From Phoronis australis (Eukaryota; Animalia; Phoronida), in the NCBI GenBank assembly GCA_002633005.1, contig NMRA01000069.1:298422-362421 (forward strand): a stretch of DNA of 64,000 nucleotides, written 5' to 3'. Below are positions 1 to 64,000 of this stretch, one piece after another. The notes under the pieces were generated by a model. The model was given only the letters and a program-made list of their open reading frames with translations, searched no databases and was not told the DNA's origin. A program made the position numbers and the translations under genes. How positions within the stretch are numbered: position 1 is the stretch's first letter; each line of letters begins with the position of its first letter.

Positions 1-32
1 GCTAGAGTATGGTAACTAGTCTAATAAACTAC

Positions 33-961
33 TAGGCAATGACCATCGCCTCTGTTGGCCCGAACCAGAGGCGATGCAGAGGCTATAGGCGCTCTGTACG
101 CCGGAAGCTTTTCGGCGAATTATGCCTCGCACCGACTAAACCATCAAAGCCACATTGTTATAAATACCTTTTGCGCATAGAGGAACACCTTAGGAGGTTG
201 TCGATGTGTTTAATTCCTTCCAACTCGAACAAATACTCCCGTTATCAAAATTTTTCTTCGAGCAGTACCTATTTCAGTTCCCAAAATCGTGAAATCAAAA
301 TTTTCATTTTTTTTAACCAGGCCGAAGGTCAGAAGTTGCGATCCTACCGGCGAACTTTGAAAGCTGAAGTTCCCGCCGTTTGCGTACGTGCTGCCAGGAA
401 CCAGCCGTGCATTTGCCGTGTTGTTAAACATTAAAATGTCAAATATGTGCACAAAGACTATTAAATGTCACATCAACAGCATTTATTTTTATCAAATACA
501 AACAATAATTCATTGAAATACAAACAGTTTCAAGTAACGCCAATTAAAGACAAGTATAAGTGGTGGCATTTTGGAAACGAACATTTGACTGACAAGACCG
601 CAATGGCTAACCTTTGGCCTATTTAAAAATTGAGGTGATGAAGTCACATCACCTAGCGAGCGCGGTAAAAATCGTGGAGCGTGCGCAGTACAAAAATTTT
701 GATTTCACGATTTTGGGAACTGAAATAGGGACTGCTCGAAGAAAAAGTTTGATAACAGGAGTATTTGTTCGATTTGGAAGGAATTAAACACATCAACCTC
801 CTAAGGTGTTCCTCTGTGCGCAAAAGGTATTTATAACAACGTGACTTTGATGGTTTAGTCGGTGCGAGGCATAATTCGCCGAAAAGCTTCCGGCGTACAG
901 AGCGCCTATAGCCTCTGCATTGCCTCTGGTTTGGGCCAACAGAGGCGATGGCCATTGCCTA
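33..961. mobile_element. Non-autonomous foldback DNA transposon, TAG...CTA termini, 9-bp TSD (AcademH-like)
   Basis: ~270-bp inverted arms (33-~305 vs ~690-961) begin TAGGCAATG and end CATTGCCTA. A perfect 9-bp direct repeat ATAAACTAC flanks them at 24-32 and 962-970. The mirror ORFs 39..434(+) and 653..955(-) are by-products of the arms. Confidence 0.8.
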
Positions 962-1918
962 ATAAACTACCAGAGGCAGAGCCAGGGCAGAGGCAGAGGA
1001 ACCGAACAGATAACTCAACTACCTGCCTGTCGTACAGTCTAGGAAGGGAGTAAGCCCAGTAAACAAAGTCAGTGCTAAGTGAACGACGATGAAAAATCGT
1101 TACCTCGTTATAGAAAGTACAATAAGAAACTAGTTTTAGGGAAAATCAACTACGTATCATGCTCAAATAATAAATCGTGTGCTATCCCAGACGGTCGGCA
1201 ATAAACTTTTTCCTGTCTGCACCTGCGCCCTCTGCCGTTCCTTGTTTTTAAATGTCTGTTTTTGTCACAAAATCTAGTATAACTTAAATTTCCACGGGAA
1301 AATGCGATCAAATAATAAATCAAATATTTATACCATTTGTTGTCTTTGCGAAATCAGTCCACTATTTGTTGAAATTAGTTGGTGACCTAATTTACGACAA
1401 CCGTGAGTCACATATGTGTGTGATAAACTGAAAGCAGAACGGAGGTGTCCTGCTCATTTAGCAGTTAATACCTCGTTTTCTGGGTATGTTTTAAAAGTTT
1501 GTGTTTTCAGCAACTTTTGAATAGTGTTATGGCGTTTCGCTTTATTTAACTTTAGTTAATGAATTCAATTTTAACTGATGAAATAGTTTTGTTGGAGTTT
1601 GTACTCTCCAGCTCAGCCTTGCCCTGGGCCTGGACTTGGTACAAAGCTGTATACTAAATATACAGCTTTGCTCCGATGTGGGTAAAAAAGTGGTAAGATA
1701 AAATCTGAAACAAAATTAGTGTCATTAAAAACTATAGTCTTCATTGAGTAAACTAAGTTATTTAACGGTGTTGGAAAAAATGGCGTTCTACCGTTATTCT
1801 GCTGCTAAAGTTGTGGAGTGATCTTTAGGGATGGCTTTCGGTGCCATGAAATATTGCGTCACCTATTGGCCAGTTTCTTTTTTCGCCGATTCTTCAATCA
1901 ACTGTTCATCTTTCACGA

Positions 1919-2157
1919 GGTTGCGTACACGTCACAACAATTTATCGGAACTAGTTTCACTTCATTATAAGTTTTTAGAATTTCGATACCAAAAAACCAA
2001 ATTTCAGAAGAAATTTTGCTGCTGCCAAGCTATCATCNGGTTGCGTACACGTCACAACAATTTATCGGAACTAGTTTCACTTCATTATAAGTTTTTAAAA
2101 TTTCGATACCGAAAAACCAAATTTCAGAAGAAATTTTGCTGCTGCCAAGCTGTCATC
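1919..2157. repeat. 119-bp direct duplication split by a single N (likely contig/haplotype overlap artefact)
   Basis: 1919-2037 and 2039-2157 differ at about 3 positions, with n at 2038. Confidence 0.8.
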
Positions 2158-2180
2158 ATCTCTCTCTCTCTCGAGAATTT

Positions 2181-2331
2181 AGGAAATGGCGCATGCGCGC
2201 GACACGAGTGTACTTTTTTCAAAGCGATGACATACTTTTCATTGTTAGAAAAGGCGGAGAGTCGCGTACGCCAGAAAATGATGTTTATTGCATTGTTTTT
2301 AACTTAAACGGCTGTAACAGGCAAGGTGAGT
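2181..2331 (+). promoter_or_regulatory. Possible promoter/first non-coding exon (YY1-like AAATGGCG, NRF1-like GCGCATGCGC, donor AAG|GTGAGT)
   Basis: CpG-rich patch aggaaatggcgcatgcgcgcg at ~2181-2201 and a consensus donor at 2325/2326. It could be the FKBP8 5' end or part of a transposon. Confidence 0.25.
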
Positions 2332-2541
2332 GTCGGTTGATTCCCAGACTTTGCATGCACCCCGTCCGGTCTTTAGATTTATATGTTGATACAAGTTTCA
2401 CAGCGAGGTGACGAGTAGAACTACCCTGGCTTATGCAATTTTGGGGTCTACGGAAGAAATACACACAGTGGTACCTAGCTGTATTTTGACGACAGTCTTC
2501 ATACAGCTAGCTGGATGGCTAGCTCAGCCTCATCAAGTTGC

Positions 2542-2810
2542 TAGACACTGACCACCATCTCTAGCTGGCCCCAGTAGATACGAAGAAGTTCCTATAGGAG
2601 CTTCATACTTCAGAAGCTTTTTGCCGAATTGTGACTCACACTTATTAAAACTTCAAAGTCACGTTGTTATAAGTGTGTTTTGCGCATAGAGAAGGACACC
2701 TGAGGAGGTCGTCGATGTCTTTAATTCATTCCAACTCGAACAAGTACTCCCGTAATCAAACTTTTTCTTTTATCAGTCCTTCGTTCAGTTGCCCAAATCG
2801 GCAATTTTTA
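2542..2810 (+). mobile_element. Solo left arm of the TAG...CTA foldback family
   Basis: Starts TAGACACTGACCACCATCTCTAGC and aligns with 33-300 and 48104-48360 (shared ttccaactcgaacaa...actcccgt...atcaaa core). Confidence 0.7.
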
Positions 2811-2859
2811 CCACTGCGCGAGCTCCTGGCAGACGAGGTAAAGATAGTAGCGCATGCAG

Positions 2860-4210
2860 TATTAAAAATGGCCAGTGGTGGCAATTTAAAAATTTTTGTG
2901 TATATTTTTGACATCCGCTCTCCTCTCTGCCAAGCCACTCAAAGGATTGGGCAAATGTATTCCTGATGAGAAAACCGCAGCTGACACACTTTTTGGACGG
3001 GTTCGACTATTGTCGCAACCCCTAGTGGGAATTTTTGTTTTTTGCATCCATGGCTGTGTCTCCTTAACTCTTTGCCTTTGGAATGTCTTTGTGAAATATG
3101 GAAGATGGTAACAAATGACGACAAATTTCAACTATAGGTGGCAGTTTTAGTTTTTTATGTTTGCGTCTGTATCTTTGGAGTTCATTGGTTCATTCTTCTG
3201 AAATTTTACAGATAGGTTTCTATCAAGGCAACAACTTTCCTTATTCGAACAGATTCAGCATATTTTGCACCACCTAGTGGCCATTTTTATGATTTTGAAT
3301 TTGTTTTTTAGCATCTGCCTTTTGTCTGCCAAACTCAGCAAGCATCATCAGGAATCATACCAGTAGCAGTTGTTTTCCTGATGAGAAGACCATGACTGAC
3401 ATTGATTTTTGGCGGCATCCCTTTGTGATAATTTTTTTTATTTTACGACCGTGGCTGCAGCTCCTGATTTCTCTATGCATGATGTTGATGAACTCTTTCA
3501 GGTGTTTTCCTGTATAGGTGTAAAAATGGCTGCCTGTAACTTTTTGGACGGCTCTGACTACGGTTACGCCCCCAGTGTTACCAGTAGCAATTAGATTTTT
3601 ACTTTTGCCTCCATGTCTTCTAAGTTCCTCAATGTTTTTTCATGAAGTTTTGTAAACAGTTTTCTATTGTGGAGATGAAGGCATCTTGCCAATTTGTGAT
3701 GGATCCAACATATACTGCGCCTCGTAGTGGCCTTGTCAATTATTTTTTAATCTTCTTTTTTGCCGTTTGCTTCTGCATCCGCCAAACCGCTCAGAGGATT
3801 GCTATGAAAATTGGCAGACATGTTCCTACGGACATGAGCACGACTGGCGTGTATTTTCAAATTGGTCCAACTATTGTGGTGCCCCCTAGTGACATTATTT
3901 TTGCATTTGCCACTGTATCTACTAAACCCAAGTGCAAGATTTGAATTTGTCAAGAAGTCTAGTCCTATTCTTATTAACTTGATGGACGGATTTAACTAAC
4001 CCTGTACCTTCTAATTGCTGTTTGTTTATTTTTATACATCTGCCTTTGTATCTTTGGAGCTCCTTGGTAGATGTTCATGAAAGTTAGCAGTTAGTTTTTT
4101 AATAGAGAACATATTCTGCACCATCTGATGGCCAGTTTTATTATCCTAAAAAACACCATTAGGAGCATACTGTTTTCATTGCACTCATGGGTGCATCTCA
4201 ACAAGATGGA
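2860..4210. repeat. Dispersed composite repeat with recurring GCCACTAGG(T/G)GGC-type units
   Basis: Degenerate units with ccacctagtggcc / gccccctagtg motifs; related sequence in the opposite orientation at ~29800-30450 and ~44290-45850. Confidence 0.5.
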
Positions 4211-7200
4211 GCGTTGTTCTTGCTGGTAGAATTTTAAAGGTTTTAATTAATGACGAATTCATGTTACTCGGACATGATGAAGTCAAACGCACAATGCTGG
4301 TCCCCCACGATGTGAAAATGGGTACACCTGACTGACTTCACCGTTCCCTTGGGTCAAGCGGCCAAGACATCTGATTGGCTCTCAGTGACTAATTCCGGCT
4401 AACAGACCTATCAGATGCCTTATCCGCTTGAAAATGCAGAATCAGCAAAGTCAATCAGCCCGCAACCTTTGACACCAATTTTACAATGGTAAATCATCAA
4501 TTAGTTTTTGCATTGTGTTGATAGCTGTTTTCAATAAAAAATTTGAATTGTACGCAAGACACAAAAATGCCCTATGCAACATGTGTACATATTTCTGTTT
4601 CTGTTGACTAAGGACATTATTATATCTGAAAATTTCAGTTGATCCATTCTTGTTGTTTTATTTGCCTATTTATATATTACACATAGGAAGAAATTAGTTG
4701 ATTCCAACTACAAGTAGAGGCTAAGTTTATGGGTATATATTTATGCAAAACACTTGAGGGGAAATATTTCCCTTTGAAGAAGTGCGTCATTTCTGATTGA
4801 TAGACTGACATTGGCATGTATATGGGCCTGTGTTGTAGGGTATAAATTGGACACAAATAGAGACTCAAAAATTAAATGTTTCAAGCATTTGAGTTTTGAA
4901 AATTCAAGCATGGACCCAGAGTATGAACGGGACTTGATAAGTGTCCTTCATTAGATAGCTGATCGTCCTCCGACACTAGGGTTGAACTCCATTCTTCTCT
5001 TTCGTAAAATTTTTGTCATGAAAACAATTCTTTTCTCACGTCATATATTTGTATTCTAGTACAAAAGTACTTAACTTTTCTGTTGATCATATTTCATTTC
5101 TCATGATTAATAGTTTGGTTGCGGTTCTTGGGGTATGAAATTGAATTAGTAAGAACTTAAGAAGAGAATGATGGTTCACAACCAAAGTGTGGAATGAATG
5201 GTATTGGAAAATGTCACCAATTTGAGACAAAAGAATTGCCAAAAATGACCTTTTTCCATTTTCAAAGGCTTCAATTATTGTTTTGAATATTTACAATTTC
5301 TTTAAAGTATCTGATGTTAGCTACAGTGTAACTTAACCGCTGCTCATTACTTATGAAAAAAGAAATAGAATTTCACTTGTTCCCCACACTGTGACCTAAA
5401 TTGATGAGGGATTACCATATTCATGACAAATTAAAACTGTTTGGGAGGTCCTCTGTTGTGCATGATAATAAGTTAGCTTGATGCTGCCTTCTTTTATTTC
5501 TTTAGGAAGACAGATGTTAATTTGTCACAGCCCCAGTTTCCTACAGTCTGTACTTTTACACTATTTTAATTTCCACCTTTTAAGTTCATTGCTTTCGTGC
5601 AGCTTTGCCCGTTGATGTCATAAATAGCCTTTTGTTGCCATGGAGACTCGCCTAGGGCGCAAGTCAGCCCTATATTTCACTGCCATTCGATTCCGACCTC
5701 AATCAATAATTAGTTTCAATTACACGATAGCTCTTAACTCGTCAGATGTCATTTGTCTGTCACCAGCAATGAATATACCGATTACTGCTTAGCTGAAGGT
5801 TCTTGCCATTCAGGGTGCTGTAGAACTCTGAATTAGATGTTTGATCTATTCCAAGGCCAGTTTCTTCTATTCAGCTATCACTCTATGTGCAGATTTTGAG
5901 CATTGTTCATCCGTTGTTAATTTTTATTTCGACGTGGGTCTTTTAATCAGAAGTGGTAAGTGACAACATTTCTTCCTTGCTTAAAATTATGTAGGACTTT
6001 ATTGACAAGTCTTCGCATTTAGTTAAGTATTTAAAAAACTGTAAATTTTAACTTTGTGGAAGCATATATTTTCTGAAAGCAGAATTTGGTTGATCTGTCA
6101 TTAATTAGGTCACATGATAATGTTTTTTGTTAAGGTTAGCGAAAAAGAAATGTACATTGATAACAAAAATAACTTTAGTCAATAACATTCAGAATGAGAT
6201 CTCAAATGCCTTGTTACAGTTTTCTAAAATATTTCATTTTCAGTCGATGCAAATTTTGTCATGAAAGTCATGACACCTGTATTTTTGATAGCCTCTCATG
6301 CAAAAATAGAACATTTTAAATTATTGCTAAGGGCATGCATAAAGCGCAGTAACTACCAACACTTCATGTGAATACGATTTCTCAGATGATGCTCCTAACT
6401 TAGCAGCCAAATTTGTACCTTTTCTAGGATCTTAGTGCGACACCTTAATTTCACTTGGTCAGATTCTTGGCTGTGGCCATGTTTCACAATTAAAGACGTC
6501 AACGGTATATGCAGTGTGTAAGAGTTCACCTTTAGTACCAACACTATGAGAGATGTTATTCAAATGTTTTTTTATTGTCTGATTATACCCTCATGTCACA
6601 AGGAGAAAAAGTGATGTGTTGTGGAATGGAAATAAAAGGCAAAGCCATGAAGGAGTACGGAGCATAGTGTTGGCACCGAGCTGTTGATTTGTTCATGGGA
6701 CAGGGCTTAGAATTTTCCTCTTTTAAGAGGATTTCCTCTTTCTTAGTTTCGTTTTCCTATTATTTGATTTCCAGTTTCCTCTTTTTATGTCTTTTTTATC
6801 ATTATTTTGACTTCATTTATGTAAAAACATTTATTTCAGTTAAATTTCACAACACAAAAATATTTCTATCACACAAGCCTATTTATTTGTGGAACGATAC
6901 GTGACCTGGAAAACTTTCCTCTTTTTTGTCGTCGGTCATTCAAAGTACTGAATGGTTCATACTAAACTTTAAGCTCTTTAATTTTGAGCATGCCTGATTG
7001 GCACTGTGTAATTCGTCCGTCCTACGACCGCCTACTTCTTGTGTCGTGTCAATTTGTTCCGGCTCAGCTGTTCCATAACAAATCAGTGCCGTATAAAATT
7101 CACATAGGCATTGAAAATTTGATATAAAAAATATGAATACATGTAAAGGGACTGCATTATTGATGTCTGTCTATGTGGAAACTCATTTACGTGTTCTAAA

Positions 7201-10200
7201 TTCGCAGTAATAACAGTCGTTCGTGTCTTCAACCGCATTGTACTGTGAGTCTTAGTATTACTTTGATTTCACTGAAATTAAATAATCAATATGAAGCACT
7301 TTCAAACAATGTGTAGCTTGATTTAAACGGATAAGGCTTCTATGTGTTGTCTTTGTTTCTAATTAAAAGTTGAAATTCAACTCCGCTGCACGGTATCTCA
7401 CAGTGCCTGTTTTTGTCATTCAGATGAGGTGGCCATGTTGCCTATTTTCTGCTTCAAAGCATTCCATTTCAAGCCACTCACCAGTTACTCAAAGCATTGA
7501 TTACTTAATTAACTGGAGTAAAGTCTAGGTACGTCTGTGAACTTCATCAACTTGTCTCGTGCGAGCATCCGAACATGTCGTGTGTTGCTAGGGTGAAGTG
7601 AATTAGATAATGTTTTTTGTAGAACTCATTCATAATCTTAGAAGCAAGCCCCTTATGATTGGTGCATGAAAATTTCCATGGCAACACTGACTGTGATAGC
7701 TCAACTCTGGCCAGTGCATTATGGACTAAGGTCAGTGTACAAACATTCTTTCTCAGCCATAATCATTTCAGACCCAATGCGAAAAGTGATTTAGACCTAT
7801 TCTAAAGTTAGGATGCTAATAAAGTTTATACGCTCGAATAGATTAGCCTAGCAGTTGGACCAAAGTTAGTCCTATTACTGTATGTGAGTACAATGCGAAA
7901 GGTTTGGTCTGGACTATTTTTCTCCACCGTTCTAAATTGTCTTGCCACTTCACGCGAGTGCTTTGTTCTTCCCACCATTTCCCATGCCCTTGACATTGCT
8001 CACAGTATATTGTCTCTGTACAATTTTAAACATGTCTCGAATGAATTCAACAAGAATCGAAGTGGAAACTGGTTATCAGACAAAATCAAGATCCTGATAA
8101 GGGCTCTGGTTGGATGTACACTTGGCCTCTTGATCTAGTGAACCAGTTTCCACCACTGAAAAACGGACCTGTTATTCAGTGGTTGCCTGGTGCCAGCGTA
8201 GCGACATCTCGTGTTTAATATGTTGAAGCTTTAAATTTATGACTGTGGAAGCTTAGCATGCCAAGAATTGCACCATTACTCTTGGCACCTCAAAATCCAA
8301 CTGCTGCCAGGTGGTTTGGTAATTGGCCCAGTTGCAAACCACCAGAATTAATGAGGAACATCATGTGGTAACATTATACAAAAAAAAAACTTTTAGGTTG
8401 TATAAGCCACATTTTTGTCCGATTTCCAGAATTCAAAAACTTAATCATGTGTACATTTCACATTTCTAGTTAAAATCTTTCAAAATGAAAATTTAAAAAT
8501 GCCATTGTCGCCCGAGTGTGTTTATGATGGGTGTACGGTAAGTATCTGTGGAGAATGAAAACATTAGCAGCCTGAGGCGATATAATTGTCTACAAGTGCA
8601 TGGTGTCTTTGATCTTTGCGGCAGATTCTGCGGTACGCAAACCAATCTCTGAGGGTTTCGATGTAGGATTCTTTTCTTTGTTCAGTCATGTGGGAAGGGT
8701 GATAATTTGTGACAGTAGGTTACCATGCTGAACTGAGATATTTTGCGACTGCGAACTAGTCAAGAATAATTAATGTGAGAGCAGTTGTATACAAGGATAA
8801 TGCATAGCAGCTGATCAAAATAAGTTGTCATTGGCCAAAACAACAATGTAAAGGACATGAGTTTAGATGCACTCACACACATATGAAGATATGGCCTACT
8901 CCAGAATCTAATCAAACAAAGGACATAAAATGCAAATGTCACTCTCTTTCAGATTACCCCCATAGAGTTGAGGTTCTGTGGGTGAATTGGCCCATACAGT
9001 AGCCACATTTTCTGGAACATAACTGTTAAAGGATATATACAGTAGACTCAATTTTTTGTTTAATGTATCATAAATTCGCAGTTTCAAAGAAAATAAGGAT
9101 GTCCAGGCTATTGGAAATCATGTAGACTGTTTTGACCCTGAAAATTCGAAACCTGATTTGTAATATTACCGTTATATCTCCGTGTTTGTAAATAGAACCA
9201 GTATGAAATGCAAAGTTGGATTGAATAAACCTTTCAAATACCATAGTGTATGAGATTAGCCTTGGCAACTGCGAAAAAGGAAAAATTATAATTAGTTCTT
9301 TGACACTATTTCTAGGATGATGAACTATAAGGAAGGTGCGTGTTTATTGGAAACCCAGCCTTGAATGTTGTCATTTACTAGCTTGTTGAGAGTATTCATG
9401 TTTTATTAAAGAACAACATCATTTAATGGACTTATTCCATACATTTCCTTTATGGAACCATTATCACTTCGTTTTATAGATCTATGTCGGCTTTTTCATG
9501 ATGACACTGGATCCCATATGCTGCATCGTAATAACTCTTGTATATTGCTACGCAGAGACTGTGGTTGTTAAAGCATTAGAAGTGATACGATATGTTTTTT
9601 AAACAACTCCACGTTACATGGCTTCGAAATGTGTATATGCATGCATGTACTGGTAAATGTGATTGACCTTTCTAACATTTTATGTTTCCATGGTGACATT
9701 TTAAAAGCTTGGAAAATTAATTTAGTATTGCTGAACGTCTATGTTTTAAGCAGTCAGTGGAATTGGAACTTTTGCTATTTAAAGATGTATTTTGTCCTGT
9801 TTACCTGACTAAAAAACATAAATCAAATTAGGCCTTCGGGGATGTTCCTAACCAGGTTTGAACCTGTGCCCTTTGTGTGTACCTGATGATAAAAAGTTTG
9901 CCTGTTTTTCAAAACTTTGTGCCCAGCAGGCTTAACTAATGTAATTAAAATGGTAACATATGAAACAGAAACCTCAAGGGCAATCAAAATAAGAACAGAG
10001 TCAAGTTCATGTAAAAGTTGCAATTTCATTTAAAATTTGGAGCCAAGAGATGTGTTTTCATTAATGTAAACAGGAATGGTAATTTACAATCAAATATTGG
10101 AAAACCTAAATGGCCTGTTAACTTGAAATCTGTGACCTATATGTTACCCGACTGACTCTAAGTTGACTAGAATCTTGCATTTTTGGAAGAATGTTGCCTG

Positions 10201-11137
10201 GGGGCGCACTGCTACAATGTACTTCCGCCTTTTTATTTTTTTGCGCTGATGGCGCATAGGCACTGTCCAGGAATATTCCTGGTCCTTTTAGTAAAAGTTT
10301 ACGCTAGTAAAATTAGTCTTTTTAAAATATGCCCTACCCTATTAGGATTCCATTTGCATTACCAATTTAAATCACTGGTAATGTGTACAGGAACCATTTT
10401 CAAATTCACAATTTAGGGCTGGCCAACCCCAATAAGCTCTGAACCGTTTTCTTGAGCGGCTGGTGGGTTCAATGCTTTTAATTGTAATGGAGATAGAATC
10501 TTGTCATGGCAAAGATTATTATGAGACCAATTTCATGAGGAAAAAGGCCTAATTCGAATTCCGTTTTTAGCCACCTAAACTGGGTGATGTGTTGTTCAGC
10601 AAAGAGTTTTTGTATTTGATAAAAGTGTACAATAAAATCATCCAGCTGCAAAAGGGATTTCGACTTTTAAACAATGCGTTGCCAATAGTTTCACCACCAA
10701 TCTAGTGTGTATGGAAACAAAAGGATTTTTTGGATGCCTGCAGTATGAAAATTGATTTAAAATTACTTTCCTTGATGCACATCCCTCCAAAATTCCCGTA
10801 CTTCGGTTGACTTCACATATTCCTTGTCATGGAGAGATATGTGACAGAGATTCTCAAAGAAATTCATACCATAACTCAACTGGTAGACCAGTGTCCAGTG
10901 TAGGTACATGCGGGTCAACTTCCTTGTCACTTCGTTTATTTTAATTCTTGTGGTTGTGTGGGGGTGCCTTACTGCGGAGTTCATTAACCTACGCAGCTCC
11001 CTAGCATTGAGGCTCATGTCAGTCTATAACTTCCGTTTGATGATTTTGTTTGCATAATGTTGTACTGTCTAAAATATTATTGAATTGGCCATTTCCAGAA
11101 CCCAAATTCTGTTGTCAAGGTTGCACATGTTGGCAAA

Positions 11138-11309
11138 ATGAGTGAGACAGAGCAACAGAGTGACGCGAGTTTTGCACCTCCTTTCGAGGGAGACTCTCTC
11201 AGCAAGGAGTCTCCCAACCACCAACAAGATGTCTCGGAAATCACATGTCTCAAAGAGAATGGGTTAAACGAAGAAACAACAGAAAAGGTCAACGGTGCCT
11301 GCAACGAGG
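11138..11309 (+). CDS. FKBP8: FKBP8 coding exon 1 (acidic N-terminus)
   Basis: Acceptor ttccag|11099, ATG 11138 (MSETEQQSD...), donor G|GTACGT phase 1. The frame is also open from 11099, so the start could lie upstream. Confidence 0.7.
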
Positions 11310-14300
11310 GTACGTAGTTTCTAAAAGGTGGGCGGTTGGGTGGGAGGGGGGTGTTCAGGCAGAGGAAGAAGCAGAGGTGCGAGAATGAATGAAAACTAAT
11401 AGAAACCCTCTTTTCGTCACAAATACCAACTTCTGATTTAGACCTCTTATATGAAATTTCGAATTTTTCTTTAGATATGATTTCAGGGCTTTGACAGATC
11501 TGACAGCTCATTGGTTGAGACCAGGGCTCTGAAAAATGACTTGAGACTTAAGACAGGAAATTGGTCTTACGCTCCACATAACTATTTCTAAAAATAATGC
11601 TATAATTTATTGAAAATCACTTTTAGAAAAGAATGAAGTACCGGAGAATATACCCATGACTGTATCTTACTGAGAAGAATTTGTACAAGCTGTTTTCAGG
11701 CAGTGATGTGGTCATAATTTGATGACTCAACCTTTATTTGACAACTGTGAATTGGGAGTGTAGGAAAAATTGTCTGTCTTAAGTCTTGGGTCTGCTTCAG
11801 GAAGTATCACTCAGTGGCGGGTCTAGGATATCAACAAGGGGGGGGCCAAAATTTTGTCCGAGTAATTATGGCCGCATCACAGTCCGGTTATGATCGATAA
11901 AAAATATCTCAGTAACCAATAATTATCAGCAAAACAATTAGTAATCCTAGACTTACATTTCAACTGAGTAACGTTGTGTTCTCATCGCGAGGACTTTCAC
12001 TAGCAACTGGTGAAAGTCCTCGCGATGACGCAACGTCGCTCAATTGATATGTAAGTCCAGTATTAGTTTTAAGCTTTTGCTGATATCTATCGACTGGCTG
12101 TCTAATATTCACCAACTAACTACTAGTCATGGGTATATTCTCAGATATTTTGCATTTTTGCTTTGTGAGATTTAATTATTTTTCAGAAATAGTTATGTGG
12201 AGCGTAAGATCAAATTTCTGACTTGAGTCTGTCAATTTTCATTAGAAAGACCCACAAAGCTCTTCAAGTTGTCACAGCAGGTCATTTTGTATGGCGAGCA
12301 TGGTCGTGAGCAATCAAGAGCCTGAGAACTACTTCTCATCTGAGTTAGGATCAATTTGAGATCAGTTTTATATAACTCTGTAAAAGGTCTTAATCCAAAG
12401 TTAGCTTCTCAGACGTGTTGCGAGTTTATAGACGCTTTAAGCAGTTAATGCATTTATGCATGATACTAGCTGACAGCGTAACATCGAAAGAAGTGTTTGC
12501 ATTAAGAATACAACACTGGAAAAATTCACGTGTCCATACGCCTATATTCGAAATGATTCGTTTTTACTGAGAATTTTTTACGTCAAGTAGTTTACTTATG
12601 TAAGGACAAACAGCTATTCCTTGCAAATGTGTATTTTCTAAGTTGATTGTTATTGTGTATGTTTTGTAATTTCTTAAAGAACTTCCCATTTATATTTAGT
12701 GTTTAGTTTAATACATATTGACCCCTATCACTTTGTTATGGATATTAAGTGTCAGTGATCTAATATATTTGAATTTTTTCCCGTGGATTTACTCGTTTCA
12801 CGTACAGCTACATGCACGTAATTCTGAGCAAAAAATCCAAATGTGGCGGAAAGCGCACGTTGTTTTCACGTCCTAATCAAGTTCTGCGGGTTTTTTTAGT
12901 TTCAGAAAAAATGTGCTTTTATCAATAGATAGATTTGGAGATATATGGCTAAATACATGGAAATGTCTACAAAGTCCTAACTTTTGTAGCCATCTCGCCT
13001 AAGTGGATAATGTCTAAGTGTTCAACCGATGCAGAACTCGCCATTTTGCACTAAGACCAGGAGTGTTACATTTAAAATGTGTATCCCACGAGTGTATAGT
13101 TTCTTGCTTAACGGCACAGCATGGGTGACACGTGGCTAGACCTATCCCTTAAACAACGCTCCTTCGTTGTTTTCTTTGCTTCATTATGAACCATCGATAA
13201 ACAAACAGCAGTCTGACTGATGGCTTTTTACACTGAAGATCATAATGGCTACTGTACCAATATGCCTTGAATGAAAGTCTGAGTAAAACTAGTTTACGTC
13301 TTGGTAAGGTGAGCGAACTTGATGGTCGTGCATGGTGTTCATTGCAACTGGACCAATCAGGTAATGAGAACGCAGCTGTATCCTGGCATCAGATCGCCTG
13401 CCATGAATCATTCCTTACCATGACATCGTCTCCCAGAAGCTGTGTATTAATTTCCAATAATGAAATTATTATCATAAACTGGTCATTCCATACTACATTC
13501 ACTTGGACGGCTTCTTAATCATTTGCTGCAGTTTCAAACAGCCATATAAAACATGCTTCGCAGTTTCACCTTCTTCGGAATGGTCAATCTTATTTCAAAA
13601 GCTTGACTTCCCATTTTTGAAGACCAGTTTTTCAATTCTCTTGACCTTATTCCCTAGGCAGTAATCGTGATGTCCCTTTCATAATTCTTGTGTGTGTGTG
13701 GGCTGTAATCTTGTGTTGACCCTGATATAAAGTACTTGACAAAGGTAATCAAAAACAATACTGTTTCCCAGGCATGATGGCTGAACATCAAGATCATCGG
13801 ATAATTGCTATTGAGCTGGCAAAATTCTAATTACATGATGGCACAGCCACCGTACGGACTTTTATGTTAATTCCCTTTCATTCTTGGTCATTGGGGGAAG
13901 GCAACTTTGATGCCGAATTTGAATTTCAGCTAGCCATCGTGACAGGGATATCTGTGTCATTTTATCCGACTACTTTGTCCTGAACTGTATAATGGCTCCA
14001 GTTATTACACTTCCTTGTACACAACAAAGTCATCAGACAAGTTACATGTCACAAGTCATCAACACAGACCATTATAGCTGCTATGATGGTGAAGTATGCT
14101 TATATTCAGTCATCATGAGGGAATCGTGGGTCATTTTGTCTGGTGTGTTCTGTATTTACAGTGCCCTAGAAGGTTTGTATATTTTACGAACTCGGGATGT
14201 TCTTCAATGAACTCAGTCTTACTGATGGCATAAAATGTTCCAATTGTATTACTTTCTTAGTTATGTAATTGCCTATGTCAAGGCATCTTCGTATTTCAAG

Positions 14301-17300
14301 TTCAGTAGCATTCAGCTGTGAGTTAAAAAAACAGTTGTCAGAAAATAACACGGTCTTAATTTACTGTAAGTTTTGTGAATTAAAACAATGAGGCGTTTAG
14401 TCACATATACCGGATCAATGTTTGAGAAAGTTTTTGTGTCCATATTGCTTCTCAATCCAAAAAAAATAAAAATTTGGAACCACTTGAGTTCAAAGATCTC
14501 TAAGTACTCATGGTTTAGAACTTAGATTTCAATATTACAAGCCTGTTTTGCCTCTACTTTTGGTGCTTGGCTCAAAAACAAAAATTAAAATACTTTATAG
14601 GTTTAAATAAACTGAGAGCTCGAAAAAATTCATTCAGCACAAGCCAAAAGTATTCAAACAAAGTGGCCCGGAATTTCCTGTCATGATGACTGGGCAGAAG
14701 CCGAATTCACTGTCAGATTGGCCTTGACCTTCCATTATGACTGACAATGAAGATGAATCAACGGGAAAGTTAGTGAGGTGGCTAAACCATGCTGTAATTA
14801 GAATTTTGCCACTGTAATAGCCATAGCCATTTTTGCTGTTATCAGAATGTGCCGTCATCACAGGGAAACGTTGTCTTGTACTGTAGTTGCAAATTAGCGT
14901 ATCCCTATTTTTTGTTTCAAACTCAAAAGTTGCAAAGCATTTCGCACCCTGGCTTGTTTTCAATTCAGTCATATTGCTGGTGCTGACGTTGAATTTTGCT
15001 TCGTGTGTATCATGTAGATGAAGAACATTCCAACACAACAGGCCACAGTGAACGTGAAGTGCCATCGAGCACGGCTAAGTCAACAGAGCAGACGATCACG
15101 CAAGACTCTCCCGTGGTGGATTTAGAGCATACAGAGGGTGCAGGAGGAGGGGGCGCCAAAGTAGACCCGAATAATGCAAAGGAGCCTACCAAATCGGAAC
15201 AAGAAACGAGCGATGGATGGACAGACATCTTGGGTTCGGGCAGCTTAATGAAGAAGGTAACGAACACTGATGTCCTGCTGTACATTCACATATTATTTAG
15301 ACCCACACGCCCCTAGTCAAAATGGGTTAAAAATAATTCAATCTAGGACATGATGCAGTGGAGAAGGGGAATTTCTCTGTCATGTTTCTCCACAGTAATG
15401 ACTTTCAGAAAAATGTTGAATCCAGCTTGATTAGTATGGTACAGCTATTTCTGTACAACATCTGGGCTGTGTTCCATCGACGCAAGAATCTCTGGGAAAG
15501 TGCAAGATTGTGCAAAACTCCATGAGATATCGTCATGCGTGTGACGGCACTAGCTTTTCTCACACGTGTCTCGAATGTATAGAACACAGCCCTTGTAGAT
15601 TTGTTCTACCAATGTTGTAAGCTTTTAAAAAGTCCAAAAAATATAATACTAGCATTAATCTTTGGCCCAACCCCAATGATTTTTTTAAATTGCTGCCATA
15701 AAATAAGAACATGCACCTAAGCTTTCATTGATGCACACACTTGTGAATAACATTGGTGTAAGTAACTGTCTAGCAGCAGACTTTGTATTAACGTTTTTTT
15801 TTCTATCAGACATCTTACAAGTGCAATGAATCTGTGACTTCAGTCAAAAGAAAACAATCTTTGATTCAGTCCACTTACCATGATTATGAACTCAATGTCA
15901 TCTTGTTCCTTACTCAGATGAGATATGATTTCTAGGCTTGAGTAGAGGTGACAGGGCCATTAGGTTGCTTGTCGTGATGAGTTAGGTACAGTCGCGGAAG
16001 CTGCATGGTCGTCAGGGAATTCTGGGAGTTCTATTGTTAGCCAAGTTCAGTTCCAATGAAGGATAAGAATGTGGTGATGTCACTATGGAGAAGCATGTAT
16101 GCAGTACAAGACAAGACGAGACAAAAACATTCAGACAAAACACCATTTTCCCAGCTAATTTTTTAACAACACCAACTACTGGTAACAAATACTAGGGCGG
16201 CAAAATGTTGGTATGACAACAAGGAGATTAGGTCAAAGAACAAAGGTACATTCTAAAAGTGACAATAGCGCCTCCTGTATTCATTCTATGGTAACAGGCC
16301 ATGCTAATCCTAAAATTCTTTTCAATGATGTAAATGAGATTGGTTATTAAGGAGAGCCTTTCCATTGTTGGTCTAAATGCCAGGACTTCACTGAATGGCA
16401 ACCTAGAGTCAGTGCAGCTCACTCTTTGGGGATATCTTTGACCTTTGTATGTGACTGCTTTACAAGTGAGTTTTGGTTGAGTTGATTTTCTTACTTGTGA
16501 CCCTGTTGTTGGGTTTTGGTGAACTCCTTGAGAATGATGATTTGATCTTCTTGGAAACTTGGACTTGTGTATACAATGTGTATACAATTTGTATACAGTG
16601 TGTGTAGAATGTGTATACAATGTGTATACATTGTGTATACAATGTGTTTACAAAATGTTAATAACAGTTGTGTTGGGGTTTCTACTGCTTATTTGACCCA
16701 AAGCCAACATTGTCAAAAGTCAAAATTCTATGGCTTAGCATGGCATGGCTTGGCCACCTTACATTCTGTTAATTCACCCTCATTCTCGTTCATGAGGGAA
16801 GGCTACTGTCGCAATGAATTCCGCTTCCGTCTGACACAGGCATTTTTTCCGTGTTGGTAAATAACGTAGAAAATATATCTGAAACTAAATAAGGCGATCC
16901 AGATCCTCCCAAGAATACTATTGTTTCGTGAAATGAAGAATATAAATCGGTAAATAAAACAACAAGAATGGATCAACTGAAATTTGAAATTTTCGGAGGT
17001 AACAACTTCCTTTATCAACAAAAACAGAAATAAATTAATAAATAAATAAATAAATGGCCGCATCTTGGTTCCGTGTTCTCTTTCGTTTAACACACAACTG
17101 TCATAGACTGTACAACAGTGAGTAAGACATTGTGTTGGCTTTATGACTTGCATGTAGAACCAAGATGTTGCTATGGTGTTTACATCTGTTCACCTTCTAT
17201 TGTTCGAGTGATAGTGAATGTATACGCGCCAGGGAAACGGGATTTAAACACAGAAAATATATAATTTTATCCAGGATAATTGTGGATGTGTATTCGATCT

Positions 17301-20300
17301 GCTTTAAACGCTTGATGGATGTGTTGAAAAATCTTGCCACTAGGTGGTGTATGTCAGCTTTTTCTCAAAATAAGAGCCAAATCATTTAAATATTATATGA
17401 ATCTATCCGGTCACAACCAACGTTGAACTGATAATTGCAGGTTATGAGGAAGGGCAAAGGTCAGCACACATGTCCATTCAGCGGATGTGTTGTCACGGCC
17501 AAGGTCGAAGGTCGTCTAGAGGACGGGGTAGTGGTGGACCACGACAATGAACTGAAGTTTACAGTCGGTGACGGTGACGTCATTCAAGGTAACCGTTACT
17601 GAATAGACAACATAATATTGACTTTAAGATAGAAAAGGCTGTTTGAGGGTTGGTAGTCATTAATAAGATATTGTTGAGTCAACTTTTTACTTCAAAATAT
17701 ACTTGCAGTAAGCATCTAGTACTTTTATTGCATTCTTTCTTTTATAGCCTGTCATACATTTTATTCAAAAATCGGTTTCAGCTCTCGAACTTTCTGTTCC
17801 ACTCATGGAGGCTGATGAGATAGCTGAAGTCTACACAGACGCAAGATTTGCCTATGGGGAGATTGGCAGGTGAGACAAGATATGTTTTGACTAGTCCTTC
17901 CAGTTTGCGTTATTTTGTCTCCGTTGGTTTATACCTAAGGTGTTACGTGCTGTGTAGACTGTTGATAATTATTGCCATTTCCATGAGTCTACAGTTTTTC
18001 CTGACTCGCTCTTTCCACCACGAAAGTGTACTAAGCTTTGGAGCATTTTTTTACATGTTTACTTGACGTATGTATTTACATAGATTCTGCGTATGGTCAG
18101 TGCTGAACATAAACGTGGTGGTAAAATAAAACAGATTTTCGCACAACTCTTGTATGATTTTCAGTGTGAATCGTGAATAAATGAAGCATTGACTTATGTC
18201 TTCTTATATTGCCGGGTTTATGACGCCAGCAGTAAGTGTTGGTCTGATGCATATATTTTCTGCATTTGTCAAAAATGGCATGGCAATGATTGTGCATGGC
18301 CCTGTGAGTGTTGATCCAACATAGTTAGGTTTTCACATCGTCTGTTGTTATCTTTAAACTTTCGTCATAAATAGAAATTAGCAGACGTCTTAAATATGCT
18401 CAAAAGTGTTGTTGGGCTCTTCAGTGCTATTCATTTATTAATTGTTTTAACCAGTTATCTGTTGTCTTCCTTCTAGAGAGAGTTATATGGGAAAAGTATG
18501 AGATTGTCTTGAATTTTCATGCCAATTACACTGCACGCCAAAAGTAATAAAACATAATTCCCCAGAACTCTCTGCAGCAGCGAAAATCCTGCAGTAATGA
18601 GGTCTTCTTCCTTACTCATTTTCACGGCAATAGTCCGATATAAAGTCAGTGGCGGACCTAGGATACCATAAGGGGGGGCCCAACATGTTGCCTCGAAGAA
18701 TTGGGCAAATCGTATACACACGCGCCCCGAAAGTTGCGGGGGGTAGCGTTGTGACCACTGGTGTTCCCAAATCCATTGGAGGACTAAAAAAACCGCGACA
18801 TGATTCCGCCGCGCCCGGTCGTGAGCCCCCCCTTCGTCCGCTCCCGTTCCTAGTTAGTGTACTCCATATTTCCTCACGCTGTTGTTGTTTAATTTTGCTT
18901 CCGCCAGCCAAGGAGGGGGGACCCGTTCCCCCTGGGCCCCCGTCCCCCCCCCTAAATCCGCCTATGAACGTGCCCGTATTTTGAGAACCAGTTTGATGCC
19001 CAGTATTCAGTGGAGAAAATTCACGTCTGGTTCTCAAAGTTCGGGCACATTGTATCCGGAATTACCATTCACAATAGGGATACAGTAGCTTTGTGCTTTG
19101 TATCCATTGCGCCATTTAGATATAAATATTCATTGTGCCTCTGTCTATTTTCAGAGAGCCAGACATTCCAAAAGACAGCAGTGTTACTTACACTATTGAA
19201 CTGCTGAACATAGATAACCCTGTGGACATAACCAAGTTGAGTGCAACTGAAAAATTTACATTGGGGTAAGTCAATGACAGTGGCATTGTGCAGTCAAGAG
19301 GAGGGCTTAAGTTTTGTGGTTGGGGTTGTAATTTTTGAAGTTCCTGACGTTGACCCAGTGGCACTTAAAGCTGTTATGGTCCTGAAAACGACAACTTTCT
19401 TCATAGGCTAGTAACATGTTCGCTTTCTGAAATCAGGATTCAACATTAACGACTGTCCAATTGTCTGCGACAGCCAAAAATTAGGTATAGACAAGTTGAA
19501 TTTCTAACCTGTTGTCCAAACGGACAATCAAAAACATTTTCATAGTCGTGCACTCGGGTCACTCTCGTCTTGAATGGACGCGCAAACAAAGTACTTTCTG
19601 TAACCTCTCTGCAAGGTAAACTAACCTTCCATGTCAAGCAAGTTATTAAGTTAACAGGTTGCCTTTGTTACCAGTGACCAATATAAAAAGTCTTCAAGTA
19701 TTAAGGTTGTGCAGGACCATAGGAACATGACCAAATTTGGCTTTCTTCGCAGCATTGTATCTTAAAGTGACTGATCTGATTGATATGAAAGTTTCAGATT
19801 GTGTGAATTAGACAGAGTTCTCCAAATCTCTGTTTGGAGCTGTTTCTAAAGCGTCCCACTTTCACATGAGGCTATAAGAAATAGGACTTGTGTGAAGCAA
19901 TAATGATCAGTCAGTTTGTCTCTAAAGGCTATCAGAAATAGGTCTTGTCTGAAGCAATGACGACCAGTCAGGTCGTCTCAACTCTTGAAATCATTTCTAA
20001 TCCGAGATAGGTTCAATACGAGATCAATTTTACATGAGGAAGTGGTCAGCAGTTGTTTTTTGACTGAGGCGTCTTGCTTATTAGCTCTCTGGTAGTGTCA
20101 AAGCCTGTTCGTTTGTGGTAACTGGTATTTTGGGTTCACTCAGCGTGCATGTACATCACAAAATTGGTGTTACGTGTATCTTTAACATTCTTCAGAAACC
20201 TTTTGGGTGATTTTTACATTACGAAAAGTAATGCTAACGTGTCATTTGAAAGTTGTCATTTACATCCACACATAAAAAGTTGATTTGTGTTAGTTTTGGA

Positions 20301-23300
20301 TTACTATCTGGTTGTACACGTTGAAAACTCATAAAAAATGTCTGGCTTAGTCATTTTCCTGTTATCTGTTGTTTCCAGCGACCAGAAACGAGAGCGTGGT
20401 AACTATCTGTACTCCAGGGCCGAGTTTTCAGGTGCAATAAACAGTTACAGGAAGTAAGTGTCACAGGCCTACGTTGGTAGTTGGAGTGCGCCGCATTTGA
20501 CCGTTTTGGTTGTCCTGATTTGTAGTAACTTGCCTTATTCACAGATGTCGTAAGGAATCTGAACAGTGCGACTGTGTTGGTTTCATTTCACTGGCCAACA
20601 GAATGCGTAATTGGTCTGTGCCCGACTCATTTCAAAACCTGCACCTCAAAGCTGCCACCAGGTGGCAATGGGTAAAAACAAAACAAAGAAGATCTCAACA
20701 TTTGACTTGGTTTAGGCGACTTCATTTTTGAAAATGCGAACTGCATCAATCAGAAAAGAACACCAGAAGCAATAATTTTGCTATTTGTTGGGTTTAGTCA
20801 AGATTGAGTGCATTGTTCAATGCTGTTAAATATTGTTTAATATTGTTCAATATTCATTTACTTTACCCTGGCTTCCAGAGCCTTGACCATTTTAGAGGAT
20901 GACACCACCAACAGTGAAGCTGATCCCTCCCAGTTGCAGCTCTTGATTGACACGCGTGTCAAGTGTTACGGCAACCTGGCCGCCTCCCAGCTCAAGGTGA
21001 CTGTTGACAATGACACCCTCTGGTGGAGGTAGTCAGAACTAACTAAGGGCCAGAACAACAGTTGTCATCTGTTTTTGTTTGCTTTTCATGTGCTGATGAT
21101 TCTGTTCATGACGTCAAACATTGAACTTGTTCTTAGTCTGCCAAGTAAAACAAGGATTTTTTGATTTTGCCCTATTTGTTTGCTATGCTCTATGGGATGC
21201 GTTGTTGCAGGTTTTTGTAATTGATATATTAATGAGGTAATGAATTGTCACAACAAATCTGTTGTCATGCATTGTGTGTTTTTAGTAAAGTGTGTCGTTA
21301 CCTCTCTTTGAACAATCTGATTTTTGCATTGTGCTGTGTAGGGACGTGACAAAAAATGCAGCACATTAAAGATGAGTATATGGTGAAAATAGCAGAGTGG
21401 ATTCCCTTTGACATGGTGACATTCTGTGCCAAAACTCATTTGCCAGAAATTCTGTGACATTTTGAGAATTCTGTGACAAAATGATAGAAATTTGCTGACT
21501 CTAGTCGGCCGTTAACGTTTTGTCAAGTTTACAGAAATTTTATGCGGCATCAAGTGGTGGTTCCTTTTTTTCACAAATTGTAAAATTTATGGAATTCATC
21601 ATTATCACTGATATAACGTGTCTTGCATATATGACAAAAGCTAAATTTTTGTGTCACATACATGCAAAAAGTACTAAAAAGCTATTACAGTTGAAGTTTC
21701 CTTGTGACATTTTGAAAATTTTGAGATGTGACAAATTGAGACTTCCCAGTAAATGTAAATCAATGAAATAGCTCTGGGTCATGAATTTATGCCATCAGCG
21801 CTTAAGTAATATAAGAATGCTTTGACTTGAAAACTTTCAATTTACGCTCAACTCGATCGGATTTGGCTGACAAATTAGTTTAGACATCTAGTTTGTATTA
21901 ATTGATACGCAAAAAAGATTAATAGTAAATTAATCTTTTAGAACTGTTTGTCCTCAGATTGAAGCCTACGATGCAGCCATCAAGTCATGTGACTGCGTGC
22001 TCAACATCCACCCACAGAACATCAAAGCCTTGTTCAGGAAAGGGAAGGTGAGTGCTGCTCTTGTTCAATGGTTGTTTTTCAGTTGTTTTGCACAAAAATA
22101 ATTGCCTTAGTTGTTTTTTCCAATTTTCAATGGCAGACTTGAATGTTAAATTCATTTAATGACAGCTGTGCAGTGCAAACTGTGTTAATACCCCTGTTGA
22201 ATTTTCTTAAAGCGGCACTTCCATCACAAAATTAAATTTGATTTAGATGACTTGCGCAAATGAAATTGGTCTCAAATATTGTTACTTAGTGAAGTTTAAG
22301 ATGACTTCGGGCTTGGAAAGGACTGACGGTTTGTTATTGATTGAGAAACAGCTTTAGAAATTAGCTTGTCATGGTGTGTCAGGGCCTGAGAGAATGAACA
22401 AACTTTCGGGTCTCTGCAAGCCGGGAAATCACTTTCCATCTGAGTGAGGAACGAGACAGGTTACACTAATTCTATATTGAGTCTTTGACAAGTGGTCTAA
22501 ATCAAATTTAGGTTCTTTGATGCTACCTGTGTTTATAGCCGCTTGAGTGCTCATTTTTGTTGAGACATTTGACAATGTAAAATTACATGTTTCCAGCACA
22601 TCGTGTGCCAGAGGAATTAATGTAACTTAAGCTGTCGTCATTAGAGTTGTAGGATTAATTTTATTTTCGATATCCCTGGGGTTTGCTTGGAATAATTCAA
22701 CCAATGGAAATTTTTGTTTCGTCATTCACCTGTAACTGTAATCGGGAAATCCCCTCGTTGATGTACCAATATTTACCTGATAAATCTGATTAAAATGTTT
22801 CTTTCAGTTTGATTACGTACCTTGTACTTTACTTTTGTGTTTAATTGCGAAAATAAACATCTGTAAGCTTTGCAAAGTATACGGTTCTGTGCTAAAGCAT
22901 CGTGGTCATTTAGATTTGCAGTTTGTGTGTATCTGGTGACAAGGTGAATTTTCATTTTCTCCAGTCTCTCGCTGCGAAAGGCGAAGTGTCTGGTGCCATT
23001 ACTTTGCTAAGGAAAGCGCTTGGCTTTGAGCCTGAATCAAAGGTACGGTACATTGGAATTTGATTGTCATTGAAGATTTAGGGTTCCATATAATGAGGAT
23101 AAACGTCTTTGTTTTTGTATAAAATGACCCAGAATTCCCCGTCATGGCAGCTGGGCAGAAACTGAATTTATCATCAGAGTTAACTTCCCTCGTGACTGAG
23201 AATGACTGGGAATTAACAGAAAAAGTAGTTAGGTGGCCATAAGTCATTCTGTAGTAAGAATCTTGCTGTGATAATTTGCAGTTGCCTTTTTTCTCTAGGA

Positions 23301-26300
23301 AACGTACTCTATACGTGTAACTTTTCACGGATGGCGTGTGTTCAGTGTTAATGGTAATTTCATGAAAGTGTTGAACTGGAATGTATTGCAAATTTCTACT
23401 GCACTGTTGCCAGATACTACACGTCGAGTTGGCAAAGTTGGTCAACAGGATGAAGAAAGAAGAACAGAAGACTAGAGCCATGTACAGGAAGATGTTGGGA
23501 ACTGACAACATTGATGGACCCATCTATAAACCTAACGATCAGACACGGGTAGGTTGGGGGAAGGGTGACTATGATGTTGTAAGATATTTGTATAAACAGG
23601 GAGACTGACAACATTGTTGGTGTGTTGTATAAACTCGAGTGTCAGACTTGGGTAGGTTGGGGAAGGGGTACAACGGTGTTGTAAGACATGTGTATAAACA
23701 GTGAGACTGACAACATTGTTGGTCCTGCATGCTCACCCAGTGATCAAATAAGGTATGTCGGGAACAAGGCAGCTGTGGCTGATACGGAGAGAGGGGGCGA
23801 CGTAAGCTGCTTAAAAATTCGGGGTAATGTGTGAGTAAGGGTTAGCAGTACAATAACTCTTTAGAGAGACTTTGTATGTGACAACATTTTGTTGATAATG
23901 TTGTACAGAATGTACTGCTGAAAATGGGAGGATTTAGAATGGGCTAGTTCTAGAAATGGACACAAGGGGGGTGAGCGCTAAGTGTTCGTTGATTGTGCAA
24001 TTTTTGTCTTTATGAATACGAATGAGTGTAATTATAGTAAGTTGATAAATGAGTATGAACAAATGAGTATGAACAAATGAGTATGAACAAATGCGTATGA
24101 ACAAATGAGTATGAACAAATGCGTTGCATGTCACCATGTTCTCAACACTCAATCGGCCCGTTTTGTAGGTTAAAATACTTTCTATGTCATTTTTCAAATT
24201 GCTTTTATTGATTTTTGCAAATTTGGATATCTAAATTTGCAGAAAAGAAAATACGGTTGTCTGAAACAGGTGGGAGTGGACTGCGTTTGGTTAAAATGAT
24301 TTGTTCTTTGGATACTGCCTCACTTTAGGTCCATGTTCCAAGTTTAATGGAAATAAACTGAGTACTGTTGCCTCCTAGTCTTTGTGGAGTAGTCCCTTGG
24401 TACTAGCATATACTGGTTTATGACTAGTTGCCACTACGTTGAACCTCTGGATCCCAGTTTATTTGTATTGTTGAATGATTCAATTCTTCATAATCTCGAA
24501 AATTCAATACATTCGAAGACTAGTAAACATCTTGTGCGTGGTCATAGTTCTGACAGAGCGGTTTAATACTTGCTGTTCAAGCAAGAAGGGTATGGTCTGA
24601 CGATAAAGTTTCAAAAAGTTCCCAAAGTCCTACATTGGGGGGTCACGTTTTTAGGTGGCTACTGGAGGGAGCGCAAATTTTGTTGGTGAAAGATGCTTTG
24701 ATTTGGGTAACTGTTTCCAAACCCCAAAGTGTGCCTCTATTCAAAATCGGGTCAATGGCTCACTGGAGCTGTGAATATGTATGGTTGTAATTGGTGTGTT
24801 CTTGGGTGGGAGGGCACCAAAGTGGATGATTGACAGCTGACACATTAATCCGTATTGCAAATTAGTTTTCAGAGAAATTAATTCTAGAAGCAATTGCATC
24901 CGATCGTTGTTTAATTCTATCACCCAAACATGGTACATGGTCCTCAAAGTGGTTATGCCTGTTTAAATTTTTTATTTGTTTTTTTTTTCTTCTGAAATCT
25001 GCATTTCCCCTTGTTTGCCTGGCTAAAATAACAAAAATCGTCCTTTTACTCTCATGATGTCAGTCTGAATATTCCTTATCGTCGTAGGATACCATTTCCA
25101 TTACCAGTTCAAGTTACAGTCAGTGCTTACTTATTTAGTACATTCGGCATTTTCAAATTCGTAATTTTAGGGTTCACCAACCCCAATAAACTCTTGATGG
25201 TCTCAATGAGAGTGACAGGGATCATTTGATTTTCGCTTTTAGTCAGCTAAATGAGGCAAATGCACCTTCAGTTGTCTTTATATACGTGCATTTTCTTTAT
25301 CTATTCACTAGACATAGCGTATTTAATGACATGTCATCATATTGATTTGCATCGTTACGTAATGGACCTTGGTTGTAGACACAGCTCTTTATTAGAATTA
25401 GATTGCATGGTTTATTGTGTCTTCGCTCATTTAGTTTATGACTGACTACCCCTTGCAACCAGCAAAAAGACACGACTGAACTTCAAAATGTGTGGACCGC
25501 GAGTACAGTTTTAATTTGAAGCGGTCTGGTCATGGGTTTTACTTGTAGTGGTCAGTCATTTAATCGTGGATTAAATCTGGCACTGTGCTCCTTATTCAAT
25601 GTGGCATTGCCTATTCCTTGTTCGTGTCGAGCCCATCACTCTTGTGTTTTGTAGAAATCAGAATGACATGAGTAGCACCCTGCTGTGTGTTTTGCTCCAT
25701 GCATCTCAACAATTTCTGATGAGTAGAAGGAAACCACCATGATAACCCTCTCATGTTGGCACATTCCCCAGTTGGTTTTTCACTTGACTGGCAAAATTCC
25801 ACTCTACAGTTGTTGTAATTTGCACCCACGGCTCTTTCGACTAAACGGATTTCACGTTGCCCGGATAAAATTTCTCTGTCCGGTTGAATTCGACTTGTAC
25901 TAGTTTCACTGTATCTGTTTTTCAAACTCAGCTGAAGATTTTTAAATATGGCTTTGAGCCTCATTTAAAAACCTCATGGGAATATCTCATTAATGAAAGG
26001 ATCTAGAGGCCACTGTAGTCTGAGGGTGAACACAGCTTATGGACTGCGGTGCTTATTTCCCAGCAGTGGAAGAATTCCATGATGTTAAACTGTCATGAGA
26101 CACTTGTCGCTTGGAATCCTGATTTGTTGGAATGCAAAAGATTTTGTTTTCTGTCATAGTTCAAGTTTCTGGCTTGACTTTTACGTCAGTTCTGAGATGT
26201 TCATTTTGCACATGTATATCTGTGAAGTTGAAACACTTGATGCGTATGAACTCGTCTCTCATCACCAAGAACAACTTTTGATTTAGACTGCTTACTGTTA

Positions 26301-26858
26301 TGAAATTGGCCCCAATCTGTTCCTTAGTAGTCAAATCTTTTGAGGACTTCTGAAAAACTGGCCATTCAGTATTCCGTAAATCCAACTTTACAAGTTTTAC
26401 ATTCCATGGCATGTGATTTTATTTGCCCGGCATCGTCTCAACAAATAACGAACTCGCAATTCTCCTCTCTGTTTAGACGATTACACAGCTTTATGGTCAC
26501 TTTAAATGTGGTCTTACGTGATGACTTTCTAAAACCACTTGGAGGTGGTGGCGTGTTACACATAATCGAACTCGTTCTTCTAAGAACGCAGGAACACCTG
26601 ACGATGGCCAGAGAATAGACCGACCGAAACGTCGTGACAATGTAAATAGACAGGAGGTTGGTGTGAATAGACCAAGAGATTGTAATAATAGTCTTACATG
26701 ATCTTGCCGAGCTGGCAAGCCTCAGTGAATGTCCTGCATTCCCTGATGTCGTCTACTTTTCATTTCAGTTCACCAAGTGGGGCATCTTTCTGGGTGCATC
26801 AGTGGCACTTCTTCTGTCTGTCGGCGTGGCAGCATACAAGTATCGTCTGTGGCCGTGA
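11138..26858 (+). CDS. FKBP8: Peptidyl-prolyl isomerase FKBP8 (FKBP38) orthologue, 11 coding exons, 447 aa
   Basis: Exons 11138-11309, 15018-15256, 17441-17588, 17782-17869, 19155-19265, 20379-20453, 20879-20996, 21958-22047, 22965-23042, 23414-23548, 26769-26858. All are GT-AG and phase-compatible (1344 nt). Diagnostic motifs: WTDILGSGSLMKK, FTVGDGDVIQALELSVPLM, KRERGNYLY, KCYGNLAASQLK, NIKALFRKGK, RAMYRKMLG, and TM tail KWGIFLGASVALLLSVGVAAYK. Confidence 0.93.
11430..12370. mobile_element. Nested foldback/MITE cluster in FKBP8 intron 1
   Basis: Outer inverted arms (tcttacgctccacataactatttc ~11565 vs gaaatagttatgtggagcgtaaga ~12186; tatacccatgact vs agtcatgggtata), a hAT-like CAGTGGCGG end at 11812, and a central hairpin 11950-12057. 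A related arm lies at ~47000-47070. Confidence 0.6.
14660..14870. repeat. ~200-bp dispersed repeat (further copies ~13765-13960 inverted and ~23125-23300)
   Basis: Shared ccc(g/a)gaatt(t/c)cc(t/c)gtcatg...ctgggcagaa...gaatt and tggcaaaattctaattaca motifs. Confidence 0.6.
15018..15256 (+). CDS. FKBP8: FKBP8 coding exon 2
   Basis: DEEHSNTTG...DGWTDILGSGSLMKK, donor AAG|GTAACG. Confidence 0.9.
16567..16650. repeat. 11-bp minisatellite (TGTGTATACAA)n
   Basis: About 7 degenerate units; explains the YTHCI/VYTMC ORFs. Confidence 0.85.
17441..17588 (+). CDS. FKBP8: FKBP8 coding exon 3 (FKBP domain)
   Basis: VMRKGKG...EGRLEDGVVVDHDNELKFTVGDGDVIQ; ttgcag| and |gtaacc. Confidence 0.92.
17782..17869 (+). 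CDS. FKBP8: FKBP8 coding exon 4 (FKBP domain)
   Basis: ALELSVPLMEADEIAEVYTDARFAYGEIGR; tttcag| and |gtgaga. Confidence 0.92.
18647..18966. mobile_element. hAT-like MITE (CAGTGGCGGACCTAGG...CCTAAATCCGCCTATG)
   Basis: Imperfect ~16-bp TIRs with G/C-run subterminal tracts; same end family as 11812 and 52422-53785. No clean 8-bp TSD. Confidence 0.65.
19155..19265 (+). CDS. FKBP8: FKBP8 coding exon 5
   Basis: EPDIPKDSSVTYTIELLNIDNPVDITKLSATEKFTLG; tttcag| and |gtaagt. Confidence 0.92.
20379..20453 (+). CDS. FKBP8: FKBP8 coding exon 6 (TPR1)
   Basis: DQKRERGNYLYSRAEFSGAINSYRK; ttccag| and |gtaagt. Confidence 0.92.
20879..20996 (+). CDS. FKBP8: FKBP8 coding exon 7 (TPR)
   Basis: ALTILEDD...LLIDTRVKCYGNLAASQLK; ttccag| and |gtgact. 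Confidence 0.92.
21958..22047 (+). CDS. FKBP8: FKBP8 coding exon 8 (TPR)
   Basis: IEAYDAAIKSCDCVLNIHPQNIKALFRKGK; cctcag| and |gtgagt. Confidence 0.93.
22965..23042 (+). CDS. FKBP8: FKBP8 coding exon 9 (TPR)
   Basis: SLAAKGEVSGAITLLRKALGFEPESK; ctccag| and |gtacgg. Confidence 0.92.
23414..23548 (+). CDS. FKBP8: FKBP8 coding exon 10 (post-TPR helix)
   Basis: ILHVELAKLVNRMKKEEQKTRAMYRKMLGTDNIDGPIYKPNDQTR; tgccag| and |gtaggt. Confidence 0.9.
23501..23760 (+). repeat. ~103-bp tandem triplication of the FKBP8 exon 10 3' end and donor
   Basis: actgacaacattg at 23501, 23604 and 23706; donor-like GGGTAGGT at 23547 and 23650, AGGTATGT at 23751. Confidence 0.8.
24046..24125. repeat. 14-bp minisatellite (AAATGAGTATGAAC)n
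   Basis: About 5.5 near-perfect units. Confidence 0.9.
26769..26858 (+). CDS. FKBP8: FKBP8 terminal exon (tail-anchor TM helix)
   Basis: tttcag|FTKWGIFLGASVALLLSVGVAAYKYRLWP*; matches the FKBP8 KW..GA..VAL..V tail anchor with flanking basic residues. Confidence 0.88.
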   Translation, partial: FTKWGIFLGASVALLLSVGVAAYKYRLWP

Positions 26859-29800
26859 GGTCATCAACGACAGATTTTTGGATGGTGATTATATTTTTCA
26901 CCATAAAAATTCAATTGGTCATTACTACAAGAACTTCACTTCAACAAATCAGATCATAGTGTGGGATTTCTGGAGTGGATTATATGACTCTAGTCAGTCT
27001 TGAAAAACACGGAGCAAGATATCTTGGCTTAGGCAACAGAAATGGTGGACATTGTAGGAATTTATGTATCATTTCTCTCATAGGTCAAAAGTCCCAAGGA
27101 ACCGTCCAGTCAATTTAGTGGCAGCAGGTTTGTGGGTGTAAACTGTGAAGTTAGTGAGCTCTTGGGATTTGTGAGTGGTCTATACAAAACTGTCACGGCA
27201 TAAGCCTTATTGAACGTATAGCTGATTTAGATGCCAGAAAGATTTCATTTTGAACAGTCACAAATTCGAATAATTTCAGAAAGTAGGTAGGTTGTGTCAA
27301 AGGTGAACGTTGATCTCATCACTCAATCACTCTTGGTGTACGGTTGTCGACCAAAACAAGTTGATACACATGTGGCGGAGTGCTTATTTTCAAATTGTAA
27401 GGACTGTATTATCTTGTTGAGTCTTGTATTACAAGCAGTACTTATGAAGGCAGACTGAGTGTTCTCACCAGGTTTTAAGTTGAGCGTGTCAGGTGGAATG
27501 ATGGAATGTTGTCAGTCACAATGTTCAGTTAAGTACTGAAGGTACACCACTGTGTTGTGAAATTTGTTAAGTATAATATTTCATGCTTTTGATGTACACA
27601 GGAGACGTTGGTTGTCATGGTGAAATTTTTTCTAGTATGAGATTGTCACATCGTAATGAACATCCTAACAATGATACTAGAGTCATTGGCTTTCAATATT
27701 TGAACGTTTGGAGTGTTGCCAAGATTGGTGCTATTCAAAACTTCTAAATATCTGGAAATTCCCACTATTACAGCGAGGAGGCATTGTTATAAATTAAAGT
27801 TTTCATGTTGGACACAGTCCATCAAGATAGTGCACGTTTCGTGTTGAATCGGTTGCCATGTTGTTGACCACATTTGGACAATGTCCAGACGTTATACCTT
27901 AACCACATATGTGGATTAAGTGCTGATTTTTTATTTGAACATTGAAGTTTTCTGATTCAGTAGTCTGCTCAACTTGTAAATGATTGTCTTCGTAATCAAA
28001 ATGCTTGTTCCCCCATTCTGTTGTTCTAGCTAGTTTTGCTATTGGTTTAACCTGCTGTGATCTCTCTTGGTGGTCCTAGTTAGTTTCAGACAGCCAAAAA
28101 GTTCTCTTCGATCCATTTTCAGTACGTCTGCGCAATATTTTGAACTGCGTTTGCATTGGTTCAGTGTATTGTTGTCTCTACACCCCAAGTCAATTTTGTA
28201 AATTGCCCCATCTCCTGTCCTCACTCTTTAAGAGTTTGCCCATCTCCCTTCACTCTCTCTTTAAGAGGGAGACCACCATTATAACTTGTTGCACAGTATT
28301 ATAACTGTGATTTCATGACCTGTATGTGTGTATTGTTGTCAATAACTATGATGATAAAGCCCATCTTGTTGACTTTTAGATTTACAAGTTTTAAAGATGA
28401 TACTTAAAAATTCGTTAAGAAATAATTGTCCTGTTAAAAGCATCATTCTAATATCCATAACTTACTTAAAACCAAAATTCAATAAAACTAACATTCAGAT
28501 TTTTACTTATTAAAGGTCGTGTTGGACCCTAGAAAAACGTCTAAATTTGGCTAACTTCAAAACATCGTATCTCAGATAACTCAGCAGTTTTCCAAAATGC
28601 TGTTTGGAATTTTTAATGGTCCACTAGGAGCTACTAAAAATAGCACTGATAAATTTCATGAAAAAAACTCGAGTTGCATAAAACTATTAAGCAAAATCAT
28701 ATTTTAGAGAACTGTAATTATGGAGATCTTGTCTTGAACTGTTACATTAAATAAAATTTGATCACGCTATGCCTACTGTTGTTTTGCTATCAACGTATCT
28801 TTTTTAAACCTTACTTAAAAATACATGGTCACGTGACCCACTTAACAACTGATTGGATAAGAGTCAAAAATAGTTATTCAGGCTTTCTTCTTTCAGAAAC
28901 TATATTACTTTCACCAAGTTAAAATACATTACTTTCACCAAGTTAAAATATATTGTGTCATACATATTTGACTAAATCCGCAGACCTATGTCAATAAGTT
29001 CGTACATAACACAAACAAGGACTTCTGGGATACTTTGGTTCTACTTACTTCACCCTTTATGTGCTGCAAAGTTTTTTTAAATTTAGAAAACAATATGCCG
29101 GAACAGAAAAAAATTGTCAGCAAAAAGGCAATTTTACTTTCAGTGACTGTTTGAAAAATTTATTAAGTACAGCTGTCGGCAACAAACACGTGATGAAATT
29201 TTGAACATTTTTAGCAAACAGCGAGCATTTGAAAAATGAAAAAATAAACTCGATTTGTCTGTGAGATGAGACAATCTAGAATAATTTACAATTAAAATAT
29301 AGATTCATCTGTAACACAACGCATGTCACAAAGACCAACGCAGAGTGTTGATATGCGCCCACTGTGTTCATCATGTATTGCAGATAGGCCTACAAGGGAT
29401 GATTACTAACATTCCCACTAAAGGGGGCACTGCTATTAGACAAAAAATAGCCTCTAAGAGGTGCATAGCAAATCAGAAAAGCTCTCAATAGGTACACACC
29501 TGCCAAGATCGTAAAAAATAAGACTGGTAATAGGGGGTACAGCGGTAGACCCAGCTGTAAACCATGGGTGTCCACACAAAATAGGCCTGAATTTGACATG
29601 CAAGACCAGTGAAAGCAGTTCTTTGTGAGCACTACTCCTTGGTCATGCACCATTCCCAGTTGGTCTGTGTAGCTAAACGCAGCTACAAAAAGGGTTTACG
29701 GTCCTGGCTGAGAAGAGGATTGTTTTATTACTCCCTATGTATAGCTGGGTAGCCTAGCCCTGGATGGAGTGCGAAAGAAGTAGGACTGCCAAGATGAGGC

Positions 29801-30822
29801 ACCACAAAACCTAAAAACTCGTCATCGTCAGCCATGCTCTTCCCAGTAAGAATACATATGCCCATTTTCATGCTTCTTTACGTGGTTTGGGCAACATAGA
29901 TGTGGATGTCAAAAAAAAAACGATTCAAAAATAACAAAAATGGCCACTGGCAGGTGTACTATGTCAAATCTATCTGAAAAAGAGAAGCTGCCATCACCTC
30001 TTATTAGAAACCTTTTTGGCAAATTTCATAAAGATCCGTCAAGGAACTTCAAAGATACAGAAGAAAACGAGAAGAAAAAAATAAAATTGCCACTAGGGGT
30101 CTCAGCAGTATACCATTGTAATCATCCATTGTTAATTTCTTACAAATACACCTGCCAAATTTAACTAAGATCATGCAGAGGGTTTAAGAGATACTGCCAT
30201 AATAATCTTTAAGATAGGTTAAGTTGAAGACAGCTGGGAAGACAACAAAAAAGACTCAAAAGCAGTAAAAATTGCCACCACAAGGCGCAAAATACCTTGG
30301 ATCCAACCGAAATTGGGAAGGTGCTGACATCTCTCTAATAGATACCTATTTGCCAAATTTTATGAATCAAAGTCCATTAAAGGATTCCGAAGATACAGAG
30401 GTAAGCATAAAACACACTAAAGAGCACAACGGCGCCCTCATATAAAATATGCGGGCGCAACACACTTTTCAGTTACTAATAAGATTACTCAAGAATTTTT
30501 GACAAGCAAATATATTTAGCACCTGTTTCACTAAAATTCCGCAACATCTTGATGTTTTTTTCTATATGGAGTCCAAAGAGAGATTCAGACCAGACATGGC
30601 ATGTCTCTGCTCAGATTATAGAAAATAAGGTGTAAAGCTATGACATTTTAGTGAAATAGGCTCCTGTAGACTTATTCAAGCTGACTGAGCAATGATTAAT
30701 AAGGAAGCAGCCACATAGAAGAATTAATAAAAACATTATACTCAATTATTTGATGAAATGTTAAAAAATATCCAGCATAAGCAAAACTCTGGAATGCTAG
30801 TTCGAAATTATTAATAATGGGC

Positions 30823-30976
30823 AGTGGTGTAGTGGTAAAATTAGAGGTAAGTAGGCGCCCAAAGCCCACCACGTCACCTTGAGCACTGAACGTAACTTAC
30901 GGTGCATTGGTACCACGTTTAAATGCCAAAAGGTGGTTGGCTGCGCCCACATGCGCCTACGCCCCACTACAGAACT
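30823..30976. mobile_element. Small MITE (CAGTGGTGTAGTGG...CCACTACAGAACTG)
   Basis: 14-bp imperfect TIR with hAT-like CAG ends; TSD not recovered. Confidence 0.45.
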
Positions 30977-31752
30977 GCTAACACGAAACATACTTTGGAA
31001 ACGTAGGGGACAAAGTCCGAACACATCAAACACAGTTGAATCAGTAAAAACAGAGCTCTCAAACTAAGCTGAACAGAAGTATGCTAAAACAACACATTAC
31101 AAGCCAAAATTAATCAGCAATGAAATGGACCGCATTGTTGTCAAACTTAAGTACGAGATAAATTTGACGTTGCTATTTCTGTGCCTGAAGCAGGTGGATC
31201 ACTAAATAGGCAGCCATAAAGTATCAGAGACTTTGATGAAATTAAGTCAGTACTAAAAGCCCATTTTTGTACAAAACTGACATTTGGCCATGTTTCCATG
31301 TGTTCAAACTTTGTCCAAGTTTGACGTCCAGTTGATTTTGAAAACTGCTATTATATTATATTAAACACCATGTAATGAAATTTCAACCATTACCACACAT
31401 CACTCCCAATACTGAGCCCTCTTGCACAATGCTCCAGTCTTTATGTATTAATATAGATACGCGTAACATGTAACGTATTCAGTGCAAACCACACCTCCCT
31501 GAGGGCCCAGAAAGAAACACATAATACAGTATATACACCACCAAAGAAATCTAAATCATTCACACAATCTAAACAAAAGAGAACTTTGGATAAATAACAG
31601 TCCTGAAAAAGAATCCAGTGCAATAAATCCTCTAAAGTTATAGCAATACTTTTTCTTTAACTGTACCTTAGGTATATAAGCTGTACTTTTTATTGACAGG
31701 CACTTAAACCTAAATATTCATTACATTTACATTGCGTCCTCAGAGTCCGGAT

Positions 31753-32051
31753 TCCCATACCAAATGACGTCGTACAGAGGTCGCAACCTATTTTTTAACT
31801 TGCAAGATCCATACGACGGGCCTAAGCACATCGCATGGTTATCGCCTATGGGACACTACCATTGTTTTGCTTTGTTGCGTCTGATATTACAATACAGGTC
31901 GCACGGATATCCTACCACGGGTGCACATCAGCCGGTTACCAACAAAAGCTTGCCATTAACTTGACAATACGAAAGAAACACAAAGTAAACAATGGCAACG
32001 CCTCTCTACCGATATCTATGTGACGAGCTTGCGACCCAGTTTCCCATGGGA
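31753..32051. repeat. ~300-bp repeat; intact empty-site copy of the element disrupted at 55670-60006
   Basis: ttaacttgcaagatccatacgacggg...catggttatcgcctatgggacactaccattg...caatacaggtcgc aligns to 55713-55760 plus 59597-60006. Confidence 0.75.
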
Positions 32052-33350
32052 TACTAAAAACTTTGTTAAAGTACAGTACCTTATAAACTACCAGACTGAT
32101 ACTTCTTTAACTGTTGTGCCTTCCAGTTTATAAGTGATATGTCAACACGGTCAACACTCAGATGATACACCGGGTTATTCAATGCTTAGTTATGAGCACA
32201 AGCATTTGAATCTAGTTGTTTATTACATTTACATGGTCAGAATTGAGTGCCTGTGTCCCCACTGTCCAACTTACTATTCACATAACACAACTTTGTTAAG
32301 AATGGTCCCACAAATTCCTCTCAATGTATTCTCCGCACGGTGTTTTACCAGTTCAACACAGATGTGAAGTAATACCTGTGGTTTGACCATGGTCAGTAAT
32401 ACCCTTTCATTCTCATGAAGTGCATTTAAGAAAGATCAACCAAGACGTTCGGTAAAAAGTGATGGGGCTACTACAGAAATTGTACTGCCACCCACAGCGC
32501 CCTCATTCAGCCATGAGCAACAACAATTAGGATACACTCTCTATTACTTCAACCATCTGAGTAGATATGGTTCTTTTTTGCATGCCCCAGCTCAATACCA
32601 CATAAGTCTGAGAATGGATACCCTGTAGAAAATAGCCATTCTTTCAAGAACACCGTTTCTGCCCGCCAGTACAACTGAATACATCCCAATCATTTGGCAC
32701 CCACCTCCTAATTAGCAAGGCATGCTGGGAAGGGCAGAGTGACTTGAAAACTGCTAATAACAACACAACTGCTCTACATGTTCTGTACTGTTCAACTCTC
32801 CCCAGCTCAAAAGTCTTGTAAATCAAGCTCAGGCTCAATTCATTGCTAATTGAACCATATTCCTTGGTATTTCATCAACTGAGAGAACTGTCTTCCCCAA
32901 TCAGTTCCATATTAAGCACATTGTATTTTCTCTCAACAATTCTTTAAAAAATTCTATGATTGCTGACGGCTGGCTGCACATCCTAGTGTTGCTTCGATAT
33001 CCGAATTATTCGCACACATAATTCCTCATTCCTAATGTGACATATTGTGCTTTTCGCATGCTTTTATCATTTTACTCCTGTCCGTAACAACAAACAAATC
33101 TACATTCAAAGATCCGAAATTAATACGTTGAAGTCGACTGTTGTTTAAGTCTATAAACGACCAGCTGCTTAATGGGCAAGTCCACATTCCGTGGCTCCAT
33201 TTGGTAAGCTGAAGCGCAGTGACTGTACTTAATACATCAGATTGTTACCAAAACATGTTCTCCCTCTATGGAAATAATTAAAATAGCTGGGACATTATCC
33301 ATCAACAGCTCATGGGCAATACCAAGTCTCTCATTAACACATTAAGCGCA

Positions 33351-33545
33351 TTAACTTGTAACATGTGCTTGAACGCCCTCTGCAGGCTGTTGCTTCCTCA
33401 CATACTGCACTGTAGAGTCTTCGTCCAGCTGCGAATCAGGTCTTGTCACATAACTTCTGTTAGAGTCGCCAACCATCAGGCTTATGTTCCCAGAATTGTA
33501 AATGTGAATCTGCTGAGGCTGGTTAGACACGCAGATATTGCTGCT
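33351..33545 (-). CDS. TICAM-like last exon containing RHIM-like motif
   Basis: ttctacag|SSNICVSNQPQQIHIYNSGNISLMVGDSNRSYVTRPDSQLDEDSTVQYVRKQQPAEGVQAHVTS*. Confidence 0.78.
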   Translation of the reverse strand, partial: SSNICVSNQPQQIHIYNSGNISLMVGDSNRSYVTRPDSQLDEDSTVQYVRKQQPAEGVQAHVTS

Positions 33546-36500
33546 CTGTAGAAATAATATGCAACAATATATAATTATTTACCATGCAACAAGGTGGGGA
33601 AGAGAAATGTTTTGTTAAGCCTTCATTCTTGGCACAGTTTCTACTTGACAGCTGACGTGAAGAACACTTATTTGGTAAAAAATTCAGTCCTTATAGCCAA
33701 AACACTCATTTCGTATGAAAATAACGAAGGCATTTAACATTAAGTACAATAGCTGTTTAAAGAACATCTTCCCATTTTATTTATTTATGTATATCAATTT
33801 GTGGTACTGAGGATGTTATTGACAGAAATAGAATAAACAACCTTTTCAGGGTCCATCGATTCAGTGACTGGGAAGGAAGTTTTTAGCCCAGTTTGCTCGA
33901 CTGGCTGTTGAACATTTTGGGCTCTTGGTCTCCCACTTCCTTCATCACCACCTAGAAATACAGATTGTGCAAACAAAAACAAAATGTGAAATGAGATGTC
34001 ATGGACTGTCTGCTGTTCAGTCAAGCAGTGAAATTACCATTAAAAAAAATAAAAGTATTGCAGATGGTCAGGTACACTTTGTACCAGATGTGTGCAGGCC
34101 GCTCTAGGGGGCCCAATGCACTGACCACCTGGAACTATTTTTATGCTTACCATCACCAGAGATCCGAACTTGGAATGATCCATTACAAAGAGAAGAAAAT
34201 TTTCCTGGTAGCGCGTACTTCTACAAAATAGGCTTATGTGATAGAAATATTTTTGTGTTGCAAAATTTAACTGCAAGAAATATTTTTGCATGAATAAAGG
34301 CAAAATAATTATAAAAAGATGAAAAAGAGGAAACTGGAAATCAACTAAGAGGAAACTGAAACCAAAAAACAAGAAATTCTCTTAAAAAAGGAAAATTCCA
34401 AGCCCTGAGAGATGGTAACAGATGGGACATCACATGAATAATAAAATAAGTACCATCTAAGAAGCAAACTATTGACTTAGGTCACTAGGTATGGATAATA
34501 CAATTGGTAAAAAATTGCTCCTCACTCAGATGAAAAGTGGGTTTGCAAACAACTGACTGTTCATCATACCTTGAGAACACGCTCGGCATACAAAGTGACA
34601 CGCTGTGATAATTGACCTATCGCAAGCTCNNNNNNNNNNNNNNNNNNNNNNNNNCTTGCGAGGTCGACAAACAATAAGTTTTATCCGGCAATGCGTTGTT
34701 GGTCAGGTAAAATGGCGGCATGGATATGAAAGTGCGTCAAGAATGTTGCGTTCTGATTGGTCAATTAAGCGGTCACTCGTGATCCTGGCGATAGGTCAAT
34801 TAGTCAAAAAGAAGAGCCTGATCACAGGAAATAACGAAATGCCAGTTCCTTGAAAACTCTGAAATCACCACTATTAAGTTGATTAAAGAACAATTTGAAA
34901 CTAATTTCATAACTGTAATTGTTTTAAATCAAAAGGTGTTTTGGTGATGGAATTCTGAGCTCAATTCCATAAAAGTTATAATCCGTACACCAACAATGAT
35001 GTCGCATCATCACGCGTCACGTTGTTTTTGTTGAACAATGAACCCGAGGTCATGCAACAATCACACTTTATCCAGCGGATAACTTTGAAGTTTTATGCAA
35101 CCCAGCCCTGGTTTGCAGCCACCTTAAAGTTACATAGGACCTAATCATCAAGTCTGTATGTTTCTAAAAATTTGATTTTTGAGTATATACCAATCTTCCA
35201 CTAGATGAGTTGTGTGACCTTGATTTTACGAAAATATACCAAAAAGAAAAGTACATTACACAACAAAACGACATTATCGCTAACATGCCTGATGAAATTT
35301 CGTATGAATGTTCAAGATTAAGTCTCAAAAAAGCTCTAGTTTTCTAAATTATTGTTTCGTTTTCGTTTTAGTTTTATGCAACTTTGAAATTTTTTCATAA
35401 AAATCACGTAAGTCCTATTTTTGATAGCCCCTCGTGCAAAAGTGGAACATTTTAAAAACAGTTCCTAACAGCGTATTGAAGAACAATCATGTATAAAGCG
35501 TAGTATCTGTAGCTCTCATGTCAACACGACCAGCGATTTCTGAGATAGGATGTTCCAAAGTTGGCCAAAATTGGACATTTCCCCCATCCTCCATAACCAC
35601 AGTAAGGAGCAAGAAATGAAATATTTTCTAACTTTTTATGTAGGCTGGACCATAACACCTTTAAATTTGCACCACAACTTTATAATATTGGAATGGAATC
35701 CAGCCATCAAGCACAACACGCAGGTACAGTAGGTAAACAAGATCAACAACGCACCCACATAGATCTAAAACCCAATATCAAGGGGGAATAAAAATTGGTC
35801 AGACATCAAAACCATTTGCCTGGACTTCAAACCCAGTCAGCTGGACTGCAGAACCAAAGGGCCGGTGGTCAAACAGGTTGTCCAGACTTCAAAACGCAAT
35901 GACCTCACCCACAAATAACTAGTTGGCTGGACCCAAAACACGATGGCCAGTGCTATAACCAGGTGGCCGGCGATCAAACATGATGGCCAGACTTTCTAAC
36001 AGACACGCTTTGAACGTTTCGAAGGATTCACGTGACATCTAGTGTATATTTTTTGCACCTGTTTGTTTCTTTTAATAAAAATCAGCGATTTGTTCCACCA
36101 TTGTGTTTGAGCACAGGCCAATCCCTTCTAGGTCTGGCCAATCAGATTTTTGGGTGCAGCCATCTGGTTTTGAGGTACCAGCCAACCTGTTTTGAGGTCC
36201 GAACACCAAGTTAGTACACAGGCCATTAGGTTTTGAAATCCACCCAGCTGGTTTTGAAGTCTGGGCAAGTAGTTTTGAAGTCCAACCAATTGCTGATTCC
36301 GGCCCATGAAGAGTCCAGGTGTAATACGTTCACTGTTTCACCACAAGATAGTATATATCGTGCCACATACCTCTCGGCGATGTGGAGTCCTTTTGTGACG
36401 TCTTTGTCCTTTGGCCACTATCTAAATTCAAAATCAATCTATTTTAAGCAAAATTAAAACAGTCACATGTCTTGTATCTTTAGACATAGTCTGAACTAAA

Positions 36501-39500
36501 TTTTTTGAATATGTGCGACATTTTTTCCGACCCAAGCATCAACTTCTTTAACGGAGCATTTCATTCTGTTCATCTGACTAATAAAGGAAAATCACAATAT
36601 GCTCTATCAAGATAGCATTCTATTAATAAGAATATCAAGACCAAGCCCAAAATTGCAAATTCGAAAATGACAAACATACACATTGCCTGTGACTAAATCT
36701 GGTAAAAGAAACAGAACCCTATCAAGGTAAGGAACATTATGATACCAATGTTATATCAGTATAATACCTAACTTCGATTTTCATTTTAGCCAGCAAAATG
36801 CAGCTTTAATTCATGCAGTATACAACAGGAAGCTCGTTTCTTCAATGAAAGGGTAATAATAACAATAGTAATAACTGAAATGAACAATAATGTTACAAAT
36901 AATGTGTGGTCGACTTAGTTTGTGCGATTTTCAATCCATCAGACATTGATGCCAAACTTTACGATTCAAAAATTGTGGAAAACACTCACTAGAAATTTGC
37001 TCCCAAAGTTGCAATGTCAAGGGCTTCATCTATTGTGTGAACATACCCAGAGAAAAGTTTTGAGTGTTTCTTCCAGAAATGTTTAACTATAATAATTTTT
37101 CGCTTCACATACTTCACAGGGACAAATGGTGATGTGCGCCACCATTCAGGAATTCTTAAGTCCATGCAATACATCTAAGTTATGACTTTAGCTTAACGTC
37201 CAATCACTGATTTTTGAAGTTCCCAGTTTGAATGCTTTGGGCCACGGCAGTCTAATCTTTTTATACCAGATCGAACACAAATTATTGTTGTCATTTTCTA
37301 TGTTCGTGCAAACTCAAGAGAAGAGTCAATTATTTTATGCCTGAGTACATAACGGCTGAAATGCATAACTTTCTAGTCCTAGTTTGCACTAAATGACCCC
37401 ATCATTGAGGCTAAAAATTCAAGTCTGAACTCGAAATTTCAAATTATTACCAAGCCTGGGTGTTGTCATATCTTGAATTTGGCCATTTGTGTGTCTTGCT
37501 ATGTACACACTAAAATTATTTAAAGATACCCTTCGCGCTAGTCTTTCTTTTCTGAACAAAAACGAATCCCTGAACCGAAAAACCAAAGCTGAATATTCTT
37601 AATCGTTTCAGCACAACCGCGAACATGCCTTAAGTCTGTAATGACCATGTGCTCAGACATATTGTGAAGCTGTTATATGTTAGAATCAACATGCCATAAT
37701 CCCCCAGACTATCGCAGGAGGGTGGTGTGTAGCAAACAAGGTATCGCCACATACCCGGGTGATCACTACCATCGGCTGCTCCTCGTGGGTCCATATCAGC
37801 AAGAGGTGGACCAGTGTGGCCATGCGTGTCTGCTGCGTCTTCTTCAAGGTCCGCACTGGCACCCAGCATCGACTGCCTACTTGCTGTAATAAAAAATACA
37901 AACTTGTAAAGACTGACTGTTGGCTTGGGTGCTAAGTGTTGCATCAAGAGTGAGATTCAAAACCAGTGAACATGTTGTCACTGTGAACAGACACCATAAT
38001 GAGTCTTGCAGTTTTTAGTGCAAGCCCATTGCACTGAGGCTGCTACACACTGGTGTACAAAGGGGGGTACTATGGGGGGCCACGTCCCTCCTGCTCAGTC
38101 AAACAAACCCTCCCATTGTAACTCATGGACACCCTATTCATTGCAAGTGCCCCCTAGATGTCACCCATGTCACCTTCTCCCCCACTTCCCTGGTGGGCAA
38201 CAACTTCATGCTTGGTCCCACACTTGCAGCTATGCCAGCACTACTAGATGCGTCTTACAGAAGTATTGGGTCTTTGTTAGTAACTAGACATTTGAAAACT
38301 ACAGCTTCTATAAAAGCGGTATCTTTATAAGTGAATGCACAAAAGCTTCTGATCATAACATAGAACTGTAGCCCAGTAATGCCAACTCACACACGTGACC
38401 AATGTATTCTATTATTAGTGCTTGCAAACCCAAGATCAGCCGTGAAAGTTTTCACTGAGTATTTCCAGCAGCCTGTTTGACTATGTTTTGATCGGGAGTT
38501 GTAGATATCAAATCAAGTCTAATTTCATTGCTTCATTTTCATTTTGTTATCATTGTTCATCAAGCAAGACTCTTGAGGTATGGTTCTGTACAATAGCAAT
38601 TTCTCGCCATCCCAAAGGGCTGTCTAATGATATTACCCTTATGGAATTCAGCTGAAAAACGGCGGAGTTGCGAAACGTTTTAATGACCACAAAGTCCATA
38701 GCAAATACACACACCGGAACAAACGAATGCGAACAACTGTCATGCATGTGCGGCGCAACCTCAGTGGCCACGAGATTGGAGTTGGCATTCCAGGTCCAGA
38801 GTTCTATGCCTCATAACAAAGGCTTCTTCCCCTCACTAGATTCAGGCATTGAGTTTTGAAATAGGGAGCACTGAATCCACTAGGGGGTGTCAGGGAGACT
38901 ACACTCTTACCCGACGCAGGTACTCATATGGGTCTAATTGTCAACAGATTTCAGCTCTTCATCCATCCATACAACAGAAAGAAACCAATTCTTCACTAAC
39001 GCCACCTAGTGAATCCCGAGCTTACTGTTGCCAGGACCACCGAAAGTAAGCCTTAGGTTGCACAATCTTACAATTAAATCACAAAATTTTCAAATGTTAA
39101 CCTTTTTCTTCGAATTTGAACGAGTGCGTTGCTTCTTCATTGGGATGCGGAGTTACGCCAACAGCCTGCACCGGTGCGTGATCCTTTAAATAAAAACACA
39201 GTCATTGTCAAATCACTGGTGAAATCCAGAACCATTACATTAATTAACTTCAGAGCTAACCTTTCTTCTTCTGACTACAGGCAAACTGAAACAGAACAAG
39301 GATAGTTAATGAAATACATACATGTTATGTTCAAAAATTGTACTTATTTACCTGCCCCAGTTGCGTACTTTTAGTATGCCTTTGAGTAAATGATGTTGCT
39401 AAAAAGTATCTCAGGAATTTCTCTATGTCGAGCATCAAAATGTTACACTTCGTATAATATATTTGTGAACGCTGAATGGCACTTTTCAGTAACAATTGAT

Positions 39501-42500
39501 GCCACAGACAGAGCCACAATTCACAAACTTGAAATTCTTTGACAAAGACAAGACAGTACGAACACTGACTGGAAATAATGCTTGTGTGAAGATGTTTGCT
39601 TGAAACTTACAGACATGGCCATACAGCCTTGTGGAAGGGGAGAATTCAGTGTTTTCCACAGTAAAAATGGCAAACTCGAGGGAAAATGTCATTTGACTGT
39701 ACATCAGATGGGATGTCCAAGATACAGTAAAGTAAACATTTTCATAAATTTGGACAAGGGGCAATTCATGTTTTCAAGTATGTACACCAAGATTGGCGTT
39801 TCAAAAGACTTGTTTTTCAGTGACACTTGCAAACAGGACAGTTGTCTTATTTTAGCCACTAGGTGTCACCATAAGATAATTTAACTCAAAAATTCTAGAT
39901 ATTATGTAAAAGCTATACAGCTGTCTCAAAAAGTTTTGTTAATGAAAGAATTTTCAGACCATGGAGAACATTGAATGAAAGTGATGCGGCCTTTTTGTTT
40001 AGCTGGTCCAGGGCTCGACATAACGAGCTGCAGGATGCATTTGAGACCCGAAATTTGAAATGCGAGCTGAGATTTTGGCCAACTCACAGTAGTCAGACTT
40101 AGGCAAGACGAATTTTCATGCCAAAGGCCAATTACATCTAAGTGCACTGATGTGAAACTTTTAATAACCCTAGAACCAATGACATAATTGGCGTACCAAT
40201 TGTCAGCTAAAGGCGACCACTGAATTAAATGGACAATTGTCTTCTACTCAGGAAACTTGAATAGCTCACTTGCGAGTTTCTCGCTAGTCACTCTGACGTC
40301 ACCGGAAAGGGGGCAAAACCCGCCATATTGCTCTTGTTTTGCCCCGAGTCTTTGCTACACACGAAAAAACTTACTGGAGTTCTTATGGTGAATTTAACGC
40401 TTAAAACGTTAAAACAACTTAAGATATGGTAGATGGGTCGTGGAATAACTGTGATTAGACGAAGAAAATGTGACCTTGTCATGTAGTGCGAAGCTGTGAA
40501 CGGACTGAAATTGGAACTTAACCCGCTCTAGGCCTGAATGGCGCAGGCATACAGGGGCGATAGTGTATCCCCATAAAAAGATATTCACTTCAAAATACAG
40601 CAAATGAAATCAAATGAAACATGCATGTGTGCACATGAAGTTATAATTAACACATACCCTGACTCTGGACACAATTTAGTCTACAAATAACTTTAGCATA
40701 TTCATGAAAACCTCGCGGTTCTCTCGAGTTTCTCTCACTACAGAGCCGCCATTTTGAAGAAGTTACGTGAAATCACGCCTGTTGACGAACAAAAAGTCCA
40801 AGGGACACAAATCTTACAAATTTCACTTGATATTTTCTCATGCTATTTTGCAAGTGTCACGCGCCAGGTCACGCGCCAGATCTCGCGCTTCGCTCAGTCT
40901 CGCGCTAGCCTTTGCCTCGCCTTACTCAGTTGAACTACTTGATTGTGGTAATCGCGCGCGCGGACAAAGTTAACAGTAACCACAAAGTGGAGTTGGAATT
41001 CTTCGCCTAAGTCACCTGAATTCCCGTATATATGCTTCATCGAAGATATACTTAGAAGCAGAAAGAGTCACTGAAGAAAGTAAGAGCCTTTTAGGTGCTA
41101 ATTTTAGGTGTAGAATGTATTTTCGACGAGGTGAAAACTTTACCAGTGAGCGGATTTCGCCTACCGCCCGTTTAAAATACACGGGACGTAATTAGTACAG
41201 AACGCGATAGAACGTATTGTAGTGCGAATCTGAAGTTCATTTGCCATAACAGCAATGCTTTTGGACATTTTTCGAACTAAACGGCTAAAAACTCAAAGAC
41301 AATAACAGAATACACTCTGCTACCGTATTGGGCAAATGACCAAACGACAAGCTTTTGCCCCACTTCCCGTGACGTCAAAGTTAAGTCTCACATAATCTCG
41401 CGTTATTGTTATAAACTCGCAAAAGGCCTATTTCCATCTGCCTAATGTCTGTCAAGAAAATTGCGAGCTGGGGATTTTAGCCAGGTAGCTAACAACGACC
41501 TAGTGATTTGCATATCATCAATGACTGTGTTTGTAATATTTTTAACAGGTTGCAAGCCATTCAAATGTGTCACAAGGGCAGGCTAACAGGTGCAACCGAC
41601 ACATTATAACAGGTTTAGGAAGACACTGCAGATGCCCCCTTTCTTCAGAATCATGAAAACTTCCAGCAAATAAAAAATTAAAAATCCATCATTCGGTCCC
41701 TAACTGAAAAATATGCTTACGTTCATAGGTATAGCACCAAGTACGAAAATTTTGCTTTCACTTAAGATTATGTCAATCAACAAGTTTTCTGACACACAAT
41801 TTGCCTTAACTTCCCAACCGTAACACTAATGAATGAACAATACCAACCGTCATGTAACGGTCCAATAACGGTCTTGGCCATGAACCCCCTTTCCCCACAC
41901 AACAAAATTAATAACGAAGGGTATGCAAGCTTTTGATGTTACCCTCAGTAAAACGACACAGATAAGTGCCAATGTTGGAGAGATATTTATCTGAGTTCCA
42001 AAGAAATAATTATAAGATGATCAGCGACATATTAAACTTTTTAAAAATTTTGTTGTTACTTAAATGCCAACTGAGCATCAAAACTGCAAATGTCTGACAC
42101 GTTTTGTCAGTAGCAAATTAGTTTCATTGGTCACCAATTCCTCAGAGATTTATCTCATAGTTCCGTGCTTTCAAAAGCTTAAGGAAATTATGGTAACATA
42201 GACAGATTCAAAACACCTTGAATGACTCCGAGACTATTTCGAGAGGAAAATTTTCGAAAATTTTGCAAATATAACAGGTGCAAGGCCCTACAAGGAAATC
42301 GAAAACTTCCGAGTGTATTTTAAGACTTTTTGGAAACGCCCTCGACAGCGTTACATGCAAATTGCTCACCCAAAGTTTTCTTGCACAGAAACACAAAAAC
42401 ACAGCGTTAGGCTAACAAGCACATAAGAAGCAGAACATCTTAATTACCTTTCCATTAAAACCTTGATCAAGTAACAGTAACTTTAGCAGCATCCTCTCTT

Positions 42501-45500
42501 TTTTCATTTCCTCTTCCTGTCTCTTCTTCCTCTCCTCCTTTTTTCTTTGCACCGGATGACTCGGATCAGGTCGGTACGTTTTGTAGTTATCTGGTGACGT
42601 AAGTCCAAACACAGTGCAGAGGTGTTTCTTGTAATAGTAGCCCTTCTCCTCTAGGCCGGCGATCGGTGCAATGTGGAAGGGTATCTCCTGTAAATCTTTC
42701 TTCACCGTCGGGTAGTACGGGATGAAGAGATTTTTATACTGCGTGTCCATCAAACACTTGTACAGTGCAGCATAATTTGCTTGTTTGAACATCTCGCCCC
42801 CGTAACGATTGAATAACCTCATGGTCTGACACAGCTTCTGTGACATGTAGAGCAGATAGACAGTGCTGTGCTTAAAGGCATATTCATACGTCTCCAGATC
42901 ATGTTTGAAAGCAGGACATATACTCACATCATCATACATACACCCAACCAGTCCATAAGTTCCCAGCTTCTCATGCAACCTTTCTGCACCTACTCTATCC
43001 TCCTCAATGAAAATCAGAGTGTAATCATATTCTGTTGGACTATGTGCCTCGATCACTCCATTTGGTGGCTGGGAATACACAGCTACAATGGAACAGTCAG
43101 AACGTGATTGACAATCATGGTTCCAGCAAGGCTTTAGCATATAAGAAATGCTGCCTAAAAATGCAACTGCAGAACAAAAGTGAAGTACATGAAAAATGAA
43201 ATAACTCGAGCAAACGGTGCGAGGCCCTCGACCTAAATGTGTAACTGCGATAAATATTCACTTGTTTGGAATAATCTCTAAAATTTGGAACACTGACATT
43301 CAAGTCGAAATTGCACTTATTGATGCTGACGATGAGGAAATGGGCAAATTTTTCATTCATCATGTTCCTTAAATTTGGGAGACTGCATTTTGCATCAACT
43401 GAATTTGAAAACTCTAACCAACACTCAGCAACTTCTAAAATCTTCCAATAAGGCCGCTGACACGTTGGCACGTGTTCCCATAGAATGTAATGTCGAGGTA
43501 AATATTTTCCAACCATGCCGGGATCTTCTCAAAATTCGGATAGTGCATATGGCTTCAAACGTTATAGTTTTAAGATCACAATATTATTTGCGAAAATAGA
43601 ATTCACATTTACGTCGCTTAGTTTTGTAAATTTGCAACTGGTGGCAAAAGCGTAGTTAGTGTGTTGTTCTAAGACAAAAATCACCCTAATTTTGGTTTAA
43701 AACCGAAAACCGACTTCGGGGTTATGAAACGAAACAATCTTGTCTGAATTTTTGTCTGTCTTAACAGAGCCGGAATTTCGGTCTTAACAAATATCATGAA
43801 AAGGGCCCCTGGGCTTGAACTCAAATCAGCCATTAGGACAGGCACTCATCCCCATTCTTGTTAAAGCCATGTTCAGCTTAATGCCCAAACCAATTTTGAG
43901 ATCTCAAAGTGAAGGCCTGGGGCATTAACATTGATGAATACCGTTAGGTGGTTTTAACCAAAAAGAAAAATTGCACATTCTCACAACTCATATGACTATC
44001 ACGTGGGAACAAAACAAGATTTTGGGATTGTCAGAAAAAAATTATTAAAATTCCCAAAAGGGGGAGTTCGGAACAAAAAGCGTAGTTGGTTCTAGTCCGC
44101 GGCCCACACAAATGTAGGCTAGTGACCTTATGACGCGGGCATAACCACCTGATCAATGTTCATCAACGACCCATTACGTTGCACACATTAATACTGCCAG
44201 CACTCACCCTACAAGCAAAACAAAGCATTGAAATGTGCTCACGACTGCATCGTAAACTGTATGCTTCTAGGAGTGTTGATCAGTATCACAAAAAAAAGGC
44301 TCTGTCGATTCCCTAACAGGAATCAATTTGCCAAATTTCATCAAATTTCCCTCAGGAACTTTAAAGATGTGGGGGAAATGAAAATACAATTTCCAGTACA
44401 AGGTACAACAGTAGTGGGATACATCTGACTGAAGTTGGTCATTGTTCTTACCTTCATAGGAATACACTTGGCAAAATTTCACAAAGTTCCCGATGGACGT
44501 TTAGGAGATATAGCGGGTGGAAAAAAATGGCATTAGGGGGGACCACAGTATTCAGGGCCGTTCGAAAATCAACGTCAGTCGCGTTGTCAAAAGCAAAACA
44601 AAAATATCTGACTGGCAATTTTCTTGATCTTCTGAGAATTTAGGCAGAGGTTAACGCCAAGAATAGAGACACAAAAATATTACACAAATGGCCACTAGGT
44701 GGCACACTCTATGTCAAATCTAACCGAAATTAAAAAGGGGATGTATTCTAAATAGAAACCTATCATGCAATCCTGTCACAGAACAATGAAGAAACAGAGG
44801 TTAACAAAAAATAATAAATTGCCACTAGGGGGCATACCAGAACTTAGTCAGATGCATCCAAACCAACCCTGCCTTTTGACATCACAGTTTTCCATGATTA
44901 CACAGCGTATGGGNACTCACACTACTGTCACTGTGATACGGGTCACCGACTCCAGCCATTTTCAGCTTACAACACTCTAAACAATCCCTAAATCCAACGT
45001 AGTTGAGTTCTCTACTAACCTATCTTGCCGCAGAATACTCGCCGATAGAAAGTGGTGGCGACAATTGTTGAAAAACAGCACAAAACAAAAGTAGAATAGA
45101 ACAGATTTGCACGGTAAAGTCAACGCAAAACCAAGTGGCAGGAAACGCTTGCCTCCTAAAACGTCACTTCCGGAGTAGCAGACGAGTGTTTAATAAAATT
45201 ACGAAAAGCTGTAATTAAATGGAAAATATGTCTAGGATAACCAACCAACCTTATTTTAGCTCAAACTGGCATGCAAAAAGGTTGCCTTCGCCTTTAAAGA
45301 TGTGGGGGAAATGAAAATACAATTTCCACTACAAGGTACAACTGTAGTGGGATACATCTGACTGAAGTTGGTCATTGTTCTTACCTTCATAGGAATACAC
45401 TTGGCAAAATTTCACAAAGTTCCCGATGGAGGTTTAGGAGATATAGCGGGTGGAAAAAAATGGCATTAGTGGGGACCACAGTATTCAGGGCCGTTCGAAA

Positions 45501-46074
45501 ATCAATGTCAGTCGCGTTGTCAAAGGCAAAACAAAAACATCTGACTGGCAATTTTCTTGATCTTCTGAGAATTTAGGCAGAAGTTAACGCCAAGAATACA
45601 GACACAAAAATATTACACAAATGGCCACTACGTGGCACACTCTATGTCAAATCTCAACCGAAATTAAAAAGAGGGTGTATTCTAAATAGAAACCTATCAT
45701 GCAATTCTGTCACAGAACAATGAAGATACAAAGGTTAACAAAAAATAATAAATTGCCACTAGGGGGCATACCAGAACTTAGTCAGATGCATCCAAACCAA
45801 CCCTGCCTTTTGACGTCACAGTTTTCCATGATTACACAGCGTATGGGATGGTGGCAACATGGGACATTTTGCAGAGTTGAACTATGTTAACATTTTCTTC
45901 CATCTCAGTGTACTAGTATATTAACTCCTAGGCTGTATTTTGGCATGGTAAACAACCTCAATCTGTCTGGTTTTATATTTTGAGCAACGTTTTGACCCTA
46001 AATCCCTAGTCTAATTGCTCACTTTCTCTTCTGGCGTCAACTTCTAAATCCTCATCAGGCAAACAGGCAGACAT
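33351..46074 (-). CDS. TICAM/TRIF-like TIR-domain adaptor with C-terminal RHIM-like motif, 6 coding exons, 400 aa
   Basis: Exons (minus) 46074-46023, 43082-42448, 39183-39102, 37883-37755, 33951-33842, 33545-33351. All are GT-AG with intron phases 1,0,1,1,0, giving 1203 nt. An in-frame TAA lies 3 codons before the ATG. The TIR (YDYTLIF..ED...A..L.EKL...G..G, AFKHSTVYLLYMS, FIPYYP, IAGLEEKG.YY) follows the TICAM pattern (YNFVILH..AD...A..V.EKL, AIDHSAFIILLLT, VIPFLP, LVRLDEHS..F). Confidence 0.8.
33842..33951 (-). CDS. TICAM-like coding exon 5
   Basis: tttctag|(G)GDEGSGRPRAQNVQQPVEQTGLKTSFPVTESMDPEK|gttgtt; phase 1 to 0. Confidence 0.72.
34610..34801. mobile_element. MITE (ATTGACCTAT...ATAGGTCAAT); inverted second copy at 46583-46776
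   Basis: TIRs and shared internal gtcaagaatg.tgcgttctgattggtca; contains the gap 34630-34654. Confidence 0.7.
35790..36295. repeat. Foldback built from ~21-bp subunits (gacttcaaaacca / tggttttgaagtc)
   Basis: The left arm 35790-36000 is the imperfect reverse complement of 36120-36295. Confidence 0.6.
37755..37883 (-). CDS. TICAM-like coding exon 4
   Basis: ttattacag|(A)SRQSMLGASADLEEDAADTHGHTGPPLADMDPRGAADGSDHP|gtatgt; GC-rich island, phase 1 to 1. Confidence 0.78.
39102..39183 (-). CDS. TICAM-like coding exon 3
   Basis: tttttatttaaag|DHAPVQAVGVTPHPNEEATHSFKFEEK|gttaac; phase 0 to 1, weak donor. Confidence 0.68.
40261..41431. mobile_element. Non-autonomous DNA transposon in TICAM-like intron 2
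   Basis: Ends atagctcacttgcgagttt and aaactcgcaaaaggcctat, with subterminal inverted tgacgtcac.ggaa..ggggcaaaa; CpG-rich interior. Confidence 0.55.
42448..43082 (-). CDS. TICAM-like coding exon 2: TIR domain and charged helix
   Basis: Lies within ORF 42412..43140; acceptor ccattgtag|, donor AAG|GTAATT; clear paralogue at 63137-63756. Confidence 0.9.
44359..45847. repeat. ~555-bp near-identical direct duplication (44359-44913 / 45292-45847) joined at an N
   Basis: The copies are near-identical; n at 44914; the unique spacer ends ...CCTTCGCCT|TTAA. Confidence 0.85.
46023..46074 (-). CDS. TICAM-like coding exon 1 (MSACLPDEDLEVDARRE)
   Basis: Strong acceptor ttgtttttgtttttag| at 46198, upstream in-frame stop, and donor A|GTGAGC in phase 1 matching the TIR exon. 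Confidence 0.68.
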
Positions 46075-46582
46075 GTTTCTTTACGTTTTCAGATGCTCAG
46101 CCAAAACACATCTCGTCTAAAGCCTCACTATTTCATTTCCTCTCCACCAACGTGTAAACAATCCAACGCAAACCTTTTTCCGGTGCACTTTCAACACCCT
46201 AAAAACAAAAACAATACATAAACATGTGTACTCATATTTACTAACCAAATAATTTCCTTTACAAACACAAGTTCAATGACGTTTGAGTGTGCTTTGGGAG
46301 GATATTTCTCACACGGCCATTTTGTGTGGCTTCTTGCTCTTGGTTCCAAATCAATCATCAGACGAGAAAATCTCATTCATCTTCATAGAGATAGGCACCA
46401 AAATGTAAATCCGTGGATGACGTCCGTAATGCTGAGAAAGGACGCTTTACAGCTGTAGTTGTGGTCAAATTTACAAGAATTCTTTAAAAAAAAACATTAA
46501 AATTTAGACCATGAACTTTTCAAATGTCTTATTTCAAAGTGATTTTGCAATGAACAAGTTACTCATCCCTGTTCAAGTAGCT

Positions 46583-46776
46583 AATTGACAGACCTATTGC
46601 CAGGATTTTGAGTGACAGCTTAACTGACCAATCAGAACGCAGCATTCTTGACACTCCTTTGTTTCCAAGACGCCATGTTCCCCGACAAACAACAAGTTGT
46701 CCGGTAAAACTTTCTGTTTGTTTGTCGGGTACCACGTGACTTTTCGCAAGGAGGTGGAGCTTGCAATAGGTCAATT
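46583..46776. mobile_element. MITE, second copy of the 34610-34801 family
   Basis: aattgacagacctattgc...ttgcaataggtcaatt with shared internal sequence in reverse orientation. Confidence 0.7.
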
Positions 46777-48103
46777 TGAGCGCATGTGTGAAGACCCCGT
46801 GGTCTGTTTCATGAAAAGCGATTATAACTTAGAACAGAAATTTGGTCTTACGTTCCCAATTCAAAATTGTAAAATGAAGGTTTCGTAACGTAGTTATTAA
46901 TACACCACTGCCTGGAAATAATTTGTACATTTTTTCAGTAATTAAAAATGATGGGTCTATTCTCTGATAGTTAATTCTTTGGCTCAAGTGAGTTTGGATT
47001 ATTTCTCAGAAATATTGATGTAGAGCACAAGACCAAACTTCTGTCTTTAAGTTTTAAGTCACTTTTCATAAAACAAATCCCTGATTTGACGTTTTCAAAA
47101 TCGGACAATATGCTTTAGTAAACATATAATGTCTGCATTCTTCTCCATTTTGAAAATGAGGAATACATTTCAATAGTCCAAAGTAATAACAAGAACAATT
47201 ATATCTTTAGTAGAATTTGACAACAGTGTAGAGCTGCCATCTTTTTAGTCAATACCGAATCTCTGCATAAACAATGTAGCTGATTGAGGGGGTCCAAGTT
47301 ATGGCCCACTTGATACACTACACAATGCACGAATGCAATGTGTGCTGTAATTTTGCCAGTGCCATATCTGATGGTTGGTGGGGTGTTTTTTTTAAGTGGT
47401 CACTAATTTTTTAAACAGGTCTGTCCATAAAAGAATCGGCAAATGTCTGGACTAAAATAAAATCAAGCCTACATGTTGAAAATAAATCGGACCCAGTTGC
47501 ATGGCCAACAAAATATTATGTATATTGTGTGCACAAACTATCTCAGTACATTCAGTTAAGCCACTGAAACTCCTCGGTGCCTTCATTCCGGTTTGATTTC
47601 AATCTGGTGAATTGCCGTATTGAAATCAACCTTACAAAAACACTCGGCCCCTGAAATTTCATATTAAACCCTCTCCTATGGTGGGCACTGGGCACGATAT
47701 GTTTTTTCTCTTAAAATGTCAGTCTTTGCCTTAATAATATCATGACTCAAATCCCCATTTGGTTTGATTACAGTAACCAGAGAATTGAACAAAGAGCTTG
47801 GTCCATCCACTCTTTTGATGACGTCTAGTTTCTCTAATTCTTTCAGTATCTTATTTGCTTTCAGACACTAATAAAAAGAAATTCATTTATTTTGCACTAC
47901 ATCTTGAATACACACGTACTATGAATTTGAAACTTCAGCTAGTAATTAGTTAGCCAATGTGCTCGAGGTCAAACAAAGATGTACAGAGGGTTATGGGAAC
48001 CCGTCTGCCAGCCACGACAACAGGGGGCAGCAGGCAGGGAACTAGGAGTCTAGTCACCATTTGTATCTTTTGAATGCAATTATGGAAACCTTTGGATACA
48101 GTG

Positions 48104-48854
48104 TAGACAGTAAGCCTTGTCTCTAGTGAACTACAGACGGTGAAGCTCCTATAGACGCTTCCTACACCAGAAGCTTTTCGGCAAATGATACGTCACACTG
48201 ATCAAAAGTCACGTTGTCATGAGTACCTTTTGCACATAGAGAAACACCTTAGGAAGCCGTCAATGTCTTTAATTCCTTCCAACTCGAACAAATACTTCCG
48301 TTATCAAACTTTTTCTTGGAACAGTCATTCGTTCAGTTCCCCAAATCGGCAACTGACCATTTTTATTATTGCGCGCGGCAGTTGGTATGACGTCATATCC
48401 CCTGACGTACACTGTGTAAAAATGGCCAGTTTCCTATTTTGGGAACTGAACGACAGACGGCTCCAAGAAAAAGTTTGATAAAAAATCTCGAGTATTTGTT
48501 CGAGTTGGAAGGAATTAAAGAAATCAACGGCCTCCTAAGGCTTCCCTCTTTGCGCAAAAGGCACTTGGAACAACATGACTTTGATGTATTAATCAGTGCG
48601 AGGCATAATTGGCCAAAAAGGCTGTGGCGTATGAAGCTCCTACAGTAGACAGTGGTAGGATATAGTGGTCCCTGATTTAGAGAACCAGGCAATCAGTGAA
48701 TAATGGGTTCGTTATTTAGTGGATGAAACTGGTTCTCTAAATCAGGGACCGCTATATCCGACCAGTGCCTAGACAGTGACCATCGTCCCACTGGCACCGA
48801 CTGTAGGAGAGTCATCATCTCTACTAGCCAGCTACAGAAGGTGGTCACTGTCTA
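48104..48854. mobile_element. TAG...CTA foldback element (same family as 33-961) with nested 126-bp TAG...CTA MITE at 48646-48771
   Basis: Termini TAGACAGT and ACTGTCTA; degenerate 9-bp TSD GATACAGTG (48095-48103) vs GATGCAGTT (48855-48863). The inner MITE has ~40-bp TIRs (ggtccctgatttagagaaccag). Confidence 0.75.
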
Positions 48855-50920
48855 GATGCAGTTGTATTCTTTAAATCCTTCCAGTTCAAACACTTTCACA
48901 ATCCATGCATATTTCTAAATAGTACTTCACTCAGTCAACGAAATTGAAGACTGAGCTCCATTACAGTCAGTGTGTTCAAGGTGAAAGGAAAACATAACGA
49001 GGATTATGGGGAGGTCAGCCATCAGCCAGTCACACCAAGAGGCAGCACCATCAATGGGGGACTTGTCTATTCTTCATACAGCTAGCTGTTTGGTTAAGCT
49101 CAGGGATATACCTAGGTTTCAAAACCCTGCTCGCCAGCTGGGCGAGTGAGGCAGAAAATCTACTCGCCCAGCCTGAAGTTCAGTCGCCCAGCCGTTTGCG
49201 TCACTTGCTGCCAATGTCAATAAAAATCATCGTTTCGTGTGTTGATGTCACCATCTATTAGGGCTAGTATCGTTTTTAGAAAATAAACTCCTACCAAGCA
49301 ACTTTTGACGTCGATGAATTCCAAGCAACACAAGACGTTGCCTTGGCGAAAAAGCTGCCGTGTAGTAATATAGGCTACATCTATGGCGCCAAGGTGGGTA
49401 AAAGACTGACCTGATAAAATCTGACATAAAAGTAGTTTTATTAAAAACTGCACTCTTCCTCACTCCTGACACCAAAATGGAAGCGCCCAACCAAAAGCAA
49501 CAGTGGAAGAAATCAACTAGTCATTAAGTGCAAGTCAAACATTCTGTTCACATCCGCGTGGTCAAAAACTTATTCTTTGAACTTTTGATTTGCCTGGTGA
49601 CTTTTTACATGATGTATGTTTGCTTCATTATTTTGGCAGCTGACCAAGCGCCCCTATGCGTAATAGTAATATCGTCCAATTGCTGAGCACGTGCTTTGAA
49701 CAAGCGCGGTTTTGGCTTTGAACCAAAAAAGAAATATAAAATGTTAAATTGTTCAAACTAAGTTTGAACAAAACAGTTAGAAAATCTGTCAATCATTAGC
49801 ACGTGTTCGGTTGCCTAGGTGTCCAGCGGAAGCAAATCTCTACAAAATCAAGTGCTCCCCTAAAAGTACAACACGAACTAGCGGAATCTTGCTCGATGTG
49901 TTTTTTCTCTCAAGAAAGTTGCCCTACTGAACGCACGCCTACGTACCTGTATGAATACCTTAGTTCCAAGAAATGACGAAGAGCCACCGAGGTACGTAAA
50001 AACCCAATCCCGCTCGGGATCACGACATCACTGTATCATGCTACGGGCCATCGGAAGTCCGTTACTTCAATCCCCCAACCTATCTTTTGACTGATATGCT
50101 TGAAGTCCGACGTCAGTGTAGCTCTGTGACGGTAAACTCGGTCCTCCGTGCAGTAAGGAACAACTCAAGACTTTTCAAAAATTTCAATTTTAACCGCCCA
50201 GCCTGTTTTTTAGATTCTCAATTTCACTTGCTGTGACCACATAGACTGGTCTTGCACCTTTCCCCCTTTTTCTTCGATTCGGACTAGTCCACGAATTCCT
50301 TTGTGCACGACCAACCACTGTGATTTCTTGTCTACATGAATCACGTAAGGGGTGACAGTCTACTGAATCGGTAGGAGCGCACTTTGCCGATGATTTTTTT
50401 ACTGCCGGAGCATCGACTTGCTGACCAAACTGAACCTTTGTTATCATGATAAAAACAGCACAAGGAGGAGAAAATTTGTTCATGTTTACCTGGGAAACGC
50501 TAAAGTCTTCTTGCGCTATGAAAATTCGCTCACCACCTGGGCAAGCGGAAAGACAATTTCCACTCGCTCAGCATCATTTTCACACACATTGGCGACTGGA
50601 CGAGTGGCTAAGTATATCCCTGAAGCTATGTGACCTAGAGCCCACAACCTATTGACATTTGTCTGTAATTATGTATCCAAGAAGAATTATTAATGGCAGA
50701 TTGGTACCAAAACAAACATCAAATTCTACAGGCATTCTACTTTCACAAATATTTACTGAGTCTGCTTTGTAGATATTTGGCTAAATATACAGACAACTTG
50801 ACAAGGTCCCAACATCAACCAGTTGTTAGCAATATAACATACAGCGATTCCTACTAACTCAGTACTACTGTACTATACTACTGCTGTACGTGAACTTGGA
50901 ATCTTGCTTAATCTCAAGAT

Positions 50921-51448
50921 TGTTGTAGATGTGCTTCCGGTGAATTATATGAGCCTCTGTTAGCTACTCGCTAACGGGCAATTGCCTATTAGCTGAATGG
51001 TTAGCACGCTTGCCGGTTTTGTGGGGGTCGCTGGTTCGATCCCCGGGTCGGGTAATCTCGGCTATTACTACAAATGACCTAGTCGGAAAACGGATGATCT
51101 ACCGATGAAGCACTGCCAACTTAAGTACCCACAGACCTCGGGACGGCGCGCATGGAAGGTTCCAGGAGTCAAGGACCTGTATGAGAGACTACCTTGTGTT
51201 CACCTGTGTGTTGTGGTGGTAAAGTTACCAAGGGACATTGATGACCTGTATGCGAGACATCCTGGTCGCGTGCCCGTTCCATACGGAAGGGGGGAATGTT
51301 GTAGATTTGCTTCCGGTGAATTATATGAGCCTCTGTTAGCTACTCGCTAACGGGCAATTGCCTATTAGCTGAATGGTTAGCACGCTTGCCGGTTTTATGG
51401 GGGTAGCTGGTTCGATCCCCAGGTCGGGTAATCTCGGCTATTACTATG
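50921..51448 (+). mobile_element. Miniature non-autonomous LTR retroelement (TRIM) with tRNA-like sequence inside both LTRs
   Basis: 152-bp direct repeats 50921-51072 (TGT...ACA) and 51297-51448, differing at 6 positions. PBS-like TGACCTAGTCGG at 51075-51086; PPT GGAAGGGGGGAA at 51285-51296 abuts LTR2. Each LTR has an A box (TAGCTGAATGG) and a B box (GGTTCGATCC). Confidence 0.85.
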
Positions 51449-52134
51449 TTGTAATCGTCAACATCATTCGTCCTTTATCTTTCTGTGGTGTCTTGTGATT
51501 TGTCAGTTTTATGGTTCCCCGGATGCTTGTTTTACTTAAACTGCTGGCGGGAATCCTGCTGGCAGTCTTTCAGCAAGCAATGAGGATGTCAGGGATGGGC
51601 ACCTGGATTGGGTTTTACCTGAAGCTTGAATAGCTGTGTTTTAACTGGTGAGTACTTCTAGAGGCCTAGCTAGTGAACCTGCAGTAATACAACAACTACA
51701 AGATTAAGCGGAAGTGTTGCGCGAACTTGGAATACCCTAGGCAACTTGACAAGTTCACTCAAATAATCACGTTCATGTTCATAAAAATCAAGTTTCATTT
51801 GAATAAAACAATGTCAATTTCAACCAACCTTTTCAACTACGGAGTACGGGCGATCAGTTTCACCAAACAATAATCGATTTATTTTAGCCATTCACATATT
51901 CCTCCGGTTCAGTGACACAAGTTACGGTAAAGGAGAAAATAGTTGATCACATGGCCAATAATTACAAAAATTCTTTTCACCGAACAAAAATGTCACCTTT
52001 TTGTCTTAACGAATATTCAATTCTAAGTTCACGCAACACTCACTTTCGCTAAGTTGAGATTAAGCAGGATTCCAAGTAATCCAAGTTCACGCACAGCACT
52101 ACTACTTCTTCGTAATTCATCGGACGATACTTAC

Positions 52135-52245
52135 ACGGCTGTGTTAGCAACGAAAATGATTGTGCAGTTAAATGTATTCCCAGCGTCTGACTTCATGTGA
52201 ATAATTTCGGCTATTGGTTATTTCCAGTCGTGGGTTTTCCCCCCA
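52135..52245 (-). promoter_or_regulatory. Candidate promoter/first exon of the TICAM-like gene (kB-like GGGAAAACCC, CCAAT, donor |GTAAGT)
   Basis: On the minus strand: GGGAAAACCC 52241-52232, CCAAT 52217-52213, donor GT at 52134. A possible second UTR exon lies at 51678-51619 (ctgcag| ... CAG|GTAAAA). Confidence 0.3.
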
Positions 52246-53047
52246 CCACTAAGAAGTTTTCCTAGAAGTAGAACTCGATTATGGCGTACCTGATTATTGA
52301 CTGAGCCTCAAGAGGGCGCTGATCGTTTTGGCATGACGACCAGCGTCATCTTGAGGCTTGGGGACGAGTCTGTCCCTGCTCAGGTATCACCGTTAGTAGT
52401 TCTTCGGCAGTGTGTCTTACTCATAGGCGGATTTAGGGGGTGGGACCCAGAGAGCCCGCCCCCCCCCCTTGGTTTCCGCAAAAAATAAAACAGCAAGAGC
52501 GTAGGGAAATGTTGAGTTTATTAATTAACCCCGGTAATAAACATTATACGGCTGAAACAAGATTTAAATGTGTGCAGTTTTAGTGTGTTTGGGGGGGGCT
52601 CAGATCCAATTTCAAGTGTCAAATTCGGAACACGGCGCAATCGTAACGGAGCTATGGCTAAGTGTAGGCTCTCCCGCGATATCCGGACGACCGGCAATGG
52701 CGCTGCGCACTACGAAAATGGAATCTGAGTGACGATGAACAAACAGAAGCTCAGTGCTGGTAAGAAGTGAATTTTAATCCAAGTCTCAGTGAATCACCGG
52801 TCGTGACTCCGAAACTCATAGTTCTCTCTTTGTCAAACCTTAACTTAAGACGATTTTCAAAGCAATCGCGTCATTAATGCCAACACAAAAAACGGATTTG
52901 GTCTTTTGGGCAATTGAAGACTATATATCAAATTTGTTATGAACTGATTGCACAAAATATAAAAAGTGTACTAACCATTACAAAAAAGTAGGTTTCGCGC
53001 GCAAACGCTGAGGACTATAAACAAGTAGGTCTCTTAGAATCAAAGTA

Positions 53048-53482
53048 CCGGAGTTTTCCGCTGATAAGCCCACCCAGTGAAACGCCCATGGGCGTTTATT
53101 CGGAAAATTATGCCAAATACACGCCCACGGGCGTTTACTTGGTGTTACAACTTCTGGTGTCAAGTGTCCAGGCAGTGTCACGTACTGGTTTGGAATTTTC
53201 CTCTTAAAAGTCCACTTTTTGTCACAAATTCAGTTTTGTGGAGCATTTATTATTTATAAAAAGAAACAAGGCGTTGGTGAACTATGCATTTATCAACAAA
53301 AAAATTAAAAAACGTAATTTTAAGTAAAAGAGTGTCAAGCCAAGCAAAACTATGGCTTTCCGTTTACTGACATGCTCCCTTTTCCGAATAAACCCCCGGG
53401 CGTTTATTTGGTGTTCCTAAAACGCCTGAAAAGTTTCATTTTCCGAATACACGCTCACGGGCTTATCTACGGAAATTCCCGG
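53048..53482. mobile_element. Tc1/mariner(pogo)-type MITE with TA TSD
   Basis: TA|CCGGAGTTTTCCGCTGATAAGCCC...GGGCTTATCTACGGAAATTCCCGG|TA; repeated internal cgccc.gggcgttta motif. Confidence 0.7.
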
Positions 53483-53492
53483 TACGAGTGAA

Positions 53493-53572
53493 ATCGTGGT
53501 AGTGCAGTGGTAAAGCACGCGCGCTCTATCCGCTAGGTCGTGAGTTCGAGTCTGTGGTGATCGCAGCTTTTT
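53493..53572 (+). other. Degenerate tRNA-derived (SINE-head-like) sequence
   Basis: A-box-like TAGTGCAGTGG at 53500, B-box-like GAGTTCGAGTC at 53542, followed by a T run; no good cloverleaf. Confidence 0.4.
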
Positions 53573-54419
53573 AACTTAGACAAGTTCTCCGTGTTTTTTT
53601 GTTTTGCTTTATTGCCTTTTTTTCCTTTTTTGCTTGATTTTTAGGGAAAAAAATCCTGACGGGAGGGGGCAAACCCCCCTCCCGACTTCCCCCAGTCGGT
53701 GCTATGCGCATCTACAATCGTGTTTTGCGCAAATGTTTACAGACAAAATGTTGGCCCCCCTTGTGATATCCTAAATCCGCCACTGCTTACTGCATGTACA
53801 AATCGGTTCCCGGCACTGTTGCTACGCAAACTTATACCGATAACCGTGACAGTTAGTTGTCTGAAGAGCGTGCACTCAAAACTGGACATAAAATCAGACT
53901 CCGGCCATAAGATGCGCCAAAGACCGGGTTTTCTTTTAACAACGAACACGCAGTGTTATTCCTATGAAGCGCCAATGGGTTCTTAAACGTGTACCTATTC
54001 TAAACGTTGAACAAACGCACCATAAAGGGGTCAGCTTTTATTCAAACAATCAAATTTTAAGCTTTTGAAAAATATCGTTCAATCTTGAAGTATTCAAAGA
54101 CTTTCCTTTTAAAATATTCTAAATGGGAAATCGTGTTTTGAGCCGCTGCAGAAAAATATGAGCTTTTCTTAAATGCATAATTACATTTATTGTATTTTTA
54201 TTATCGAATTTCCTTGGAGGTTAGAATCATGAGAAGTTCCGCCGATCCACGTTGTATTGCGAAGTAGGCCTATCAGTCCATGATTCACAATAATGGAGAC
54301 AGGTACAGGCAGCGACGTGGCCTGGCGAAAGTGAGGTGGGCGGCAGAGCGGCACCCCTGTAAGTGAGGGCAAACTACCGAGGGACGCGTAAACAGTAGTG
54401 AAGGGGGGGGGGAGCGATT

Positions 54420-54676
54420 NNNNNNNNNNNNNNNNNNNNNNNNNNNNNNNNNNNNNNNNNNNNNNNNNNNNNNNNNNNNNNNNNNNNNNNNNNNNNNNNN
54501 NNNNNNNNNNNNNNNNNNNNNNNNNNNNNNNNNNNNNNNNNNNNNNNNNNNNNNNNNNNNNNNNNNNNNNNNNNNNNNNNNNNNNNNNNNNNNNNNNNNN
54601 NNNNNNNNNNNNNNNNNNNNNNNNNNNNNNNNNNNNNNNNNNNNNNNNNNNNNNNNNNNNNNNNNNNNNNNNNNNN
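54420..54676. other. Assembly gap (N run)
   Basis: 257 N; the ORFs spanning it are meaningless. Confidence 0.99.
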
Positions 54677-55760
54677 TTTTTTTTTTGGTTTTTTTTATGC
54701 ATGAACGTATTTTTGGCGCATCCCAAAATCGTTACTTGGAGCTCCAAAACTTTGTGTTTTGGCGCCCAAAAAAGATCCCTCGCACACATTCCCCCAAACT
54801 GGCGTTACTAGAGAGGGCCTAGGCCCTCCCCCTCTACATGGCCAATACAAATGACTGTGGAAAGGCATTTGTCGGAAAAGGATTTCACAGTCACATGTAG
54901 CGTTACAAAATTATTCTTAGCTCTGAGCAGTAATTTTCCGTATAACACGTGGAGAGAGATGAGCCTTTGAAGCCATTTTAGTTGATACAGCTTTTGAAGT
55001 ACAAATACCGCCATACGTTTTTTAAACATGACGACAAAGTTGTATGGAATCTTGTGAATGCAAGGCGTGGGCTCTCGTTTTGTACTGGGGCGCATGTTGT
55101 TATAGCTTACTCGTTTGCCCATTGGTAACTTGAATCCGGTGTTGCAGTTGGGAATTCACCCTTACAGAACATGTCCTACAGTACAAGCATAGCAAACTGA
55201 CCGGTTATTCAGTGAATTACGTGGATACTCCTTTCATCCAGGTAGAACATATTACAGGGGACATTCTTTAAGTTCACACTAGCATTGAGACCGTAAGATA
55301 TATCGATTGACTTTTTATTATGACATTGATCGGCGTGGTGCCCCTGCAGTCGCGGGGCTCCCGGGAAAGGGCCTTAGTAGGCCCCGTGGTAATTAAAGAC
55401 GGCGCTGGTCCAGTCACAGTTTTCTTATTCTGGCCGCGGGATTCATGAGCCTGGCTGTCTGAAAATGCAACCGTTTTCGCCTCAGTCGCTGAGCAGCAAT
55501 GCGACTATTGCCAAGACAGTGGACTCTTCTAATTCAAAACGATTGGATTTACAACGTACGTAGATTGCAGTCATTTAATCAATATGTAAAATGAAAAAGT
55601 AACCAACACACAAATCAATCCGGAAATTGCGATGAATGAATGTACCCTCAATATGTGACGATTTACAAGTACCCATGCAATATGATGCCGTATGGGTTTC
55701 GAAAGCTATTGTTTAACTTGCGAGATCCATGCGACGGGCGTAAGCGCGTTGCATGGTTAT

Positions 55761-58700
55761 TAGTCGAGTCAAAAAATGGTCCCCCGTGCACCCCCAGACT
55801 TCAACTCCAAAGCTGAATTTTTGCAAAGAGAAATAAGTGTGAAAACCGAAGAAAGATGTTAAAAAGCCGAAAAAGAGTCCCACATGCATTTTTTTATGAA
55901 AATTAGTGCCGCCATTACCGATTTTTCGTTATTTGATGATATCTCACTTTGTTTTCCTGTAATTTAACGAATCAAGTGTGAAAACTGATATTTTGAGGGT
56001 CAAGCATTACGAAGGAATAATTTTCTTCATAATCTACTGCATCTGATTTGCATGATACGATTACTTACAATCGATAATACACTGAAGGTGTACGTAAGCC
56101 AATATAAAGACTAAAGTAATGTGCAACTTTCAGTGCTTATATAATCAGCTTTTAAAGCCTAACTTCAACGGAATTTTGTTACTTTAGATGTATTAGGTTA
56201 ACCAGATAGTCCTAGAAAAGCCTTAGTAAAATAAGAGAACGCGAGTTCAATCACGCAAGTGTAACCCTGTGAAATGATAAGTGAAGATAGTTTTCGAGCC
56301 ATGTTGCGTCACTGCAAGATCCCAGCACAAGCAACAAAAGGTTGTATTGAATAGGGTCTGAATAGAACACCATTGCGTGCGGGTGTTTTTCACAGCTGTT
56401 TGAGTTAAAACTGAGGTGATTCTCGCGGTGACGTAGACAAAAGCAAGCCAATACACCTAACAGTTCGTTGAATTGGCAGTTTATGGCACTAGTGGGCTCA
56501 GAGCGATGCTCTTAATATACTATAGGAACCAAATTTACATGTGTTACCGTTGAAGATAGGCTTTAACTGAACCGTATTTCAACATTTTTTATATTTCAAG
56601 GAAAAATGCAGGGGATGATAGGAGAAATGTGGGCAGTCATTAGGTGCTGAAGTCACTGCTTACATGTTCCATCCCTTCATGTCACGTTCATCATGATCGC
56701 TTTCCGTGAAACTACCTTACAACTAGTCACTTTCCTCTTCCACTTCACAAACATCGGTGAGCAAGATATCAATCAGTGAGTTTGGTAAGATAGGACCACA
56801 CGGCAACTCGTACAGATTCTAACACTTCTTCGTCGGTCCGTATCCACAATTGTCCTTCGTCATAAGGTTTTGGCTTTTCAATTACGAGTTCGCAAGTGTG
56901 CTTGTACAAAGGGACACTGTGATTTACTCGTTGGATGTGAGGTTTCCGTGCAGCCAGGCAGGGGGAAGTCGAGCAAGGTCAACCTTTGACTTGTAGGTGA
57001 GAATTTCATCTTCACCAACCACATTGCGCAACATCGTGGTATGAGTAGCATCTATCCATTACCCACGACTCATACATGAAGCAAGTGAATTCCTCCATCA
57101 CTTTAAAAACTTCAGAACCTACAACCCAATCAACGCCAAATTGCATGAGTGCTCGGCGACTTTTTGGATTCTTTTTCAGCTTTTTAAGGGTCTAGCCTTT
57201 CATTCACCTGGTGCAAACTTCTCCAGCGTATATATGTAAAATCCAAGTACAGTTACACAGTAACATTATCCCAAGGATTTTGGCCAGGTCGGAGAGATTC
57301 AGTAGTCACCGAAGTTTTCCAAACTCTGTATCTAGATATTCCAGTCGACTTTATGGCATAAATATGATGGAGCAGAATTACAAAGAAGAATTCAATGTAA
57401 GGGGTTCTGACGCTGCGTTTCTGTACCCAACTGAGACAACGTACTGGAGGTTCAAAACAATTCTTGTGTCTCTTCTTGATTGCTGCAGATATGTGGGTGC
57501 TCCTAAACATGAACCTGAAACATCATATTAACTTATTGTATGACATTGCAGATTATCTTAAAGTAAGAAATACTCAGAAAATTTTGTTCAGAAAAAAGAT
57601 TGTGGACTTTCCTCGCCATCGAATGTAACACATACATGGGCTTTTCCGTCTACAATCAGGATGACCATCTCGCTCTTCTCCAACCTGGAAATTGCCTTCT
57701 CACCACTCCAGACTTACAGTAACAGTTGACAGATTTAATACGATGAATGTTTTCAGTCATCCAGTTCTGTCATAGTATAAGAATCAATAAATCTATTACT
57801 GGACTTACGATACGTGGAGATGGCAACGTAGGACGCAACGTAGCCATCTCCAAGTTGACAGAGTTGTTGTCATCGTTTTCAAGAATGGTTTTGAAGTCGT
57901 ATGGTTTTCGTGTATGTTGTCCACCCACGATTATGTTCTCTGAACTGCCACGTTGCAACTGTTCCTGGGCTTTGATAGATTCAGGGAGATAGCTGACAGT
58001 TGAGAACAAGAAGTGCTTCTTCGACGCCATGATCGTACTTGTAAATAGATCTCACCACATATTGGAGGGAGATTAGCCAACGTGCGGAGAAGTGTCATGC
58101 CATCTTGGATGAATAGAGCATCCTGATGATAATGAAAGTCTTCTGGAGCAATGTCGTCCAGAAGATAATGCAAAAAGGAGGCTGTGTTGGTCTTGAAAAA
58201 TGCCATCTGTTGTTCCACGATGGAGCTTCTACTTGGAGACTTCGTTGTCGGTTGCGACATGCACTGCTTTATCTTTGGAAGTTTCAAAACCAGGCTTGAC
58301 CTCTTTAATTACGATTCCTCAAGCACTGTTGACGGTCATCAACAAACGAAGAAATAGAATGAGTTCTGGAGGCAAAAGTTTTACAAATCCAGTTCCATAT
58401 AATGGACTGTTAATGACCACAGTAGATCTGAAGACTGTTTGCATGCCTTCCAATTGTCATCTTAAAGAGTGAGTGCAGTTTTCAAACGTTTACCTGTACT
58501 TCCTAAACAATATGCTTGTGCTAAAGCAGATGAAAGGTTATACTTGATCTGTGAAACAGCCAAAATGCTAGCGTCACCTCTGTCAATTTTTGTGAAGATA
58601 ACCTGGTTTTGCAATGAACCTGTTTTAAAACGATTCATAGTTTCTCAGAACGGTACCTAAGATTCCCATGCCCGTTCCGTTTTAGTTCCGCAACGTAAAG

Positions 58701-59593
58701 AAAACGGAAGGAAGAGACTTTAATGACATCATTTTGTTGGACGATGTGAGTTTTAAGTTGCGGTATTTTTTGTATCCCTCTTCCTCTCACATTGCATAAT
58801 GCTGTAAAATTACCATGTTCACTTACAGAATCTAAATGAAGAATGCATACGGGAAGAGATTGATCTTTGGCTTCAGTTGATAAGCTTCGATCTCGTTTTC
58901 TTTTAGGCATGATTTTTACATCTGCCTAGATAGCTGCCTTAATTTCGATTGCAGTCCGATTTCCCAGTCCTCCACATTAGATTCGTTCTGACTGACAAGT
59001 CAACAACCGATATGTATATTTTTATGTTAGTTTGTATTCAAGACGTGTTTTACGTCAAAAGCAGATTTAAAGCTTTGGTGTGTTATCATGCGACTGTCTT
59101 AGAAATAATGTTCCTCTTTTTAAAAGATGAGAAACATTGTTTCATATATTGAACCTAAAATATATTGTGGTTGGGCTGCACCCTAAACTTGACGTCACAG
59201 TTTGTTTTCATTTATGCCGTCAACTTCAAAGTCCTAAATTTGGATAAAAACAGCGGATAATCAGCCCCACACAACATTTCTGTTCCATATTTTGAGTGTT
59301 TTGTACATGTAATATAACTTTTATCATTTACTCGTAGTTCTAATGTAATGTTTGATCCACAAAACATAAGCCCAGATATTTAGCTTTTTCAATATATGAA
59401 ATAGTCGGGGAGATATGGCGAAATATAGCAAAATCGGTAATGGTGGCACTAATTTGCATAAAAAGTATGCGTGGGACATTGTTTCGACTTGTTAACANCC
59501 ATTTTTGCGTTTTCACACATAATTTAATAAATAACAATGCAACTTTGAAGTTGAAGTCCGGGGATGCACGGGGGCCATTTTTCGACTAGACTA
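55761..59593 (-). mobile_element. Decayed AcademX-type DNA transposon
   Basis: ~170-bp imperfect TIRs TAGTCGAGTC...GACTAGACTA with a 3-bp TSD TAT (55758-55760, 59594-59596). Frameshifted minus-strand protein remnants: MPKRKR...CILH, FIQDGMTLLRTLANLP, FSTVSYLPESIKAQEQLQRG...KPYDFK, DLARLPP...PHIQRVNH. These resemble the XPG-like nuclease region of Academ transposases. Confidence 0.75.
56700..58910 (-). pseudogene. Academ transposase remnant (frameshifts, internal deletion)
   Basis: ORF pieces 58635..58910, 57931..58287 and 57770..58030, plus a C-terminal motif near 56800-56990; only ~2.2 kb, with many disruptions. Confidence 0.7.
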
Positions 59594-59636
59594 TATCTCC
59601 TATGGGACGCTACCATTGTTGCTTGTTGCGTCTTAA

Positions 59637-59808
59637 CATGTGCGCACCCAGGGGGCCCCCAATTTGCGAAAAGGGAAAAAAGGTCCGCTCTCGAGAAACA
59701 AAATATCCGAGAACATGGGACAAAAGTCCACTAAATAAGCGCAAAGTCCCAANCCCGTTTTTTTTTTTTTTTTAGTCCGCCCCATATCGAAGGCTGGCTG
59801 CGCGCACG
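59637..59808. mobile_element. Small hAT-like MITE nested in the same host repeat
   Basis: CATGTGCGCACCCAG...CTGGCTGCGCGCACG; absent from the empty copy at ~31880. Confidence 0.55.
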
Positions 59809-60171
59809 CTTAGTACAATCTGTACAATCTATGGTTGGATATAACAATACAGGTCGCCCGGATATCGTACCTTGGGCGCCCATCAGCCGCTTATCGATAA
59901 ATGCTTACCATTATCTTTATTATAAGAAAGAAAAGCAAAGTAAACAATAGATACGCCTATCTACTGATGTCTATCCGAGGAGCTTGCGCCCTAGTTTCCG
60001 TTGGGTAAGAATCCAAAACATTAAGATAATCCTTAGATGCTAAGAGTTCAAGAATTTGCAAAACGTGTTTTCGAATTGTTAGGACGATAAAATGGGAGGA
60101 CTAAATGAACCCATTTAGTTCGATAAGTTTTTTATTCCGTAAAACGAAATGATTACTGAACCCACGAAATG

Positions 60172-60585
60172 TGAGGTATGCAAGGAGGTACAGCTCTTCC
60201 AGGCACTCGAACAATACCTCAGTGTTTATAAAAGATATTCTGAAATTCCGCAATTGTACAACAAAATTAATTTCTTTCTATATGGATGTCAAGAACTAAA
60301 CTCAAACGAAAATAAGGTTTTATTTGAAATAGTATCAAAATTTCTTTATAACATTAAATCTCTTTGTGTGAGTGGATAGAATTTTATACATCTGTATGAA
60401 AATGAATTATTATTGTCATATATCATTGTATTCTTAATATCAGTTTTTTATTTATGTATTCTTATATAATCATTGTATATAGACTTCTTTGTATTTTTTT
60501 ACCCAGATCTAATGCCTCTTGGCGCTTTCTGGGTTATATATATTCATTGTATTCTGAAGATTTCGTAATAAACATTAAAAAAAAA
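60172..60585 (+). mobile_element. 5'-truncated LINE (CR1-group-like ORF2 C-terminus) with poly(A) and 9-bp TSD
   Basis: TSD CACGAAATG at 60163-60171 and 60586-60594; peptide FLYGCQELNSNENKVLFEIVSKFL resembles LINE ORF2 ends; 3' stem-loop acccaga...tctgggt; AATAAA at 60567 followed by A9. Confidence 0.75.
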
Positions 60586-63136
60586 CACGAAATGCCACAA
60601 ATTATTCCATCGTGAAGTGCAACAGATTAATGATCTCGCATATACTAGAAATAAACGAATCTATTGAATGCAACTAAGTACTGATCTGCAGAATGAATGA
60701 GAGAAAAAATCTTCGAATTAGTGAATCCGAAAAATACAATAAAAATCGCAGAATATCATGTAAAGTAACCTCCAAAGTCATAACGGATTGAAGGAATACA
60801 AAAATACATAGGATCCTAAAAAGGCAGTTTGAATCCGTAAAATGGGACGAATGACTGAACTTACAAAATACATCAAATTTGTGAATCCGGCTTGGAATTG
60901 GAGAACCTGCAAAAACCAGGAGTGGTGGAATTTGTAAAATGAAAAGAAATAACGACTGCGTAAAATGAGAAGACTCTGTGAATAACGTTTTGATGAACAT
61001 GTAAAAAGGTACAAAATTGATTAATCAATAATATGAATAATGTTATTAAGCATTTGTTTTCTTTTTAAACATTTATTTAGGAAAACGCAAAAATTGTACA
61101 ACCTGAGACATAGTAATGAACAAACACACACACACGCACACCACGCACTAAATCAATGGTCCCTTAGTTTCCCAGAACGAGTGTAAAATTTAACCATTTA
61201 TCTCCAGATCCACCAAACTGTCCATTCTGGCTCTGAAAATATATATCTCAGTGGTTTACCAATACTATTTTACATCCGACACTGTTATTTATGTCTGACA
61301 CAAATCAGAATGCTGTCTGACATGTATCGGATTTATGGCGTACTTCGCCAACCATACTCGTAACCCAAATATCTGGCTGTAATTCTCTTTCAGTGTCGGA
61401 CGTTCTTGTCACCACACGCTATTATATCACAGTCATCCGGAGTAGCATACATTGAGAAAGACTTTACTTAACTATTGGCGACATCGCAGCCTGTAACAGA
61501 TAGAAATAGAAAAAGTTTCGATTCAGGTCGTCTAAAGCAGTACACTCCTTTTCTCGCTCGCAGAAGCAAACCCTGCCACTTGTACTTTTGGTGTTCATTT
61601 TACAGTTCTGAAGATGTCAGAGATTTTGTCTGAAGCTGGAATGAAATCGTAAACAGAGTTCACCTAAGAGCTACTCCACGAAAAACACATCAAGTGCACC
61701 ACCGTTGTAAGACTCATTCTTTGTTCTCTTGTAGTTGTTTTTCTGACTTCGCGTCTGAGCACTTTCCTTTATATAGTTTAATAAGAAGCGAATTTCGAAG
61801 TTAATTGTCAATCATAGCGGATTTTTTTTTTCAAAAATGAATAATTCATTTACTTTTTAAAGTGAAAACCATATGGATACAAGCCTTACCTAAGGTAAAC
61901 CTACGGTCGAGTTCTTTGGCGATTGTCCAGCCTTCTAATCTTCCAACTGCAAGTACAGGGTGCGAAGATTCCAATAATTCTTGTTCACCAATGCTAATGT
62001 TTCGAGAATATTTTGCTGTGTCAAAAACTTTACTCAGTGGTATCATTTACAGGCAGTGCAAGATAATACAAGAAGTAAATGCAGACCATGACTAAATAAG
62101 GTATTTGTATGAGGTGCTGCCATTAAACAAGAACATTTTCAAATAACAAGACATTCAAAGAATGCGATTAGTTTAAACATTCAATTCTTGACTCTGTGTT
62201 CGAACAAGAGTGCTTTTTGCGACAATGAAAGACTTTCTGAATAGTGACCGGTACAACTTTTAAATCGCAAAAGCGTCCCTAGCGCGTGCAAAATTCTGAA
62301 GCTCTTCCCTAGGTCCACTTCAACGGAAATGTGAAGTTTTGTGCTCAACTGTAGCGTTTACATGGTGTGCTTCCAATGGTCATATTTTGAATTCTATTTA
62401 GGGTCGAGGCCGGTCCCGACATTGTTCTTGATGGTTGCACATTTCCAATCCATTGATAAAACTTATAACTCTTCTCGATGTGTTCATAAAAGGGACGCTG
62501 TCGTTTTTACTGCCGAAAAACGCAGTCCCACGATTGTTGTAGGATTGAACTTTTTAATGTTAGTCCTATCACCTTTGAGTAGAATCGCAAAGCCGAAAAA
62601 TCCGTTGTGTTTTTGTGATTTTAGTACAAATCGCCAATTCTCGCCGATGTCTGCGAGACATTCGCTGAAATCAAGGCCGGCCGGGTGACTTGACCATTGA
62701 ATACTCTGTCATTTATCAAGTGGGATTTAATAGGCTGCAAACGTTCCAGGCTCGACTCAGCGCTGGGACTTCGTTCAGGTAATCTCCTTTCTCGCCGATG
62801 TCACCACCAGGTATGCAGTGCCGAAAGGAAAATGTATAGTTGTACATACGCAACCTCGTTCCCTTTAACAAGAATTTTTCCTATCTAAAAAAATCTGTTT
62901 ATGTCCATTTGTTCGTCAACCTCTGCACCAGTTACAATCGTAACTTTTATATCGTTTCTTCATCGGCTTAGAAGAATGAATTTTAATCTGCAAATGCCAT
63001 CAAAAGTTTGGGGTGGGCATCTGCTAAGCCGGTGAATTAAAAAATTCGTCTCATCTTTTATCGAATTACGGACGGCTAGCTCAAACTACGGACCTCAGTA
63101 ACCATCCGAGGATTGTAACGGTAATTAAGTGGACAA

Positions 63137-63724
63137 TTAACTAATTATCTTCTGAGGATAAAGAGCTACCTTCTGTTGCCTTTCTTCCTTTGCTTTTTCA
63201 TATCTTTCCAATCGTTCCCACTTCTTCTTAGGAATTGGGTGGTCCTCGTTGATTCGGAATGTTTTATTATTATCGTGTGGTTGCAAGCCAAATACTTTAC
63301 ACATATGCTTTTCGTAGTAGGGACCCTTCGCTTCCAGGCCAGCGATCGCATCAATGAAGACGGGCATATTCTCCACATCCGCCTTCGTATTTGGGTAGTA
63401 CGGGATGAAGAGGTTTTTATAGTTCTCGTCTTTCAAGCACTTGTACAGGGTCGCGTTGCTTACGTGATCCAATTTACGGTCTTTGCGCAAATCTTGACAC
63501 ATAGTTTGGGACATCTACAGGAGATAAACAGTGCTATGCTCGAACGCATACTGATACACCTGCATCTCCCCTGTTACCGACGAACGCATAATACTAGGGT
63601 CGTTATATAAACATCCCACCAGTCCATAACTTGTTAGCTGTCTGTGCAGATCCATGGCACCGTTTGTATCAGCGTCGGCGAAAATCAGCGTGTAGTCATA
63701 CTCCTGGGGTTCACTCTGTGACAT
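63137..63724 (-). pseudogene. TICAM-like TIR-only paralogue with one in-frame TAG (nonsense allele, pseudogene or base error)
   Basis: ORFs 63515..63967 and 63137..63514 are the same frame split by TAG at 63517-63515, where the paralogue has TAC (HSTVYLL*MSQ vs HSTVYLLYMSQ). Acceptor ctttccctttctag| at 63756; candidate ATG at 63724 (MSQSEPQEYDYTLIF). Confidence 0.8.
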
Positions 63725-64000
63725 TTGTGACGCACTGCTTGAGGTTGGAACTTGTCCTAGAAAGGGAAAGAAAAGAGTTAAGATGGATAATATAATGCAA
63801 GTGCCATTTACACACAGACTTGTCCTAGAACAAGTTACTCCTTGAACGAGTTGCCGCTTGATTTGAAGCCTGGGCTGAGTGGAGGTGTACATTAAAACTT
63901 GTGCAACTTGCCGCACTTGGGACACCTTTCTCCACCTTATCGATCGGTTCACTGTCGTCCTTTGCACCCGCCTTACCGATCGGAGGTTATTGTGTGTGTG

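Follow-up and report, generated by a model that had tools for sequence, protein, structure and literature searches.

A candidate short TRIF-like adaptor in Phoronis australis, with a predicted TICAM-type TIR and a RHIM-like C-terminal motif

Reviews and surveys have the TICAM/TRIF adaptors start in amphioxus and describe them as missing in non-chordates (PMC6043800, PMC9334734, PMC7075850, PMC9440496). The amphioxus TICAM is described as using its RHIM to engage RIP and so activate NF-kB, and as inducing no interferon (PMC6043800), and an extended alpha-E helix is described in TRAM (PMC11745336). A RIPK1 with a conserved RHIM is reported from Lingula (XP_013410819.1) and the zebra mussel (PMC12119088), and insect cRHIMs, with a VHIG core in which His replaces Gln, are reported to form amyloid (PMC9531809).

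The window analyzed here, a 64,000-nt stretch of Phoronis australis contig NMRA01000069.1 (GCA_002633005.1), harbors on its minus strand a gene whose product is predicted to resemble these adaptors to different degrees. Like amphioxus bbtTICAM, it would be an adaptor that combines one TICAM-type TIR and a RHIM (RHIM-like by sequence in the window protein), but its family is found in a brachiopod and is distant from the lancelet proteins, none of which was retrieved at E ≤ 0.001 or E ≤ 0.01, and only about 33 aa precede its TIR whereas in a lancelet TICAM the TIR lies at residues 206–333. It shares with vertebrate TRIF/TICAM1 the TIR, the charged helix, the disordered linker, the C-terminal RHIM-like motif and the BB-loop proline; it differs in lacking the N-terminal domain, the pLxIS motif and the canonical tetrad, in its likely seven coding exons, and in its size (417 aa, against about 712 aa in TRIF). 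TRAM/TICAM2 is, by a narrow margin, the top structural match of its predicted TIR and has a similar extended alpha-E helix and short N-terminus, but TRAM ends past the helix without a RHIM and carries an N-terminal myristoylation Gly that the window protein does not possess. The Gln-less VHIG of the insect cRHIM proteins (PGRP-LE, Imd) is much like the IHVG core of the Lingula relative described below, although those proteins carry PGRP or death domains and the window protein a TIR. Taken with the evidence that follows, the protein is likely, with a probability of roughly 0.58, a short TRIF-like adaptor whose predicted TICAM-type TIR would signal to a RIPK1-like kinase via the RHIM-like motif.

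Locus, transcripts and gene model

The original prediction joined six minus-strand exons (46074–46023, 43082–42448, 39183–39102, 37883–37755, 33951–33842 and 33545–33351) into a protein of 400 aa. These exons do join in frame and have AG/GT flanks, but the coding exons are likely seven and the protein 417 aa long, with the following features:

46023..46074, minus strand: coding exon 1, ATG at 46074, 17 codons; joint 46023>43082
42448..43082, minus strand: exon 2, 635 nt, the entire TIR and charged helix; RNA depth 15–22, on the gene strand only
43035–42601, minus strand: predicted TIR domain in exon 2, about aa 34–178
42915–42913, minus strand: BB-loop Pro74 in exon 2
42561–42466, minus strand: charged helix in exon 2, about aa 192–223
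39102..39183, minus strand: exon 3, 82 nt, low-complexity linker; both ends given by RNA joints
37755..37883, minus strand: exon 4, 129 nt, low-complexity linker; acceptor given by RNA, donor predicted from its GT signal and phase
36371..36421, minus strand: additional 51-nt exon of 17 codons in phase 1-1, frame open; donor given by RNA, acceptor predicted
33842..33951, minus strand: exon 6, 110 nt, low-complexity linker; RNA joints at both ends
33351..33545, minus strand: last coding exon, stop TAA at 33353–33351; joint 33842>33545
33447..33509, minus strand: RHIM-like motif, aa 366–386 of 417; core LMVG at 33479–33468
32500..33350, minus strand: 3' UTR, at least that long; RNA depth 9–28, on the gene strand only
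63170..63756, minus strand: TIR exon of a paralogue, with 52% identity and matching splice phases; in-frame TAG at 63517–63515

Transcription was followed in stranded reads from three runs (X6, X7 and X8, about 18–19% of each being read) and in the contigs of X5. Four of the five predicted junctions were seen on the gene strand, namely 46023>43082 (8/8/8 reads in X6/X7/X8), 42448>39183 (5/4/8), 39102>37883 (1/2/10) and 33842>33545 (12/21/12), and the same four are present in the X5 contigs. The fifth, 37755>33951, was absent from the 15 of 59 joints listed. An unpredicted joint, 36371>33951, was found instead with 5/11/18 reads (short side of 54 letters or fewer); it leads to the in-frame 51-nt exon and thus to the 417-aa protein, the joint 37755>36421 being one that we infer from splice signals and phase. 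Transcripts ending at the unspliced stop at 42412, the outcome that the original prediction had named as contrary to its model, are at most a minor form, since RNA depth collapses past the exon-2 donor (0.46/0.55/0 in 41563–42039 vs 21.8/15.3/21 in 42517–42993 for X6/X7/X8). The TIR gene is real, expressed and spliced from the TIR exon on and into the motif exon.

An in-frame TAA stands three codons upstream of the ATG at 46074, so the protein has no N-terminal extension; with about 33 aa ahead of the TIR, the proposed absence of the TRIF N-terminal domain was confirmed. Exon 1 probably starts at an acceptor at 46198, and candidate AATAAA signals for the 3' UTR lie at 32224 and 31694. For the paralogous exon, profile and tblastn searches of the 64-kb window found no downstream exons and no motif exon. 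A linkage of FKBP8 with TICAM was not found in the literature.

The predicted TIR domain and its relatives

Among 1,835,955,588 representative sequences, the sole relative at E ≤ 0.001 is Lingula anatina XP_013408459.1 (33% identity), which was matched over the TIR and helix only; the motif played no part in finding it. Two uncharacterized Lingula genes, LOC106172349 and LOC106155575 (XP_013408459.1 and XP_013385928.1), are 32–33% identical to the window protein over TIR and helix. Word-seeded searches gave none of 102 candidates with exon 2 and one of 2,975 with the family profile, the Lingula protein itself; a metagenome scan gave 234 pattern matches and no relative, and no mollusc, annelid or echinoderm relative was retrieved at E ≤ 0.001 or E ≤ 0.01.

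Exon 2 is predicted to adopt a TIR fold with a long C-terminal helix. The model, computed from a four-sequence alignment, shows the TIR order of strands and helices and is weak (pLDDT 56.9, pTM 0.55); a single-sequence fold (pLDDT 41.4) was set aside. When the four-sequence family profile, Lingula included, was compared with 177,635 PDB sequences, six of the seven matches at E ≤ 10 were TICAM1/2 (E-values of 1.1e-4 to 2.4e-3; TRIF 1.1e-4 to 1.2e-3), the match extended through the last helices, and no TIR other than TICAM1/2 appeared at that threshold, though the PDB holds MyD88, TIRAP, SARM1, TLR and SEFIR structures. On the other hand, neither a profile built solely from the two window copies nor exon 2 alone reached TICAM in the PDB, the former matching no TIR, and the Lingula protein alone reached TRIF only at E 0.53. 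PDB matches to influenza polymerase, actinin and MafB cover short helical stretches and were dismissed as chance. Pfam matches to DUF6937 and EAD10 fall under their cut-offs and were disregarded; the Pfam TIR, SEFIR and RHIM models have no match in the window or Lingula protein.

Three fold searches with the weak exon 2 model placed TRAM first, narrowly. In Foldseek it was the sole match below 0.001 (E 4.8e-4), and in VIA-align it led with Z 10.6 (rmsd 4.6, 140 aligned residues), closely followed by SPARTA (Z 9.9) and SARM1 (9.6), with TRIF itself at 8.3–8.9. TIR or SEFIR domains make up 13 of the top 15 VIA-align entries and most of the top Foldseek ones, and TRAM's lead may stem from its long helix. 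For the TICAM-type TIR of the original prediction, TICAM1/2 come out nearest by profile and, by a narrow margin, in all three fold searches, with the qualification that the window-only profile misses TICAM.

In an alternative reading, the TIR stems from a distinct invertebrate lineage to which a RHIM-like motif was added independently, and it would be TRIF-like in its working but not a strict homologue. No E-value for TICAM is better than a modest 1e-4, and these matches need Lingula in the profile; identity to TRAM/TRIF in the fold searches is 11–20%; the searches retrieved no mollusc, annelid or echinoderm relative; and invertebrate RHIMs are reported to occur in many architectures (PMC4262963). 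Of the E-D-F-x-x-P-G pattern of the BB loop in the TRIF group, the window protein keeps the Asp and Pro, not the Glu, Phe and Gly, and its spacing is one residue longer; lancelet and lamprey TICAM are placed outside that group as well (PMC7075850). Such an origin nevertheless appears quite unlikely, as no other TIR family reached E ≤ 10 in the profile search, the TICAM match covers the last helices and TICAM2 came first or near first in three types of search.

A NAD-cleaving TIR or a SEFIR/Act1-type adaptor with an incidental tail motif was also considered. The Atlas search with exon 2 placed a mollusc SEFIR/CIKS cluster first (0.88) and TICAM2 third (0.87), and SARM1, SPARTA and TIR-STING are close behind TRAM in the fold searches. 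However, the Pfam SEFIR model finds nothing, the profile search returned no SEFIR or SARM1 sequence, and the position aligned with the NADase Glu (a feature taken from PMC7075850; register from the profile alignment) is Ala in the window protein, Val in the paralogue and His in Lingula. The window TIR thus seems to be without the catalytic Glu, which would make it a scaffold and not a NADase, and the enzyme or SEFIR reading is very improbable. With the Lingula protein, the Atlas search gave TICAM2 first (0.89, 176 of 256 features), which is taken as a lead only.

The RHIM-like motif

The motif was borne out at 33509–33447, as were its variant LMVG core and longer spacer, the motif being two residues longer than those of RIPK3 and Lingula. 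The canonical core tetrad is (V/I)-Q-(V/I/L/C)-G (PMC9444067), and the vertebrate RIPK1/3 variants in supplement 8 of PMC12119088 all keep the Gln; the cores here, LMVG in the window and IHVG in Lingula, depart from it. Pfam RHIM (PF12721) matches neither the exon, the motif nor the Lingula protein, and the same database is reported to have missed the lancelet TICAM RHIM (PMC9440496).

Compared with an 18-residue RIPK3 RHIM stretch, the window tail scored 35 with a two-residue gap, a value reached by 8 of 20,000 shuffles, and 24 ungapped, which is not significant (1,447 of 20,000). Against the same stretch, a higher score (42) was reached by one of the 2,933 stop-free peptides that the six frames of the window yield; it lies in an intronic repeat. 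The Lingula proteins have the same order of TIR, helix and RHIM-like motif, so that the motif is kept in a relative, in line with the original prediction's test of conservation in orthologues; there it lies about 40 aa past the helix (about 140 in the window protein), its core is in the exact RIPK3 register, and the tail is longer, acidic and without a TRAF6-type motif. The Lingula motif scored 49 against RIPK3 (0 of 20,000 shuffles), and as query it ranked the window motif first of the 2,933 peptides (score 37, 6 of 20,000 shuffles). A profile of three motifs had RIPK3 RHIM constructs as the top three of its four matches (E 0.045–0.12); the window motif alone had no PDB match at E ≤ 10. Only as part of this expressed product, and taken together with the relative from Lingula, does the window motif rise above chance. 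The flanks consist of 70–73% disorder-promoting residues; the RHIM similarity spans about 18 residues in a disordered region and is clear for Lingula and gapped for the window. A four-copy complex prediction of the motif scored 0.01. A pattern fitted to the motif (one match in the window, none in 40 simulated windows) was post hoc and given no weight, and TRAF6-type motifs in the window protein (two, 0.53 expected; none in Lingula) are not claimed.

It could be that the TIR is TICAM-related and that the motif has decayed here while Lingula keeps a working RHIM, in which case the window protein would likely be a TRAM-like bridging adaptor or a dampening TIR decoy. The two-residue insertion, the Gln-to-Met change in the core and the non-significant ungapped match agree with decay, as do the RHIM-less TRAM as top structural match, the broken neighboring paralogue with no motif exon in the window, and the inhibitory TIR adaptors described in amphioxus (PMC6043800). 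Yet the window motif has the same residue at 10 of the 15 positions of the Lingula motif, the tails being otherwise unalignable (tail against tail, 1,251 of 5,000 shuffles, no significant likeness), and an insertion of even length would keep the in/out alternation of a beta-strand. The one difference in the last coding exon among the 40 of 977 variant entries listed, at 33450 in the motif exon, is synonymous, and the protein has no TRAM-type myristoylation Gly. Decay is on this evidence unlikely.

Proposed signaling and evolutionary range

The layout first proposed, a TIR with a charged helix and a C-terminal RHIM-like motif, holds for the predicted domains, a disordered linker lying between helix and motif. 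The proposed pathway starts from the gene, whose transcripts are spliced from the TIR exon through to the motif exon with one middle joint predicted, and from exon 2, which is predicted to form a TIR that has a long C-terminal helix and resembles TRAM/TRIF most closely. By analogy with TRIF/TRAM structures, the TIR of an activated Toll-like receptor would seed a head-to-tail TIR filament via the BB-loop proline. The filament would then bring together the RHIM-like motifs, each carried at the tip of a 140-residue disordered linker, and the crowded motifs would nucleate a cross-beta assembly that includes a RHIM-bearing RIPK1. As in amphioxus TICAM, the output would be NF-kB activation without MyD88. 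The pLxIS motif for IRF3 (pattern as given in PMC9440496) was found in neither the 417-aa model nor the two Lingula proteins, and since this motif and the TRIF N-terminal domain are absent, no interferon arm is expected.

The original prediction held that a non-chordate host would extend the known range of TRIF-like signaling. Because Lingula is a brachiopod, this claim is independent of the window's host; the non-chordate range is given by the Lingula relative, while its TRIF-like status is only likely. A short TICAM-like TIR-to-RHIM adaptor thus likely exists in at least one non-chordate. A further possibility, held tentatively and at somewhat less than even odds, is that the TICAM-to-RIPK1 amyloid arm predates the protostome/deuterostome split: a short TIR-helix-RHIM TICAM would have been present in the bilaterian ancestor and would survive in brachiopods and in Phoronis beside a RHIM-bearing RIPK1, overlooked since its TIR and Gln-less RHIM escape Pfam. 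If so, the MyD88-independent branch would move back to the bilaterian ancestor, the RHIM-bearing RIPK1 of Lingula and molluscs would gain an upstream partner, and vertebrate RHIMs would be linked with the Gln-less cRHIMs of insects. The natural pair of motifs, one in the RIPK3 register and the other with a two-residue insertion, would moreover offer a direct test of how much change a signaling amyloid tolerates.

Gene structure and transcription

The six minus-strand exons of the original prediction (46074 to 33351) have AG/GT ends and join in frame into 400 aa when checked against the sequence. Transcription and splicing of the gene were observed in three raw RNA runs picked by species label (X6, X7 and X8, mapped at about 18–19% of each run) together with the contigs of a further run (X5). 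Five runs contain exon 2 wholly or in part, none of them recorded as RNA. Four of the five predicted junctions were found in RNA reads and 37755>33951 was absent among the 15 of 59 joints listed. The joints (donor>acceptor) are as follows:

46023>43082, minus strand, predicted: 8, 8 and 8 reads in X6, X7 and X8
42448>39183, minus strand, predicted: 5, 4 and 8 reads in X6, X7 and X8
39102>37883, minus strand, predicted: 1, 2 and 10 reads in X6, X7 and X8
33842>33545, minus strand, predicted: 12, 21 and 12 reads in X6, X7 and X8
36371>33951, minus strand, unpredicted: 5, 11 and 18 reads in X6, X7 and X8

The four predicted joints show a single mate orientation, that expected of minus-strand RNA in most stranded libraries, and short-side overlaps of 65–72 letters compared to at most 54 at 36371>33951. 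An AG at 36422 opens a 51-nt phase 1-1 exon (36421–36371), presumably joined to exon 4 by 37755>36421, so that the exon model stands largely as proposed with one exon added and an open frame of 417 aa instead of 400. RNA depth falls from 15–22 in exon 2 (43082–42448, TIR and charged helix) to 0–0.55 past its donor, in the following intron; read-through to the unspliced stop at 42412 is therefore minor, and exon 2 is spliced as predicted. An in-frame stop three codons upstream of the ATG leaves too little space for an N-terminal domain of the TRIF type, whose lack had also been proposed. The RNA stems from individuals other than the one assembled, as an exon-2 contig differs at 9 of its 302 letters. 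At 33841 and 39101 (minus strand) introns start with weaker donors, GTTGTT and GTTAAC, and RNA joints support both.

Intron 1 holds a 556-base direct duplication (44359–44913 and 45292–45847, 97% identical) adjoining one N (44914); the assembly has likely put two haplotypes end to end here. Long imperfect inverted repeats (48146–48771; 30–304 with 693–964) belong to a dispersed family with copies near 30–960, 2540–2800 and 48130–48650, probably non-autonomous DNA transposons. Intronic and upstream repeats at 34100–35600, 40000–41450, 44900–45300 and 46590–46800 show RNA depth on both strands with many loose ends, due to reads that derive from other genomic copies. An FKBP8-like multi-exon gene (about 11138–26960, plus strand) faces the TIR gene in convergent orientation; Pfam places an FKBP domain in one of its exons (E 0.00093), and inspection by eye gives exons of TPR type and a hydrophobic segment at the C-terminus. 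A homologue search with one FKBP8 exon yielded no relative among 3 candidates, which counts as weak evidence. Human FKBP8 and TICAM1 are both on 19p13, far apart, and the adjacency is taken as a synteny lead only.

Type of the predicted TIR domain

The Pfam scan gave no match above cut-off and exon 2 alone found no TIR in the PDB. A HMMER scan of 1,835,955,588 representatives returned one protein, XP_013408459.1 (E 6.5e-12, 33% identity, query 16–196), recorded in the database as Lingula anatina, uncharacterized and clustering with XP_013385928.1. A brachiopod as nearest relative would fit a lophotrochozoan host from a sparsely annotated group, for instance the phoronids. Homologue searches with exon 2 or the family profile brought no protein of a lancelet, hemichordate or echinoderm past the thresholds. 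This profile was made of four sequences, namely exon 2, both Lingula proteins and a tandem paralogue:

63756–63170, minus strand: second copy of the TIR exon, 52% identical to exon 2

The paralogue carries an in-frame TAG at 63517–63515. Its pN of 0.34 against a saturated pS of 0.77 (192 codons) indicates that it was long under selection and recently broken, or else that the TAG is allelic or erroneous. No further exon of it turned up within the window, which has a 257-base gap at 54420–54676.

Against 177,635 PDB sequences (E<=10), the family profile gave seven matches: six TICAM1/TICAM2 constructs (1.1e-4 to 2.4e-3), aligned from beta-A to the last helices, and one unrelated peptidase (0.39), with no MyD88, TIRAP, SARM1, TLR or SEFIR among them. 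The TICAM match needs Lingula, as a profile of the two window copies alone found no TIR in the PDB; the Lingula protein alone reached TRIF only at E 0.53. AlphaFold2 with a four-row alignment predicted, at low confidence (pLDDT 56.9, pTM 0.55), a TIR-like topology that ends in a helix of 30 residues. With this low-confidence model TRAM ranked first in Foldseek (E 4.8e-4, the single match below 0.001) and in VIA-align (Z 10.6, rmsd 4.6, 140 aligned), near SPARTA (9.9), SARM1 (9.6), Hydra TRR-2 (9.6), TIR-STING (9.3) and TRIF (8.3–8.9). The lead of TRAM may be owed to the extended alpha-E helix described for it (PMC11745336).

Atlas, a feature-similarity lookup used for leads only, placed SEFIR/CIKS (0.88) beside TICAM2 (0.87) for exon 2; with the Lingula protein its top lead was TICAM2 (0.89, 176 of 256 features). 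The position aligned, in a probable register, with the catalytic Glu of NADase TIRs (PMC7075850) is Ala, Val or His in the family. An enzymatic or SEFIR-type TIR is very improbable. The BB-loop Pro is present in the main copy and Lingula and gone from the broken paralogue. A TIR fold is likely, and the TICAM type is more likely than any other.

The RHIM-like motif

The motif lies at 33509–33447, as originally proposed. It is conserved in a relative, since the Lingula protein, retrieved by TIR and helix only, carries a RHIM-like motif after its helix. An 18-residue RIPK3 RHIM stretch gave an ungapped alignment with the Lingula motif (score 49, reached by 0 of 20,000 shuffles); against the window-protein tail its score was 35 with gaps (8 of 20,000 shuffles, or 39 of 20,000 when the whole protein is the target) and 24 ungapped (1,447 of 20,000). 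Against the same tail the Lingula motif reached 37 (6 of 20,000) and ranked the motif exon first among 2,933 six-frame window peptides; the RIPK3 stretch ranked it second, behind an intronic repeat. The two motifs are identical at 10 of 15 residues, with a two-residue insertion before the window core, and the tails as wholes show no significant similarity (1,251 of 5,000 shuffles). A three-motif profile, mainly driven by Lingula, gave RIPK3 RHIM constructs as the top three of four PDB matches (E 0.045–0.12); the window motif alone gave none. The Lingula motif (residues 273–291 of P0001, the Lingula protein) also weakly matches Pfam EAD10, a bacterial effector-associated domain (E 0.028 whole protein, 0.00035 peptide), possibly through a shared amyloid-like pattern.

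Neither core (LMVG in the window, IHVG in Lingula) fits the canonical tetrad (V/I)Q(V/I/L/C)G (PMC9444067), and the Gln is kept throughout the vertebrate RIPK1/3 variants that PMC12119088 lists in its supplement 8. Insect cRHIMs with His at this position are reported to form amyloid still (PMC9531809). Taken with the match statistics, these sequence comparisons indicate that the family has a RHIM-like motif, more degenerate in the window copy than in Lingula. A bridging or decoy adaptor with a dead motif would suit this degeneracy, and the residues shared with Lingula point to a retained motif; that alternative is unlikely.

Proposed signalling and range of TRIF-like adaptors

The N-terminal domain, pLxIS, BB-loop pattern and canonical tetrad of TRIF proper were all looked for and are lacking in the window protein, which is consequently not filed as TRIF proper. 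The broader idea of a TRIF-like adaptor is judged somewhat more likely than not. By analogy with the filaments described for TRIF and TRAM TIRs (PMC11745336), the window-protein TIR, whose fold is predicted, would polymerize into a filament through its BB loop, with a receptor TIR as the seed. RHIM-like motifs, displayed by the helix and by a linker of 140 residues (73% of them disorder-promoting), would in turn nucleate a cross-beta assembly that includes a RHIM-bearing RIPK1. According to PMC12119088, Lingula and zebra mussel have a RIPK1 whose RHIM is conserved; supplement 4 of that paper lists Lingula once (XP_013410819.1), under RIPK1 and not in the TRIF column. Amphioxus TICAM is reported to signal to NF-kB (PMC6043800), which would be the output here too, with no interferon arm given the absence of pLxIS and the N-terminal domain.

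Published accounts know of no TRIF homologue outside the chordates (PMC6043800), describe the TRIF cascade as arising only in chordates (PMC9334734) and confine TRIF-like TIRs to them (PMC7075850). In a survey of TICAM proteins the family is rooted in lancelets, and Lingula does not appear in the 11 of 15 supplementary files covered (PMC9440496). RHIM proteins were not found in two nemerteans, according to PMC9835746; Kajava et al. describe varied invertebrate RHIM proteins, and "TIR" does not occur in their main text, figures aside (PMC4262963). Our literature search, mostly outside subscription journals and with some sources available in part, did not turn up any TICAM-like protein joining TIR and RHIM that had been described from brachiopods or elsewhere outside the chordates. 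The family profile supports, from sequence, membership of the wider TICAM family; an independent TIR-RHIM fusion is unlikely, slightly more so than a dead motif. The proposed extension of TRIF-like adaptors to non-chordates depends on Lingula, as named in the database record, and the Phoronis protein most likely works like TRIF or amphioxus TICAM.

Follow-up and report, generated by a model that had tools for sequence, protein, structure and literature searches.

The repeat that begins at position 50921 of the window (the whole 64,000-nt stretch of Phoronis australis DNA analyzed here) is best read as a gene-less Helenus copy, i.e. a TRIM that would be transcribed by Pol III, primed by tRNA-Ser, and dependent on a Gypsy-type helper; from its sequence features, a probability of ca. 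0.85 was assigned to this reading. Helenus comprises TRIMs whose LTRs hold a tRNA-like stretch and which also possess a primer-binding site (PBS) plus a polypurine tract (PPT) (Kojima 2024, PMC10886601). In the available portions of that paper, sizes of 311-1263 bp are given for the group, its animal members (TRIMp3) have 4-bp TSDs and Gypsy-like PBSs, Helenus is suggested to have arisen several times, and the means by which TRIMs keep their dependence on a helper is described as not known. Helenus is also cited in a 2026 sugar-beet paper (PMC13570524).

The TRIM spans 50921-51700 on the forward strand and measures 528 bp once a nested insert is subtracted. Its 5' LTR (50921-51072) is 152 bp long with TG...CA ends, and loose ends with mixed flanks were found at both of its limits. 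The 3' LTR (51297-51700) is split, running from 51297 to 51446 and ending in the CA at 51699-51700. The direct repeats are spaced 376 bp apart in the window. Over the 150 bases in which they are in register, the LTRs differ at four positions (two transitions and two transversions; 4/152 sites, K2P 0.027); thus, the two 152-bp LTRs of the preliminary description stand, but its count of six differences does not. That description also had LTR2 ending in TG and saw no clean TSD. Both points had to be revised: the TG at 51447-51448 opens the nested 248-bp element, the true CA lies beyond it, and AGAT at 50917-50920 (left) and 51701-51704 (right) forms a clean 4-bp TSD. The chance of meeting those exact ten letters (the second ACTA of the nested element, the CA, and the AGAT) at a given place is 1.7e-6. 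The 4-bp TSD of the TRIM was observed at one of one locus, the window copy.

Between the LTRs lies a 224-bp core (51073-51296) without a recognizable gene; its longest ATG frame is 64 aa, and a Pfam search of its 90-aa open frame gave no match at E 0.05. A 16-bp direct repeat occurs in the core at 51174 and 51243. The PBS, of tRNA-Ser type (51075-51088), matches at 11 of 14 positions in the window copy, and a PPT of 12 purines (51285-51296) abuts LTR2. The 5' LTR contains a small hairpin (50959-50975), into which the left arm of the fold-back treated below could pair instead, and a degenerate tRNA-like unit (50983-51053; second copy in LTR2 at 51359-51429) with box A at 50990-51000, a T4 run at 51017-51020, and box B at 51033-51042. 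The TRIM has no simple-repeat tail. The non-coding core, the short direct repeat, the PPT touching LTR2, the hairpin, and the A and B boxes at tRNA spacing (32 nt apart) had all been recognized in the preliminary description and were found again here, as was its PBS-like 12-mer with 10 of 12 positions matching tRNA-Ser (51075-51086).

The nested element (51447-51694) is 248 bp long, has the ends TGTTGTA...TACAACA, and is flanked by the 4-bp duplication ACTA (51443-51446 and 51695-51698). It was inserted two bases short of the end of LTR2 and 17 bases beyond the tRNA-like unit. It belongs to a separate repeat family, matched at other loci by contigs covering 51446-51673, 51477-51694, and 51481-51693. 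Because of its TG...CA ends, 7-base terminal inverted repeat, and 4-bp duplication, a solo LTR is its most likely identity. A Ginger-type DNA element was judged less likely: elements of that type have TGT ends, a 4-bp TSD, and longer TIRs, and the inverted ends here extend over just 7-10 bases. The nested element opens with the first seven bases of the TRIM LTR and likewise makes a 4-bp duplication. Since these 7-base ends are all that the two have in common (best E 2.2), they do not prove it to be the helper's LTR; membership of the helper family or targeting near Pol III genes may account for it, as judged from this one case.

The TRIM, in turn, interrupts a non-coding, MITE-like repeat with long terminal inverted repeats (50882-52098), which was delimited by its inverted arms and by the joints in other copies. 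Its left arm occupies 50882-50920 and resumes at 51705-51733, its right arm occupies about 52020-52098, and the portion resumed at 51705 mirrors 52020-52040. In other copies, 50920 is joined straight to 51713-51751, and loose ends with mixed flanks occur before 50881/50882. This TIR-bounded, non-coding host repeat is ca. 430 bp long minus its inserts and high in copy number. A subterminal motif occurs in it four times, and ACT repeats flank it on both sides. The order of insertion was host TIR repeat, then TRIM, then nested LTR-like element. The locus is a clean three-layer nest, and it shows that a nested element of this kind, most likely a solo LTR, can conceal a TSD. A self-BLAST of the window found no further copy of the TRIM or of the nested element within the 64 kb.

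Copies at other loci were examined in four of eight listed sequencing runs, three of them DNA contig sets of one sample (X1, X2, and X3) and one a set guessed to be RNA (X5); the comparison draws on the 40 best-supported among 416 letter differences and on 24 out of 2020 loose-end entries. Among the matches listed, at least 49 loose ends with unrelated flanks fall exactly at 50921 in X1, and at least 41 and 45 lie behind 51072 in X2 and X3, respectively, with a flank agreement of 0.36. One 501-nt contig consists of 173 foreign bases followed by LTR, PBS, and core from exactly 50921, and a 3298-nt contig from another locus holds core, PPT, and LTR. The BLAST check for dispersed copies that had been proposed, carried out as this contig comparison, therefore returned LTR and core with LTR boundaries at other loci; neither SINE-like behavior of other copies nor a one-off duplication, the contrary outcome foreseen in the preliminary description, was seen in the contigs. 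A metagenome scan with a 20-base LTR stretch gave no matches. In X1, the summed depth was 73,000-128,000 in four bins wholly within the LTRs, 7,100-21,000 in three core bins, and 13-52 over the flank at 52147-52300; the LTRs are ca. 1000-fold above this unique flank, a ratio of depths that is not a copy number. The excess of LTR depth over core depth only hints at solo LTRs.

The family PBS is better preserved than that of the window copy. At 51077, 51079, and 51087, the tRNA-Ser-complementary letter is carried by 99.0, 94.3, and 99.6% of the X1 depth (48, 35, and 49 contigs, respectively). The majority letters at these three sites therefore bring the match to 14 of 14, which is the state in most other copies, as measured against a human tRNA-Ser template (PMC3299991, seen in part) that may differ from the host's own tRNA-Ser. 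Among the differences listed, the window copy departs from the majority at no fewer than eight core sites and by two indels. Its three PBS mismatches in 14 positions contrast with an LTR divergence of 2.7% (Poisson estimate made by hand, about 0.001), and this excess could be due to LTR gene conversion, a minor subfamily, or an assembly error. Given the three PBS mismatches and the insertion in its right end, the window copy is probably dead.

That the window element is a Helenus TRIM is very probable. Judged by the Helenus criteria, it is shorter than 1000 bp (528 bp minus the nested insert) with two TG...CA LTRs; it codes for no protein (64-aa ATG frame, no Pfam match); a tRNA-like box A (TRGCY..YGG) and box B (GGTTC) are found in each LTR; the PBS lies just past the 5' LTR (11/14 here, 14/14 in the family majority) and the PPT beside the 3' LTR; and it has a 4-bp TSD and belongs to a dispersed, multicopy family. 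All of these sequence-level criteria, the CA end and the TSD included, thus back the earlier suggestion of a tRNA-carrying TRIM of the Helenus kind. An origin by insertion of a SINE, in line with the SINE/LTR hybrid of the preliminary description, may lie behind it, as Kojima's paper also infers. In common with the animal Helenus elements in the available parts of Kojima's data, it has its size, two short LTRs, a tRNA-like unit near the 3' end of the LTR without a functional tRNA, the box A and box B motifs, a PBS, a PPT, and a 4-bp TSD; with most bivalve, all nemertean, and all vertebrate Helenus LTRs listed there, it also shares a hairpin-palindrome-box A layout. By eye, the nearest in layout are Helenus-2/3_PiNo, Helenus-2_MyGa, Helenus-1_BaPl, Helenus-1_LiLo, LTR-11_DR, and LTR2_Lch. 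Unlike the Helenus elements listed, it has LTR and core lengths of 152 and 224 bp, a tRNA-Ser PBS, and a T4 run between the boxes.

The family appears to be a genuine new one within Helenus, as set against Kojima's Table S1 and animal LTR listings (not Repbase or Dfam). The earlier suspicion of an undescribed family agrees with this, as neither its PBS nor its lengths belong to any family in that table and the sequence listings compared. Within the portions available, Table S1 (PMC10886601) has no family with a 152-bp LTR and a 224-bp core; the tRNA-Ser PBS has no occurrence in the supplement, where line breaks could mask one; and Fig. S2 shows two PBSs of Ser type whose sequences differ from it. 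None of the animal LTRs in supplement parts 5-8, compared by eye, resembles the window LTR outside the palindrome module. The fungal families of parts 2-4 and the contents of part 9 (the rest of the wasps, Selaginella, and Fig. S1) lay outside this comparison. With this element, the group described in 2024 would gain a single family and a single primer type, a modest extension.

In the proposed mechanism, Pol III would start slightly upstream of box A in LTR1 and run into LTR2, and the resulting transcript would carry a short repeated end for strand transfer. tRNA-Ser would prime at the PBS, with PPT priming and an integrase-made TSD as in LTR biology (PMC10886601, available in part). The enzymes of a Gypsy-type helper, to which the 4-bp TSD and the priming by a tRNA 3' end point, would copy and insert the TRIM. 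As RNA, a palindrome-centered fold-back might link two genomes into a dimer by way of the LTR2 stem; alternatively, it might pair the 5' end of the transcript with its 3' end.

The palindrome in question is a perfect one of 10 nt (50977-50986, second copy at 51353-51362) that ends four bases before box A, and it is a candidate dimerization/cyclization signal. It is the center of a predicted 61-nt fold-back (50951-51011; 24 pairs, of which 10 are GC, 9 AU, and 5 GU) that would extend over the inferred U3/R junction, bringing together the end of U3 and the 30 bases that open the tRNA-like unit; an identical copy is present in LTR2 (51327-51387). The stem ends 6 nt ahead of the T4 run. The sense strand of the fold-back had a folding z of -3.45, with 0 of 200 shuffles as stable, versus -1.10 and 24 of 200 for the antisense strand. 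Of 1073 GC-matched window stretches, 18 were as stable as the fold-back, and 10-nt perfect palindromes begin at 0.12% of window positions. The core folded no better than shuffles (z of +2.58 and +0.77), and whole predicted transcripts had z-values from -0.17 to -2.13. The 12-mer at 50976 was predicted to form a stronger self-duplex than all 1720 sampled window 12-mers, and the predicted homodimer had an energy of -64.0 kcal/mol vs. -52.8 kcal/mol for two monomers; because any RNA with two palindrome copies is predicted to pair them, these two predictions lend no independent support. Pairing of the 5' and 3' ends was predicted with a probability near 1 for an RNA start at or before 50976 and was lost for a start at 50983.

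The palindrome recurs in other Helenus LTRs. It was tallied by eye, not by computation, in the available portions of Kojima's sequence file, in which related families are not independent of one another. By this tally, it is present in 54 of the 75 LTRs from vertebrates, bivalves, nemerteans, and brachiopods: 33 of 51 in bivalves (one partial), all three in nemerteans, all 18 in vertebrates (one with an ambiguity code; the species are coelacanth, sturgeon, paddlefish, and relatives of carp and catfish), and none of three in brachiopods. It was absent from the one ctenophore LTR and the 30 wasp LTRs compared, and it was not seen by eye in the fungal LTRs of supplement part 1, which were not counted. 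Since 21 of 57 lophotrochozoan LTRs and all of the wasp LTRs compared are without it, the palindrome is not needed by every Helenus element. Where present, it is usually preceded by a hairpin and lies ahead of box A, with its center coinciding with the tRNA +1 boundary. The letters vary and the symmetry is kept, as in GGAGATCTCC (BaPl-1), GAAGTACTTC (MyGa-1), GGGTTAACCC (CGi-1), and GAGCCGGCTC (AcRu-1); ten different central tetramers, all self-complementary, were encountered. Among the even-length palindromes, imperfect pairs were noted by eye in about 17 LTRs, all of them G.U on the sense strand and none A.C. An odd-length form, in which a single base at the center is unpaired, occurs in about a dozen scallop and nemertean LTRs, and a simple hairpin would also explain that form. 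In ArIr-4 and LTR-11_DR, traced by hand, the pairing extends ca. 30 bases each way, as in the window element.

The animal Helenus LTRs in these listings seem to be split between two layouts: in one, the palindrome module is present and the acceptor stem lost; in the other, an acceptor-like stem is kept and the palindrome is lacking. The latter layout was observed in wasps, Lingula, and some oyster families, and one oyster genome has both; several acceptor-stem LTRs have shorter, GC-rich palindromes closer to box A. A term search of Kojima's main text (PMC10886601) gave zero uses of "palindrom", "hairpin", "inverted", and "dimer", and no follow-up paper describing the palindrome was found in a search that lay outside most subscription journals.

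We give roughly even odds to the proposal that the U3/R-junction fold-back works at the RNA level, dimerizing genomes or joining ends. Inside a hairpin, the central four bases cannot pair, and yet they stay self-complementary; this suggests that two strands pair with each other, with the G.U bias indicating the sense RNA. A different and unlikely role for the Helenus fold-back is that it aids Pol III termination at the weak T4 run of LTR2 or shields the 5' end of the tRNA-like unit from tRNA-processing nucleases. U3 would be untranscribed in LTR1, so the hairpin would form in LTR2 only, where its stem finishes 6 nt short of the T4 run; in yeast, RNA structures serve as auxiliary signals for Pol III termination (PMC9278858, available in part); and the palindrome center falls on the tRNA +1 boundary. 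However, neither function requires the central four bases to be self-complementary, and this property is kept across ten tetramers. Moreover, in many Helenus families in the sequence file, the T-run comes after box B, distant from the stem, which disfavors a role in termination.

It is improbable that replication produced the palindrome and fold-back as a by-product (by template switching or by fold-back of an RNA or cDNA end), or that they are a feature of the DNA, with no function as RNA. Template switching can perfect quasi-palindromes, and the palindrome center is near the expected 5' end of the RNA. Such copying, however, yields Watson-Crick symmetry on both strands, whereas 5 of the 24 pairs here are sense-strand G.U, and antisense folding does not exceed that of shuffles.

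Transcription by Pol III from the tRNA-like boxes of LTR1 is likely, judging from the promoter motifs. Box A and box B, 32 nt apart and matching the Helenus motifs, are present in both LTRs; with our own patterns, box A followed by box B within 80 bases was found as two pairs in the 64-kb window, one per LTR. The tRNAscan/Infernal check that had been advised for 50983-51053 was run with ARAGORN and Rfam, and it gave no cloverleaf at normal settings. ARAGORN returned nothing on the LTR units at its default setting or at -ps95, -ps90, and -ps85; at -ps80, both units were found along with one spurious match in the core. Rfam, searched at E up to 10, gave neither a tRNA nor a 5S match (only two chance-level matches were returned). 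A functional tRNA gene was rejected, the cloverleaf being below the standard thresholds of both programs. In each LTR, the T4 run lies between the boxes, 27 nt past the first base of box A, with none after box B, and it should stop some Pol III transcripts early. The core is free of T4 runs, of which about one would be expected there by chance.

The decayed cloverleaf and the T4 run interrupting the tRNA-like unit would also suit an ordinary Pol II TRIM, or one copied from read-through RNA, in whose LTR the tRNA or SINE relic is passive; in the available text of Kojima (2024, PMC10886601), the Pol III function of Helenus is given as not validated. This explanation is very unlikely: both boxes match the Helenus motifs in both LTRs in spite of the degenerate stems, and, of the 416 letter differences between other copies, the 40 best supported all lie outside box A and box B. 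The notion of a locally duplicated tRNA-derived SINE with chance look-alikes of a PBS and PPT, which would suit the single full copy in the 64-kb window, can be dismissed in view of the exact 4-bp TSD, the TG...CA ends, the lack of a simple-repeat tail, and the other loci with both LTR boundaries, core, and a 14/14 PBS. Classification as a tRNA-derived SINE (SINE2) was likewise rejected; the tRNA unit starts ca. 60 nt inside the TG...CA repeat, and the family boundaries are the LTR ends.

Several known systems, each known to us from part of its literature, bear comparison with the window element. Like it, Cassandra and Ajax are non-coding TRIMs, each LTR of which holds a Pol III promoter derived from a small RNA (PMC10886601, PMC7215508). 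They carry 5S rRNA sequence, whereas the window element has tRNA-type boxes and no 5S Rfam match at E up to 10; Ajax has 5-bp TSDs, as opposed to 4-bp. Cassandra transcripts begin within the 5' LTR and stop within the 3' LTR, with an 18-nt repeat (PMC10886601). For RNA pairing, the parallels are Ty3, which dimerizes through a short palindrome (DS/PAL6), and Ty1, which has the palindromes PAL1/PAL2 and the cyclization sequences CYC5/CYC3, its RNA being circularized by long-range 5'-3' pairing (PMC7969010, PMC11381356). Ty1 and Ty3 are autonomous Pol II elements whose experimentally backed palindromes are 5' and partly in gag; in contrast, the palindrome of the window element is in both LTRs at the predicted Pol III start and is known here from sequence and folding prediction. 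The biv-TRIM of bivalves (PMC6934838) is, like the window element, an animal TRIM with short inverted repeats and palindromes; unlike it, biv-TRIM has no canonical PBS and carries its palindromes in the inner domain, and the available text makes no mention of a Pol III promoter.

If compensating changes have preserved the palindrome in zebrafish, scallop, and the present host alike, it would provide a concrete cis-signal. As a common character, it would favor a single origin (or transfer) for most Helenus elements of non-insect animals. In the fullest form of this proposal, which we advance tentatively and with some doubt, the vertebrate, bivalve, nemertean, and window Helenus elements would be one ancient lineage instead of several separate births; their common U3 segment, antisense to the beginning of the tRNA-like unit and centered on a covarying palindrome, would act as a DIS-like signal for dimerization and end pairing that enables dimerization, packaging, and strand transfer of a Pol III RNA in Gypsy particles without LTR homology to the helper.

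Some features elsewhere in the window were also recorded. Exons resembling those of an FKBP8-like peptidyl-prolyl isomerase lie on the forward strand at 14993-23605 (near 15200, 17750, 20340, 20870, 21960, and 23400); in comparisons with proteins, which involved short matches, one exon matched 0 of 60 candidates and another, with FKBP8 proteins as its matches, 7 of 19 (four named, all trematode). Two related TIR/SEFIR-like adaptor frames are found on the reverse strand at 42415-43257 and 63140-64000, with 70% DNA likeness over 196 bases, and the latter appears to be split over two frames. Neither had a Pfam TIR match, and the 281-aa frame at 42415-43257 matched 0 of 253 candidates; for this frame, Atlas gave a TIR/SEFIR lead at 0.87, with Mollusca the commonest taxon. 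A direct duplication of 556 bp (44359-44913 and 45292-45847) is 97% identical. Finally, a repeat family of ca. 250 bp occurs in inverted pairs at 30-964, 2541-2804, and 48146-48771, with a long fold-back at 48146-48648.
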